Source of the DNA: Schmidtea polychroa
Lineage: Eukaryota
Assembly: GCA_044892525.1 (NCBI GenBank)
Contig: CM097885.1
Span: 18,850,001 to 18,914,000, forward strand
Length of the DNA stretch: 64,000 bases
Reading direction: 5' to 3'
Positions 1 to 64,000 of the stretch are shown here, piece after piece (the stretch's first letter is position 1; every line of letters starts with the position of its first letter). The notes under the pieces are model-generated. The model searched no databases. It worked only from the letters and a program-made list of their open reading frames with translations, and was not told the DNA's origin. A program made the translations under genes and the position numbers.

Positions 1-193
1 TATTGTCAAACTAGATTCATCTCACCCCTGCCTATTATTTTTATTGTCAAATTATATCTGACTTTTACACTTGAAGTTTCCGGGAATTATCAAGATTAAC
101 AAATACAGATAGGCGACTAGATTTCTACAATTGGTTGGATTGTTCAAAATGTAACAAGGAAATGAGTATCTTCATGTTGGCTGTAGGTATAAT

Positions 194-380
194 CAGAGCC
201 TGTTAGAGACCCAGGCCTGACATCGTGTGGCCCCTAAATTTTTTGTTTTGTTAGCACCACTTCCATAGGTCCTCTTCGTGTTTTAATTACCGCCCTAGTT
301 TATTTATTATCAATAATCAAAGCTAAACAAAATAGTGCAGTTTGGGGGCCATGTCAAAAGACCCCCCTCTTTGGGCCCTG
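194..380. mobile_element. hAT-type MITE
   Basis: Imperfect TIRs (CAGAGCC.../...GGGCCCTG) and a perfect 8-bp TSD GGTATAAT at 186-193 and 381-388. Confidence 0.7.
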
Positions 381-1127
381 GGTATAATTCAAAGGCGTCT
401 TTAATACCGAGATGTAATTGGACATTTTTTGACTAAATCAACAGTTGACAAAATTCACTCTAGATGGACTAATGCGAAGTTAGTGATCCTGCAAACATGA
501 AAATTGACTAAGAGGAATAAAGTGGCCAATGGCAAGCCTTGTTCTTCTAAGTTCTTTAAAAGTTAGATAAATATCCTTTCGTATTATCCTACTGGTATTC
601 ATTCCATATAACAAATAGGTATTAGTCAACACGGTGGATAATAATTGCATGAATAACTAATGTCAAAAATCTTTAAAAAAATAATATTTGAAATAATTAA
701 TACAAAAATCAATAATTATTGAATGTTTATGAAAAAAATGGAATTCATATTTTTAGGTTACGCCGGAATGTCCGCATAATTGAAAATTTATATATTAATA
801 TATAAAGATTGGACTATGTCTGGCGAACAAAATACCCAAAACATTATTGCCAAAATGAAATCCAAATATGATAGTAAAATGTAATTTAAATGCCAGAAGA
901 CGTCCTTATTCATATTTATGAAATAAAAATTATTAACTTTTCTCATTTCTAAAATATTTTCGTTTGATCTTGATTCCATATCAAGAGTCGATCTGAACTT
1001 ACTTGCTTTCCTAGAATTATAAATTATTTTAAATAATCCAGAGAACATTTTATGATAAATTTATTTAAATACAATAGTTTCAATATTAAATATTTATAAA
1101 AAATAGTTCACCAGCATTGTAGTAAAT

Positions 1128-1895
1128 TTATCTGCTAGTAGACCGTCTTCCACTTGTTGATCGTCTAGTGTAAGAAGTTTTCGAATATCGGGAACTTTTA
1201 TATGTCATCCTAGGAGATCTACTAGTAGATCTTCGATAAGATCTACTTGTTGATCTTCTTTTCATTGTTCTTCTTCGTGATCGACTACGCGATCTACTGG
1301 TTGAACGCCTGGGGCCCCTTCTTTGTGCCTTGAAAGGTGAACGCCGTCCATCATGGCTTCTAGATCTTCTATGGTAATCTCTACCATTTCGTCTATTCGA
1401 TACTTTACCCATGTAGTAACCAGGTGTTGGAGTATGAGCTTTTTTAGTTATACTGTAATCAACGCGAATAACTTTTCCATCGAGATTCATTCCACTAGCC
1501 TCTTTCACCGCTCTTGTAGCAGATCCCAAGTCTTCATAATTAATAAAACCGTATCCCATGGACTCGTGATGATATTTATCCATAATCAATTTAACCGATG
1601 CAATGCGACCGAATTTCTCAAATGTTTCCCATAAAGTTTGCTCTTCCGTTCTTTTGTTCAAACCAAAAACGCCAATGCATGTACAAGGTTCAGGTCGTTC
1701 ATTCATACGGTTTCTACGATTATTTCGAGATGGAGATCTTGAATAAGATCTAGAATAATTTCTATCGTTTGACGTTGTTCTGCGACGAGTAATTCTATCA
1801 TTTGAAATACTTCTGGATCGAGACTTCGAAGACCTTTCACTGGAACGACTATCTCTTTCACTATAATCCGAACTATATTTACCACTTTTAGTCAT
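1128..1895 (-). CDS. tra2: Transformer-2-like SR splicing regulator (RS-RRM-RS), intronless
   Basis: RRM with CIGVFGL and GYGFINY, followed by the Tra2-diagnostic IRVDYSITKKAHTPTPG.YMG linker; RS-rich regions on both sides. Confidence 0.9.
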   Translation of the reverse strand: MTKSGKYSSDYSERDSRSSERSSKSRSRSISNDRITRRRTTSNDRNYSRSYSRSPSRNNRRNRMNERPEPCTCIGVFGLNKRTEEQTLWETFEKFGRIASVKLIMDKYHHESMGYGFINYEDLGSATRAVKEASGMNLDGKVIRVDYSITKKAHTPTPGYYMGKVSNRRNGRDYHRRSRSHDGRRSPFKAQRRGPRRSTSRSRSRSRRRTMKRRSTSRSYRRSTSRSPRMTYKSSRYSKTSYTRRSTSGRRSTSR

Positions 1896-2140
1896 AATAA
1901 ATTATAACTCAATTAAATATGATTGTCAAAAATGACAAATATATTTAAACAAACTTTTATTTTATGTAATTCAAATGTAAATAAAATTTATTATAAATAT
2001 ATTTTTAATTTAATTTATTTTAACAAATTTTGTACAAAAGAAAATAAAATTATTGGTTTAGCCTTGTTTTATAGCAACGTTTCCCAACTGTATGCCCCGA
2101 AAATTTGAAAAAATATTTTAAATTACTGGGTTTTGAAACT

Positions 2141-4276
2141 TTGAATATGTATCTGTAATTGTAAGTACCACCTACTCAACGGTTGATCCTACTAAAAATA
2201 CAAATTTTATTCTTTTAAAATTAACTATTCATTTTATTTAATTTAATTTCTTATTGTCACTCAATTGTTGCCTAGAATTGATTTTATAATATTGATGGGT
2301 CCCGAGTGGGGTAATTCTTTCAGACCTGTAGTTGTCTTGACACGTTAACGTGTTCGTTGTATTGTTGGGCTCGGTCAAGGAGCACTTTTGATAGCCATAT
2401 AGAGGCTAAGGTCATAATTATAATGATAATAGGTATAGATAATTAATAATTACTATAAATAATAAATACAGATAAAATACTAAAGTTATATATATATATA
2501 TAAGTTAGATATCTGGTTGTTTTAATAATTGGAGTGGCGGTTTTAGTAAAAAATTAAAAAACTTATTATTTTATAAATCCTTTTGATCAAATATATATAT
2601 ATATATATATTGTTGGTTTCAAGACTTTTACTGAATTTACTAAATTTAAAGATGGATTTAAAGATGGATTTAACTGACGACCACGCCGAAAATCAAAATA
2701 TCAACGCCATTTCGAAATCGACAAAATCGCTAACGGAATGCCTACCGAAATCATGCCAAGACATGCTCACACTGAACATCAGACGATATGATGGACGAGG
2801 TTTAAAAGAACCCGAAGAATGGATTAGGGATATAGAAGAATCGCTGCTGACAAATGGACAGAGATTGACAAGCACTTTCGATGTGTTATTAGTAGCAGAA
2901 GCAAAGACATTGTGGGGAAACGTCAGAGAAACAGAAACAACAGGTGCGAAAGCCAAAGCGTAGTTCTTATATACGTTCACAATTACAAAATCAATAACTG
3001 ATAAAATCAGAGAATTGGCAGCTATGGAATATGAAGATGATGAAAGGTTTGCAGCTTTTGAGATACGGCTAAGAAAAGCTTTAGCTGAAGTTATAAATTC
3101 AGGACGATCAGAAGAAGATATTGTTCAAGACCTCATCGCAAATAAAGCACGCGATGCGAGACTGCGGGAGATACTATTGACGAAACCAGAAACAAAAATT
3201 GAAGAAACGAGATCATTGGCGAAAATATTTGAAAGTAACAAAAATGGAAACAATAAAATGGAATTTATTAAAGCAATCGGTCAAAGAACATACGCTAGCG
3301 TTACTGAGGGAGGGCAGATGAGAATTCAAAAGAATACCCAAAATCCCATATCTACATTACCACAAAAAAGACTATCAGAAGAGTCATTTAGTCACCACAG
3401 ATCAAGAAGAGACGAAAATCCTATACGCGGACCAATACAATACGAAGGAAATAACCATGGTCGTCGAGAAAAATCTCCAAGAAAACAATTCTTGAGAAAT
3501 GCGAGAATACCGAATAGCTCAGAAAGGAAGTGCTTGTCACATCGAAAGTGCTTGTCAATCTCTGTCCATTTGTCAGCAGCGATTCTTCTATATCCCTAAT
3601 CCATTCTTCGGGTTCTTTTAAACCTCGTCCATCATATCGTCTGATGTTCAGTGTGAGCATGTCTTGGCATGATTTCGGTAGGCATTCCGTTAGCGATTTT
3701 GTCGATTTCGAAATGGCGTTGATATTTTGATTTTCGGCGTGGTCGTCAGTTAAATCCATCTTTAAATTTAGTAAATTCAGTAAAAGTCTTGAAACCAACA
3801 ATATATATATATATATATATATATTTGATCAAAAGGATTTATAAAATAATAAGTTTTTTAATTTTTTACTAAAACCGCCACTCCAATTATTAAAACAACC
3901 AGATATCTAACTTATATATATATATATATAACTTTAGTATTTTATCTGTATTTATTATTTATAGTAATTATTAATTATCTATACCTATTATCATTATAAT
4001 TATGACCTTAGCCTCTATATGGCTATCAAAAGTGCTCCTTGACCGAGCCCAACAATACAACGAACACGTTAACGTGTCAAGACAACTACAGGTCTGAAAG
4101 AATTACCCCACTCGGGACCCATCAATATTATAAAATCAATTCTAGGCAACAATTGAGTGACAATAAGAAATTAAATTAAATAAAATGAATAGTTAATTTT
4201 AAAAGAATAAAATTTGTATTTTTAGTAGGATCAACCGTTGAGTAGGTGGTACTTACAATTACAGATACATATTCAA
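2141..4276. repeat. Long inverted duplication (arms 2141-2885 and 3538-4276, 652-bp spacer)
   Basis: The arms are near-perfect reverse complements; mirrored ORFs 2583..2963(+) and 3421..3801(-) give the same peptide. Confidence 0.95.
2652..3530 (+). pseudogene. Retrotransposon gag-like fragment
   Basis: YDGRG..EPEEWIRDIE...AKTLW, then ERFAAFEIRL; in-frame stop at 2961-2963; truncated by the inversion. Confidence 0.65.
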
Positions 4277-4970
4277 TTTTTATTTTCTAATTATTTTTTG
4301 CTAAATTTACCTCCATGATGGATTTGGAACGATTCCAGAACATTCCATATTAATTTTAATTTAATTTTTATTTTAATGATGTTTTTATTGCTCTATGTGG
4401 CTTTTATGATGGTTATCGCCATTTTTATGAAATGTTCTGGGATTCTTCTAGAATTTTTAGCGTCTTACCATCTTTCCAATGGCGTAGCAATTGGTTGTGC
4501 CGGTTGTGCACGGCACAAGGGCCCAGGACGAAAAATTAGTAAAATTTATACGTTCGAGCATTATAAATTCCCCGATTGTCATCAAACCAAGCATCGCTTT
4601 GGCGTTTGTTTTGTTTTTATTAAGACAGCAACCACAGTTTGGACGGTTTATACATTTAATATTATTAGGAATCTATATTGGATATAGTTGTAAACCACAT
4701 ATGGGTCAAATATTTTGTGCGTCCCAAAATCTGCACAAGGGCCCCAGAAATCCTTGGTACGCCACTGCATCTTTCTCAGCTATTCGAGTCTATTTTTGTA
4801 ATTTTGTGTTTCTTTGCTATTTTTGAGTTAGTTTCTTGCACTACTTCTTGCATTTGTATCATTTTATTTAATTTCTGTGTTTATATTTTTTGTTGTTTTT
4901 CCTCCTAATTAATATTGTTTATTTGATGTATTTTTATATTTAACTGAACTTATTGCTATTTGCGTGCTAA
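4277..4970. mobile_element. Diverged fragment of the giant-element LTR family
   Basis: Matches ~9970-10430 (e.g. CCATGATGGATTTGGAAC..TTCCAGAACATT); interrupted by a MITE. Confidence 0.75.
4477..4767. mobile_element. hAT-type MITE
   Basis: TIRs CAATGGCGTAGCAA / TTGGTACGCCACTG; perfect 8-bp TSD CATCTTTC at 4469-4476 and 4768-4775. Confidence 0.85.
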
Positions 4971-4979
4971 CTCTGTTTA

Positions 4980-5840
4980 CGATGTTGCGAGATCTGCGAT
5001 AAGAGAAAGATCGAGCAGACAAGAACCAAGGAAACATTTATTCCTAGATATAGCTCTGAATTCCTAGAACAGATTGTTATGGATGTGGCTTACATGGAAA
5101 TGAACGCCATAAAAAAATATATGGTAGTAATGGTGGACCGTTTTAGCAAACTGATTTCTTTAACTGCAATCACAAAGCAAGACGAAGGGACAATTTTCAA
5201 AACAATACTTAATAGTTGGATCTATCGATTTGGAAAACCGAAGAGCATTTTAACAGATAGAGGCCAAAATTTCGAAGAGAATTTCCTAAGACAGAAGCTA
5301 CAGAAACTTGGAATCAAACAGGAATTCAGCTCACCTTACCAGCACCAATCAAATGGTTTAGCCGAATGAGCCATACGAACGATAAGAGATCTTATTACAG
5401 CAACATTGGCAGGTGGATGTGAAGAGAGAAACTGGCACGAACTTCTACCCAGAATAGAGTTCACTATAAATAGCAGTCGACAAAGTGCTACAGGTTTATC
5501 ACCATTTGAAATAATTTATGGACGGAGTGTCAACCTACACTCTTACCTGAAACAAGCCGAGATATCAAGAAGCGAAAGAATCGAAGATGCGAGATTTAAC
5601 TCGAGTAAAGCCGCAGACACTATGAGAGCTATGGATAAGACAAAGAGAGGCACTCGTGTTTTCGAGGTGGAGTAGGAGGTACTCGTACGCAAAGAGCCCC
5701 AGAACAGACACAAGGATGGTATGCAATACGATGGCCCATATAAAATCGTCAGATTTCTATCACCTCATCGAGTCGAACTACATTCACAAGAAGGAACGAA
5801 AGAAAGAAGAATCGAGTGGCTGAAGAAGTGGAAAAAGTCT
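4980..5840 (+). pseudogene. Ty3/gypsy integrase fragment
   Basis: CEIC zinc half-site, MDVAY, ILTDRGQNF, SPYQHQSNGLAE, TGLSPFEIIYG and GPY motif; in-frame stops at 5367 and 5673. Confidence 0.9.
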
Positions 5841-5940
5841 TACGAAGGGGAGAGTTAGATATCTGGTTGTTTTAATAATTGGAGTAGCGGTTTTTGTAAA
5901 AAATTAAAAAACTTATTATTGTATAAATCCTTTTGATCAA

Positions 5941-5971
<31 letters not shown>

Positions 5972-6557
5972 ATAAATACAGTAAGAAATAATCAATATAA
6001 ATATGTTGAGTTGTATACAAAAGTCAAAATATTATTAGTTCCTACGCTTAATTACTATTGATTAAAAAGCGATTTACAGAATCAGCTGTCAGGCAATTTA
6101 TTTGCAATTAAAAAGGACTGATCAAGAAAGTAATAAAAGAGATTACTAATCTTAATAGTGGTGGGTTACTGGTGGTTGAATGATTGAGTGCTGTTACCAG
6201 CGTAACCCAAAATACAACATTGTTTTTTCCGCTTGGTACCCGTTGAGTGATCAACGTTGGTACTGTACCAAGGGTTGAGTACTCGCAAAAAGTGAGCGCA
6301 TCAAAGCACTATAGTTGTCGAGTACTCCGTGGGTTCACGGACTACCGATAGAAGGTGTGTGTCCGATTTCTCAGGTCCCTTTATCAAAATTGTTTTCCCA
6401 ACCTTATGCACAAACTCTCATTTCCCAGGCAATCATAAACTGTACTAGTCATTATTTTATCACTACAAAACGTGCAGTATTTTAACAAGGAACATATTAT
6501 TTGAAGACTACCACCATACATAAAAATACTACAAAACACCTAAAACCGAATATAAGT

Positions 6558-7028
6558 TCAAACAGGCTTATTGGTAGGACTGGCCAATTCCGTCGCATCT
6601 GCTAGTGACGAATTTGCTTGTCGCTCGTATTCGGCCAGTCTAGCTTTCTTCAATTTTTCCCGAATATTTCGGCCTAACCGCTTTCTTGTGGGTTTCTCTT
6701 TCGCGGCCGGGGGGTATATTGCTGCTAGTTCCACGGTCAACGGCCGGATTTGGCTTATGGCGGCTCCGTGAACTACTTGTTCATTGCGTTCGGTTTTTAA
6801 CGCGCGGAGCTGGAGTTTCAGTGCCCGGATCTCCATCTGATCCTGCGCAGCTTGCGTCTGCAGTTGAAGGACCTGCGCCACCTTCTTTTTCATATCCTCG
6901 GGACTAAACCAGGTGCTTTCTAGTTCCCGGCATCGTCCCTTGAGCTTGTCTACTCGTATGCGGAGCTCCTCGGACTGTTTTTGAGCATCTGCTCTATCTC
7001 TTCGCAGATTTTCCAATAGTTTGAACAC
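6558..7028 (-). CDS. LTR-encoded coiled-coil protein with basic NLS-like patch (no genomic ATG; starts at a splice-acceptor-like site)
   Basis: 156-codon ORF; decayed homologs with a shared WFSPE.MK...EIR.LK motif at ~48250, ~56150 and ~61030 imply coding constraint. Confidence 0.7.
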   Translation of the reverse strand: MFKLLENLRRDRADAQKQSEELRIRVDKLKGRCRELESTWFSPEDMKKKVAQVLQLQTQAAQDQMEIRALKLQLRALKTERNEQVVHGAAISQIRPLTVELAAIYPPAAKEKPTRKRLGRNIREKLKKARLAEYERQANSSLADATELASPTNKPV

Positions 7029-7237
7029 TAGATAAATTCAACGATTATATTCTTGCAGCATACTCTTCATTCAATTATAAAATAAAATCAATATTATAAA
7101 TAAACATAGTTTCGGATGTTAAGCACGCAATACACAAGATGATTTATTAAAAGGACTGAAATAATTATCACTAAAATCAAAGTTTAATAAAGTCACAACT
7201 GGATGATAATTTGCAAAAACAAAATTTTGACGATGAG

Positions 7238-7603
7238 TCAGTTCAGTCGCTTGCGAGGCCTTCCCCTCTTCCGCGGGGTTGCCTCGGCCTCTTCTAGGTC
7301 CTCCACGGTTTTTCCCTCTTTTTCTGCTTGGATTTGTAGCTCGATTTTCTTGAGTCGCATCTGAGCTGCTTCTACCTCGATGGCCGCTCGGTCGCGGGCC
7401 TCTTGCAAAAAATCGTTTGTGGGCTCTGTTTTTACCCACGCCGGAGCGTCCGGCTCCGGCCCACTCCTGATTACTGGGCCAAAGTTGTCGAGGTCCAAAC
7501 CCCGATTCCAATCATGGATACGGTGCCATATGTACCGTGTACGGAGTCTGGTAAGCATCTGTCGGTCGACTTCTTCGTGGCTATCGCTGTCAGAGTAGGA
7601 CAT
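7238..7603 (-). CDS. LTR-encoded small protein with a C-terminal AT-hook
   Basis: 121 aa ending TPRKRGRPRKRLN; ATG preceded by TTTTGTAG-AA. Confidence 0.7.
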   Translation of the reverse strand: MSYSDSDSHEEVDRQMLTRLRTRYIWHRIHDWNRGLDLDNFGPVIRSGPEPDAPAWVKTEPTNDFLQEARDRAAIEVEAAQMRLKKIELQIQAEKEGKTVEDLEEAEATPRKRGRPRKRLN

Positions 7604-8111
7604 TTCTACAAAATAATAATCAAGCCCCTCTATACTGATTGAGATACGACGTCAACCACAAGATTTTGTTGACCCTTTTTCCCTTTAAAAAAAAATATTT
7701 TATTTTAAGACTAACATCTATAAGCTTAGGAACAGTGGAATAAGATTTCCTACTTTATCAAAACAAACACAAAAAAAGGAATTTCGTCAAAATTCGTTTG
7801 TTTAAATCAATCATTTCCATTCAAAATTTTTGTTTACCATGAGTGGTAATTTTAATCACTATTTATAAATTTTAATTTATATGTTAATAAAATGTAAAAT
7901 TTTTTTAGATCGTCATTTTTAGGCCACTTAATTCGGGCACGCTGGGGCGACAGGTACTAGCAACGAACTAAGCTCTTCGTCTGCTTACCTTTCCTTCGGT
8001 TGTGCTCGTTATGAGTGGTTTGCTCTGCATACAAGTAATTTATTTAATTTGCTAATTTCTAAATTTCCAGGTGATCGATATCGGATTGGGATATCGATTT
8101 TTTGTAGTTAA

Positions 8112-8470
8112 CTGTAATAATACCAATAATAATAACAATGAAATAACGATACCAATAATAATAATAATAATGATAATAATAATATTAATAATAGCAATGA
8201 TAGTAATAATAATAAGAATAATAATAAATTTTAATAATGGTAATAATAATAATACTAATAATAATAATAACAAGAATAATAATAAATTTTTATAATGGGA
8301 CTGATAATGATGATAATAATAATAATGCTAATTATGATATTCATAATAATGATAATAATAATATAATAATAATAAGAATAAGAATAATAATACTAATAGT
8401 AATGATAATGTTGATACTGCTAATAGTAATAACCAGGGGAATGATCAGGATTATGATAACTATAATTTTA
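8112..8470. repeat. Degenerate (AAT)n microsatellite inside the LTR (copy at ~37996-38354)
   Basis: Direct reading; it generates spurious poly-I/N/L ORFs. Confidence 0.9.
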
Positions 8471-10836
8471 TAATCCCATGTTTTAAAATTATAAATTTAT
8501 GTTCTATGATTTATACTTTGATAATTTTCGATTTATAATTTAAAATTTTTCAATTTAGGGATTTACAATCTTGTAATTTATAATTATAATTTCATATTTT
8601 GAAATTTATACATTCATATTTTATAAGTTATAATTGCTTAACTTATAATTTATAAGTTTATAATCTAAAATTTATACTTTTGTAATTCGTATTTTCGTAC
8701 TTTATAATTTGAAATTTGTAGTCGACGGAATATACTTCTTGCAACTTCCTTTCTATGATCAACATTGTTTTCCGCAGTACTTACAGATTTCCTGGTCCTA
8801 TTTGTGGATTAAACTTCAGGGTTCTAGCGCGTCTATCGCCTATCTGTAACCAATCCTAAGTTGATTTTTATACGAAAAATTGTTTATTACTATCTCTGAT
8901 CAGACTTTCTCCATTAACAATTTACATTTTCAGGATCGACGTGATTTGTACCTAGCTATCGTAATTATTTATAACTTATAGTTTTATAGTTAACAACAAG
9001 AATATTACAACTAAGAGCCTACCCATTTACAAACATTTTAAAGTGGGAACTAGATTTAAAATGTCTATCTTTACTCGGAATCAGCATATCTAGATCAAGT
9101 TATACCTGTACGTATGCCGAATATCTCTCCTATTTCTATTACTTTATCAAAGATCCTTACTACAAAATCTAGTTCGGCATATATCTAAGTATAATTGAAA
9201 TTACCATTATGAATCAACTAGCTACATTAATGTGAGTGTAGAATTGTGTAATTTTAGGTACGAGCTCTACTCAAATTAGAACCTTAGTGTAGAGTTATTG
9301 TTCAGGATTTTAAGTGTTGAGTTTAATTGTATATTACGCAATGAGTCGGGAAGAATATTGCTTCCATGGCCCCACTGTGACCACGTCCACAAACCTTAGT
9401 GTTGTGTGCTAAGTCAACCATTTACGGCTGACCTTAAATAAATACGAAGAGTCAGGCGGAGGGTTTCCTCGACCTAACTCCATGGCAGGACCATGAAGTA
9501 GTTCGACCTCCGGCTGACCCGAACAAAAAGAAATCATATAATAAATATCACTATAATAATGATAATGCGTGTCTGCATGTCCTGTTAATAACGATTTTAA
9601 TAAATTGGATGCAGGACTGAACAACGACGCAGGAATACCAGTACGCCGTTGATCACTCATACATCGCAAAAAATTTTAAGCAAAAAATAAATTTAAAATA
9701 CCATCTATATAATTAAACAATTAATATACAAATAAAGATCAATGCTTACTATCGATTTTGGAAATTTCGTCACAAAAATTTGGCATAAAAGTGATTGATT
9801 GTGACTGAAACGTGTCAGTATATATACCTATTTAGTACACGTGTATGTATTGATGCATTAAAACAAACTCGAATTCTTTTTATTCCAGAATTTTCTATTT
9901 TACGATTTTGCTATTTTTAATGGCAATTTTTGTGCCATAATTTTTGTTTTTATTTTTATATTTTTATTTTTTAATTATTTTTCCTTAATTTTACGTCCAT
10001 GATGGATTTGGAACGGTTCCAGAACATTCTATTTTACTTTTAATTTAATTTTTATTTTAACTGATGTTTTTATGAATTCTTTTTGAGATTTTTTATTTTT
10101 AATACTAATTTATTTATTTTCCTTAACTTTTGTTGTTCTAGATAACTTTTGTGATGGTCATCGCCATTTTTATAGAATGTTCTGGGTTTTTCTGGAATGT
10201 TTTACTGTTTTTATCGTCTCTTAAGTTGTTCGAGTCTGTTTTTTTGTAACTCTGTGTTTATTTGGTTATTTTTGAGTTAGATTTTTGCATCACTTCTTGC
10301 TTTTGTATAATTTTGTTTAATTTCTTTGTTTATGTTTTTGTTGCTTTCTCCTTTAGTTAATATTGTTTATTTGGTGTAGGTTTTAATATTTAACTATACT
10401 TGGTGCTTTTTTACTTGCTGTGTACCTACGCGTTTCAGTCACAATTAGTATTTTGGGTCTAGAAATCAGTTCTAGCCCAACATAAAACACTCGGGGGCCC
10501 ATAAAATTGCGACCCGCAATTTAAATCACAAGATGAAGAAAATTATTTTTCAGAATACTTGCACTATATTACAAGTGCCTACATGCAAATTGGGTCTACG
10601 AGCTACAGGGTCGTGACCTCAATACCCACATACATAAAAAGGCTACTATTATACTACATTCTACGGATGGGTTGAAAGATGAAGAAAAGAACGACCGAGG
10701 TCGGTCCACACGAAAATAAAATTATCATGCTCAAGAATCAATGTTATTAGTCACAATCAGTCTCAGTCTTTGAAATCATGATTGTTTGATAATGTTTTAT
10801 AATGTCATGAAATGTTTATACTGTCGTGATGTCACA

Positions 10837-11823
10837 TTAATAAAATTCGGTTGTTCGGGATCTCGTCTCGATGACGGCTCTGGTTTCAATGTTTGGGGGA
10901 GATTTGAAGTAGCTTGGTTGGTTCGTTGTTTGGACTAGCTGTTCTTCCATTGGGATACGAATACTTCTTGATTGTTCCTTTAGTTTGAGGGTTTTGTTTC
11001 TTTCTTTACTGGAATTGGGTTTGAGTGCAATCAGGCTCAGTATGGTGATGTTTATCATTAGGCTCGCCGCTAATAGGATCAATATTGTGAGGGATTCAGA
11101 CTCTCTCGGTTCTATTACTTTGGGTTTGTTCATAATTTCTTTTAATTGGGTTGTATCCGCCGTTTCTGATTTTTCGGGCTTATTGAATTTGTTTTCTTCT
11201 GAGGTGACAACTTTCTTTATTGCCTCAAGGGTTTTAATCATCTTCTCGGAGTTCGTTGGGTTTTTGTTTATGGTAGTTAGGATTTCCCTTGTCATTTCTT
11301 TCAAGGTTTTCGTTACCTCATTTTTAATGCTGGGTTCCTCTTTGATGATGGAAGTTATTTTTCCTTTCATTTCCTCCAAAGATTTTACTACTGTTTCGCA
11401 ATTGCTTGAACGTCCATAGGCGGTTGCTGTTACCTGTTGTTTTATTTCCTCTAATATTATTACCATCATTCTCATTGCGGCTGGATCTGTTTGGGATTCT
11501 CTCTTTGATTTCTGACTTTGACATTGTTTGGCTAATGTTGCTATCTGGGTTCTGATAACTTTCATTTCTTGTTCTAACATTGTTTTTATTGTCTGAGCCA
11601 TTTGCACTTCCGTCGAACTTTCAGTTGTTTGTGGACATTGCGAACATTGTAACTTGATTTGTTCGCATTCCTCATTGGGTTTTTCGCAGATCGATTTAAA
11701 GCTACTACATGTACTATCTTCTCTGCGATATGGGTATTCTTTCTGGCATCTGATCATTGATTCTTCTGCTTGCAGGATTTTTGGCATTGTCATTATAATC
11801 ATCATCACGATTAGGCTTCTCAT
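10837..11823 (-). CDS. Accessory type-I membrane protein
   Basis: N-terminal signal-like peptide, six-Cys cluster, repeated helical stalk (KTLKEM/KTLEAI/KSLEEM), TM ILILLAASLMINITILSLIAL, cytoplasmic tail. Confidence 0.8.
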   Translation of the reverse strand: MRSLIVMMIIMTMPKILQAEESMIRCQKEYPYRREDSTCSSFKSICEKPNEECEQIKLQCSQCPQTTESSTEVQMAQTIKTMLEQEMKVIRTQIATLAKQCQSQKSKRESQTDPAAMRMMVIILEEIKQQVTATAYGRSSNCETVVKSLEEMKGKITSIIKEEPSIKNEVTKTLKEMTREILTTINKNPTNSEKMIKTLEAIKKVVTSEENKFNKPEKSETADTTQLKEIMNKPKVIEPRESESLTILILLAASLMINITILSLIALKPNSSKERNKTLKLKEQSRSIRIPMEEQLVQTTNQPSYFKSPPNIETRAVIETRSRTTEFY

Positions 11824-11899
11824 CTTTACATATACATATATGTTAATAATAATTACTTGGCTTTATTTACAATTTATTTACACGGTTATTTTGTCTCAT

Positions 11900-12667
11900 T
11901 TATTGGGAGCCACCGACCTCATCCCTTAATTTTACGGGAGGTTCAGGTGCTCGTCTTTTGCTCAACTCGTTCATTCTTATTACTTCGAGTTGCGTTGCTA
12001 TCAACTGTCTCTTTAATTCTGGTATTTCTTGTAATTGCTTCTCTTTACTTTTCCATTTTCTCTGCTTGATGGTTATTGCCGTCTGCAATGCTTGCATGCT
12101 TCGTCGTTTTTGATTTAAGATTCTCCGGTAATTTTCTTTCAACTTCCATTGTTTTTCTGTTTCCTCTCTTTGTTCCTTGATCTCTTCCTTGAGTTTTACA
12201 TTTCTCTTCTCGACTTTTTTACTTTCTCGCACTCTTGTTTTTGCATAAGCATATTGTGCTTCTAACTGCTCGATATAGACTTGGTCGATATTCACAATCT
12301 TTTTCAACTTCCTTGTTTCTGATTTCCAATAATCTTCGATTACTGCCTGAGCTCTCAACTCTACTATCTCTTGTCTCAGGTTTTTATTTTCTGTCTCTTT
12401 TCGTTTCGATTCCTTTATTTTCCTCAAAATTTCTTGCTTGACAGTGTTTATTAATCGTCTTGATTGAACAATATGCTGCCTCAATCTCGTAATCTCTACA
12501 TTTTGATTTGCAATCTTTAATTTGAACAACTTCTTGCTGACTCTCCATTTATTGCTATAATATTTCATCGGTTCTTGTTTGATTGGTATCATATCCTGGT
12601 TTTGTTCAGGTTGGTCGTTTGACTTTCCTTCGTTACTCGTTGATTCTCTTTCTTTTAAATAATTCAT
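11900..12667 (-). CDS. Accessory basic coiled-coil protein
   Basis: Long K/E/R/Q-rich ORF; I place the start at ATG 12667 (MNYLKE), after TTTTTGTAG-AT, rather than at 12685. Confidence 0.75.
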   Translation of the reverse strand: MNYLKERESTSNEGKSNDQPEQNQDMIPIKQEPMKYYSNKWRVSKKLFKLKIANQNVEITRLRQHIVQSRRLINTVKQEILRKIKESKRKETENKNLRQEIVELRAQAVIEDYWKSETRKLKKIVNIDQVYIEQLEAQYAYAKTRVRESKKVEKRNVKLKEEIKEQREETEKQWKLKENYRRILNQKRRSMQALQTAITIKQRKWKSKEKQLQEIPELKRQLIATQLEVIRMNELSKRRAPEPPVKLRDEVGGSQ

Positions 12668-12750
12668 ATCTACAAAAATATACATATCATATTTCCTTTT
12701 GTCTTCTTTTTATTCTGAATTTTTTGGTTTTGTAATTTTTATTTGGTTTT

Positions 12751-12752
<2 letters not shown>

Positions 12753-12805
<53 letters not shown>
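12753..12805 (-). repeat. Poly(A)53 tract on the element sense strand
   Basis: 53 consecutive T on +, 32 nt downstream of the stop of ORF 12838..14436. Confidence 0.95.
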
Positions 12806-12837
12806 CATTCTTATTTACAGGCAACATCTCCCTTCGA

Positions 12838-14436
12838 CTAAATCCATGTTGCGTTATTTTGTTCGTTATTTTCATCGAAGCCTTCATCTGTGGTGACTTC
12901 GGCAGGCTGTGGCACTTGCAACGGGAACGGGTAGAGTGGCATTAATAATATTGGTGGTTGTCTCCTTAACCGATCTATTTCCTCTCGTAGTTCCGTTGAG
13001 ATGTTTATTTCCTCATCCAATAAAAACGTTAATCTACCTTCGTTTTCTATCATTTCGTTTAATTCCTCTTCCAATCGTTGGGTTCTTTCGAGCGTTTTTA
13101 GTTTCTCAATTTCCGCTCTCAAATTTGCTTCATTTTCTTCGAAGCATCGTTTTATTATCTCGGTTTCCTGTTTGGTTTGTTGAATTGTCTTGTCGCACTC
13201 CTCTCTATATTTCGCATTAAGCTCAATCTGGTGCTTCCAATTCACATCCCTTTGGGTGTACATACCTTTATATCCGTTCATCTCTTGATTGGCTTCTTCC
13301 ACTTCGGTTTGTAATTGTCGGATCTGTCGATCTTGGTCTGTCAATTGTTGTTCCCATCTCTTTTCCTGGAATTCATACCTTCTTATTTCTCGAGTCTGTT
13401 TCTTTATGATTCTCTGTCTACCGTCGCTGATCCGCGTCTTGATTCTATGTTCTCTACTCAATCGGCTGATCTCATCTTTTTGGTTTTCTATCGTTTCCCA
13501 TATTTTAAATTCGTCTCTTTCCATCAGTTTTATTGGTAACTGTCTTAACTCCTCTTTGGTCTCTTTCCAATTCTTTTTCCATTTTCGGGCTTGATGCTTG
13601 AGACACTTTTCGGTTTCCTCAGTTTTCTGCTGTCGTTTCCTCCACTCTACTTCCTCTTCTTCTCGCTGTGCAGCTCTTGTTTCGTAAAATTCTTGGTCTG
13701 CTTTTCGTAATCGCAGTTGTTCCTTGCTACTGATTTTCCAATAGAGCACTTGAGTTTGACTTCCTAGGTATTTATACTTCCATTTCTGGGCTTGTATCTT
13801 TATTTGTGTGTTAATTCGCTCTAATACGTTATCTCTAACAATTGGTTCTCTATGCGGTGTTCTCCTCCCTTGCCCTCTGACTTCGTTTAGGGTCTTTTTG
13901 CATCTGTCCCATTTTTCTTTCATCATTGCGCATTTGCCCTTTACTTCTTCTAGTTCGGCCTTGTAATTCCGTATTTGATGTTCGTGACTATCATTCTGCC
14001 TTGTCTGGAGGGTTTCGTACTTTAGTTTCCATTGTTGCGCTTGTAGTTTTATTCGTTCCGTTTTACGCTGTTCCTCCTCGTATTGTTCCTTTGCTTCCCT
14101 AATTTGTGCCTTCTGCATTATTATCTCTCCGCATAACCCAACTATCTCCATAATCCGCTGAGTTCGTAAATTCGAGAGCTCTTCCTCCAATTCTTGGTAT
14201 GTTGAGGTATTTCTCACATCCTCGGTTAATTCCTCTACCTGTTTCATCCACTCCTCCTTTGTTGCTAGTGCTTCCGCCTTCTCCGCTTCTAATTCTTGTT
14301 GCTTTTTCTCATACATGGTTTTGTACATTTCTATTTCTCTCTTTACTCTTTCTGCTTCGTATGTTTGTATGATGGATTTGTACTGTTCGAGTTGTTGCAT
14401 CTCGGTTTCCACATAGGTTTGTGATTCTTTATTCAT
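12838..14436 (-). CDS. Accessory long coiled-coil protein
   Basis: 532 aa, E/K/Q/R-rich heptads; internally repeated Q(A)xxWKxKY motif. Confidence 0.8.
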   Translation of the reverse strand: MNKESQTYVETEMQQLEQYKSIIQTYEAERVKREIEMYKTMYEKKQQELEAEKAEALATKEEWMKQVEELTEDVRNTSTYQELEEELSNLRTQRIMEIVGLCGEIIMQKAQIREAKEQYEEEQRKTERIKLQAQQWKLKYETLQTRQNDSHEHQIRNYKAELEEVKGKCAMMKEKWDRCKKTLNEVRGQGRRTPHREPIVRDNVLERINTQIKIQAQKWKYKYLGSQTQVLYWKISSKEQLRLRKADQEFYETRAAQREEEEVEWRKRQQKTEETEKCLKHQARKWKKNWKETKEELRQLPIKLMERDEFKIWETIENQKDEISRLSREHRIKTRISDGRQRIIKKQTREIRRYEFQEKRWEQQLTDQDRQIRQLQTEVEEANQEMNGYKGMYTQRDVNWKHQIELNAKYREECDKTIQQTKQETEIIKRCFEENEANLRAEIEKLKTLERTQRLEEELNEMIENEGRLTFLLDEEINISTELREEIDRLRRQPPILLMPLYPFPLQVPQPAEVTTDEGFDENNEQNNATWI

Positions 14437-14518
14437 TGTCTAAATAATTACACTATTACTACCACTATTATTTCATACATTTATTATCTACACTTTATAC
14501 ACGGAATTTTAATTTTTG

Positions 14519-15697
14519 TTATTGATCGGCGTAGCGGAATCCTTTGATTCGCTGCGCAATCCTCTGTCTGCACATCGGACATTCCTTTACTTTTCTACTA
14601 CATGTGGCACATGCGATCAAATGTCCGCATGGCATATGAATAACTTCTACACTCCTCTCCCAACACATAGTACATTTGATATCTCGTAAGATAGCTGTTT
14701 TGACCATTGATTCTTCTTTTATTTTTGTTTCAGGTTTTTCTCTATACTGGGTTATCGCTCTGATCATATCGTACGTTGTTGTTGGTATATGTACATTTTT
14801 CTGTAGTTTCTCTCTAATCATGTTCTTTGCCCTTGTCGTGCCTATTCCGGCTGCTTTCAACGCTCTGCACATGTTGGGTTTGTCTACCACTTCGTCAACC
14901 TCTTCCTCTGTTACTAGTACTTCCGGATATTCGGTTTCTTGTTCGTTGTGATATAGGCACCATGCTTGATGTCTAATTTCTGGTATGCCTTCTTCCGGTA
15001 ATCTCTGTTGGCTTTCGCATCTTTCACACTTTAGTATTTGATTTTCTGTTAGGTAGAACCCTCTTATTGCTAATTCAGGTCCTCTCGTATCATCTCCGAA
15101 CGTTTTCATTCTATTATCTGCTATTTGCGTGAGGAATTCCCCTTCACAAGTTGGAACATACTCATCAACGATTCTGGTTATCGCGATGCTCATTTTCCCT
15201 CCTTTTTCGTCTTCAGTTTTCAATTTCTCCAAGGCTTCGTATTTGATTTCCGGTTTGTTGTGTACATCAAATCCCAGTACGAATAGACAAGTTGGGAATC
15301 GTCTACGATGTTCCTCCTTTGGGTGTTCTCCTTTTTTCCATTCTGCTAATTTCCCTTTACAGAAACGACATGTTACTTGATCGGGTATCTCTGGTTTTCC
15401 GGAGAAGAAAAATCCGTCGCGTGCTAGCGCTCGGCTCTGTTCCTTGGTGAAAATGGTCTGATGTTCAAATGACAGATATCTCTGGTTCTCACATCTGAAT
15501 TGTTCATTATCTCCCAGTTTCAAATTTTCGTGTACCCAATTATAATCGTTTCCCATTCTCCGATAATATGCGTAACTACTTGGTTTTGTTTTGCTGACTT
15601 CCGCATCCTTCACTCTTTCTCTAGGTGGCATATTGTCCTCTTCCTCTCTCATTGTGATCGTTTTCTTTCGGATATTCGGTCTCTCTTGATTAATCAT
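14519..15697 (-). CDS. Inhibitor-of-apoptosis (IAP) protein: BIR, degenerate BIR, C-terminal RING
   Basis: LARDGFFF..DQVTCRFC..LAEW...EH....PTC (BIR); RMKTF...LAIRGFY...CERC...H...C; CTMCWER..VIHMPCGHL.ACATC....CPMCR (IAP-type RING). Confidence 0.92.
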   Translation of the reverse strand: MINQERPNIRKKTITMREEEDNMPPRERVKDAEVSKTKPSSYAYYRRMGNDYNWVHENLKLGDNEQFRCENQRYLSFEHQTIFTKEQSRALARDGFFFSGKPEIPDQVTCRFCKGKLAEWKKGEHPKEEHRRRFPTCLFVLGFDVHNKPEIKYEALEKLKTEDEKGGKMSIAITRIVDEYVPTCEGEFLTQIADNRMKTFGDDTRGPELAIRGFYLTENQILKCERCESQQRLPEEGIPEIRHQAWCLYHNEQETEYPEVLVTEEEVDEVVDKPNMCRALKAAGIGTTRAKNMIREKLQKNVHIPTTTYDMIRAITQYREKPETKIKEESMVKTAILRDIKCTMCWERSVEVIHMPCGHLIACATCSRKVKECPMCRQRIAQRIKGFRYADQ

Positions 15698-15837
15698 CTA
15701 TAATAAATTTCATCATTTCTTTTTACATTTTCTTTTTCTAATTTTTATGGTTTTGGCAAGTTACTTTACTGTATACAATAACTTTATATTTACTTTACAT
15801 CGTTTTTACAAAATATTTACAGTTCCCTTCTATCCGT

Positions 15838-17262
15838 CTATCGTATTTCTATTGTTGGTCCTTCCTCATCTAGTTCGATTAGGAAGAATATAGTGTCCTT
15901 TTCTATGTAGGACCCTTCATTAAATTGGTATAGCTGCATAAACTCTGCTACTCCTACCGCAGGATTAACCTCTGTAATCGGTTTATTCCCTGCTGGACTG
16001 GATGCTCGAAAACACATTATATGTGTCTTTTTTGCTCCTAAGAGAGATATTTTTAATCTATGTCGGAATGGCCATGCTATTAGGTCGTCAAAATCTCCTT
16101 TACAAATCTGCATATATATGGACATGCACCGATCTTTAAACTTTCCTTCACCATTTGGAAACCATCTCAATTTCATCTTGTATCCATGTTTCTTGGCGTA
16201 GAATGGTTTGCTCACTATCGTTGTCTGGATTCCTTGCTTTGCTTGCTCCATTATTTCCGTTATTCCTTGGATTTTCCACATGTATGGCAGTATTGGTAGT
16301 TCCTCTGTTGTCAGTTCCTTTGTAGTCCATTTGGTTTGTAATTTAGTTACTTCGACTAATTTGTCGTCTAATTTCAACATCCTTTGTGTTACGGCTTCTC
16401 TCGTATTTTCGAAGCTTTCCTGTGAGCTCAGCATTTCTTTTATCATGATTTTATGTGATTTGAGTTCGTCTTTGACGTCTTCAATTGCTCTTGCTGTTAA
16501 CTCTATTGCTCTCATCATCTTTTGCATGTGCTCGAATGTATTCTCCTCCACATGCTTCTTCATTTCTTCTGCTGGTAATTGTGCTCTACAGTCGAATGTC
16601 ACCATTGGGCATTTTATTGCTTTTCTCGTGCATATCTCCCAATGTTCATTTAATCTGACGTTGTTAATTTCTCCACACTCGTTTGGGCATTTCCCTGTAT
16701 ATTCGTCGCAAATCCGTCTTTCTACTGCGTTTCGATGTTCCATTTCGATTTCTCTCCAATTAGCAGTTTCTCCGCAAAATTCGCATTTTTCCGTTCGCGC
16801 TTCGCATTCCCCTTTATGTTTGGTTTTCTCTTTTCGTAAAAACTTTACCGTGCATGCTTCGCATTCCGATTCCAGATATTCGCATACGTCTGTATGGGCT
16901 CTTAACTCCTTTACTCGGCCTGTCCATTCGCATGACCTTTGGGTGCATCTTATTTTCACTTCTCTGATTTCTCGGTTCATTGCTCTATCCGGTATCGTAC
17001 CAGTGGGAACCAACTTAAATGCTTCTCCACATCCTGGACAAGTTTCTCGCTTTAGTCTGGCTAATCTTATATCACACCCTCGGCACAATCTACACCCGCA
17101 TCGAGTTTGACTTGCTCCAATTAATAATCTTCTACATGCTGTATCGGCACATAATAATCTCTCTTCGAACTCGTCCGGCTCGGCTTGGTATTTTCTCATC
17201 AACTCATAGTTAATCTTTTGTTCCTCTGCTTCTCTCCGGTTTTCCTCTGCTTTGTTTTGCAT
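15838..17262 (-). CDS. TRAF-family protein (RING-like, TRAF zinc fingers, coiled coil, MATH)
   Basis: Cys-rich N-terminus; C..GC/SC.W.G...L..H...C zinc fingers; MATH motifs WKI...SKPFY..GYKMKLR.FPNG...GDFDDLIAWPF...DTIFF. Confidence 0.92.
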   Translation of the reverse strand: MQNKAEENRREAEEQKINYELMRKYQAEPDEFEERLLCADTACRRLLIGASQTRCGCRLCRGCDIRLARLKRETCPGCGEAFKLVPTGTIPDRAMNREIREVKIRCTQRSCEWTGRVKELRAHTDVCEYLESECEACTVKFLRKEKTKHKGECEARTEKCEFCGETANWREIEMEHRNAVERRICDEYTGKCPNECGEINNVRLNEHWEICTRKAIKCPMVTFDCRAQLPAEEMKKHVEENTFEHMQKMMRAIELTARAIEDVKDELKSHKIMIKEMLSSQESFENTREAVTQRMLKLDDKLVEVTKLQTKWTTKELTTEELPILPYMWKIQGITEIMEQAKQGIQTTIVSKPFYAKKHGYKMKLRWFPNGEGKFKDRCMSIYMQICKGDFDDLIAWPFRHRLKISLLGAKKTHIMCFRASSPAGNKPITEVNPAVGVAEFMQLYQFNEGSYIEKDTIFFLIELDEEGPTIEIR

Positions 17263-17351
17263 TCTACAATGATGATTTTTAATCTTGGGATTTCTACTTG
17301 ATTATAACTCTATTTATTTACAGGATTATTTACATTTCACTCCTTTCTCTC

Positions 17352-17807
17352 CTACACATCTACCGTCGAGTCCGGTTCCCCTGTTCCTGGTAACCCGGTC
17401 ATCCACTCGACTAAACTGGTAATATCATCATGTTGTCGATTTTCATGCAACCTTCTAATTTCTTCCGCTTGCCATCTGATTTGGCTTATTAACTGATTGT
17501 TATTATACTCTAGTTGCGCGATTATTTGGTGTTGTTCCTCTATTTTTGTAATATATATTGCATTTCTATTAATACTCTCTATCAACGCCGTTTGGTTTCG
17601 TACCCAGTGCTCTTGAGTCTGATTTGTCAATTGGGTCATTAATTCACACTGTACCCTCCACATGGATCCTGTTGGCTGACTCGGCTGGTTTGGCACGTTC
17701 ATTTCCATCATGTCTACTGGATGTACATTCATAAGCGGCTGTTCTCTTACTTCAACAACATGTGGTATCCCATTTGGGTGTTCTTGCTCTTCGTTTCTCT
17801 GGTTCAT
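17352..17807 (-). CDS. Accessory protein of unknown function (Q/N-rich, short coiled coil)
   Basis: 151-aa ATG ORF in the same strand and spacing pattern as its neighbours. Confidence 0.7.
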   Translation of the reverse strand: MNQRNEEQEHPNGIPHVVEVREQPLMNVHPVDMMEMNVPNQPSQPTGSMWRVQCELMTQLTNQTQEHWVRNQTALIESINRNAIYITKIEEQHQIIAQLEYNNNQLISQIRWQAEEIRRLHENRQHDDITSLVEWMTGLPGTGEPDSTVDV

Positions 17808-17955
17808 TCCTATTTATAATACATGGTCATCATACTTGTTTTTGATTTTTCTACATATTGTTTTAATTTACTACTTTTATTTTGTACATACTACTACTAT
17901 TATCACTACTTTTATCATTTCATTTATACATTATTTACAACAACTCCTCCTCTCG

Positions 17956-20900
17956 TTATACCAGTGTCGCCATGGGGCCGGAATGCAGCGTGCGCATTCC
18001 CCCATATCTTTCGTCCGTTATTCGGTATATATCGACTTCGTGTGTCCATTCGTTCGGTGTGGGTATTCTTGGTAGTTCCGACATCCACAATCCGCTGGAT
18101 CCGGGATCCTCTACCACCTCGTATTCTTCTAGATTCAGATTCTCTGTTGGAATACCGTATTCAAATTTTTCCACTTTGGGCCATTTTCTTTGGTTTCTCG
18201 GTTTTTGTTTACATCTTTTGGTGGTTCTTATCCACTGAATCATTGCTAACGCTATTATCGTGCTTACTATCGCGCTAGTTATCCATATCATCTTTGTGAT
18301 GATCGTTGTTCCATTATTTGTTTTTTCTGTCGTTAATATTGTACTACCTGTGGTATTTGTTTCTGGTGCTTTGATTTTCTTGAATGCTTGATGTAATCGT
18401 TCCTTCTCTTTTTCTGTTAGGTGACTGTGATTTTCCCGTTTCTCTCCCCCTTTTTGATCTCGGGGTATCCACGGTATGTTTATTAATTGGGGTTTTTGTC
18501 GAGTTATTGGTTGACATACGCTGGTTCCTCTTCCTTTCTTAAGGATACATACTTGGTATCGTTCTTTCCGTTTCCCTGTCTCCATTTTAACGTCTGTACC
18601 TTTGTCTATTGGTGTTGTTGTGCAGTCGATTATTCCCGTCTTATCCATTACACATATCCTTATGATTGGTTCTCCTTCCTGGTTTTTGACTGTAATTACC
18701 TCTTCACCTTTCTTGTTGAGGTTAATAGTTATCTGCACTTCCCGTCTTTCGTCTTTAATTACTTCGTTAATCCATGTTGTTGTTGTTATTAATTCGGTTT
18801 GATTTTGCTCTGTTGTTGTTTTTGTACTAACTGATTTGTTTGGCTTCTTGGTTGTTATCCCCCTCAATGGATCTTGTTTCATTGCCATACTCTTTGGCTT
18901 GTCTTTTCTTGGTGCAGTTCTTGTTCCTTTACATACTACTATCCCTTGTGTTCCTGCGCATACCACAGTAGGGGTATTTGGTTTGACCTCTCCCCAGAAG
19001 AATTTGTGGTCTTGTGTCATATCAGTTATTATGCATATGTCTCTGTCTTCTCTGATGCATACATGTGTAATTGATCGACTCCCTTTATCTTCTATTTCGA
19101 TACCTTCTTCCAAAATGTTGAGTTGAAAATGTACTCCGGTTTCGTTGGCTCTTTCTAGCTCCATTTCCTTTGTTGATATGTCTCTACAGATGTCATAATC
19201 TCCACATAGCCTGGGATCTCTTTTTTGGCTGCTAAAAATCTTTCCTTTTGTTATCGATCTGAAATCACAACTTACTCCTGTTCCTTCCATTAGTTGCACA
19301 CATATTCCGACGGCATTTCCGTCGTAATCACTGACTTTTATCATAAATACTTCACCTTCTTGGGAAGCTTCTCTTACGATTCTCATATTTTTTGTTTCTG
19401 TTAAACAGATGGATGTTAATATTATAAATATTCTTTGTAGTAGGATTGGCTGGATTTGATTTCGACACACTATGCTATGTAGTGGGGACTTTCGTTTTTT
19501 GTTCTCCGTTTTGTCGAATCCTTGATCTTCACCTCGACATTGGTCTTCTTCGTCTTCTTCCAATTCCTCATCATCACTCGTTGTTTCTCCGCCTTCCGGA
19601 TTCTGTTCTCTGTCGTTTTCCTCTGGGTTGTTATCGTTATCCCCCATCCTTTCGTCGTCGTCGTCGTCGTCATTCCTCTCACCCGGGGTTTTCCTGAAAA
19701 TGTCGTCCTCGACATTTGCTGCTTTGATCATCTCCTCGTATTTTTTAATTATCTCTTTTTTGTCGTTGTGGATACTTTCTCGTTCTTCTTTGGTTCCTTG
19801 ATATTTCCGTTGTTTCCGGTGCCATTCCCACACTAGTATTCCTAGTTGCTTTTTCATCGCATGTGTTTTTGTGCATTTCCACCAATTACCTGTCAATTCT
19901 GTTCTATTTCTCTGTAATATTGCTTTAATGGTTTTTGGCATTGGTGGTCTTGAGTATATGGCGCTTCTTAGTACGATATTTTCGTTGTTTTGGAATTGAT
20001 TTATATCAATTACTTCCGCTCTTAATTCGTTTTGTTTCCATTTGATTAATATTGCTGCGGTTCTGTCTAAGTTTCCTCTGATGGCTTCCAGAATTGGTTC
20101 AATGCTCTGTCCCAACACCTCGGCTTCTTCGGTTGTTGCATTTCCTGTGATAAAGTTCACTATACTAGGTCTTTTTGACCTGACGGCATAACGTAATACG
20201 GTTCGTTGTTTGTTGTCTTTTTCTTTCAGCGTGGATCCCGTTCTTAATAATTCTCTGAGTACATCTCTTGACGCGCCTATTGCTATGGCTTTCATCAGTG
20301 GAGTTTTTCCTTTACTGTTTTTGACGTTTGTTGATTGTTTGCAGTTTTCCATTATTCGTATAATCTCTAAAGCTCGTTTTTCTTGTCCTGCTTTCACTGC
20401 ATGATGGATTGGCCAGTTATTACTCAAATCACTTGTTAGGAACATGATTGGTAATCTCCGGATTAGTTCATATATTTGAGTCGGTATTTGTAATCCTTCG
20501 GCATATCTTCGTCCTTTCGCATATCTTTCTGCTACTAACATTAGTTTGCCCAATACTTGGTATTTATTGGTTATATCGGCCCATTCTGGTACAATTTCTC
20601 GTGCTATTTTTACTGTCATATTCCATGTTGCTTGGCTCCTTGCCATTGCGTCAGCTTCGCTTTCTGCTTCAGTTCCTTTATGGGCGCTGCTGCTTGTTTC
20701 TCCTCTCAACATGAATATCCGTCTTGTCTGTGATCTAGTTAATCTACCGCTTACTTCTGGTTCCGTTGTGGCATTTGTTTGTGATCTCGTGATTATCCTT
20801 CTTGTTTCTGGATCTTTAGTGGCAGTTTTCGCCACTGCTTTGCATCGACATGTATTCACATAAATGGGTCTAATTAGTGGATTGTTAACCAACTTCACTC

Positions 20901-23900
20901 TAGCGTTGTTCTCGTTTACATAGATGATTTCATATGGCCCTCTGCCATTACGTTGTAATTTCTTTGCTGTTCCTGGGATTAATTCGGGTGTTTCTATAAT
21001 AACCCAATCTCCGATTTTAAATTGATGGTTTTGCACGTTCTTCTTTTTATCATGTAATTCCTTATAACTCTCTTGGTTGAATCGGATGTTCATCCCTGCG
21101 GTTTTCCATATTTCTTGCATTCTCTCCTTGAACTTTGTCACATAATCATCTATCTCCATATATTGTGAGATTGGCGGTTGGTATTCGAGATCCATCGGCA
21201 TGTTGCATTCCCTTCCATACATGAGTTTAAACGGACTCATTTTCGTTGCTGAGTGTATTGACATTCGATAAGCCATTAGGCACAACTTAATATATTCATC
21301 CCAGTCCTTTTGATGTTTACTCACGTAATTGGACATCATGTCTATTAGTATGCCGTTAAATCTTTCTGTCTGACCATTCGTTTGCGGGTGGTATGGTGAG
21401 GTTCTCAATTTGGCAATTCTAAAATAATTTGTCACTTCATTTATTATTTCGCTCATGAAATTAGTTCCTTGGTCAGTTAAGATTTGTTTTGGTGTTCCAT
21501 ATCTGCAGCAGATCTCTTCCACTAATATCCTTGCAACCGTTCGTGCTTTCTGGTCTGGCATCGCAAATGCTTCAGGGAACTTAGTCAGATAATCAGTTAT
21601 TACCAATATATACACATTTCCACTGTTAGTCTCTGGTAGTGGTCCAACTACATCCATTGCAATCATTGTCATCGGTTCTGGCGGTATCGGCATTGGTTTC
21701 AATGGTGGCTTTAGTTTACTGCCCGTTGTTTTTCTGGTTGCGCATATCAGGCAGTTCTTTATCCATTCTTTCACGTCATCGCTCATATTTGGCCAGTAAT
21801 ATTTCTGTTTGAGCCTTGCTTCTGTTTTCTTGGCTGACATATGTCCGCCCAATTTACCATCGTGGTATTGAATCATAATTGCTTTCCGTCTACTTTCTGG
21901 TAGACACATCAATCGTTTGTCGCCATCCATTACCAATAGCCATCCTTTCTCGATCGTATATCTGTGACGATTTTTCTCCATGTGTTCTTTTAGTCGATCA
22001 TCGTTGTTGAATATTTTCATATCGTTTTTTTCCAGGAACTCAATTATTAGTTTTAATTCATTGTCTTCCTTTTGTTCGTTCTTTAGATTGGTAAAATCGA
22101 TATCTTCCGCGATTATCAGGCATATTCGTCTGACGTCATGATCCATGAGTTCCTCAAATACAAATCTCGACATGCAGTCTGCATTTGCGTTTGCTTTTCC
22201 TGACTTGAATTTGATGTATGGGGAATATTCTTGTAACTGCATTGCCCATCTCATCAATCGACTAGATGCCTCTTTATGTTGGCCCAACCAAACTAGAGGT
22301 TGATGGTCCGTAGTAATAATTATCTCGTGTCCCCATAATAAATATTTGAAATGTTTTATCGCCTGAATTATTGCTAAGGCTTCTCTTTCTGTGACCGAGT
22401 AATTCTTCTCGTGTTTTTTGAACGTCTTGCTATAATATCCGATGACTCTTTCTCTTTTCTCCTCATCCCATTGTCCTAGCACAGCTCCTGATGCGTATCC
22501 ACTTGCATCAGTTGCTAATAAAAAAGGCTTTTTGAAATCTGGGTGGATTAAGATAGGCGAGGCTATTAGTTTATCTCTTAGCGATTCGAAAGCTATTTGC
22601 TGTTCCCTTTCCCACAGAAATGGAGTATCTTTTTTTGTTAGTTCTTGAATTGGTTTTGCGATAGTTGCATAATTTTTGATAAACTTGCGGTAGTATCCGC
22701 ATAATCCCAGAAATTCTTGTACCTGAGTCACGGTTTTTGGTATCGGACAATTCTTTATTTTCTCAACGTTTCTCGGATCTGGTTCTTTTCCTTTTGCCGA
22801 CACAATGTGTCCTAAAAATGTGACTCTCTCCTTTGCCCAGTCGCATTTTGACGGTTTCAATTTCAGCTTCCATTGTTTCAGTCTTATGAATACGTTTCTG
22901 ATGTCGATTAAGTGTTGCTCGAAAGTACCTGAATAAATTAACAGATCATCGATATACACCATACATTGTTTGATCCCGTGTGTCACAAAGTTCATACATC
23001 TCTGAAACGAAGCAGGTGCGTTTGTTAATCCAAATGGCATCTTTTTAAACTGATATAAATCTTTTCCGATGGTAAAGGCTGTCTTTTCTCTATCTTCCTC
23101 TTTAACTTTAATTTGCCAGTATCCACTCTTTAGATCTAAAGATGTAAAGTATGCTGCTCCATGCAACATCTGTAACATTTCGTTTATGTCTGGCAGTGGA
23201 TATGTATCTCTTTTTGTTACTGCGTTCAACCTCCGATAGTCAATACAAAATCTCTGTGTGCCATCTTTCTTTTTGACCATTACCACTGGGAATTGCCATG
23301 GTGAGCAACTAGGTTCTATTACCCCAGCATCTAACATCTTTTGTACTTCTTCCTCTGCTACCGTTTTTTGTGCTTCAGCCAATCGATATGGTCTTAACGT
23401 TATGGGTGTCTCATCTGTTAATGGTATAATGTGTTGAGTTACATCGCTAGTACCCAAATCCAAATCTGAAGCCGCAAAAATATCTTTAAACTCAATCAGT
23501 AGTTGTCTGAGTTGTTCCTTTTCGTCTTTATTTAGGAGTTCGCTATCGATGGTCCATAATTCTTTTTCGTCTGCTCCCTCGCTTTTTATCTCCGGTAGCT
23601 CAATGTTCATCATTGGTGTGAGTTTTCCAAGTCTCTCGTTTTCGTAGATTACTTTATCTTCCTCATCAAAATTGGTGATATTGATGGGTATCTCGTTATC
23701 CTCATTTATACTGACAATTTCTCTTGCCAATGGCAGCTCCCTTCTCTTCTCGAATTTTTGACTTGGTTCAAATATCATATCTCCTTTGGCTTCGTTATCG
23801 ACCTTGACATAACATATTGTCTGGGTACGTGCTGGTATTATCATTTTTTCGGAGCATCTCACTTCTGTTCTCATTGTGCATATCTGTCCAGTTTTATCTT

Positions 23901-26900
23901 TTAATTTCATGGAACTCAAATCAATCACAATTTCTTTCAATAATTCCGGCATTACATCTGTTCCAATTATACATGATACGCTTAGCTGTCTAATGACTGC
24001 GAGGTACGTTGTAACTTTAACCCCTTTATATTCAATCGTTGACCATACTCTTCCTACCACCGCTATGGATTGTTTGCTGCATGTTATTACATCCATGGTT
24101 GTCTCTTCAATGCATGGCCATAGTCTGCCTGGTAGCATATTCATATTTATTGCCGAAATATTTGCTCCGGTATCGATCATTGCATCCATTTCTATTCCGT
24201 TTACTTCGACCGTGATGGTTAATGATGGTCCGGCTGGTGTCTGCAATACCGCAATCGTTCGTGTCTCCACTTCTTGTTCTACACTTTTAGCCTGTTTGAT
24301 CATCGTTGGATCCATTGCTGCCCAATTTGGTTCATAAGCTGTTGGATAAATGTTCGGTATGGGTAATCTTCCGGTTCCCATTCTTATCCGTTCTCTCATT
24401 GTTCCTGGTCGTCGCATTGGTCCATTAGTTGGTGCTTGTAAATATGGGGTCTGTGAATACGGTGATCCCCATGGTTTCATTTTTTCGTTTTCCCAAGTGG
24501 CTGTATTTTTATTTATCAACATTGCTCCTCCTTGGTTATTATCATCGTCGTTGAAATCATCATTGTCGTTGTCACTATCATCGTCTCGTCTGAGGTTCAT
24601 CCACTTTTTCCACTTCCCGGTTCTTTTTGCTTTCTCTTGAGTTCTTTCTGCTTCTAATCTCATTATCACTTTGAACTTACGTCCGACTTCTTCGTCTGTC
24701 CCTTTCATTTGCGTTAGTATTTTCAACAATCTTTTTATTCGATGAATATCCTTTGAGTGTCCATGCAACACCATTGTTTTCGCTAAGAACGGTAAGAATC
24801 CAATTGCAAGTTTCCAATTTACTTTTCTCTCGCGCTTATAGATGTCAAAACATGCTAGCATCTGGGTTAGTATTACTCTGACTATTTGTATTATCAGAAT
24901 AATTCCGAGTATTCCTGCCATCATTTGGCCAAATACCAAAAATCGACCCCACATAGCCTTCATCATGTTTGCTGTTGCTTGTTGATAGTGACTTGGTGAT
25001 AATAATAGCTCGTAATTTGGGCTCTCCCCATAATTATTTCCTCCAGAAATAGTCACTATATTTGATAGGATCGCTTGTCTGTGTGCTGGGAATAACATGT
25101 GGGCCCTTGCTGATTCAAGATCTTTTGGTGTATATAATCCACTCTGTGATACGTCTATCGGCTTGAACTCTAATTCTGTTGTTAGTTCCGTTAATCCAAA
25201 TTTCTTGGGTGTCACTACGATTGTTTTACTTGGAAATTGAACCCATTGTCCATCTTCTTTTTCATACATTGGTCCATATGCATTACTGCAATTAAACAGA
25301 TTTGGCTGAAACCCTACCGGGTTCATTATCCTAGTGACTGCTTGCACAAACCTGGGTTTACCTTCGTGAATAATTTCGAGTTCGTTTGCACACTTATCCC
25401 TTGGTATTGTAGGGTTTTCCGGCAATCTTGCCATTATCTTTTTGCATTGGTAGGTGTACATCACTTCGCCCACGATTCGTCCGAAATATCCTTCCTGTAA
25501 TGGTAGTAGTGGAATTGCGTTATCTGGATTTGTAATCGCCATTGCTAATTTTGTTCTCAATATTTCTTTGTTGAGCAGGCAATCGTTTCTTAACAGATCA
25601 TGGTAGACTTTTTCCGTGGATGTTAATCCTCTGTGATATAAGAAATCCATCTTATTATTAGCGTATAAATATAATTTGACATCCTTTTCGCTTAGTCTTC
25701 CGACTGCATTTGCTAGGGTTCTCCGCGACAAGTAGATCCCTTTATAATTGGTGCTGATCACCATCTCATCGCATTTACTCACCATTTTGTTCTTTATGAA
25801 CCTCATTCCTATTCCATCGTCTTTGGAGATTATCGCTGTGGGTGTTACTTCCGATTCCAATTTCGATGTTATTACGTCTTCCCTGAATCCTTTCCTTGCT
25901 CTCAATTCTTCCATCGCTCGTCTCTCTGCTTCTCCTTTTGGTTCACTGTACACTTTCCCTTGGATTTCTTCGAATATTGCTGTCTTGAGTAACATTAGTC
26001 GACATACTTTCTGATCTGCGTGGTATACCAGAGTTGACATTCCGGTTGAACATGATCGATCTGATGCGAGACAGCTTGGGTATTTCTTCATTGCTTGCGT
26101 GTCAGGGTCAAAGTAGCCTTGATACTTTTCCAATTTAGCTTCGTAACTTTCTATTACGACCACTCCACTAACCAGTTGTCCGTTCAAGGTGTATGTTCCT
26201 GTCTCACATGTTCCGTCTCCTTTAGTGATTCTGCCCGCCGTATATACGCGAGTCGTTTTTATTTTTCCTGGTTCTGCAGCGATTTCAATCCCTTGCCTTA
26301 AGTGGATTCTCCCTGATCGGAACCCTTCCTCGCATTCCTCTCTTGATAGTAATATTACTGTCGATTCCAATCCTGGTTCTATGATTGTTGAGTGTGAGGA
26401 TGAACCGCAGTGATGTGCGAATATCTTTCTGGTTACCGTACACTCTTGGACCATAGTTTTGATGAAATCTGCTTCTTGATATACGTTGTACGAGACTGAT
26501 GCCATGACTGTTTGTAATTTTCTTGGGTTTGCCGCTTTACAGTCTTCCGTATCCTTTAATGAATATTTCTCATGGATTTTTATGTTGTCGCAGTCGTATA
26601 CTGCAAATGACTCCGTTCCTTTGATACACATCATCCATATCAATATCGTGGTTATTATGGCATTCATTCCCTTTCGACTTGCTCTTGGGTCGTTTATATT
26701 GATTGTTCCTTCGAATTCAGTTAGCAAATCGCGTAACTTTGCTTGCATCATTTCCGTTTGATCTTTCTTCCCAGTTGATTCGATGAAGCTTCTCCATCCC
26801 CCTTGTTCAAGTATATATGGTTCTATTGATCGTTTAATTATTTCTGTTACTGTGAATTCGTAACCCGTTGCGTTATATTTTGGCATTCGTTTTTTATATT

Positions 26901-29900
26901 GACCGATAACGTTATATACTAAATATGCTAATCCCACTAAAAATCGATTTTGGTCCTCTGATCTGCTTAATAGATGTTCCACAATTAATCTGAGTTCCAC
27001 GGGATCTTTTAACGTTAATCGAATTTTATTATCCATGATTTTCATTATTATCGGTTTCAATACTGCCCATAATTGTTTGGCTTCGGTCGGAATATTATCC
27101 TTCCTCATGACTCTTTTCACTTCTGGATTTGCTAATGCTAACATGTTGGCTAATAGGTCATTTATCCATCGTGTCCCTTGTTCTCGGACGCTTGTCTTCA
27201 CTTTCACTTGTTTTACTAATGCACTTAGTTTATCCATTTTAGTTTTTACCTGCTCCATTTGCGCCTGAACTTTGGATTTTGGTTCGATCTCTGCTTTATC
27301 TGTTTTTGGTCTTCCTCTTGTTCGTCGATCCATAGCTGTTCCGGTTTCTTTCCGTTTTGGCGGATTGTAAGTTGTATCTTTTGACGTGGTCGCTCCTGGA
27401 TCTACTCTCCAGTTGCTCCATTCATCGGTTGTGGTTACATCTTTATTGGCACCTCTTTCCACGTTATCTAAATCCGTCTCGGCTTCCGTCGTTTCCACTG
27501 GTTGTCTCTGCGCGCATACAAATCCATCTAAATCATCAGTTGTCGGTTCACCTTCGTCGATAAATAGATCTCCTGATTGCGATGCTCTCATAATCTCGCC
27601 TGCTTCTACTATCTCTTGTAATTCATCCAGTATTTCGTCTTCTCCCGTTGTTTCGATCGTCACTTCACTAACCGCATTTGGAACTTCTGGTGTGTCCAAA
27701 CTTCCTGGTTGTTGGGTGGATGATTTTTGCTTTATCTCTCTTCTCCTTAGCTCTCTACCTGCAATTTTACTCACCGTTAATCTGTTCACAATTTCTCCTT
27801 GGAGTGGTGTCACACCGATCTCAATATCGTCGTCTAATGATCGTCCCTCGTGTTGTAAGTGGAATGGGAGTTCATAAGGTATTCTCTTTTTAACTTCTCT
27901 GACTTTAGCTGTCGTATAGAATTCCTTTTCCATTGGTTCAAAATCTGGCATGAATATTTTTAATTGATATTTCTCAGGTGAGTTTTCGGCCCACTCTCGT
28001 TGTTTCCATTTCCGGATGATTTCACCAAATTGTTCAGGGTACCATACGTATACCCGTCGATATTCTTCAATCGCTTTAACGATCTTTCGTAGGTTTTGAA
28101 TCCTTTTGCATGATTCGGCTATCCATTTTGCTAGTTCTACCACCGCTCGTCGACGATTTTTCGCCCCGTTTTGTAATATCTCCATCAACTCCTTACATTT
28201 TTGTGCTTCCAACAATGTTGCTGCTTCCTCCTCATCTGCATCTGCGTCTATTGGTAGATGTCCTGAATCAGGCACTCTTCTCCTCATCATACAGATTCTC
28301 GGTTGATTTTCTGGTATGTTCAGTCGTTGGTTCATTTCTTGTTCTGTTTCAACTTCTACTCTGATCTGGATAGCATTGTTTTTCACAAATTTTGACTGCT
28401 CATTCTCAATGTAACTTAGACGTATTAATTTAGGTGTCCCAGAAGCGATATTTTCTGATGTTGTTGGTCGTTGATAGCAGGCGCTCCTTGGATCTGGTTT
28501 CAATGTTTCTTTATGCATGTTAAGGCTATCTTTCAATGGTTCGATTGCTATCGTCACTTTTCTGCTAAACGGCCATGGTACCTTGTCGTCATAATTTCCT
28601 TTGCAGATGGCGAAGAATGCCGACACATAATTTCCTTTACCTATCCCGTCTCCGTTCGGGTATATTCGCAATTTCATCTTGTACTCACCTAATCCTGAGT
28701 AGAACGGTGGACTTACTAATCGTGTGATTTTCTCTTCCTTTGCTGATTTTATCTTTTCCATCCAATTCTCAATTTTCCACGTGAATGGTGCTAACCTTAC
28801 TGGTTCTCGTATCTCCTCATCTTCTCCTGATGGTAATTCATTTTGGAATTCTTGTGGTAATATATCCTGGTAAGTATCGATCGGTTTCTCTCTTACCCAT
28901 ACTGCTGCGATCTCTTCGGGTATATTATCTATCCAATTTGGTTCCAACTTTTGCTGCTCCCAATCCCATCGAGCTTCACTTTCGATCCACACTTTTTTCC
29001 ATGGTATCAGTTTGCAATCTTCGTCATTGAAGGCTGCTAGTTTTAGTTTATCATCCTTTAGCCAATGGTTATAAATATCTATTATTCGATCCATCTTTGC
29101 TCTCATTCCCCATTGGAATCTTTTAACTTGTTGCTCGGTTTTCGTGGCGTTTTTGTGCCCACCAGATGGTTCATCCATCGCGATTATATTGATGACGGCT
29201 CCGTCTTCCCAGATTCCTAGTTCGTAAATTCCAGTTCGGTCTCCTCTTTCCAGCATGTGCCGGTTGTACATTATTATCACATCTTCGATCATTCCATCCT
29301 CACTATTTTCTCGAGCTTTTTGGATGATCTCTTGATCTATGATTTGCACTAACTCGTCAACTTGGCAATCGGGATTAACTTCTATTATTTGTTTCTCTTC
29401 ATTTGGCAACTTCACCTTTATTTTTATCGTTTCATGCTCGCATTTGGTTCTCTCGTATTCTCCGTATTTAGATATCAATTCTGTCGCTCGTTTGTCTTCG
29501 AATCTCATGATTTCCGTGTCTCGTACGTCTTTAACGAATTGTTTCATTAGTTGTGGCCATCTTTCTCTCAGTCTATTAATGTATTTCCTTGTCTGATCGA
29601 TAGCTTGTTTGACTAAGATTATTTGATTTTCTTTCATTATTTTTCGTTCGATCTTTTCCAATTCTGGTTCCACTTCATTGTTAAACACTTGTTGGATTTT
29701 CTTGAACATTTCTGCTACCGAGTCGTCATCTCTGGTTTTCTCTAAGGTTAAGATGTTAGTTTCGTTTGGCCATATCATCGCATCTACCAAATGTATGCCC
29801 ATTTTAACTTTGTAACCATCGACATATAATTGTTTATTTTTATGGCTCGTTCCCATTTTTTCCTGTACCCAGTTGTACAGTTCATCGGTATTTGTTCCTT

Positions 29901-32022
29901 TTAATTCAATAGTCTGTATCTGAATCTCGGGGTGTTGAATACTTACTTGATATTGATCTGGGCCTGCTTCCTTTAGTTTCTCTTTATATTTTGTTGCTAC
30001 ATCTTTCCATGCTGCCGTTATTATACCTCCTTCACACTGGTATACTTGAGTTATAAGTTTTAAGCATTTTCTGTATGTTAACTCGTTGATGTAGTTCTCA
30101 TTTCGCTCTATTTCTGTTACTGTGTCGAGAATTTCCTCGAATATCTCTTCTTCATCTTTTTCTATCATTGATTTCATGTCATCATTTTCACTCTCCTCAC
30201 TACTTTGAGGTGTTTCACTGTTTGGAGGTGTTTTCGGTTCGTTATTTTCCTCACTTGACTGAAATAATTCGCCTCCCAGGCTACTCACCTCACTTTTCTC
30301 ATCTTCCTGATCCGTCTGATCGCTCCGCATTTGTCTCAGCATGCTTATTTTAGCTTTGGTATGTGGTTCCTTCTTTTCAAACCACTCATTTTTCCTGAAC
30401 CAATGCTCTTTCACTTTTTCTTTTATTTGTTCCTCAGTTAATGTAGGATTTTCGTTTTTGATTCTGTCTTCGATTTTTTGTAGTAGTACCCTCTGAATTC
30501 GATTTTTTGTAATTATCTCATTGCTTTTTGGTTCGTCTTTACTCTCATCTCTCTTTTGTCTCCTTTCTTTCTCCTCTTTGGTAAATTCTTTAATCAATTG
30601 TATTTTCTCTTCACTGCTCAATTCTGTTCGTGGATCAATCTCATCTTCTTTTGTCGTTTTTATCTCCTTGTTTATTATCGGTTCACTCCCGTCGTTGTTA
30701 ACACACTGCTCCGCAGTGTGCGATTCCTCTTTATTTGTTAATCTCATCATATTTATTCTTCCGGGATTCGCTTCCCGTTGTTTCCATCTTTCTTGAATTT
30801 CTCTGGCTTCCTCGTTTTGTAATCTTTGCCATTCGACTCGTTGCTGATCTTGTTGTTGCTTACTTGGTTGGTTCCGGATTTCCTCGGTGCTCTGCATCAT
30901 GTTGATTCGTTGTTGTTGGTTATTAGTCGGTATTCGCAGGATCATATCTTTTAATTGTTCGATTTCCTGCATGAGGTTGATTTGTGTGTTCTGAACTGGA
31001 TTGTTTGATCCTGGTTGATTTGGTTTGGTTCTCATCGTGCATTCTCTTGCCATGTGTCCCGGCTGATTACAATTGTAGCAGGTTCTGGTTCCTCCTCTGC
31101 TCATAGACATCATGGGTCCTCTGCAGACATTTTCCGTGTGGCCTCTTCTCCCACACTTTTGACACATCCTTGCTTTATAACATTCATTGCTCCAATGCCC
31201 TGGTCGTTGGCATATGTTGCACGTTCGATTGTTGATGTCGTTGTTCCTGAAATTATTAGTAAAATTTTGAATATTACCTCCATTGTTTTGGTTTCTTGTT
31301 TGTGGAGTTTTGAACAACTGTTGCGATCCTGGGATAAATTGATTCATTACTGGATTTGCATTATTGACTTGGTTGTTTGTGGTTGTTGCTGTTGTTGCTG
31401 GAGCTGCTGGGGCTGCTGTCATTGCTGCTACTTGTATTGGTGTTAGGTAAGTTTCACATTTGTTAGCTATTTTTAGTGCTTCTTCCAGCGTCTCTGGTGC
31501 TCGGCATCCCAAAGTTGCTCGTATATCCTCCCGTTTCATGCCATCTACGAATACGGCTATTATTTTGTCTTCCGGAACTGGTTGATTTGAATCGAAGGCT
31601 TCTCGTGCTAGTCGTCTCAATTCGCATGCGTACAGTGCGTTGGATTCGTTATATTTCTGCTTTCGATGCAGAAAGTCTAACATTTTTCGATTTCCCTCTT
31701 TTTCGGTACCGAATGTTTTTATTAAAAATTCCTTGATCTCTTTCCACGTTCTCAACTTAGTTGCATCACATTTCGCCTCCAAGTATACATCTTGGGCGCT
31801 TCCCTTTAGATATAGGGGTATTCGTTCTCGTACGACTATGTCTGGCCAGTGACATATCGTAATGTATACTTCGAATTCCTTTATAAACGTTTCCAGCTGG
31901 TTTATATTTCCATCGAATGGCTCTCCTCGAAATTTCTCTCTGAATTCTCCAATGTTGACGTGCACATTACTTGTTTCCGGTGGGTCCGTTAGCCCTGTTA
32001 CATTTGGAATTCCGTCTGTCAT
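17956..32022 (-). CDS. Giant polyprotein Gag-UBL-UBL-MATH-UBL-Bcl2like-Env-PR-RT-RH-IN-ANK-membrane protein
   Basis: Frame is open from 32322 and the first ATG is at 32022 (the track starts at TTG 32244). CCHC x3 31039-31221; MATH ~28348-28788; DTG 24166-24174; YIDD 22945-22956; RNase H TDASG ~22500; integrase HHCC/DDE/GPY ~20900-21900; ankyrin ~20050-20415; C-terminal TM 18229-18291. Confidence 0.95.
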   Translation of the reverse strand: MTDGIPNVTGLTDPPETSNVHVNIGEFREKFRGEPFDGNINQLETFIKEFEVYITICHWPDIVVRERIPLYLKGSAQDVYLEAKCDATKLRTWKEIKEFLIKTFGTEKEGNRKMLDFLHRKQKYNESNALYACELRRLAREAFDSNQPVPEDKIIAVFVDGMKREDIRATLGCRAPETLEEALKIANKCETYLTPIQVAAMTAAPAAPATTATTTNNQVNNANPVMNQFIPGSQQLFKTPQTRNQNNGGNIQNFTNNFRNNDINNRTCNICQRPGHWSNECYKARMCQKCGRRGHTENVCRGPMMSMSRGGTRTCYNCNQPGHMARECTMRTKPNQPGSNNPVQNTQINLMQEIEQLKDMILRIPTNNQQQRINMMQSTEEIRNQPSKQQQDQQRVEWQRLQNEEAREIQERWKQREANPGRINMMRLTNKEESHTAEQCVNNDGSEPIINKEIKTTKEDEIDPRTELSSEEKIQLIKEFTKEEKERRQKRDESKDEPKSNEIITKNRIQRVLLQKIEDRIKNENPTLTEEQIKEKVKEHWFRKNEWFEKKEPHTKAKISMLRQMRSDQTDQEDEKSEVSSLGGELFQSSEENNEPKTPPNSETPQSSEESENDDMKSMIEKDEEEIFEEILDTVTEIERNENYINELTYRKCLKLITQVYQCEGGIITAAWKDVATKYKEKLKEAGPDQYQVSIQHPEIQIQTIELKGTNTDELYNWVQEKMGTSHKNKQLYVDGYKVKMGIHLVDAMIWPNETNILTLEKTRDDDSVAEMFKKIQQVFNNEVEPELEKIERKIMKENQIILVKQAIDQTRKYINRLRERWPQLMKQFVKDVRDTEIMRFEDKRATELISKYGEYERTKCEHETIKIKVKLPNEEKQIIEVNPDCQVDELVQIIDQEIIQKARENSEDGMIEDVIIMYNRHMLERGDRTGIYELGIWEDGAVINIIAMDEPSGGHKNATKTEQQVKRFQWGMRAKMDRIIDIYNHWLKDDKLKLAAFNDEDCKLIPWKKVWIESEARWDWEQQKLEPNWIDNIPEEIAAVWVREKPIDTYQDILPQEFQNELPSGEDEEIREPVRLAPFTWKIENWMEKIKSAKEEKITRLVSPPFYSGLGEYKMKLRIYPNGDGIGKGNYVSAFFAICKGNYDDKVPWPFSRKVTIAIEPLKDSLNMHKETLKPDPRSACYQRPTTSENIASGTPKLIRLSYIENEQSKFVKNNAIQIRVEVETEQEMNQRLNIPENQPRICMMRRRVPDSGHLPIDADADEEEAATLLEAQKCKELMEILQNGAKNRRRAVVELAKWIAESCKRIQNLRKIVKAIEEYRRVYVWYPEQFGEIIRKWKQREWAENSPEKYQLKIFMPDFEPMEKEFYTTAKVREVKKRIPYELPFHLQHEGRSLDDDIEIGVTPLQGEIVNRLTVSKIAGRELRRREIKQKSSTQQPGSLDTPEVPNAVSEVTIETTGEDEILDELQEIVEAGEIMRASQSGDLFIDEGEPTTDDLDGFVCAQRQPVETTEAETDLDNVERGANKDVTTTDEWSNWRVDPGATTSKDTTYNPPKRKETGTAMDRRTRGRPKTDKAEIEPKSKVQAQMEQVKTKMDKLSALVKQVKVKTSVREQGTRWINDLLANMLALANPEVKRVMRKDNIPTEAKQLWAVLKPIIMKIMDNKIRLTLKDPVELRLIVEHLLSRSEDQNRFLVGLAYLVYNVIGQYKKRMPKYNATGYEFTVTEIIKRSIEPYILEQGGWRSFIESTGKKDQTEMMQAKLRDLLTEFEGTININDPRASRKGMNAIITTILIWMMCIKGTESFAVYDCDNIKIHEKYSLKDTEDCKAANPRKLQTVMASVSYNVYQEADFIKTMVQECTVTRKIFAHHCGSSSHSTIIEPGLESTVILLSREECEEGFRSGRIHLRQGIEIAAEPGKIKTTRVYTAGRITKGDGTCETGTYTLNGQLVSGVVVIESYEAKLEKYQGYFDPDTQAMKKYPSCLASDRSCSTGMSTLVYHADQKVCRLMLLKTAIFEEIQGKVYSEPKGEAERRAMEELRARKGFREDVITSKLESEVTPTAIISKDDGIGMRFIKNKMVSKCDEMVISTNYKGIYLSRRTLANAVGRLSEKDVKLYLYANNKMDFLYHRGLTSTEKVYHDLLRNDCLLNKEILRTKLAMAITNPDNAIPLLPLQEGYFGRIVGEVMYTYQCKKIMARLPENPTIPRDKCANELEIIHEGKPRFVQAVTRIMNPVGFQPNLFNCSNAYGPMYEKEDGQWVQFPSKTIVVTPKKFGLTELTTELEFKPIDVSQSGLYTPKDLESARAHMLFPAHRQAILSNIVTISGGNNYGESPNYELLLSPSHYQQATANMMKAMWGRFLVFGQMMAGILGIILIIQIVRVILTQMLACFDIYKRERKVNWKLAIGFLPFLAKTMVLHGHSKDIHRIKRLLKILTQMKGTDEEVGRKFKVIMRLEAERTQEKAKRTGKWKKWMNLRRDDDSDNDNDDFNDDDNNQGGAMLINKNTATWENEKMKPWGSPYSQTPYLQAPTNGPMRRPGTMRERIRMGTGRLPIPNIYPTAYEPNWAAMDPTMIKQAKSVEQEVETRTIAVLQTPAGPSLTITVEVNGIEMDAMIDTGANISAINMNMLPGRLWPCIEETTMDVITCSKQSIAVVGRVWSTIEYKGVKVTTYLAVIRQLSVSCIIGTDVMPELLKEIVIDLSSMKLKDKTGQICTMRTEVRCSEKMIIPARTQTICYVKVDNEAKGDMIFEPSQKFEKRRELPLAREIVSINEDNEIPINITNFDEEDKVIYENERLGKLTPMMNIELPEIKSEGADEKELWTIDSELLNKDEKEQLRQLLIEFKDIFAASDLDLGTSDVTQHIIPLTDETPITLRPYRLAEAQKTVAEEEVQKMLDAGVIEPSCSPWQFPVVMVKKKDGTQRFCIDYRRLNAVTKRDTYPLPDINEMLQMLHGAAYFTSLDLKSGYWQIKVKEEDREKTAFTIGKDLYQFKKMPFGLTNAPASFQRCMNFVTHGIKQCMVYIDDLLIYSGTFEQHLIDIRNVFIRLKQWKLKLKPSKCDWAKERVTFLGHIVSAKGKEPDPRNVEKIKNCPIPKTVTQVQEFLGLCGYYRKFIKNYATIAKPIQELTKKDTPFLWEREQQIAFESLRDKLIASPILIHPDFKKPFLLATDASGYASGAVLGQWDEEKRERVIGYYSKTFKKHEKNYSVTEREALAIIQAIKHFKYLLWGHEIIITTDHQPLVWLGQHKEASSRLMRWAMQLQEYSPYIKFKSGKANANADCMSRFVFEELMDHDVRRICLIIAEDIDFTNLKNEQKEDNELKLIIEFLEKNDMKIFNNDDRLKEHMEKNRHRYTIEKGWLLVMDGDKRLMCLPESRRKAIMIQYHDGKLGGHMSAKKTEARLKQKYYWPNMSDDVKEWIKNCLICATRKTTGSKLKPPLKPMPIPPEPMTMIAMDVVGPLPETNSGNVYILVITDYLTKFPEAFAMPDQKARTVARILVEEICCRYGTPKQILTDQGTNFMSEIINEVTNYFRIAKLRTSPYHPQTNGQTERFNGILIDMMSNYVSKHQKDWDEYIKLCLMAYRMSIHSATKMSPFKLMYGRECNMPMDLEYQPPISQYMEIDDYVTKFKERMQEIWKTAGMNIRFNQESYKELHDKKKNVQNHQFKIGDWVIIETPELIPGTAKKLQRNGRGPYEIIYVNENNARVKLVNNPLIRPIYVNTCRCKAVAKTATKDPETRRIITRSQTNATTEPEVSGRLTRSQTRRIFMLRGETSSSAHKGTEAESEADAMARSQATWNMTVKIAREIVPEWADITNKYQVLGKLMLVAERYAKGRRYAEGLQIPTQIYELIRRLPIMFLTSDLSNNWPIHHAVKAGQEKRALEIIRIMENCKQSTNVKNSKGKTPLMKAIAIGASRDVLRELLRTGSTLKEKDNKQRTVLRYAVRSKRPSIVNFITGNATTEEAEVLGQSIEPILEAIRGNLDRTAAILIKWKQNELRAEVIDINQFQNNENIVLRSAIYSRPPMPKTIKAILQRNRTELTGNWWKCTKTHAMKKQLGILVWEWHRKQRKYQGTKEERESIHNDKKEIIKKYEEMIKAANVEDDIFRKTPGERNDDDDDDERMGDNDNNPEENDREQNPEGGETTSDDEELEEDEEDQCRGEDQGFDKTENKKRKSPLHSIVCRNQIQPILLQRIFIILTSICLTETKNMRIVREASQEGEVFMIKVSDYDGNAVGICVQLMEGTGVSCDFRSITKGKIFSSQKRDPRLCGDYDICRDISTKEMELERANETGVHFQLNILEEGIEIEDKGSRSITHVCIREDRDICIITDMTQDHKFFWGEVKPNTPTVVCAGTQGIVVCKGTRTAPRKDKPKSMAMKQDPLRGITTKKPNKSVSTKTTTEQNQTELITTTTWINEVIKDERREVQITINLNKKGEEVITVKNQEGEPIIRICVMDKTGIIDCTTTPIDKGTDVKMETGKRKERYQVCILKKGRGTSVCQPITRQKPQLINIPWIPRDQKGGEKRENHSHLTEKEKERLHQAFKKIKAPETNTTGSTILTTEKTNNGTTIITKMIWITSAIVSTIIALAMIQWIRTTKRCKQKPRNQRKWPKVEKFEYGIPTENLNLEEYEVVEDPGSSGLWMSELPRIPTPNEWTHEVDIYRITDERYGGMRTLHSGPMATLV
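24760..26667 (-). other. Envelope glycoprotein domain (chuvirus-G-like) within the polyprotein
   Basis: Internal signal MNAIITTILIWMMCIKGTES, then AVYDC..YSL....C, HCGSSSH, SREEC, GEVMYTYQC, C.NEL, SGLYT..L....MLFP; TM at 24857-24950. Confidence 0.8.
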
Positions 32023-33113
32023 TATTTCTTGACACAAAATTGTTATATTGGTTGACTCTGAACTATTTCCTTCCTCGTCTGATGATTCAATGTCACTTAT
32101 CGGATCTAGTTCGGTTCGTTTAAGATCGTCGCTGTTCTCAAATTCGTTTGTTAAACTGTCTGATTCAAATACTGTTTCTACTGATGCTGGCTTCCTGTGT
32201 AGTTTTCTGTTGGTCTTGGCCTTTTGTATCTCTTCCTTTTCCAATAAACTGAGGTTTCCTTTACTTTTTCGCCTCGTTCGGTTAGCTATGCTATCAATTT
32301 TTCCTCCTTTTAATATCCTTTGCTAAATTTTCTACTTTGTCAATCGAGCTCGATGTTTTCTAAGTATTTTTCTCGCTTTAATCTTTACGATTCTCTAACT
32401 CTTCTTGGATTTGGTTTTATTAATTTCCTTGATTCTTCGCTTCTAATTGATTTCTCTATATCTCTTGATTTCTATTGCTTTCTTGATTTCTTTGATTTCT
32501 TTCTGAATTGTTTGCTTTATTCTAAAATAATTAACACCTCTAGTACATATCATAAATTCTCTTTGTTAAACCCTTCATTTACTTTCCCTTTTCCCTTTAT
32601 TTTACTGTCCCTTCGCTTCAAATTTTCTAGCTTTTCTACACTTCTCGCTATTCGCCCCATTTTGATTTTAAGTTGATTTTAAATTATCTATAACTCGTAT
32701 CAATTATCTATATAGTCGTATCAATTATCTATCCCTTTTATTATTATCATAGAAATATAATATTAATCACATAAATATCAAAATAAACATATCATTAATA
32801 AATAAAATTCAATAATTCAACTACTATCTATTCGTTCGCTTTTCCCCATCCAAAAACTGGTTTAATTTTCGCTTGCGCCGGCGCTTTATCATAATTCTCC
32901 TCTACTCATTACATATTTATCGCACTTAATCTATTTCAGTTTAATCAATTTCATAGTTAATCATTGATGCTTTGGTTCGCGCGACCTCTACATCCACCTT
33001 TATTTACCATCGGCTCTCTGGCCGGTTTGTTCAACTCCTTTATTTTCATTTAAATCATTTCACTCAATTACCATCGGCTCCTTGGCCGGTTTAATCAACT
33101 CATTTTAATCTCA

Positions 33114-33425
33114 TGAAGTCTTTTACGACTCCTAGACGCCTGGGCTTTTACACCATTACGCCATATAATCTACTATTACCCATCAACGCTTTGGTTTGTT
33201 AGACCTCCGCGTCGGCATCGGCTTCCGGCCGGTTTAATCAAAATTGAAGTCTTTTACGACTCCTAGACGCCTGGGCTTTTACACCATTACGCCATATAAT
33301 CTACTATTACCCATCAACGCTTTGGTTTGTTAGACCTCCGCGTCGGCATCGGCTTCCGGCCGGTTTAATCAAAATTGAAGTCTTTTACGACTCCTAGACG
33401 CCTGGGCTTTTACACCATTACGCCG
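33114..33425. repeat. 131-bp tandem repeat (~2.4 copies) in the 5' leader
   Basis: Unit TGAAGTCTTTTACGACTCCTAGACGCC... restarts at 33114, 33245 and 33376; degenerate sub-units extend to ~32970. Confidence 0.9.
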
Positions 33426-34834
33426 TATTCGCGGTCTTCGGTCCCTGACCGGTTTCAAATGCCCTAAATGAGGTTTCTTCAACCCCCAGACGCCTTCGGT
33501 TTTAACACCTACTATCGTCCCTACCGCGATTAAATTGAGTTGACAGTTGACTTTCGGGCTAATCAAAAATTCGAGGCTCCTCCTACTCCAACTCTTAATC
33601 TGCTGAGGCCTCACAACTGGCTCAATTCTTGGCCGCTTATTGAAAAGAGTCTAATACCGGTAACTCTAATCTCATCGCCGTTTCACTGGGCCTATCGGTA
33701 CTCGGTGTGGGCATCCGGGTTTTGTACCGACCCCTGCTAGCAATAATCACGAAGAAAAAACATCCTATCTATCAGGATTTAAAAAAAAAACACGGAAATG
33801 CCTAATCGCCTTGATCGTGATTCTCAAAAGTGATGAACCAGATCTCCCGACTAGTGAAGATAAAAGGAAATTGGGTATGCAGTTGACTCTCGGTCTCCCG
33901 CCTCACAACTGGTCCAATCTTGGTTGCCTGTTGAGTACGAGTTCTTTACCGGTTGACTCGCATCTCACAACCGTTTCACTGGGCTCCTTGATACTCGGTG
34001 TAGGTAACTGGGTCTCTCTCGCTCGCTACCCTTCCGGGTTTTTGTATCAAGTCCCGCTAGCAACTCAAAAAGGTGCGCCCAATACTCGGTGTGGCATCCG
34101 GGTTTTTGTATTGGGTGATCCAGCATCATCAGTCCCTTGGCTGATAATCTCCTGGACACTACAGTCCGGTGGTTAGCCGCTGTACTCGGGTGCCTCATCA
34201 CTCGCTAGGGAAAAATCATTATTTTCATCTGATTTGAAGTCCAAAAACGGTTTCTTCAAATCCGCAGCTGCTCTCGGATTAAATTTTTAACATTTAGCGC
34301 GTGTTTTTCAATTTTTATTTTATTTTTCTATTTTTATTCGCCCTTTTAGTTAGTCCCAGTCTCCCAGACAAAAATATAATAATCGCGTTGGTTCGTTTCC
34401 CACAAGTGGTGATCAGTCACTGGACAGAAACTCCCCAACATTTGCGATGGATCCTACTACATTCTCTCATCAGGGTGATCAGGATTTCCCCATCCGGGCA
34501 AGTGTCGTAAGGACGATTCACTTGTCATCCCCTCATTATCGTATCTCTTTATGCCAAAATAACAAACAGGAAGAAAAGAAAATTGGAAATAAAAATCGTA
34601 CTGATCTTAGCGATCAGCTCATTCATACGACTATGATCAGTCCTGCATTCAATTCTGATTTTAGTTCTAATTGCTGTGTTGCTTGTCTATTTATTTAACG
34701 TATTCTGTGTTCTTTATATGTCTATGTTCATCGTATGTTTTATACCTTTCGGTTGCTATAATGGATTTTTAATATAATTTACTAATTTTTTCACTCCATA
34801 TTCATTCACAAGAAATTTATTTGACAACATCTCC

Positions 34835-35317
34835 TTATGGGAGGTATATTACAATTTTCTCTCTAACATTCGTATCGCATACGTCGCATCGTTTAATTTT
34901 CTCTGCGCAATTCTCGCAGTAGCATAAATGACCACATGGAATCGTCATTACTCGTATTTCATTGGTTCTGCATATGAAGCATTTTCTAAAATCTTTAACT
35001 TGATGTTCGATTGCTTCTTTAATTTCTTCCTCGATCGTTTCCATTTTTATCATTATCTCCTGCCATTTGATGTTAAATTTGGCATTGTCTAATCGTAAAT
35101 TTTGAAGTTGATAAACTCTTTTAGTGGTCAATTCTGCATTAGGTGTCGCTATTTTCATCATTACGCATATTTCCTCAGCTTGCGGTCTTGGATTCAAGCT
35201 CATCTCATCTTGGATTTTTATCAACTGGTCCGCTTTGCGATTTAGCCGTTGTAACGAATTGTGTGTTAAATCTACGAATTTTTCGAGTCTCTTTGTAATG
35301 TAGCCGGTTGATTCCAT
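34835..35317 (-). CDS. Upstream accessory coiled-coil plus IAP-type RING protein
   Basis: CFICRTNEIRVMTIPCGHLCYCENC....CDVC...KIVIYLP at the C-terminus; lies between the PBS and gag. Confidence 0.85.
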   Translation of the reverse strand: MESTGYITKRLEKFVDLTHNSLQRLNRKADQLIKIQDEMSLNPRPQAEEICVMMKIATPNAELTTKRVYQLQNLRLDNAKFNIKWQEIMIKMETIEEEIKEAIEHQVKDFRKCFICRTNEIRVMTIPCGHLCYCENCAEKIKRCDVCDTNVREKIVIYLP

Positions 35318-36016
35318 CTAATTAAGATTTATTAATTAAAGTTCTCTTTTTATTAATATTCCGCGTCATTTTTCCCCCTTTATCGTTTTTCCCCCTAATA
35401 TCCAGGATACTTTATTTTATTAGTGCTTCGATAAACCTTTACATTCTACTTATTACCCTTAACAACTCCGTCTCCCTCTGTTTAATGCTCTATTCCGCGC
35501 ACATTTCTTTCATGATCTTGTGATTTTATTACAATCGTTTTAATTATATATAACCCATATCCCATTCCTTATCGCCATATTTTACACGTTTTCTGATTAA
35601 GTTTAATTTCATTGTTCATTTGTTCTATCTTTATTAGCGTGCTATCCCCCCTTTTCCCTATTTTTAAATTTTTATTATTTCCTTATATTTACATTTTATT
35701 AATCGTTGCTATCTACAATTTTATTATAATTTGTTTTCGTTTTAATTTTCGTTTATCCTCATTCATTCTATTACTAAATTATTCGTACAGCATTCTCATA
35801 CCCACTTTCAATACATTCATATGCCGTCATACTTTAAAACTTCCATCACTCATTTAGACATTCTACATACATTTTATCATATTCGCATATCCATATACTA
35901 AGTTTAAGCGCTTGGGAAAACAACCTGCTCGGTCTTGAATGCATATCACTTTATATCCGCTTTTACTCTCTCTATTATATCTATTCTCGGGTTCTTTCAC
36001 CAATTAAATTTTCAAT

Positions 36017-36034
36017 ATCCCGGCTGAGCCCCCA
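36017..36034 (-). promoter_or_regulatory. Primer binding site, tRNA-Pro-like
   Basis: Minus strand TGGGGGCTCAGCCGGGAT matches the canonical tRNA-Pro PBS TGGGGGCTCGTCCGGGAT at 16/18; 8 nt from the 5' LTR. Confidence 0.85.
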
Positions 36035-36441
36035 AATTTGTATGGTGGGTTACTGGTGGTTGAATGATTGAGTGCTGTTACCAGCGTAACCCAAAATACA
36101 ACATTGTTTTTTCCGCTTGGTACCCGTTGAGTGATCAACGTTGGTACTGTACCAAGGGTTGAGTACTCGCAAAAAGTGAGCGCATCAAAGCACTATAGTT
36201 GTCGAGTACTCCGTGGGTTCACGGACTACCGATAGAAGGTGTGTGTCCGATTTCTCAGGTCCCTTTATCAAAATTGTTTTCCCAACCTTATGCACAAACT
36301 CTCATTTCCCAGGCAATCATAAACTGTACTAGTCATTATTTTATCACTACAAAACGTGCAGTATTTTAACAAGGAACATATTATTTGAAGACTACCACCA
36401 TACATAAAAATACTACAAAACACCTAAAACCGAATATAAGT

Positions 36442-36912
36442 TCAAACAGGCTTATTGGTAGGACTGGCCAATTCCGTCGCATCTGCTAGTGACGAATTTG
36501 CTTGTCGCTCGTATTCGGCCAGTCTAGCTTTCTTCAATTTTTCCCGAATATTTCGGCCTAACCGCTTTCTTGTGGGTTTCTCTTTCGCGGCCGGGGGGTA
36601 TATTGCTGCTAGTTCCACGGTCAACGGCCGGATTTGGCTTATGGCGGCTCCGTGAACTACTTGTTCATTGCGTTCGGTTTTTAACGCGCGGAGCTGGAGT
36701 TTCAGTGCCCGGATCTCCATCTGATCCTGCGCAGCTTGCGTCTGCAGTTGAAGGACCTGCGCCACCTTCTTTTTCATATCCTCGGGACTAAACCAGGTGC
36801 TTTCTAGTTCCCGGCATCGTCCCTTGAGCTTGTCTACTCGTATGCGGAGCTCCTCGGACTGTTTTTGAGCATCTGCTCTATCTCTTCGCAGATTTTCCAA
36901 TAGTTTGAACAC
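36442..36912 (-). CDS. LTR-encoded coiled-coil protein (5' LTR copy)
   Basis: Identical translation to 6558..7028. Confidence 0.7.
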   Translation of the reverse strand: MFKLLENLRRDRADAQKQSEELRIRVDKLKGRCRELESTWFSPEDMKKKVAQVLQLQTQAAQDQMEIRALKLQLRALKTERNEQVVHGAAISQIRPLTVELAAIYPPAAKEKPTRKRLGRNIREKLKKARLAEYERQANSSLADATELASPTNKPV

Positions 36913-37121
36913 TAGATAAATTCAACGATTATATTCTTGCAGCATACTCTTCATTCAATTATAAAATAAAATCAATATTATAAATAAACATAGTTTCGGA
37001 TGTTAAGCACGCAATACACAAGATGATTTATTAAAAGGACTGAAATAATTATCACTAAAATCAAAGTTTAATAAAGTCACAACTGGATGATAATTTGCAA
37101 AAACAAAATTTTGACGATGAG

Positions 37122-37487
37122 TCAGTTCAGTCGCTTGCGAGGCCTTCCCCTCTTCCGCGGGGTTGCCTCGGCCTCTTCTAGGTCCTCCACGGTTTTTCCC
37201 TCTTTTTCTGCTTGGATTTGTAGCTCGATTTTCTTGAGTCGCATCTGAGCTGCTTCTACCTCGATGGCCGCTCGGTCGCGGGCCTCTTGCAAAAAATCGT
37301 TTGTGGGCTCTGTTTTTACCCACGCCGGAGCGTCCGGCTCCGGCCCACTCCTGATTACTGGGCCAAAGTTGTCGAGGTCCAAACCCCGATTCCAATCATG
37401 GATACGGTGCCATATGTACCGTGTACGGAGTCTGGTAAGCATCTGTCGGTCGACTTCTTCGTGGCTATCGCTGTCAGAGTAGGACAT
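37122..37487 (-). CDS. LTR-encoded AT-hook protein (5' LTR copy)
   Basis: Identical translation to 7238..7603. Confidence 0.7.
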   Translation of the reverse strand: MSYSDSDSHEEVDRQMLTRLRTRYIWHRIHDWNRGLDLDNFGPVIRSGPEPDAPAWVKTEPTNDFLQEARDRAAIEVEAAQMRLKKIELQIQAEKEGKTVEDLEEAEATPRKRGRPRKRLN

Positions 37488-39627
37488 TTCTACAAAATAA
37501 TAATCAAGCCCCTCTATACTGATTGAGATACGACGTCAACCACAAGATTTTGTTGACCCTTTTTCCCTTTAAAAAAAAATATTTTATTTTAAGACTAACA
37601 TCTATAAGCTTAGGAACAGTGGAATAAGATTTCCTACTTTATCAAAACAAACACAAAAAAAGGAATTTCGTCAAAATTCGTTTGTTTAAATCAATCATTT
37701 CCATTCAAAATTTTTGTTTACCATGAGTGGTAATTTTAATCACTATTTATAAATTTTAATTTATATGTTAATAAAATGTAAAATTTTTTTAGATCGTCAT
37801 TTTTAGGCCACTTAATTCGGGCACGCTGGGGCGACAGGTACTAGCAACGAACTAAGCTCTTCGTCTGCTTACCTTTCCTTCGGTTGTGCTCGTTATGAGT
37901 GGTTTGCTCTGCATACAAGTAATTTATTTAATTTGCTAATTTCTAAATTTCCAGGTGATCGATATCGGATTGGGATATCGATTTTTTGTAGTTAACTGTA
38001 ATAATACCAATAATAATAACAATGAAATAACGATACCAATAATAATAATAATAATGATAATAATAATATTAATAATAGCAATGATAGTAATAATAATAAG
38101 AATAATAATAAATTTTAATAATGGTAATAATAATAATACTAATAATAATAATAACAAGAATAATAATAAATTTTTATAATGGGACTGATAATGATGATAA
38201 TAATAATAATGCTAATTATGATATTCATAATAATGATAATAATAATATAATAATAATAAGAATAAGAATAATAATACTAATAGTAATGATAATGTTGATA
38301 CTGCTAATAGTAATAACCAGGGGAATGATCAGGATTATGATAACTATAATTTTATAATCCCATGTTTTAAAATTATAAATTTATGTTCTATGATTTATAC
38401 TTTGATAATTTTCGATTTATAATTTAAAATTTTTCAATTTAGGGATTTACAATCTTGTAATTTATAATTATAATTTCATATTTTGAAATTTATACATTCA
38501 TATTTTATAAGTTATAATTGCTTAACTTATAATTTATAAGTTTATAATCTAAAATTTATACTTTTGTAATTCGTATTTTCGTACTTTATAATTTGAAATT
38601 TGTAGTCGACGGAATATACTTCTTGCAACTTCCTTTCTATGATCAACATTGTTTTCCGCAGTACTTACAGATTTCCTGGTCCTATTTGTGGATTAAACTT
38701 CAGGGTTCTAGCGCGTCTATCGCCTATCTGTAACCAATCCTAAGTTGATTTTTATACGAAAAATTGTTTATTACTATCTCTGATCAGACTTTCTCCATTA
38801 ACAATTTACATTTTCAGGATCGACGTGATTTGTACCTAGCTATCGTAATTATTTATAACTTATAGTTTTATAGTTAACAACAAGAATATTACAACTAAGA
38901 GCCTACCCATTTACAAACATTTTAAAGTGGGAACTAGATTTAAAATGTCTATCTTTACTCGGAATCAGCATATCTAGATCAAGTTATACCTGTACGTATG
39001 CCGAATATCTCTCCTATTTCTATTACTTTATCAAAGATCCTTACTACAAAATCTAGTTCGGCATATATCTAAGTATAATTGAAATTACCATTATGAATCA
39101 ACTAGCTACATTAATGTGAGTGTAGAATTGTGTAATTTTAGGTACGAGCTCTACTCAAATTAGAACCTTAGTGTAGAGTTATTGTTCAGGATTTTAAGTG
39201 TTGAGTTTAATTGTATATTACGCAATGAGTCGGGAAGAATATTGCTTCCATGGCCCCACTGTGACCACGTCCACAAACCTTAGTGTTGTGTGCTAAGTCA
39301 ACCATTTACGGCTGACCTTAAATAAATACGAAGAGTCAGGCGGAGGGTTTCCTCGACCTAACTCCATGGCAGGACCATGAAGTAGTTCGACCTCCGGCTG
39401 ACCCGAACAAAAAGAAATCATATAATAAATATCACTATAATAATGATAATGCGTGTCTGCATGTCCTGTTAATAACGATTTTAATAAATTGGATGCAGGA
39501 CTGAACAACGACGCAGGAATACCAGTACGCCGTTGATCACTCATACATCGCAAAAAATTTTAAGCAAAAAATAAATTTAAAATACCATCTATATAATTAA
39601 ACAATTAATATACAAATAAAGATCAAT

Positions 39628-39710
39628 GCTTACTATCGATTTTGGAAATTTCGTCACAAAAATTTGGCATAAAAGTGATTGATTGTGACTGAAACGTGTC
39701 AGTATATATA
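39628..39710 (-). promoter_or_regulatory. Candidate LTR core promoter and first splice donor
   Basis: Minus strand: TATATATA (39710-39703), Inr-like TCAGTC/TCACTT downstream, then GATA|GTAAGC donor at 39633. The TATA block is retained in relics at ~45615 and ~53684. Confidence 0.5.
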
Positions 39711-42254
39711 CCTATTTAGTACACGTGTATGTATTGATGCATTAAAACAAACTCGAATTCTTTTTATTCCAGAATTTTCTATTTTACGATTTTGCTATTT
39801 TTAATGGCAATTTTTGTGCCATAATTTTTGTTTTTATTTTTATATTTTTATTTTTTAATTATTTTTCCTTAATTTTACGTCCATGATGGATTTGGAACGG
39901 TTCCAGAACATTCTATTTTACTTTTAATTTAATTTTTATTTTAACTGATGTTTTTATGAATTCTTTTTGAGATTTTTTATTTTTAATACTAATTTATTTA
40001 TTTTCCTTAACTTTTGTTGTTCTAGATAACTTTTGTGATGGTCATCGCCATTTTTATAGAATGTTCTGGGTTTTTCTGGAATGTTTTACTGTTTTTATCG
40101 TCTCTTAAGTTGTTCGAGTCTGTTTTTTTGTAACTCTGTGTTTATTTGGTTATTTTTGAGTTAGATTTTTGCATCACTTCTTGCTTTTGTATAATTTTGT
40201 TTAATTTCTTTGTTTATGTTTTTGTTGCTTTCTCCTTTAGTTAATATTGTTTATTTGGTGTAGGTTTTAATATTTAACTATACTTGGTGCTTTTTTACTT
40301 GCTGTGTACCTACGCGTTTCAGTCACAATTAGTATTTTGGGTCTAGAAATCAGTTCTAGCCCAACAATAGTTGCTACCAGGAGAATTTTGTATAGCAGAA
40401 ATTTAGAAATTCAGAAATAAAACAAGCTATATCAGCTTTGTGTAAAACTTACAGAATTTTAACCATAAGGTTACTTAATTCTACTTTGTTTTAATTTATC
40501 AATTAATTGCACAACCCGACCACGAGAAGCAGTATTTCGGCCTGTCTTAAATATTGGATTAAAAGTTTAGAAAGGAACTATATTAGGAAACGTTAGATTG
40601 TCCTTGATCTAGGCGATAGCGCAAACATCGGGAAACCCCTCCATCTTCAACTTAACTTAATATACAGTACTGTGAGCAATTGGATCCAGCATTTGTTTCT
40701 TATTCTAAGGACTGTTTGTACAACCAATTTCTTTGCTTTATAGAATCAGCGGCATTTTTGGGTGTATTACATATATTGTGCATATTGAAAAAAATTATCT
40801 TATCTTCGTTAATTCATATTTATTATTTATTACACGCACATATATTATATATCTTTGGAATCTGATATATCAGTCTGTGTTAGGAAAATATCTATCCCAC
40901 CAGATCAGAACCTAAAAGTATCTGTCTTCTGTTCGAAACCGCGCATAATTATTTATTTGATCACTAAACGCTCGTTACAAGCGATGTTGGTACTGCAATT
41001 AAGCGGTTATCTGTCTGCAAAAGTTGAGCCTCATCATAAGGTATCTTAATGCCAGGACTCGCCCTTGGGTTTGTTGGTCGCTTAGGGGCGTGTAATTTTA
41101 TTGTCAAATGTGTTAGGGGTAATTGTATGTATTAAATCGACTTCTTCCTAAACACCTTCATGATTATTGCACTTAAGAACATATATGTTCCCATGACGAC
41201 GACCATGTTGGTACTGTGCACAATGGTTGAAAATTAATGAGCAGGTGAGCTCTATTGCTAAAACTACTCTTCATTGTATTTTTCTTACAGGTTCTGGACT
41301 GCCGATAGAAGGTCTTACGTCATTATTCATTATCTATTTCTATTGTTGGATCATTGAAATGCCTTCATTTAACTATGGTTCTCATTTCTGGATGTTTTCT
41401 ATTGTTTTCTTCAAAAATTTGAGCAGGGATCGGCCCTTATTACTAAGTTAATAAATGTAGTTTCATACTTCTCATAAAATTTGGGCAGGGATCTGCTTGT
41501 ATTTCCAACTCCAACCTATGTTCTACTAAAACGAACCCGTCCTATACTATCTATATTTAAACAAAGCTTCAAACTGTCCAAAATGAATCTATGTTCTCCC
41601 ATCGACCCTATCCCTAACCATATCCTCTAAACGATATGCCAGAATGGTCAACCATCCACTGTCCATCAGTCTTTCGACCGATGGTTTACGGACGTATCCC
41701 AAACCTGGGGGCATCAAAGTATAAAAATTATGACAAAACAAAATTCAACCATAATTATTTATTCAAAGTTTTATAAACGAAATAATCAAAACACCAAAAT
41801 TAACTAAAACTAAATTCAACTTAAAATTTTATTAAATCATGAAATTACATTATACTTTACATAAAATTACATTTCACATAAAATTACCAAAATAAAATCC
41901 AACTTACCGCGATTGCATAAACCGAAAACTGAGAGCGCCTAGCAATGTCTGGTAAATAAGGTTGATTTCAGATTAAACTAGTTTTTTTTACTGAATTTTC
42001 AATCAGTATTTATACTGATTTGATTGCACGCCTACGCATTCTCTGCTACTATATCCCATTAACAGGCGATAAATTTGAATTACTATGAATCCATGCATAA
42101 GTGTGTGCAATTATTTATTTTTTAATTTAACTGATTTAATTAATTAATTATTTAATATTTTATTAATTTTAATAATTTAATTTTATAAATTTTATAATTT
42201 AAATAATTTTGGTTAATTTTATTTTTGTTTTTATTAATTTAAACACTTTGATTC

Positions 42255-44022
42255 TGTTGGGTCTTAGGAGTGTGTCATGTTTTAAATGGGTTAAGAGAAT
42301 TATTAAATTTTGAATCGACTCCTTCCTAACGCCTTCATGATTATTGTAATTTTTATCATCTGTATACCCATGGTAGTAGTCTTGTTGGTACTGTATACAA
42401 TAGTTGAAAACCCATGAGCAGGTGAGCTCTATTGTTAAAACTACTCCTCATGAAATTTTCATTTTCGGGTTCTGGACTGTCGATAGAAGGTCTTACGTCA
42501 TTATTCACTATCTATGCTGTTGTTAGATTATTTGTGATCCTCAATTACGGGTCTTTCCAATTGTTCTTTTCTAAAGTTTTGCGCGGGGATCCGCCCTTAT
42601 ATTCCATCTAATAATTATTGTTCTATACTTCCTATTATATCCAAATTATCCTTCAAAAAATTTGAGCAAGGATCTGCCTGTATTTCTAAGTCTAACCTAT
42701 TTCCAACTAGAAAATACTTACGGTGACGGACCAGTGGGGAAGCCCCCACATTAAGGCCCAATCAATCCGTTTGAATCTGAAAAGCCAGCCGAACTTCTCG
42801 CAAGAGGAACAACTAGTGTCCCTTAAGCTGTGGCCTACTGGATTCCAACTCCACTATAACTACTATTCAAAATTAATAAATGTAAAAGTTGAACCGAATA
42901 AAAATTATTATTTAAAACTTAAAAACTAAATGAAATTAAACAATTAAAAAAAACAAAAACAAAAAAAGAATTAACTAAAACTAAATGCAATACAAAGATT
43001 TATTAGCTTTTAAAAATTTACCTAAAAATTACACATCAACAAATTAAATTACCACATCCGATACCACGATGGCATAAAATCGAAAATTGAGAGCATATGT
43101 TCACTGCCTGAAATACAATTTGTTGTGTAAATTTGAAAACCAGTTTTTTCAAGTGAATTTGTAATCAGTATTTATACTGATTTTGAATGTGCATTCATGC
43201 ATTCTCTGTCACTAGATCCAATCAAATTGCAGTAAAATTTGATTTGCCTTTGCATGCGTGCATGAGTGGGTGTAATTATTCATTTTTTAATTTAATTGAT
43301 TTAATTAATTAATTAATCTAATGTTTATTACTTTAATTTTATAAATTTTTAATTTAAATAATTTTAGCTAATTTTATTTTAATTTTCATTAAATTTTGCC
43401 ATTTAATTCTATAAACTTTATAATTTACATGATGTTAACTAATTTTATTTTAATTTTTCTTATTTTTAACAATTTAATTTTATAATTTAAATAATTTTCA
43501 ACTAATTTTATTTTACATTTTATTATATTTTTTCATAGAAAATGTTAGTTTCAACTTTTAAAATTTATTTATCGCTTTATTTTATTTCCTTTAATTTTTA
43601 AATAAATTTTCCTGTTCCTTTTCTTAAAGTATGTACTGCTTCTCACATCTCCTTCATATAGAAAACATGATCCATAGCATCCCTATTAAATTCGATTATG
43701 ATCCTTTGTATGTAAATACGACCAATAATCCTTCTTAAAATTTCTTTTCCTGTTATTAGTTAACTTATATCAATTAATTTATTTATTATTTTATTTGCTA
43801 GTTGGCAGATCTCTTGAATGCGATATTTCTCTTAACTGTGTTGGTGATTATAACTTCTTTCGTTTCTTAATTTTATGATACATGTTTTATTCTCAATGTG
43901 TTATGTATTTTATTTTGTATTATTTGGTATATGATCATGGATTTTAATTCAAATTGGTGCTGTTTTTTGCTATGTATTTTTGATTCATTAAACAAACTCT
44001 CAATATTCATTCTAGCCCAACA
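42255..44022. mobile_element. Solo LTR (inner, 1768 bp) nested in a related solo LTR
   Basis: TGTTGGG...TAGCCCAACA; TSD ATTC at 42251-42254 and 44023-44026; colinear similarity with the outer LTR. Confidence 0.88.
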
Positions 44023-44145
44023 ATTCTATAAATTTCATAAGCTACATAATTCTAACCATTTAATTCTATAAACTTTACAATTTACATAATGTTAATTAAT
44101 TTTATTATTTCAACGATTTAATTTTATAAATTTTATAGTTTAAAT

Positions 44146-44545
44146 CAGTGTTGTCCAAACTTTTTTGAGCCACGGCACACTTGGCTGAATTAAAAATTTT
44201 CGCGGCACACCTAAATTTTTTTTGCTTTATTTGCAATTTTTTATTGCACTTTTACTAATCTTTTAATAAGAAATGAAAAACTTATAAACTAAAAAAGATT
44301 ATTATTTAATATTTAAGATTCTAAATAAACATAATTAAGCTGCTTACGTATTTTAGATAGTCAATATTTCTAGTAAGAAATATAAATATGATTGTAAACA
44401 AATAAATTTTGCACTTAATTGACTGATTAACATTTAAATTTGAAATAACTGTTAAAATATCCACAATTCAATTTCCTTTTATTAAGTTGTTTGGAAAAAC
44501 AGGGTTTCTTTGACTTTTTTAAAAATAAATTTCACGGCACACCTT
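44146..44545. mobile_element. Truncated hAT-like MITE
   Basis: Starts CAGTGTTGTCCAAACTTTTTT with repeated CGGCACAC sub-terminal motifs; no clear second TIR. Confidence 0.5.
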
Positions 44546-46704
44546 TAAATAATTTTCAACTAATTCTATTTTAAATTTTATTATTTTTCCATCGAAATTT
44601 TTAGTTTCAATTTTTTTTAAATTTATTCATCTCTTTATTCTATTGTACGGGTTTTATTGATTCTTAATACGTTATGTAATTTATTTTATTTTATTATTTT
44701 ATATTAAACCTCGATCATAATTTTTTTCAACTTTGTGCGGTTTTTGTGTTCGGTATTTTCGATCCATTAAAACAAACTCTCAATTCTCGGTTTTAGCCCA
44801 ACAGGTTCATGGGCTTACTGCAGAAATTTTGGCGCCCTATTTCCTCGTGTTCCTTTATCATCTAATTATTCTTCCTACCTCTTTTTGTCGTTGATTTTAT
44901 CTCAGATCTCTGTGTTCATAGTTTATTCTTATGTTGGGCTAGAACTGAATTCTAGACTCAAATCTTGAAAATATGTCGAAATGTGGTGGTACATAACACG
45001 CACACCTAGCATTAAGTTGATTCAAATAAACTATATACAACACCAAATAAACAACGATAATAATGAGTAAAAATAACAGAGAAATAAAAACATCTAAATT
45101 AAGAAAATAAAACAAAACAAATGTAAGAAATATCACATGAAAATTGACTCAAATATAACAAAAAAGCACAAAGGTACAAAAACGAACTCGAATGAAGTCG
45201 AAAATCTGTAGAAAATATAAAATAAGAGAGAATTCTAGACAAAAACCCCAGAGCAATCCAAATAAAAGCGAAATTCATCATGGATGCCATTCAATACAAT
45301 AAAAGTTAATAAAATTAAATAATTTAGTTAAAAAGTAAAAATCCTAAAAAAGAATTCATAAAAAACGATTCTAAAATAAAAATCAAAATAAATTAGATAT
45401 GGAACGTTCTGTAAATGCCCAAATCCACCATAGAGGCAAATTTAACGAAAATAATTAAAAAATAAAATTTTATAAATAGAAACAAAAATTATGGCACAAT
45501 AATTGCCATTAAAATTGTTAAAAATCAAAAATAGAATGTTCTAGAATTGAAAAGAATTCGAGTTTGTTTTACTGCATCAATGCACACACACGTACTCGCA
45601 CACACAAAAATAGGTATATATACCGCCACGTTCCTGTCACAAGTTACTCTTTTATGCCAAAATTTTTGTCCAGTAATTAGTAACACTGAATTATATATAT
45701 ATATATATATATATATGAATTTTTTCTAAATAACCCCCTTAAGTCATATAATAGTTGGGGTAGGGTGACACTACCAATTATCTAATGTATGCTATTAATA
45801 TTGTTAATTCGGTAATGTATGTAATGATATCGATTTTAGGATTCCCCTAATGTCAAATTTAATTATAGGATACCTTCACCAAATAATATCGCTAGGATTT
45901 TACATATTCTATTTTTAGTAGTACCCCCCTTAATTATCGAAGAAAAACTAAGTTTTCCCCACACGCCTATATACATATATGTGCGTATATGGATGGGTGG
46001 TTATGTGTGTATTTTTACCCAGAATGAATTAGTGTCAACTTAAAACTCGAAGAAAAGAGTAGCGACTCGATAATTATCAAAATTTTGATTGGGTTCAATT
46101 TGAAAATTTTCAAATGCTAATTTTTGATTAACCTCATGAGTTCAGACAAATTATTCCTATTTACTCGCTAGGTTCATAGATTCGGTTTATTAAAATTAAA
46201 GAAATAAAACTTAATTCCTTTGCTAATGATTCGGAAACTATTTCATTAGCCATCATCTAAAATAACAAGTCCAAAATTTTCTTAATAAGAGAACACAATA
46301 GTGTTGAAACCAGAAACCCATATTCGCAATAATTTTTTTTAACAACAACGCCAATAAATCAATTCACTTTAACGATTCAGGATCACTAAACTCAAATCGA
46401 GTGTATTATTATAGATCACAGAACTTAGACTCAGTTGGTAAAGGCATCGAGATCTGCCTTGGATACTGTTTTCATAAATCGAATGGAAAGTTTTCGGATC
46501 ACCGTTTGATAAATAAACTCGTTCGGCAACTGGTGAATTTCTGACATTACTCAATGTTAATTGAACCAAATTTGAACCAAAGGTTCAAATCTATAAATCA
46601 TATCGTTGACAAAGCCTTCTCCTGTGGCGATTAAAAGTACATATTAGCTAGCATGAAAATAGAAAATTAAATTTCAACTTAAAAGTTGACACAATGCAGT
46701 AAAT

Positions 46705-47033
46705 CAGGGGTGCCCATAAGGTCGATCGCGATCTACCGGTAGATCGCGAAGGATTTTTTAGTAGATCTTCATAAGAAAAATATTTTTTATATAAATTTAG
46801 ATTTTATATAAAATTTCTGTTTTATGCTTAAATTTTTTGCCAATTTTCATGTTCTGTGTTCCATTTCTATGGTAATACTAAATAACATTTTTTAATTTTG
46901 ATTTCACCATTTCCAAAATGTTATTTAGTTTAATTTAATTTTGTTAAATATTATGTAAGTATTAAAAAAGTAGATCGCATACACATTTTGGATGTGAATG
47001 TAGCTCTCCTAGAAAAATTAGTGGGCACCCCTG
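46705..47033. mobile_element. hAT-type MITE
   Basis: TIR CAGGGGTGCCCA / TGGGCACCCCTG; perfect 8-bp TSD CAGTAAAT. Confidence 0.9.
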
Positions 47034-48249
47034 CAGTAAATAATAATAAATGAAAATGGAAAATTAAAACATGAGAAATTAAACGAAAATTGACAAGAAA
47101 TGGAAATATATGTTATGTAGTTTTAAGAAGAATCCTTATTATTTTAATAAATTTTGCAAAATTAAAATGACCTGAGATTAAATGTTTTCGTTGTAATTCA
47201 AAAGTTGCAATAGTAAATTTTTTACTTGATAAATAGATTCGATAAATTTTTTTTGGAACTTTCGATTAAATAAATTCACTAGAATATATTTGATACCTCC
47301 AAGTTAGCAAACCCTTAGAGTCGAAGAGAGAAAAATGATGATCAAACCGTAAACTGTCCTTGTTATTGGAGGGTAGAGTACCGATGGGAAGAGCCGATGT
47401 ATCTATTTGGGTAGGTATAGGTATATATAAATATCATAGCGAATAAAGTCACAAATTGCAACATTTTTGACGTCGGTCTGATGAGAATGCTGGAAAGTTT
47501 ATCGAATTTGGGAAAATAAATAAATTTAAACAGTAAATATAAATTTAGAGATGTCACAACATAACGATCACGCGAGAAGGGTCAACAGGCCGAATCCATT
47601 ACTCGAATCAGAACCAGATGGATCTGGTACTAAATCCACTCAGCGGGAAGATCGGCCTCGCCACTCCCAAGAAGGAGGCTCTCCCAAATCCAGCCTTAGA
47701 GGCGAATGAGAGAGCCGTCTCAACTGAACAGGATCCAATCCGGAACCTCCTGCGGACAGATTGAGAAGTTTGATTCGGTGTCCTGGATAATCCCAGCGGG
47801 AACGCCTGCGTTCGCTTGGACCCTACCTTACTCGCCGAACTGAATGCCTGGCAAGCCAGGTCGGAACGGGAATCTCGAGCGGCATTCTCCAACCAGAAGT
47901 CCAACCCTAGGAAACATGGCTGACCCCGCAAATCAATGAAGCAGACTGACGACAGCAACAAGGATTCGCCTTCCCGATCCTGACGCAACCAATAACTCCG
48001 GAATATAAACTATCGTGATTAGTCAACCACTACATTGACTTAGTGAATATTATCCTGTGTGTTGATCTCATTTAATTATAACTACTAGTTAATATTTAAC
48101 TACTGTGTTGACTCAGTTATTATCCTTTTGTTTGTTAATTTCATTTGATCGTAAGTATTATAGTTATAATTATAGATTATAATTGATAGCATGAGAGAAG
48201 GATAGAGTACGTAGGAGATCAATCTAACGATACTTTCTTTTACTTTTCT

Positions 48250-48760
48250 AGTGTTCAAACTCTTCGAGAATTTACGAAAGGACCGGGAACAAGCCCAGCA
48301 ACAAGTTGAAAGTCTCCAGGCAAGCATCGCAAAGTTCAAGGGGCGATGTAGAGAAATGAAACGCACCTAGTTTAGCCCCGAGGATATGAAGAAACGTCTG
48401 CGACAGATCGAGCTCTTACAGCTTCAAAGTGCGCAAGATAAAACAGAAATCTGCGCGCTGAAGATACGAGTTCGCGCAATGGAGACGCAGCTAAACAAGA
48501 AGACCATCAACGAGCATGTTGCTGCAGCAGTAACACAATAACGATGATATTAATTTCATTTCCCAATTAAAGATGAAAAAAATTACATAAAACCACAAAC
48601 TAAAAAGCTGGCAGATATCCGTGTAAATAAGCCAGGCAAATCAAAGCGCAAGAGGCTAGGCCGGGAGGGGAGAGAGCGATTGAAGCGACTCCGGATGGCC
48701 GAACAGGAGCGCCCAGTCGAACCAGGACTATCACAACCCAACTCAACTCACGAACAGTAA
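48250..48760 (+). pseudogene. Decayed homolog of the LTR coiled-coil ORF
   Basis: FKLFENLRKDREQAQQQ...KGRCREMKRT*FSPEDMKK...KRKRLGREGRERLK aligns by eye with 6558..7028. Confidence 0.85.
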
Positions 48761-49180
48761 TGTAATTATATAATGAGAGCTTTATTAAAATCGTTGTAAT
48801 TTTCTACAAGTATGTTGGATGTTAGTTTGATGAGTTAGAGAGAGGTATGGAGGTATGGAGCTTGGGAAAAGCATTAAATTAAGGGACCGGAGCAAATCAG
48901 ACACATATCTTCTATCGATAGTCCGTGAACCCAAAGAGTGCCCGGCAATTATAGTGCACGTAGTACGCTCACTTTTTGCGAGCATTCACCCTCTTGATAC
49001 AGTACCAACAATGATCACTCATCGGGTATCAAGCGGAAATTAAATAAATTATAAAATTTTGGAAATAAAATAAATAAAAATTAGCCAAAAATCGACGTTA
49101 AAAATAGTACAAATTAAATCAAAAAAATTAATAGAATAAATAAAATAAAAATTATTTTAATTTATTTTAATAAACTAATG

Positions 49181-49584
49181 CAGTGCTTCTCAAACTTTTT
49201 TTGTCGCGGACCAGTTATTTTTTCCTAATCCAAAAACATAATTTTAATTAGTAATATTTATTAAAAAAGTAACAAATAAACAATATAAAAAAATTATTAA
49301 CGAAATTAGGTTTCGTCTGCATGCAATAAATTGCAAATAATAACTAGAAAATGCATCAAAATTCGCAATAAATAGAAGAGTTATCGAAAACACACGTTAG
49401 CACCCAGCATTTCAGTTAAAGTTACTTTTTTAGTTTATGCCACATAAACCTTGTGATATCTCTTGGTACTATTGGTACTATTTATTAAATATTGCCTGTT
49501 TGTGCTATTGTAAATATTTTAACGCTTAAAAATAAAATAAAATTTACAAAAATGTTCTGCGGACCACCACTTTGAGAAGCACTG
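49181..49584. mobile_element. hAT-type MITE
   Basis: TIR CAGTGCTTCTCAAA / TTTGAGAAGCACTG; 7/8 TSD (A/C)ACTAATG. Confidence 0.85.
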
Positions 49585-50699
49585 CACTAATGTACACACA
49601 CTATCAACCACACACAAATTAGGCTATAAATACCGACACATTTTTGCCAGAAACTAATGTTCTTATTGCACATTTTATGCCAAATTTGTAATTTGATTTT
49701 TGCAGAACTTATTTTGTAACTGTAATGTGATGTTTAAAAGGTTTTAATAAAAGTTTTATCATGTTAATATTTATACGTTTTGTTTTCTATTTTCATTATA
49801 AAAATCATTTTCTGATATAATTAAATATTAGACATTAAATAGCACATGCAAGGAACTAAAAAAAATTAATACAGTCAATAATAAAATCGAGGCCGTTTAA
49901 CTGTCATATATCGTTAATCCAGTATACTCCTGTACCGATGTTGATGAAGGTAATATGGAGGATGAAACACCTTAATGTCATAAACAGGTCTACTTCTGGT
50001 TTGTTCTTGCGGCACACTTGCAAAAGGTAATTTCGATAACTACGGGAAGAAACAGGCAGGATAAACTTATATAGTAAGATTTGAATATCGCGTCAATCTA
50101 ATTACAATACACTAGGATTTGTCTTGATGAATCACGAAGATTATGCCCGTCAGGGAAACTCGAATAAGTTGACTCTATTCAAATTAATTCTGTACAACAT
50201 TTAATAGAGCTTTTAAAATCTTTAGGTGTTTTCAGCCCCATGTAAAGAGCACGAGTTATAAATTCTCATCCATTTAGATATATGAAGAAATCAGTAGAGA
50301 CCCAAAGAAACTGACCGCAGTGATCAATCAAAATTGTGTAAAACAGCAATAGGATAATTTAAACAGATTTAAGAGAATCGTTTGTGAGATCAGAGTTGGG
50401 ACAAAATAAATTGTTGCCAACAAAATTAGCAGTAAAAATAAATTTCTTCGCGAAATTGATCCGGTGGAGAATAAGATGACTTTTTTAAATAACTCAAGAA
50501 GATGACCAAGAATTAATTATACACTTTGGACGTTGAGGAAGACCAAGTGTCAGTTTTTCTCATAATCCCTTATGTAAAAATTGTCGGACACAATAACATT
50601 TAAACTTATACAACAAAACCGATACCCAAAATTTAATCCGATTTACACGAGGATGAGGGTAAAAGACGATTATGATTGAGGATGAACATGGATACGAAC

Positions 50700-51555
50700 A
50701 TGGTCTCATCAACATTAAATATTTGCCTAGAACAATAGCCTCCATCCTCGATGATTTGCGCAAGTTCCTGGGGAAAGGTCAATGCAGCATTAGAGTCGGC
50801 GCTTGAGGCCTCTCCTTGAACTTTTATGTTGTGAAATCCTGCTCTTACTTTAAAGCGTTCAAACCATCCATTACTAGCATTGAAAAATTCATCTTTTGCA
50901 GATTCTTCTTTCTTTAATTTTAATGCTTCAAATAGGGTCATAGCTTTGGCTGAAAGAATTCTTTGATTAAGTGGCATCCGTATTCTGTTCGTCTGATCTT
51001 CAATCCAAACAATTAATAGAGTTTCCATTTCCCGAATTAGATTTTCACGTACTCTTATATATGTTGATTACATAGGCCTAGCTCTCTTTACTTCCTCTAA
51101 ATACTTTTCTTTACTCTTTATTATCGTGCTAATTGTTGAATGAGACAGTTTGAAATTTTGAGCAAGTTCATGCACTTTTGCTCCACCATCATGCTGTCGA
51201 ATAATGTCATGTTTTATTTCAAGAGTAAATGATTGCCGACTTTTTTTGGTAGTTTGGTTGTAAATATAAATAATAATCATTATGATTTAATAACTAAATT
51301 TTTAATATGTGAACAATATGCGATTTATTCCTGTATTTACTATTTAAAGTGTTATTAGTGATTTTGTGTTACTTATTCTCGCATTTAGTTACATGAAATT
51401 ATTTTGTTAAAGAATAGATAGGCGAAATTCAAGACCTACGACGAATTAGCCATTTATAACATTGGGTCAATGGGAAATAAAACCTCTCTTTACGACTGCT
51501 CACATTACGACTTCTTTTCAGCAACCAATTAGGTCGTAATTGCGAGGATTTACTG
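50700..51555 (-). mobile_element. Truncated Tigger/pogo DNA transposon (5' part of the transposase)
   Basis: HTH-psq (SFTLEIKHDII...STISTIIK), CENP-B HTH (FNASNGWFERFK) and first catalytic NVDET; TIR-like CAGTAAATCCTCG at 51555 next to TA. Confidence 0.88.
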
Positions 51556-53644
51556 TATACAATATAGAGTTGGTGATAAATTTAAATGTTACTCTGACTC
51601 CAAACGTGTCTTTATACGATCCACAAATAACACTTGACAACAGAAAATTTTATTGATAATCACAAATAAACTTTCTCCTTACACTGACAATCAATTCAAC
51701 ACTCTGCTTGGTGTCTATATAATTCTTATTACAACACTCGATGAGGAATAGCACTTGCGTATAACACCGGATTAAAAGATCACAAATTACTGATTGGTTT
51801 ATCGACTGGGACTTTGAGCTGGTTGTTTTCTTTGACCTTCTTCACAAATTTATTCAAATACTCAAATAACTTCTTTTTGTTTTATTTTTCAACTAATTGT
51901 TTTATTCAAATCTTCTCCAACAATTATTCTTCACAATTCTTTTCTTTACAATTCTTTTTCACAAACGTTTCTCCAACAACGTTTCGTCCGACGTTGTCTA
52001 ATTTTTCTCCAATAATTTTATCTCTCAAATTGTCTCTGAAATCGTCTCACAATTTGTCTTAATTTCGCGTCACTTTTTGTCTCTAATTTTTGTCCAATTT
52101 TGTCTCTGTTAGTTTCTCTTTATATAGTTCGCTTCTATTGTGGCACTCAAGATAATCAAGTGTTTTTCCACTTTCTATTTCCTGCTTTCCCCGACTGTTC
52201 CATTTTTATCTCTGACGGCTGTCCAGATAGTTTATCTTTTTCCTTTTTTGTTCAACCGCCTTCTTCCAGCAATTACGTTATCACTGGCAGGTTGTTGAGA
52301 TAAGAATATTGTTGTTTTCCTTTTTTCCCGATTTCAAAATTCCTTTTCCTTTTTGTATTAATTAATTAATACTGACCTTGGTTTTTATTTTCATGTTTGA
52401 TTCCTTTTTTTTCCTTCCTCTTCCTCATTTCTCAATTCATTTTGCTTCCACTTTCTTTTCTGAGTTCCCATAGATCGTCCCGTTTGTCATGGCGATATTC
52501 CCCCAGGTAATTTTATTTATTTATTTATAAATTGTTATTTAGGTATCCTCAACAATGTTTTATATATTTCAGAATCAACGAGAATGAAAGGAGGACCTAA
52601 GTAAGTAAAACTAGAAGGACAGTTGGGGTTGGGATTACGAAGGAAGATTTGGAATTAAGGTTTCCCTGCAACTAATCTCGGTTCATCAATGGAGAAAAAG
52701 TTGACTAATGCTCAGAATGAGTATGCAGAACTCCCGGTTGCGGTTCTAAATAGGGAACCATGCATGAGTCATGCACGAGATATATGCAGCCATCGCTCGT
52801 TCGAAGAAGTCATCTTAAGGGGAAAGATCCCTAACACGAACGGCGAACTTCAACATCTCTTGAACAGAGCCTGGAGCGACTACTTACAAAGAATTGTGAA
52901 CCGAGATGTAATATTGTCCGAGAGCATCTCGCTGACACGAAACTTATATAACCAATCCAGCCAAAGAAGATGAACGCATCATAGATAATACTGGCAAATG
53001 TACTGATGAGGTTGTAAAAGTAAATTATTCCAAAATGAGGTTGAAAAATTAAATTATGTTAAATTGAATATTTTCGAGTAAAAGGAAAACCGAAACTGAA
53101 CGAAAGATAATGGCGATCAAGCAGAGAATTAATGGCAAAAAAACAGAACCGAGGTGACTGGACCCAGTTTGTATCATCCTAAGTTTGTTCCATGCCGCAT
53201 AAGATGACAGCTACCTAATCCTCATTACATTCCTGGAGTGCTGTTCAATCTGGATCCTCCGCCCGTGTGAATCTGATGTTCGATTCGTCGCAATCGGACC
53301 ACCGCCACTCTAATGTCGCTGAGGGCTAGCATCCGGGCCTCCAGACCCGGGTTGTTGTAGACCTCGATCTTGACCCAAGCCAGCGCCCCTGGTTCCGGTC
53401 CCGTCCTGACGACCTGGAAGGAGCGACGGGATGGTGATAAGCTCTCGTTGGCCCAGTCGTGGATCTTATACTAGATTCACCTGGTGTGGAGTTGCATAAT
53501 CGACTGAGTGGTAGTTTCTCCGGTGGCGGTCTGGATCTTGTCTTGGTCATGGGACGTCTCACCATTGGGACTGGGATCCATATTCTGCTTTCTTAATTTC
53601 GTCATAGTCAAAGATTCGTCTAAGGATTTCTCGAAAAACAATAT

Positions 53645-53682
53645 TGGCATAAAAGAGTGTCACTTGTGACTGAAGTGTGGCA

Positions 53683-53729
<47 letters not shown>

Positions 53730-55334
53730 CTATTTTGGTGTAGTAGTATGTGTGTGCATTGATGCAGTAAAACAAATTCGATTTTTTTTAATTCCTGAAT
53801 ATTCTATTTTTGATTTTTAATGATTTTGATGGCGATTTTTTCGTATTTGTTTTTGTTTTTATTTTTGAATTATTTTTTATTAAATTTGCCTCCATGATGG
53901 ATTTGGGCATTTCCAGAACATGCTGAATTTAATCTATTTCTTATTTTTAATTTGTTTTTTTTGTGAATTTTTTCTAAAATTTTTATATTTTAAACTAAAA
54001 TATTTATTTTTCCTAAATTTTATTGTGTTGATTGGCGGCCATGGTGGATTTTGCCATTTTTATGGATTGTTCTGGGTTTTTTGTTGAAATTTTGATACAG
54101 TTTTGTTGGGGTTCAGTAAGAACCGGAATTAGAGGTATTAGGAAAGCTTTTGAATTAAATAAAAATTAATTATTAATAGTATTAAATAATTACCAAAAAT
54201 AGTTTAGAATTTAATTATAAATAGTAATAAACAATTACTATATTTAGATTTTTAACAAAAATAATATTTTAATAAAAATAAGTAGTAAAAATAGTAATTA
54301 AATAATCACTATTAATAAAATAGATTAAATAAAAATAATATAAATACTGTTGTAAATTTTAGTTTGAGAGACAAAAAATAGGAGAGACAAAAAGAAAAGA
54401 AAAAACAATATGTTTAGGAGGCTCACCATTAAATAAACGAAAGCAAAAGCTATTTTTAGAAAATAATCGAGACAGTTCTAATTTCTATAAATTATTTATC
54501 GATCGGTGATATTTAGTGCGGAATATATTATTTAATCATTATTCACAAGAGTTAAAACGATTCTAGTTAGTTTATTGATTAATTACGATAATAATAATTA
54601 TTAACATTTTAATATTTAAACATTTAAATATATCTAAAAAGCACAGTCATCAGCCAACACTTTTTTGTAGCTGTTTTGACTGATTTAAATAAAACTATTA
54701 ACCATTTATCTGGGTTAATAGTATCGCGCTTAAATTTCGGAAATCCCTCTTCTTTATCCTTGCACTTATATCGGGCTGTTGGCGCATTTAGGGTCAGCCT
54801 TGATTCTTAGAAGTAATCTTTAGGGCGGTTTGAATAACCGTTATCTTAACTTTAGCGCAGTCAGTATCTGTTGTTTTTGTAAATCAAGTTTTTCTGTAAT
54901 TTAAATTAACCTGAATAAATTTTTATAAATCATATTGTTATTTATTTATTTAATATTCAAGCGCAACCTAACATATAATTTGTGGGGTCAAATCTTTTTG
55001 TGTTGGATCGAACTACCCATCGAACCTAACAGTTTTCTTTACGAAGATTTTTAGAAGATTTTCCTTCTACTTTTTATTATTCGCCTTTATTCGAGTTTGT
55101 TTTTTATAGTTTTATGTTTCTCGGTTATATTTGAGTAAGTTTTTGTCAATACTTCTTGTGATGTTTTATAATTTATTATTATTTGGGTGTTTTAAGTTTT
55201 GTGTGTTGTTTTCTTTATTATTATTGTTTATTTGGTGTTTTACTATGTTTTAATTTAAATATACTTAATGCTGGGTATGCATGTTGTGTACCACCACATT
55301 CCATCATTATTCTAAGATGTGGGTCTAGAAGTCA
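53645..55334. mobile_element. Decayed end segment of a giant-family LTR, split by a solo LTR
   Basis: Similar to 9780-10470 (TTGGCATAAAAG, GATGCA.TAAAACAAA.TCGA, CCATGATGGATTTGG, GGGTCTAGAA). Confidence 0.75.
54104..55031. mobile_element. Solo LTR (928 bp)
   Basis: TGTTGGGGTTC...GAACCTAACA inverted ends; TSD GTTT at 54100-54103 and 55032-55035. Confidence 0.85.
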
Positions 55335-56139
55335 GTAAGGAAACTCCAAATTCAGAAAATCGGCAGTAGACTCAGATAGGACCAAGAAAACGAGAGTAGG
55401 AATTAGAGGAAAAGAAACTAAAACTGAAAAGGGGATTACAAGATGAACTAAATGGTTAGGACGAACGAGAATATCAATGGAATTCGGAGCAATGAGTGGA
55501 ATAGAAAATAAAAAGGTGAGACTTATCTTAAATCGCACAGGGTCGAGACTTTCCAGGGCGAAGCTAGATCAGACAGAGTAACCGAGTTAATTGAGTTAAT
55601 TTGTTGTTAATTGAAAATTGTTATCATTTATTGAGAGTTGTGAATTTGTTATAAACAAATATACGTTGGGAGTTTGTGTTTATTGATTTTAGGAGACGTG
55701 GAGTCAGAGTTACAAACGGTTGACTTTATATTATCATAAAACCCAACAGTACCAATCGCAGCGTGTGATAAAATTCACTTTGAACTACTATAGGTAGCAT
55801 TATTTTTCTTCTAAGTGATTTTCGTTTATCTGTTATTTATTAATTATATGTCGCTTCGAACTGGTTTTTATTAATTCGGATTTGTAGGACAGAGATGAAT
55901 GATACAGATGCGGTGGAATTTGTGTACATAAATAATGCAATGAATGGATTCCCTTTATCAAGCCATAAACGATAGGGTTAATCGACGCTTGGTAGTTATT
56001 AATAAATGAGTTATTAATAAATGAGATAATTTATGATAAAACTAAACAATTTGCTTGTTGTTTTTGGTTCAACCAATTTAAATATTTCATATTTTAATGG
56101 AACATTTCAAGGAGGTATTTCGTTTAGATCTGAATACAG

Positions 56140-56480
56140 TGACTAAGCAGGTGGAGGTTCCCCACTTGTGAGGTGATAGATATGGAGGCCATATGATTTT
56201 CACCCGACACCATGAACAAGTAAAAGTTGCTTGTGGCACAGTTTCAAGAACAAGCCGTCCGAGATCAGATAGAGATCAGAACTCTGAAACTTAGAATCCG
56301 GCTGCTAGAAGCAGTTGATTGACAAGTCACTAACGATGATCATATAGCAAAGCCAATGTTAGCAAGGCCTCATCTGGAAATCTTGCATTCGGATCAATCA
56401 AATTAAAATAACAATAGGTCCGGTGATTAGTTTGTAGCGAGGCATGCTCGTCAAAGTTTGGAGAAGCTAAATCTACCAGA
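56140..56480 (+). pseudogene. Decayed homolog of the LTR coiled-coil ORF
   Basis: MEAI*FSPDTMNK...QEQAVRDQIEIRTLKLRIRLLE resembles LESTWFSPEDMKK...QAAQDQMEIRALKLQLRALK. Confidence 0.65.
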
Positions 56481-58902
56481 GACGACGAAAGAATATAATT
56501 GATAACAATTTGTAAGATTAAAATATATTGTTTTGAAACCGAAAATTCATAAATCTGTTGGGTTGATAACTTAGTGAGTCCAAACCACCAAATAAAATAA
56601 CTAAATAGGAATTAAGTTAAGTGGGGAATTAGCCAAGTAGAGAGGGGGAGTAAAGAGTGAGATGAAAAAACTGATAATCAGAAATAAAAATAACAGAAAA
56701 ATCAATAAAAAACCTTAAGTAAATACCCCTCAGAAAGAAAAATAAAGAAAAATAATAGAAAAATAATAGCCATTAAAGGAAGAAATAACGAGAAAATTAA
56801 AATGATAATAGCAAAACCAAAAAATAGAAATAATAATTAAAGAAAAGATAAGTAAAGCATAAAATCACGAGAAAATACCCCAACAGCCAACAAAAGAAAA
56901 ACAAGAATATTAAAAATCATTTATTAATAAAATCACTAAAAATAATAAAGAAAACATAAGAAAAGAATAAAAAAGAGAAAAAACGAGAAAAAACACAATA
57001 GTACAACCTGATTGGACAGAATCCAGTATATAAGAAAATAGAGCAGCAAATTCCCTCAGTTTTAGAATTTTCAATTTAGGTAAGGAATACTGTAAATTAA
57101 CTCAGTTTTAGAATTTTCAATTTAGGACTACCACTACTCAACCAACTTTCACTTAGTAATCATCGATCCGGACAGAGAAGCAATTAACCGATATTCAACT
57201 TATTGCGGACTCCACTAATTTTCAGTCTCCAACATGTAACATTTCATTTATTTTTATTACTATTTCATTACTATTTTTATTAGTAATCACATAACCATTG
57301 AAAATTTTAATCCACTGTTCTCTCTTCTTTTGGGATGAATTATTTATTTAATGATAATATGAAAAAACGGATTTTGTATTTGTAAAGTATTGAATAAATT
57401 ATTTATAACACGATTGAAGGAATTATGTATTTAATGATAACAGTATTGAATAAATTGTTTATAACATGATTGAATGAATTATTTATTTAATGATAGCAGT
57501 ATCGAATAAGTTATTTAATGGTAGTATGATAATTATATAAATATGATGAATAGTAGAATTATGGAGAGAAGAATTCAGAAAAAATCCATGGGGTTAGACA
57601 AAGGGAAACTAGAATCCGAATCGAGAAAAATTTAAGAAATATTCAATGAATTGACAGATCGAGTTGTACGGATAGATTGGAGATAGATTTGAGACGGAGA
57701 TGAAATGAGAAGCGTTGATGATTGGGATGCAGGAATAGTTTCGATATTGAGGAGAAAATAATTATCTAGCGAGGTTTTAGAATTCAGATGCATGGAACTG
57801 GGAAATCAAGTCATGTAGGGCGTAGCCAGTTAGGGAAGTGAAAACTTTACAACTAGAGAGTATGATCGTTATAGCAACAGTTCTAGTGGAAGTAGCCGGA
57901 AATAGCGTATCTGTCATGAGATAGCTGTAGGACTGAAGTGGAGCGTGATGAGAGACTTGAGTAGGAGAAATGAGTTCGGTTGATCTAAAATGATATTTAT
58001 GAATTTTATGTCATGTATTATTTATGCTTACTTTAATTTAATTTTGAACTGAAAGATGTGGTGATGAGATTAGCCAGGAGGATGTCTGGAACTGTTGATA
58101 CTTGTATCGATAAGGCACAGATCGTCTTGCTGGATGATTACTCACGGGAGTTGAAGGAGACTACGTATAGATAGAAGTGAAATTGAAAGATTGAAAGAGA
58201 CGATCAGTTCTATGGCTCAGTAGTGGCAGTAGTAGAATCCAGTTGCACCTTCTGAAATTAATAGGAGAGAGCTTCCGTCTTGTAGTGTGACAGACATCGC
58301 GAGGAGAACTTGTTTTTCCAATCATTTATCTTGTAATGAGAAAGCTTCAGTAGAATATAGTAGAAAAATAGATCTAATCGCCTACTTCTCAAATCTGTAA
58401 TTTAAGAGGTTTGATCGCCAACTCGTCAATGGCCGTCATAGCGTAATCAACTATCCATTTCGTTGTATATACTCTGAGAAAATTTCGATTTTGTTCGTCG
58501 ATAAAATCACTCATAATTCAGATTATAAACATTCAGTAGGCATTCATGTATACTAAGGATAACAGATCGTAACGAGAAATCTGAATAAACGGCGAATAGG
58601 TCAGATACCGGCAGTGTCGAGTGAGAGCGAATATTAGCATTAATATAAACATACACATATATCACGATTTGAGGCAGTGATGATTTCTCTGAATTAATAC
58701 AAATGCCAGTAGTATAGAGTAAATATTCATTCATAACAAAAAGCCAATTTTTCTTTTCTCGCAGAAAGATAATATCGGGTCATCACAAGAATGCATCTGA
58801 TAGGTGACATTTATGTAAAAAATGATTACATCATCGCTTGCATAGTCGCGAGTAAATATCTCTGACGAGTAACGAGATTGAATCAAGGACATCACTGATA
58901 AC

Positions 58903-58976
58903 CAGGCTCGTACGCAGGATGAATCCATGGGGGGGGGGGGGTATATATTATTTTTATTTATATATAGAGGGGGGGT

Positions 58977-59036
<60 letters not shown>

Positions 59037-60295
59037 GGCCGCCGAGAGGACTTTTGGGGCCCGGGAATATACTTCTTGTGGGGGCCCCTGCCAAGAGCGT
59101 GAAAATAAATTTTTCCCCTCGGACCTTGGCGCGAGAGATTTGTTTTGTATATTGGCATCATAAATTGATTTTAAATGGAGTATTTCTTCACCAAGATTAT
59201 GGTCAATATTTTTTTCATATACCTTTTGTAATTTTTCGGACTTCTTTTGTATTTCTTCATCATTAAGGTTATGAAATAACCATAATACATTAAATAACGA
59301 ATCAATTTCTTTAGCCGCATTAAATCTTCTTGCAATATTTCCAATAATACAATCTAAGAAAACATTGAAAACATTTGTTCTGAATTCGTCACTTGGCGTT
59401 ATTTCTAATTCATCCACGTCGCGAATATCGGAGTCGATGGCGGTCTCCCATTGACTGCTAATTACTAATAATCGAAAATTAGACTTCAACACTCCAACAC
59501 CGGTAAAGAAATGCTTTGTAGCCCAACGCTTAGGTTAATTTCTTATTCACTTTCGGCTTAGTTCACAAACACGATTACTTTATCCGCTTCTTCCTGGAGA
59601 TTTTCACATTGATCAAACAACTACACTTACTACACTATTAATGTTTGTAATTTTTCTTTTAGTTAAATGATAATAGAGTTTGTAAATAATGAAACAGGCT
59701 CAAAATGTCAAAAACTAGTATATATTTGGATTGACTGATCGTGTGCGGTACAGGATGAACTCGCGTGAAAATAACCGTGTCCCGCACACGGTTCCCTAGT
59801 CGGCCCACACGCATCCCTTAAGGGCCTTAAGGCGCTGGCGCCAGACCAGTGATAGCAAGACTTGACTCTTGACAAACAAAAGATTGCCACATGTGCTTAC
59901 CATTACTGCAAGATGCGTTTGTGCCGTGTAGACTTTTTCGCAAAGGGGGTTCCGAAAGCAATCTTGGCAACGGACACTCTCCAGACGTACCCCACACACA
60001 CGCACTACAAAAGGAGGAACATAGTTCCTACAAATTGAAATCAAGATTTTTTCATAAAAAAATCAAGTGATCTAAATCATGATAGATTTTTTCTCCGGGG
60101 CCCCTAGAACCCAGGGACCCCGGGTATTTTCCCCATCAACCCCCCCCCCCTCTTGTCGGGCCTGTATATATATATTTCGGAATATTTCTTAAATTGTTTT
60201 AAGTTTATATATTTATTAATTAGTTTTTTATATTGTTGTTGGAATCATGGGGGGGGGGGTTAAACCCCCAGTAACCCCCCCTGCGTACGCCACTG
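58903..60295. mobile_element. hAT-type MITE containing a nested hAT derivative
   Basis: Ends CAGGCTCGTACGCAGG / CCTGCGTACGCCACTG; perfect TSD CTGATAAC at 58895-58902 and 60296-60303. Confidence 0.85.
59034..60164 (-). mobile_element. Internally deleted hAT transposon with transposase remnant (~59140-59420)
   Basis: Imperfect TIRs CAGGGCCGCCGAGAGG / CCTCTTGTCGGGCCTG within (TA)n; FRTNVFNVFLDCII..I.RRF...Y...I...L.EEI resembles hAT transposase C-terminal sequence. Confidence 0.75.
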
Positions 60296-61029
60296 CTGAT
60301 AACTATGTAAATTCTGCCAGAAATCTAAATTCTCGAATTGCATCAGTAGAGATAAATTGCCACTACTATTAAGAAATCAACAACGCAAAGTGATGATAAT
60401 ACTGTCAGCATTTGTCCTAACCATTTTCACACTGTCAACAGCACATTAACTACGGTCAATTCTGTCACCGCTCTAGTAATGAATATAATTTCTCACGCGC
60501 AATAAAATTTTCAGGATTATTATCGGGAAATCCTCAAATTGCAGGAATTATTCGTTGATACAAGGCACATTGAAATACGATTTCAGCCAATAATTTAACA
60601 TTAGTAATTAGACATCATTTAATTGAGTTAAGATTGATAGTCCTTATTTCATATCATTTGATTTAATTTAAATCACAATAAGCAACGGAACCGTGCAAGG
60701 ATAAATAAATCCAATTTCAGACAAATTGTAAAGAAATAAAACTTTTTGTAAATTTTTCGATCGAACCTTTTCTTCCCACTACCCATCCGAATTTTTGAAT
60801 TACGTTATCTCAGAGATATTAAAGGAAATAGCGGTAGTAAATTGACCCCGAGGAAATTCTTAGATAATGCAAATTCCGTCTACATGGATGAGTTGTCTTT
60901 AATGATTATAAATTTCAGTGTAAATCAAAATGTCAGAACCAAATCTTCCCCCAACCGGCCCGAGACCCTGTTTCTCGTGTGCCGATAAGAATGCAGCCTT
61001 AAAAAGTCCACCGACTATATTGGGACTTT

Positions 61030-61674
61030 GAAGTGTCGAATCGACACGTTGGAGGGCACCTGGTTTGCCTCAACGTAAATGAAGGAGGCCCAAATGAAGA
61101 TCCTCAGGCTCGAGCACTGCCGTGATAGTTTGCTCGAAGAAGCAGGAGCCAATGACTCACTATCAAGGCCCAATCTGCGGCTCTCCACCGTATTTATTCC
61201 GATGCAAAATTAAAGACCCGCGTCGCCGAATATCCTACCTTGGATAAGGGAAATATATTTTCTCTTCACCATCAGCCGGACCACCTGAATTCTCTTCACC
61301 TATCTCGATGTAATTCTCATGGCCCCACAATAACGTCGCCAACAATACCTGACGTCACGATAACAGGAATTTATATACCGACTACATCTGCCGCGAGCTC
61401 TACGGGTACTTCAAATTCTCAGGGGATCGTTCTGACCGAACCATCAAAAGCCAAGAGAAAGAAAAGATTAACCCGAGCAGAGAAGACCAAGAAACGGCAG
61501 GATGAGATAGCTGCCTTGGAAGTGACCTTGTTCGCAGTATCCACCACGAGACCAGCCCCGCCTGCTCATCCGGTTTCATCGTTTAAAATTGTCCCAGCCA
61601 ATGATCCTCTGCAAACAGCCTACCCCGTGCTGCAAACAGACATCGCCGCAATATTGAGCGAAGGTGATATATGA
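61030..61674 (+). pseudogene. Distant decayed homolog of the LTR coiled-coil ORF
   Basis: CRIDTLEGTWFAST*MKE... and later KAKRKKRLTRAEK resemble CRELESTWFSPEDMKK and KPTRKRLGRNIREK. Confidence 0.5.
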
Positions 61675-62987
61675 GCAACAGAAATCTGTATGAGTTTACC
61701 TGACTTATAAACTGTAGCTGTTTTGATGAAAATGTTTTCTGCGCTTGATTTCTTTGTAATGTACGATGGTCTTAATTCATGTAGTCGGTGTGTAAAAATA
61801 TTGTATCAGATGAAATAAATATATAGAAATGAACTGTTTTCTCATCGTTATCCGAGTATCTGAATAGTTTTTCTAGGACGCTATTATAAAAAATTGGTAA
61901 GAGTTGAATGACCTCACCTGGAGCAGAGGCAATTATCGTTCGATGTAAGTCTTTCTAACGGTATTCAAGAACCCGAACTGTGAATACTGTGTGGAGTAGA
62001 CCTAACACAGGGGCTCACCTGCTCACAGGTTCCGACCTGTGTGTACAGCACCAACATGGCTCATTGTCATGGGTACATATGAGGGAAAATTGTCGACAAA
62101 TCAACTTGGGTGCCTGGGAAAGAACCGAATCAATTGCACAGTTGCTCCTAGTTACACCACTTGTGGATGGCACACCCTCAGGTACCCAACAAATCCTTCA
62201 TATTAGGGACAAAATGAGGAACCGTAGCGAAAGCCAGACCAAAGTCTTCTATATGTAGTCCATAAATCCATACGAATGCTTGACGATTATAATGCATAAG
62301 GATGAGTTTGCAATTATCCATCCATTCAATGCATAATGATAGTTAAACGATCTACCAAGGGGCGAATGAATGTTAGAGCACGAAACCAAAAACGCGTCAG
62401 GGCATCAAAAAGCCTAGAAATATGACTCAGCTTTAGCTAACCGTCACCCACTCACACACAAGACCAACATCACTCGCGGTGGATGCATAATGGTAAGAAC
62501 ATTATATAGTAATATGACAAGAGGTTGTAATGTATAAATTTTAGTCGTTTGCAATAAAATAATCTTCCTTTGCCGTATTCCCAGTAGCTTCAAAGCTTCG
62601 CTAAGCACTAAATTTGAACAACCAACAGAGGTGTGGGTGTAAAATATTGTAAATATAATTATATTTATAATAATAAGCAAAATTACTTTAATTTTTAAGA
62701 GTGAAACATTTAATACTTTTAAACTAAATTTTATTATTCCGAACTATTAAAATATTCATAAAATTTGACTTTTATGATTTTTTTGAATAAAGATAATAAT
62801 TATCCTTAAAAATAAATTTTGAAAAAACTAAAAACTTATTAATTGGAAAATCTTAGGCAAATAAACGATTATTAATAAATTTTAATATTTCAGTAATTAA
62901 AATTGTTCGAAAATGCAAATTTTTTAAACTTTGTTTATTTTAGTGTGCTTAAATTAATTTTTTTTGTAAAAATCATTTTTCTAAAGT

Positions 62988-63743
62988 ATGAGTAATTGGA
63001 AAAATAGTTCCGTTGAAAGTGGAAGCAATCGGAGCAATTCTTCTAATAGATCATTTAAAAATTTTCATAGTCGATCCAGGTCCCAATCACGAAGTGCATC
63101 TATTAATGATAAATATCCACCTCAAAGATCTAAAAGATCTTATTCTCGCTCGCCATCCATAGTGAAACGTAAAGGACGAACTAATAATGAGAATCCTGAA
63201 CCATGTTCATGTATAGGTGTATTTGGATTATCTAAAAGAACTGATGAACGAGAATTGCGAGAAACTTTTGAAAAATTCGGAAGAATAAAAACAGTAACAT
63301 TAATAATGGATAAATATCAACATGAATCGCTTGGCTATGGATTCATTAATTATGAAGATCTTGATTCAGCTACTAGAGCTATTAAAGAAGGAAATGGAAT
63401 GAATATTGATGGTAAAGATATTCGAGTCGATTATAGTATAACTAAAAAAGCTCATACTCCAACTCCTGGAACATATAAAGGCAAAACATCTAACAGGCGT
63501 AATAATGGATTTGATGGAAATAACCGCCGAAGAGATTTTTCTGATAGAAGAAGATCACGATCCAGAAGCTATGATAGAAGGGGATCTAATAGGAGGAGCC
63601 CGCCCAGAAGAAGCCCTCCAAGATACTCATATAGTAAGCCATCTTATAACAGAAATTCTTATAATCGAAGTCCGCCTATGAGAAGTTTCGATAGGAGATC
63701 AAGATCAAGAAGTTATGAAAGGTCAAATAGACGGTATCATTAG
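62988..63743 (+). CDS. tra2: Transformer-2-like SR splicing regulator, intronless paralog
   Basis: RRM CIGVFGLSKRTDERELRE...IRVDYSITKKAHTPTPGTYKG with RS flanks; clearly paralogous to 1128..1895. Confidence 0.9.
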   Translation: MSNWKNSSVESGSNRSNSSNRSFKNFHSRSRSQSRSASINDKYPPQRSKRSYSRSPSIVKRKGRTNNENPEPCSCIGVFGLSKRTDERELRETFEKFGRIKTVTLIMDKYQHESLGYGFINYEDLDSATRAIKEGNGMNIDGKDIRVDYSITKKAHTPTPGTYKGKTSNRRNNGFDGNNRRRDFSDRRRSRSRSYDRRGSNRRSPPRRSPPRYSYSKPSYNRNSYNRSPPMRSFDRRSRSRSYERSNRRYH

Positions 63744-64000
63744 TTTATGTAATAAACTTTTCGGATTTATTAACTTTACGTTATTTCATTGAAAAATAAA
63801 CAATGTCGTGATTGCGCCAGCATTTTTATAGTATGAAATTGCTTTTTTATTTTTGTTAGCATGCAGTTCATACTTATTTAATCGATGTAAAGTGGATAAT
63901 AAACCTGAAAGATTTATAAATAGTTTCAATCAATTTTATTCTTCTGGTGCATTATTATTTGTGTGTTATTCCAGCGCTATTTTTGAATTAATTCTGTTTG

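Follow-up and report, generated by a model that had tools for sequence, protein, structure and literature searches.

Within a 64,000-nucleotide stretch of the Schmidtea polychroa genome (contig CM097885.1, positions 18,850,001 to 18,914,000; hereafter the window, whose numbering is used throughout), a helical segment lies between the MATH and Env domains of a retroelement polyprotein, which raises the question of whether it belongs to the Bcl-2 family and, if so, what purpose it could serve for a transposon. A first-pass annotation had proposed a retrotransposon-encoded vBcl-2 and knew of no precedent. The first part of that proposal is supported as regards Bcl-2 homology, by transitive profiles together with a weak fold match, and we consider it very probable that the segment is a strongly diverged Bcl-2-family homologue inside a Burro-type polyprotein. 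The second part was mistaken, as a BCL2-like motif in Burro elements, with env between BCL2 and PR, is already known from the description by Arkhipova & Yushenova 2019, citing Grohme 2018 (PMC6431247).

A giant Gypsy element of the Burro type

The segment is carried by a giant Gypsy LTR retrotransposon of 34,208 bp on the minus strand, with the domain order of the planarian Burro type. Its LTRs (5′ LTR, 36043..40366, with TG...CA ends on the minus strand; 3′ LTR, 6159..10482, minus strand) are 100% identical across 4,324 bp, and a 4-bp target-site duplication, ATAG, marks the element ends (6155-6158 and 40367-40370). The polyprotein frame ORF1 (17956..32322, minus strand, from the ORF list and Pfam) spans 4,788 aa stop to stop, with the first Met at aa 101, and encodes in order Gag, MATH, the Bcl-2-like domain, Env, PR, RT, RNase H, IN, ankyrin repeats and a second predicted membrane glycoprotein. 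On the minus strand these correspond to three CCHC zinc knuckles of Gag (31036..31233; Pfam zf-CCHC, with the CCHC pattern at aa 368, 387 and 415), a MATH/TRAF-C domain (28351..28785; MATH_2, E 6e-29), the Bcl-2-like domain (26767..27189; aa 1712-1852), a Monjiviricetes-type fusion glycoprotein as Env (24853..26607; PF24664, E 9e-68) with a C-terminal TM helix at aa 2467-2485, an aspartic protease with DTGA (23941..24222; gag-asp_proteas, E 1.4e-4), reverse transcriptase and RNase H (22225..23277; RVT_1, RT_RNaseH), the zinc-binding and core parts of the integrase (21385..21900; Integrase_H2C2, rve) and ankyrin repeats (20146..20409; Ank_2, E 7e-8). Accessory ORFs on the same strand encode a full TRAF-like protein with TRAF zinc fingers and MATH (15838..17301; Pfam), an IAP-like protein with BIR and RING (14519..15697; Pfam BIR E 1e-15, zf-C3HC4_3 E 3e-12) and, upstream, an IAP-type RING finger (34835..35317; zf-C3HC4_3, E 5e-12).

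With Burro/GYPSM1 (Jurka 2007 and Grohme 2018, as described in PMC6431247) the element shares a total length of >30 kb, long LTRs, a single ORF of about 4,800 aa (Burro ORFs span some 4,800-5,100 aa), a Gag with three CCHC knuckles, MATH, BCL2-like, PR-RT-RH-IN and ankyrin domains, a BIR, and a mononegavirus-type Env set in frame between gag and pol. Expression of such elements responds to smedwi-2 RNAi, which raises BURRO1 RNA according to PMC8532177. It differs in the length of the ORF, 4,788 aa stop to stop versus 4,873 aa in Burro1/GYPSM1, a comparison made by description only. Two further Burro traits, a ubiquitin-like domain between MATH and BCL2 and a dUTPase-like domain between PR and RT, gave no Pfam match at those places in ORF1; a weak ubiquitin-like match lies upstream of MATH (E 0.012), and another occurs in sister family C (E 7e-4).

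Sequence and fold evidence for Bcl-2 homology

The sequence features seen in the first pass are all found in frame in ORF1. The BH2 motif PYILEQGGWRSFIE (aa 1835-1848, 26779..26820, minus strand), of which the stretch first noted at 26817-26785 covers YILEQGGWRSF, follows the W/Y-I-x3-GGW pattern as YILEQGGW, and its GGW is invariant in 20/20 aligned copies from five families. Upstream lies the hydrophobic helix NRFLVGLAYLVY (aa 1792-1803, 26949-26914, minus strand), overlapping the degenerate BH1 position DQNRFLVGLAY (26923..26955, minus strand), where, in the register given by the alignments, NWGR is replaced by DQNR, the Arg being kept and the Trp and Gly lost. In helix 1, WINDLL is what we take to be the BH4-like phi-phi-x-x-phi-phi pattern, and its Leu is invariant in the alignment.

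Direct searches with the divergent domain returned little. Pfam matched no family to the window's own domain alone, phmmer of the segment against PDB gave only E values of at least 1.3, resting on BH2, and the PF00452 gathering score of 31.4 was reached neither by the window domain, which had no score, nor by the sister domains scanned (at most 28.8 bits). Two large protein searches for relatives yielded 682 and 1,498 candidates, none of which scored, and an old LTR remnant traced for diverged relatives yielded no Bcl-2 region. Two matches from a further large protein search, an Ig-repeat and an ankyrin-repeat protein, were rejected as repeat-summing artefacts.

Homology is significant by transitive routes, namely leave-out HMMs, a PDB profile search and hhalign. 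At the equivalent position, Pfam detects a Bcl-2 domain in four sister families of the genome, in each case below the gathering score (E 1.9e-6, 1.8e-3 and 9.3e-6 as single domains in three, and E 0.01 within the long ORF of the fourth), and the query domain is 13-21% identical to them. Against an HMM built from these four families without the query family, the 147-aa domain scores 25.1 bits, a value reached by none of the 974 full shuffles that scored (of 1,000; maximum 8.1) and by 0 of 1,000 shuffles that kept the BH2 motif and everything downstream (maximum 23.7, mean 5.9). Across the whole polyprotein this HMM finds aa 1717-1850 as the only clear domain, and an HMM from five non-Burro Bcl-2 genes of the genome likewise picks only the Bcl-2-like segment in 4,788 aa. 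A Burro-only profile of seven sequences searched against PDB sequences has Bcl-2/Bcl-xL proteins as all of its best 60 of 197 matches (top E 5e-5), and hhalign of Burro against non-Burro Bcl-2 gives a probability of 96% and E 1e-9.

The structural comparison suggested in the first pass agrees in kind and is weak in degree. The Bcl-2 bundle comprises seven to eight helices around a hydrophobic helix 5, and a low-confidence model from the Burro-only alignment (pLDDT 49.3, pTM 0.35) shows seven, arranged as in Bcl-2; searched with this model, Foldseek listed 43 PDB rows, every one Bcl-2-family by title and led by Mcl-1 (prob 1.00, TM 0.53, E 9e-3), and no match in the Foldseek searches of our models reached E 0.001. 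In the viral library the same low-confidence model places ASFV A179L at the top and a swinepox A52R-like protein at rank 14. A single-sequence model was poor (pLDDT 39.7), with Mcl-1 nonetheless first at E 0.73.

Selection and co-inheritance across five families

The Bcl-2-like domain is under purifying selection, with pN/pS of 0.04-0.11 when compared with four diverged copies from its own family. Since this selection spans the whole polyprotein, including an acidic linker (pN/pS 0.13-0.18), it does not identify the function of the domain. Of nine sister pairs, the eight that could be computed have dN/dS of 0.12-0.49. Trees of Bcl-2, Env and Pol have one common topology; in those of Pol and Env, long branches come together. 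A branch with support 82/98, not starred, separates the Burro domains from the host and Polinton Bcl-2s, the one Polinton copy in the tree grouping with a host gene. A single Bcl-2 capture by the ancestor of the five element families is likely.

A predicted membrane-tethered pro-survival mimic

The domain is followed by a predicted internal Env signal peptide, MNAIITTILIWMMCIKGTES (aa 1886-1905, 26608..26667, minus strand), recognised by hydropathy (2.47 over 13 aa, 1.35 over 19 aa) and preceded by basic residues, which is a possible tail anchor. The order Bcl-2, basic patch, signal-peptide-like segment and Env is kept in five families, with a linker from BH2 to the Env start of 44 to 72 aa, and the anchor idea, read from sequence, fits this conserved order. 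Whether the predicted signal peptide stays on the Bcl-2-like domain as its anchor is, in our judgement, evenly balanced. The hydrophobic core is short here (13-15 aa), and the anchor would target the ER, whereas Bak acts in mitochondria; both points count against the tethered reading that follows.

We propose, at about even chances, that the Bcl-2-like domain is a pro-survival mimic, which the Env signal peptide would hold at the ER membrane. The signal peptide would insert with its N-terminus cytosolic, be cut off Env and remain on the upstream product. The element's protease would cut after MATH at RICMMR (28282..28299, minus strand), a recurring motif near domain borders and the last putative site ahead of the Bcl-2-like domain; with no like site ahead of the signal peptide, the predicted product is about 560 aa and ends in Bcl-2 and the anchor. 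The putative protease motif occurs eight times in the polyprotein against a shuffle mean of 0.14, a control that is biased because the pattern was picked by eye, and the motif was not seen in the sister families. So tethered, the domain may bind BH3 helices of the host, whether Bak/Bax-like or of the Beclin type, in a non-canonical manner and may postpone the death of the cell that makes it, together with the IAP and TRAF proteins of the element, whose presence we count in favor of a pro-survival role. A host pathway exists on which such a factor could act, since knockdown of planarian bcl2-1 causes systemic cell death, as reported in PMC6970515.

Loss of BH1 and alternative roles

Neither the window domain nor its sisters have the canonical pro-survival NWGR of BH1, which reads DQNR here and NRDK, DRDV, DKEV and NKEV/NKDV in the sisters, three families lacking even a basic residue at the position. 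Canonical BH3 binding is uncertain because this loss extends to all five families; the Gly and Arg of NWGR matter for BH3 binding, and the SPGR of ORFV125 goes with roughly 250-fold weaker Puma binding, according to PMC9027176. When the domain was modelled in complex with a host BH3 stretch (L173:8522-8623, from a gene whose Bak/Bax-like identity was assigned partly by eye), without an alignment, the score was 0.00, which gives no verdict either way. That sequestering BH3 helices as a pro-survival sponge is the main job of the predicted domain seems to us neither favored nor disfavored.

The same erosion, systematic in five families with BH2 and the core retained, would suit a scaffold with the Bcl-2 fold that binds no BH3 helices and instead damps innate signalling or autophagy/ER-calcium control together with TRAF, MATH, IAP-RING and ankyrin. 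Poxviral N1L, acting on NF-kB, and the A46/A52 group are the Bcl-2-fold models for such a signalling role. NF-kB inhibition is apparently the primary function of N1L, and several vBcl-2s target Beclin 1, as the review PMC11209288 relates. The TRAF/MATH/IAP/ANK cargo of the element and the A52R-like protein in the viral Foldseek ranking are consistent with a scaffold. However, the sisters keep Bcl-2 with neither MATH nor ANK in ORF1, and the stretches retrieved for them contain neither TRAF nor IAP, so its retention does not hinge on that cargo, and the best structural matches, Mcl-1 and A179L, are BH3 binders. We regard a signalling scaffold as possible but rather unlikely.

The position of the domain suggests a further alternative, a repurposed structural part that serves as a cytosolic Env leader in particle assembly or Env processing, on the model of the foamy-virus Env leader peptide, and takes no part in controlling host cell death. 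The domain adjoins the Env signal peptide in 5/5 families and is inherited with Env, and its groove motif is eroded; against this, the distance from BH2 to Env is variable, genes of apoptosis type accumulate in the element family, and this genome also contains a Polinton with a Bcl-2 of its own. We consider an Env leader improbable. Coincidental occurrence of GGW in some unrelated helical spacer, or decay of the segment to a relic, might account for the missing direct Pfam match, the low identity to sister domains and the weak models, but is largely refuted, and very improbable, given the motif-keeping shuffles, the low pN/pS and the consistent fold ranking.

Relation to known Bcl-2 proteins and significance

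Returning to the tethered pro-survival mimic, the domain resembles the viral Bcl-2 mimics ASFV A179L, KsBcl-2, ORFV125 and N1L in being a predicted Bcl-2 fold in a mobile genome with diverged BH motifs. Those mimics are stand-alone genes of DNA viruses, whereas the domain described here is embedded in a retroelement polyprotein, without NWGR and without a tail of its own except the Env signal peptide. With cellular Mcl-1, Bcl-xL and the host genes L021, L028 and L033 it shares BH2, the hydrophobic central helix 5 and the BH4-like pattern of helix 1; it differs from cellular multidomain Bcl-2 proteins in the absence of NWGR, a score below the Pfam cut-off and its place in a polyprotein. The Adintovirus/Polinton group described in PMC8502044 offers another parallel, again a mobile element that integrates in animals, carries homologues of Bcl2 and IAP and is present in this genome too; the Polinton, however, is a DNA element, and its Bcl-2 is a small gene that stands apart and has a tail of its own. 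More tentatively, and with doubt, we suggest that an env-bearing lineage took Bcl-2 before turning giant and reused the signal peptide as an anchor, which would give a working, NWGR-less, ER-tethered vBcl-2 cut from the Gag-Env-Pol polyprotein of a reverse-transcribing element with hundreds of near-intact copies.

The Burro account relayed in PMC6431247 gives BCL2 as a motif call only, and the text concerned tests neither fold nor selection, analyses no BH1 and models no anchor; Grohme 2018 may say more on the motif than is relayed there. Among the open-access matches listed, no study of the function or structure of the BCL2 domain in Burro was found beyond that paper. What is new here are the homology tests, the evidence of selection, the co-inheritance with Pol and Env and the prediction that the Env signal peptide tethers the domain to the ER. 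Since the motif had already been reported, the gain lies in this support and in a testable model, which offers a short domain, a candidate host BH3 encoded by this genome and an unambiguous prediction of anchoring. Characterised viral Bcl-2 mimics stem from large DNA viruses, as summarised in the review PMC11209288. A functional retroelement Bcl-2, if true, would mean that transposons steer host cell death in an animal with constant tissue turnover.

The element and its polyprotein

The insertion measures 34,208 bp in total and lies on the minus strand; its two LTRs, each of 4,324 bp (6159-10482; 36043-40366), show 100% identity and end in TG...CA, and a 4-bp target duplication, ATAG, flanks the element, features that together indicate a young insertion. 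ORF1 (17956-32322, minus strand; 4,788 aa) has Pfam matches to CCHC knuckles, MATH, Monjiviricetes fusion glycoprotein, protease (PR), reverse transcriptase (RT), RNase H, integrase (IN) and ankyrin, and Pfam identifies accessory ORFs as TRAF, IAP (BIR-RING) and RING. The Burro/GYPSM1 planarian elements have the same architecture in the consulted portions of PMC6431247, which credit Grohme et al. 2018 with a BCL2-like motif in Burro-2, -3 and -4 and place env between BCL2 and PR. This architecture points to a dugesiid planarian as the probable host. Since element type and BCL2-like motif are both in print there, they are already known, and the first-pass annotation's view that a retrotransposon-encoded viral-type Bcl-2 lacked precedent does not hold. 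All 150 scored candidate copies of the domain in the genome (of 682) match it at 97-99%, none with an internal stop, and many sit in reading frames about 4,790 aa long.

The BH2-bearing motif PYILEQGGWRSFIE (26820-26779) and the hydrophobic helix upstream of it, NRFLVGLAYLVY (26949-26914), both on the minus strand, are in frame in ORF1, as first noted. About 40 residues downstream, basic residues form a patch ahead of a short hydrophobic stretch (aa 1886-1905), which is directly followed by FAVYDC and the Env ectodomain.

Towards its end (17959-19455, minus strand) ORF1 carries another hydrophobic segment at aa 4290-4308, along with a region rich in Cys and a TM helix at aa 4678-4696; this portion is predicted to be a second membrane glycoprotein and has no convincing Pfam match. 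Two such late hydrophobic segments occur in three of four sister ORFs and one in the fourth. Four more accessory ORFs of 341, 269, 533 and 153 aa (10837-14439 and 17352-17813, minus strand) receive no clear Pfam family; the 341-aa ORF resembles a signal-peptide and TM protein, and two of the four resemble coiled-coil proteins. Each LTR contains two ORFs of 159 and 137 aa (6558-7651 and 36442-37535, minus strand) related to ORFs at other loci, including sister family C locus L098 (57% and 72% identity).

Outside the element, 45239-49000 is an old inverted remnant, LTR-related (72-81% in short arms), and the genome contains many relatives of it at 73-89%; 2136-4281 holds a gag-like fragment enclosed by a large near-perfect inverted repeat. 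On each side of the element lies an intronless RRM/RS-rich ORF judged Tra2-like by eye (minus strand; 1128-1901, with RRM_1 E 2e-16, and 62985-63743), the DNA of the two being about 77% alike over 278 bp.

Homology to Bcl-2

Alone, the window domain has no Pfam match and only BH2-level matches to PDB sequences (E 1.3 or worse). A PF00452 scan of the genome gave matches within long ORFs; together with searches using Env and a sister domain, it gathered four sister families, B-E, with RT about 50% identical to that of the window element. Their domains match Pfam Bcl-2 with E 1.9e-6 (B), 1.8e-3 (C), 9.3e-6 (D) and 0.01 (E, scanned inside its ORF), all under the gathering score. An HMM of 16 B-E copies, excluding the query family, gives the window domain 25.1 bits and matches the whole polyprotein at aa 1717-1850 only. 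Full shuffles reached at most 8.1 bits (974 of 1,000 scored); shuffles keeping BH2 onward reached 23.7 (mean 5.9), and none of 1,000 attained 25.1. A second HMM, built on five Bcl-2 genes of this genome that lie outside Burro elements, behaves similarly (17.8 bits, aa 1775-1846). A Burro-only profile against PDB sequences returned Bcl-2/Bcl-xL in the 60 best rows of 197, and hhalign gave a probability of 75% with the query sequence alone and, with the profile against the non-Burro Bcl-2 set, of 96%. Bcl-2 homology is supported by the HMMs, the profile and hhalign.

A structure model from a 20-row Burro-only alignment is weak (pLDDT 49.3, pTM 0.35) and predicts seven helices in Bcl-2 order. Searched with it against PDB, Foldseek showed 43 rows, all Bcl-2-family entries, led by Mcl-1 (E 9e-3, prob 1.00, TM 0.53, rmsd 6.9); none of the rows shown reached E 0.001. 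The viral library placed ASFV A179L on top and many vBcl-2s after it, with unrelated rows intermixed. This ranking is only partly independent of the motif because Foldseek also uses sequence.

Other Bcl-2 genes of this genome were observed. A small Bcl-2-like gene that stands alone and has a hydrophobic tail is scattered in many copies (loci L036-L041, L043-L050, L059-L062) through Polinton/Maverick-like elements, where its neighbours are TBP, A32-type ATPase, rve integrase and PolB-like ORFs, and in one subfamily a short intron seems to precede BH2; Polinton-borne Bcl-2 genes are known as a kind (PMC8502044, consulted portions), and this one is distinct from the Burro-borne domain. Seven near-identical host Bcl-2 copies (L021-L027; G000:C4, 89.9-90.8 Mb) lie in one region with NWGR intact.

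Selection and history

A pattern that barred the codon used by the window for one of the BH2 glycines returned six copies, of which five were compared; L172 was omitted because its translation matched that of L168. Domain pN/pS, in which the pattern biases one synonymous site, was 0.11, 0.07, 0.04 and 0.09 in four diverged copies and 0.14, on three changes only, in the near-identical copy L167. Across the four diverged copies Env gave 0.01-0.22 and the acidic linker 0.13-0.18. Sister-pair dN/dS was 0.12-0.49 in eight of nine pairs, the other being saturated.

Pol, Env and Bcl-2 trees of the five families share the topology ((A,B),(C,(D,E))), A being the query family, with long-branch warnings, and the Bcl-2 tree splits nine Burro rows from seven host/Polinton rows by a branch of 82/98, not starred. 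The ORFs of B-E are shorter (3,058-3,437 aa). ORF1 of B-E has no match to MATH or ANK, and the stretches analysed, covering part of the flanks, contain no TRAF or IAP; the Bcl-2 and Env pair, which B-E carry, therefore looks older than the other cargo, judging from the flanks covered.

Discussion

BH2 is intact in the window domain, and the degenerate BH1 anticipated by the first-pass annotation is borne out by DQNR where NWGR is expected; across the five families NWGR is replaced by DQNR, NRDK, DRDV, DKEV and NKEV/NKDV. According to the consulted portions of PMC9027176, the Gly and Arg of NWGR are important for BH3 binding, and ORFV125, with SPGR, retains this binding at weaker strength. Our favoured reading, at even odds, is a pro-survival mimic, for which we infer every functional step. 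A role as a scaffold in signalling or autophagy, independent of BH3 and inferred in the same way, is possible and less probable. A structural function as leader to Env, whose signal peptide the domain immediately precedes in each of B-E, seems improbable.

For a pro-survival mimic, a route to the membrane can be proposed. The motif [RKQ]I-x-[MLT][MLI][RQI], picked by eye and not common to B-E, occurs eight times in ORF1 (four copies follow the Gag knuckles and single ones follow MATH, PR and IN, with another in the RNase H-IN interval) and is absent between aa 1347 and the Env signal peptide. These are putative protease sites; cuts there, combined with signal-peptidase cleavage, would release a product of about 560 aa with Bcl-2 and an ER membrane tail at its end, matching the earlier guess that the Env signal peptide could serve as anchor.

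The literature searched yielded no work on the function or structure of the Burro BCL2 domain. Beyond the account in the consulted portions of PMC6431247, the present analysis contributes homology tests, selection estimates, conservation across five families and a model in which the signal peptide would anchor the domain.

Follow-up and report, generated by a model that had tools for sequence, protein, structure and literature searches.

A start codon probably built by splicing within the long terminal repeat of a Burro-like giant retroelement

In complex retroviruses, and likewise in the adenovirus major late unit, one 5' exon is joined to many acceptors, each of which lies before an ORF. Among gypsy-type elements, the springer-subclade retroviruses of Drosophila cis-splice a short 5' exon to an ATG-less env ORF and in this way build a start codon that is split as AU|G, according to the part of the preprint that was consulted (bioRxiv 10.1101/2023.08.03.551782). 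The planarian Burro/GYPSM1 elements are giant Ty3/gypsy elements of >30 kb with long LTRs and a polyprotein of ~4,800 aa, in which a CCHC Gag and a MATH domain are followed by an in-frame mononegavirus-like fusion protein, PR-RT-RH-IN and ankyrins, and they have accessory ORFs that carry BIR and TRAF domains (consulted passages of PMC6431247). Section 7 of that account is silent on LTR-internal ORFs, introns and accessory-ORF expression. Within the portions of the literature searched we found no account of splicing in Burro elements, of LTR-internal ORFs or of LTRs that have lost an intron (PMC8532177 mentions BURRO ten times but never splicing, and PMC13524379 gave no match to the terms searched on the topic), nor a description of how some ten separate Burro ORFs are expressed; Grohme 2018, the supplements and the Repbase entries may bear on these points.

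The window analysed here, a stretch of 64,000 nucleotides of Schmidtea polychroa (contig CM097885.1), contains a Burro-like LTR element of 34,208 bp on the minus strand, to which all features given below belong unless stated otherwise. It is delimited by LTRs at 36043-40366 (5') and 6159-10482 (3') and by a 4-bp target duplication, CTAT. The 5' LTR (4,324 bp, TG...CA) is 100% identical to the 3' LTR, where the splice sites discussed below are repeated at an offset of 29,884 (donor 9750/9749, acceptors 7606/7605 and 7028/7027). The internal region encodes a single Gag-MATH-fusion glycoprotein-PR-RT-RH-IN-ankyrin polyprotein (17956..32022), the frame of which comprises 4,788 codons with Pfam domains in the order CCHC, MATH, Monjiviricetes fusion, protease, RT, RNase H, integrase and ankyrin. 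A RING ORF (34835..35317), with TAG immediately upstream of its ATG, lies 5' of the polyprotein, and six accessory ORFs (10837..17813), including a TRAF-like and a BIR-RING ORF, lie 3' of it, each with an AG 0-3 nt upstream of an early ATG. Judged by size, Pfam domains and ORF order, the layout is that of Burro/GYPSM1: more than 30 kb with multi-kb LTRs, one giant polyprotein of the Gag-MATH-Env-PR-RT-RH-IN-ankyrin arrangement, and BIR and TRAF/RING accessory domains. The BCL2-like motif, a further Burro feature, gave no match in a Pfam search at E 0.01, and Rfam and tRNA scans returned nothing notable.

Each LTR contains two ORFs, i.e. ORF1 (37487-37122 in the 5' LTR) and a coiled-coil ORF (36911-36442), the latter of which has at least 150 near-identical copies in the genome (G000), mostly in pairs ~30 kb apart. 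ORF1 (37122..37487) encodes 121 aa with an acidic N-terminus and a basic, GRP-containing C-terminus that we take to be AT-hook-like; it has zero Pfam or Atlas matches. The coiled-coil ORF (36442..36911) encodes 156 aa, counting a spliced ATG, with long helices and a basic tail. Our main conclusion is that its start codon is very probably split into A + TG by a GT-AG intron within the LTR, and that its translation likely proceeds solely from the cis-spliced leader RNA. That the gene would be read after splicing alone is likely because sister LTRs have lost exactly this intron and show the joined ATG. As in springer, a gypsy-type element would thus obtain the start codon of an ATG-less ORF by cis-splicing from a short 5' exon. 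Here, however, the codon would be split as A|UG instead of AU|G, a small LTR ORF takes the place of env as the target (the fusion protein sits within the polyprotein), and the intron lies entirely within the LTR, contains another gene and has a donor with at least two acceptors.

The donor, GTAAGC (39628..39633), follows a last exon base A at 39634, and the acceptor of the coiled-coil ORF, TAG|TG (36912..36922), has its AG at 36913-36912 and continues as TG TTC AAA from 36911; both were found where the first-pass annotation had placed them, and both occur in both LTRs. The intron between them (36912..39633) measures 2,722 nt and holds ORF1, and its homolog is exactly missing in three sister LTRs (L239, L240 and L243). 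A TATA-like box (39700..39712) within a conserved promoter module starts at 39710, which is 76 nt before the donor (some 70 nt had been estimated); it is present in 47 distinct LTR modules and lies 78-99 nt before the donor in those with a strong donor. Poly(A)-like ends lie at 39973-40012. From the TATA spacing the leader exon would extend over 39634..39680, its 3' end, the A at 39634, being pinned by the intron-less sister LTRs L213, L239, L240 and L243. The ORF1 acceptor, a YAG (37490..37500), lies 2 nt upstream of the ATG and is joined to the leader in the solo LTR L213. Three details of the first-pass annotation had to be corrected: the coiled-coil ORF is not devoid of ATG, its first in-frame ATG lying at 36777, which corresponds to residue 46 after splicing; the leader of the window copy itself has an ATG at 39670 in the same frame as the junction; and the relic LTR described below lacks the homologous donor.

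The codons upstream of this first internal ATG are informative on where translation begins. When the window copy was compared with 21 of 28 distinct diverged copies (7 were left out for indels), the 43-44 codons upstream of it gave a pN/pS of 0.28 in the A|TG frame and of 1.32 and 1.53 in the other two. These codons are under purifying selection and therefore read as protein, so that translation must begin upstream of them; in 30/30 young loci the open frame extends no more than 4 codons above the acceptor. A gene caller that relies on ATG cuts 45 conserved residues off the protein, an annotation error that the present reading corrects. The flatworm spliced leader (SL) ends in AUG (PMC12582326, consulted in part). 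Placed on the coiled-coil ORF, this AUG would be out of frame (in the frame with pN/pS 1.32) and meet a stop after 25 codons.

Conservation of the donor was assessed on promoter modules that had been gathered by the TATA box and a downstream motif, i.e. without use of the donor. Of these 47 distinct modules, 32 have GT[AG][AG]G 25-62 nt past the motif and were counted, and 15 were dropped (13 lack it and 2 have it outside this range). The base at -1 is A in 31 of the 32 and C in 1, and the base at -4 is a purine in all 32; less strict donor calling in an earlier set of modules, 6/38 of which were left uncalled, gave A 27, T 4 and C 1 of 32 at -1. When changes were mapped on a tree of the 280 nt lying upstream (median identity 82%; the copies share descent), position -1 changed once, -2 ten times, -3 once and -4 six times, solely between A and G, and +3 swapped A and G four times. 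One family (L244-L252) has T at -4, and no purine, in 9/9 copies. In diverged LTRs the donor reads GTAAGG, GTAAGA or GTGAGT, and it is retained in 30/30 young LTR loci. As a background, A precedes 874 of 2,709 GT[AG][AG]G motifs in these loci. The textbook donor consensus implies G at -1, and an A at this position is less unusual here than the textbook implies because G is not dominant at -1 in the host: among 57 host myosin introns the base is G in 22, T in 19, A in 9 and C in 7, and host myosin donors with +5G have G at -1 in 0/7. This control is rough, as 57 of 62 called introns were kept (score >=90), the paralogs are not independent and some calls are likely wrong.

At the acceptor of the coiled-coil ORF, 46 distinct diverged copies show TAG in 32 and CAG in 5 (YAG in 37/46), and the TG is retained in 41/46; a T-rich tract lies upstream, and it is there that similarity between subfamilies begins. 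ORF1 has YAG exactly 2 nt 5' of its ATG in 18/25 distinct diverged copies, misaligned copies being counted. Across subfamilies we thus find the GT donor (GTAAG/GTGAG) and the YAG acceptor (with exchange of TAG and CAG) of a U2 intron. A diverged relic LTR on the plus strand (44932..49040) had been put forward as further support. It does keep the acceptor (48251/48252, within TTTTCTAG|TG at 48244-48253) and a preceding CTAAC at 48224-48228, but the homologous donor is lost; CTAAC precedes the acceptor in just 13/30 diverged copies (counted by eye) and is absent from the window LTR acceptor.

An intron within an LTR should occasionally vanish through reverse transcription, and we therefore searched the genome (G000) for fossils of spliced RNA, in the form of the leader motif at most 50 nt from either ORF start; the patterns were by design such that motif and ORF start lie near each other. 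For ORF1 three matches were obtained, of which L213 and the identical L215 are real and L214 is unrelated. L213/L215 is a 2,242-bp solo LTR with the target duplication AGTC, in which the leader is fused to ORF1. Its parents are 96% identical and have an intron of 3.2-3.9 kb between A|GTGAG (9/10 left-hand loci) and YAG (8/8 right-hand loci); the tenth left-hand locus, L233, was aligned one base off and shows A|GTGAGT on inspection. For the coiled-coil ORF the search gave 6 matches, against 2 in a reversed control, and 3 of the 6 are not intron-less. L239 and L240 form the 3' and 5' LTRs of a single sister element (1,561 bp, 3 mismatches, i.e. 99.8% identity, target duplication GTCA) with the primer-site region and internal ORFs adjoining; in both, the leader-A is fused to TG TAC AAA, with a frame that is broken after 16 codons. 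L243, which is 79% identical to this pair, has the leader-A fused to TG TTT AAA and is open for 75 codons; it represents a second, independent intron-loss event. The nearest intron-bearing leader reads TAATA|GTAGGT, and relatives have CAG|TG. L212, the sole match to a first, stricter pattern, contains a promoter module together with a donor-like site of its own and does not count as intron-less, and L214, L241 and L242 are chance matches.

Each fossil joint has a single possible breakpoint, which is the splice site, with zero homology. Short repeats flank the introns (TTATAG, AGT), and a deletion between these would leave a G. Since the joints are exact at GT and AG and without microhomology, the intron-less LTRs are likely retro-copies of cis-spliced RNA. 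At the level of DNA copies, exact removal at GT...AG, as in a U2 intron, is thus found in L213, L239, L240 and L243, all of which come from sister subfamilies and none from the window's own, with 80-91% identity over the upstream part of the LTR. That these short LTRs arose by chance DNA deletion, with donor and acceptor motifs that are neutral, is hardly credible: unrelated sequences do account for 3/6 of the coiled-coil and 1/3 of the ORF1 matches, and the reversed control gave 2, but three independent events end precisely at GT and AG without microhomology, the parents keep the intron and the frame is under selection. On the evidence of these DNA copies in sister subfamilies, the LTR donor is real, is cis-acting and serves both LTR acceptors. 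A first exon, two splice targets and base-exact junctions are hereby defined for a Burro-like element, and where RNA data are missing, fossil searching provides a check on splice predictions in repeats.

The intron-less copies speak for splicing and not for translation, nor do they place the start site of the RNA, because identical DNA would result if the intron were spliced out of the 3' LTR portion of genomic RNA. In assembled contigs from the presumed RNA runs X1 and X6 no 9750-7027 joint occurs among the 15 of 16 joints listed, the presumed RNA run X2 is the source of all 15 of 43 joints listed, and cover in the presumed-RNA contigs is low at ~7700-9100. Joints and low cover are neutral as evidence because contigs drop rare forms. 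Another donor, at 39044 (A|GTAAGG), would likewise yield an ATG; in the fossils it is the first donor that is joined. A search of the intron for a copy of exon 1 found none (132/200 shuffles score equally).

It could be supposed that the coiled-coil ORF does not need splicing, as the genomic CTA GTG TTC offers a near-cognate GUG start on unspliced RNA. The GTG is in frame, it is kept wherever AG|TG is kept, and Val occupies the junction position in a distant homolog (P0001). As an initiation context, however, a pyrimidine at -3 and T at +4 are poor, and a GUG start leaves the T-tract, the TAG/CAG exchange, the donor and the exact intron-less LTRs unexplained; we regard it as very improbable. 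The prediction of a splice-made ATG, and with it the preference for cis-splicing, is supported on three counts: donor and acceptor are conserved, selection acts in the frame that the splice would open, and sister LTRs lack exactly this intron.

With the same splice, translation might instead begin at the leader ATG (39668..39670), in which case the junction ATG would be an internal Met preceded by 12 extra residues (cf. ZAM/Beagle env). In the window copy this upstream ATG is in frame and open, in weak context; it is in phase 1 in 17/33 modules (p 0.023, copies not being independent) and open in 14, and the donor-anchored phase 1 has few stops (5/224 codons). Phase 0 is equally stop-poor, however (7/256 codons), phase 2 is common to L157, L178 and L187 and inherited in one subfamily, and in 9/9 copies of another sister family the frame of the upstream ATG is stopped at codon 6. 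Moreover, it has T at -3, probably lies <15 nt from the cap and gives no reason for the fixed A at -1, and its conservation is inflated because the motif formed part of the search pattern. The upstream ATG is not the conserved start, and initiation there as the general rule is improbable; given its phase and openness in the modules mentioned, it may be used in some subfamilies, the window's included, with 12 extra residues here.

For the preferred reading, i.e. a start codon completed at the junction, we propose the following course of events. The TATA promoter at 39710 would likely start the RNA near 39680, giving a leader of ~45 nt that ends in A, and in the window copy the spliceosome would join this leader to one of two acceptors, that of ORF1 (YAG|NN ATG) or that of the coiled-coil ORF (YAG|TG). 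The purine-A-N-A end of the leader would contribute the A of the codon and, at the same time, a favourable context for initiation, as we assume from reading purine-A-N-A|TG by the Kozak rule. Because unspliced and ORF1-spliced RNAs are without the junction ATG, the choice of acceptor would serve as an on-switch for the coiled-coil protein. Spliced RNA that reads past the LTR would keep the primer site and occasionally be reverse-transcribed into intron-less LTRs. An intron and two genes have been retained within an LTR despite reverse transcription, and fossils in the genome record the occasions on which the intron was lost.

The first-pass annotation had called the leader universal. This holds for one donor and two LTR acceptors, as seen in the DNA copies of sister subfamilies, and for the eight internal ORFs we infer, with a little better than even confidence, that the LTR leader probably serves these as well. 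The predicted joining points would be 36911 and 37489 in the LTR and 35317, 32521, 17809, 17263, 15697, 14439, 12669 and 11823 beyond it. Among nine ATG-led ORFs, six have YAG at most 3 nt from the first in-frame ATG, whereas the same holds for 8.9% of 158 non-coding ATGs (p 3e-5). The remaining three comprise an ORF with AAG, an ORF in which TAG precedes a later ATG, and the polyprotein, where an acceptor-like site (32522..32530) is followed by 499 bases without ATG, inside the sole ATG gap of at least 400 nt among 787 in the element. The latter site is kept in two sister elements. In a 92% identical sister 7/8 internal acceptors are kept, and in L178 the RING acceptor is changed and the polyprotein acceptor kept; diverged full-length elements are scarce, which makes both comparisons weak. 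Compared with the common leaders of retroviruses and adenovirus, two LTR acceptors are evident here and the 3' ORFs would need introns of up to 28 kb.

The internal ORFs could also be resolved operon-style by SL trans-splicing of the host, with cis-splicing of the LTR leader being confined to the two LTR genes. This contests the universal leader only, and we consider it a serious possibility, short of an even one. The spacers between the ORFs are ~80-170 nt long, with TGTAAATA/AATAAA motifs followed by an acceptor, and 4 of the 7 internal ORFs that have an ATG close by would be in frame with the AUG of the SL; flatworms trans-splice and have operon spacers of up to 300 bp (PMC12582326, in part), and the gypsy element Cer1 takes SL1 (PMC3315495, in part). 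Trans-spliced RNAs of internal ORFs would leave no fossils because they are without the primer site. On the other side, an SL ending in AUG would yield from the coiled-coil ORF an out-of-frame product of 26 codons that is under no selection, and in the competition for a downstream acceptor a cis donor prevails over the SL (PMC4558846, which cites Hastings 2005, as far as the consulted part goes). When cis-joined to the leader, 7/8 internal ORFs have A at -3, though the SL would do about equally well. For the two LTR genes, the question of cis-splicing versus the spliced leader is settled.

As to the function of the coiled-coil protein, its predicted model has three long helices (pTM 0.30), and its basic tail has 12 K/R in 28 residues. 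It has no Pfam match, and its Atlas matches are generic and below recognition level; a first search for homologs found none, with no locus in metagenome contigs, and one distant homolog cluster was found at 42% (P0001 and P0002, ENA contigs), the one with Val at the junction position. Our tentative best guess, by analogy, is that it may be a putative nuclear regulator of the Rev/CERV type, two traits of which are found, i.e. an origin from spliced RNA (from the sister DNA copies) and a basic stretch. Cer1 of C. elegans is likewise a gypsy element with a novel protein from spliced RNA that must export its unspliced genomic RNA (PMC10309623, in part). It differs in that its protein, CERV, shares Gag peptides and has a demonstrated export role (consulted parts of PMC10309623 and PMC3315495), whereas the coiled-coil protein is LTR-encoded and putatively Rev-like. 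Combining these elements, one may speculate that a single 45-nt exon is cis-spliced to about ten acceptors over 28 kb, with its last four bases tuned to start all of them, and that it completes the AUG of a Rev-like protein, encoded in the LTR, that guards the export of unspliced genomic RNA; the LTR intron would thus survive reverse transcription, and the rare intron-less elements would be failures of this guard. As a whole we deem this scenario unlikely.

The LTR intron has two further features. A hairpin-rich block (39240..39420) gave no Rfam match of note and is kept in sister families, with a fold z of -2.37 for 39040-39420 and a local match to the block in 30 loci, some of them overlapping. 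A second donor-like site, G|GTAAGC (37867..37872), recurs in 8 distinct copies belonging to a sister family, and this conserved donor at 37872 tempers the view of a single leader.

Within the 5' LTR, a candidate second small exon, running from CAG to G|GTAAGC, lies at 37873-37995 on the minus strand and carries an ATG in phase 0, and it would be in frame with those ORFs whose ATG lies 0 or 3 nt past the acceptor. The donor of this exon, together with a phase-0 ATG, is also present in a sister family. A hairpin-rich block at 39240-39420 on the same strand is kept across LTR subfamilies; within it, at 39396, adjoining a CAG at 39400-39398, begins one of the assembled contigs of sequencing run X6, which is guessed to be RNA. 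In the host myosin genes (L198-L211), rough intron calls give introns of mostly 41-60 nt, and among these introns non-G bases at -1 and GTT donors are both frequent.

The X6 contigs also contain poly(T) loose ends at 10089, 10124 and 10128, equivalent to 39973-40012 in the 5' LTR, i.e. about 300 nt upstream of the TATA-like box. These ends suggest either poly(A) sites or internal priming; a genomic RNA initiated at 39680 cannot terminate there.

A full-length sister element whose LTRs lack the intron, the donor and ORF1 was recovered at ~78,918,500-78,953,700 of G000:C1 (L239, L240, L253 and L254). It is the single full-length element with intron-less LTRs that was found in the searched genome (G000), which is consistent with a dead end. 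In the element of the window, a primer-binding-site-like stretch lies at 36018-36035 (minus strand), its first base 8 nt past the LTR end; this gap is unusually long, and L240, an LTR of the sister element, has it likewise.

Elsewhere in the element, the motif TGTA[ACT]ATA, similar to a Pumilio element or a poly(A) upstream element, occurs on the minus strand in the spacers before or after the ORFs (17939, 17334, 17322, 15821, 12819, 11882, 11871 and 35693), these being the eight of its ten matches in the element that are listed outside coding frames. The spacer after the 533-aa ORF holds a long genomic A-run (12712-12804, minus strand), and the 5' internal region an exact tandem duplication of 131 nt (33114-33375).

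The diverged relic has a second TATA-like module at 47415-47560 (plus strand), ~130 nt before the ATG of its ORF1, and several diverged copies carry comparable boxes at positions -680 to -925 relative to the acceptor. Fragments of related LTRs also lie at 4276-4903, 53644-54081 and 55087-55336; in the fragment at 53644 the TATA box contains a TA microsatellite and the LTR sequence is truncated past the leader motif. Each flank of the element bears one intron-free ORF for an RS-rich RRM protein, Tra2-like (1128-1901, minus strand; 62985-63743, plus strand), the two being 73% alike across 318 nt. Long nested inverted repeats of 99-100% at 2136-4281 enclose a Gag-like fragment of 211 codons (2964-3599).
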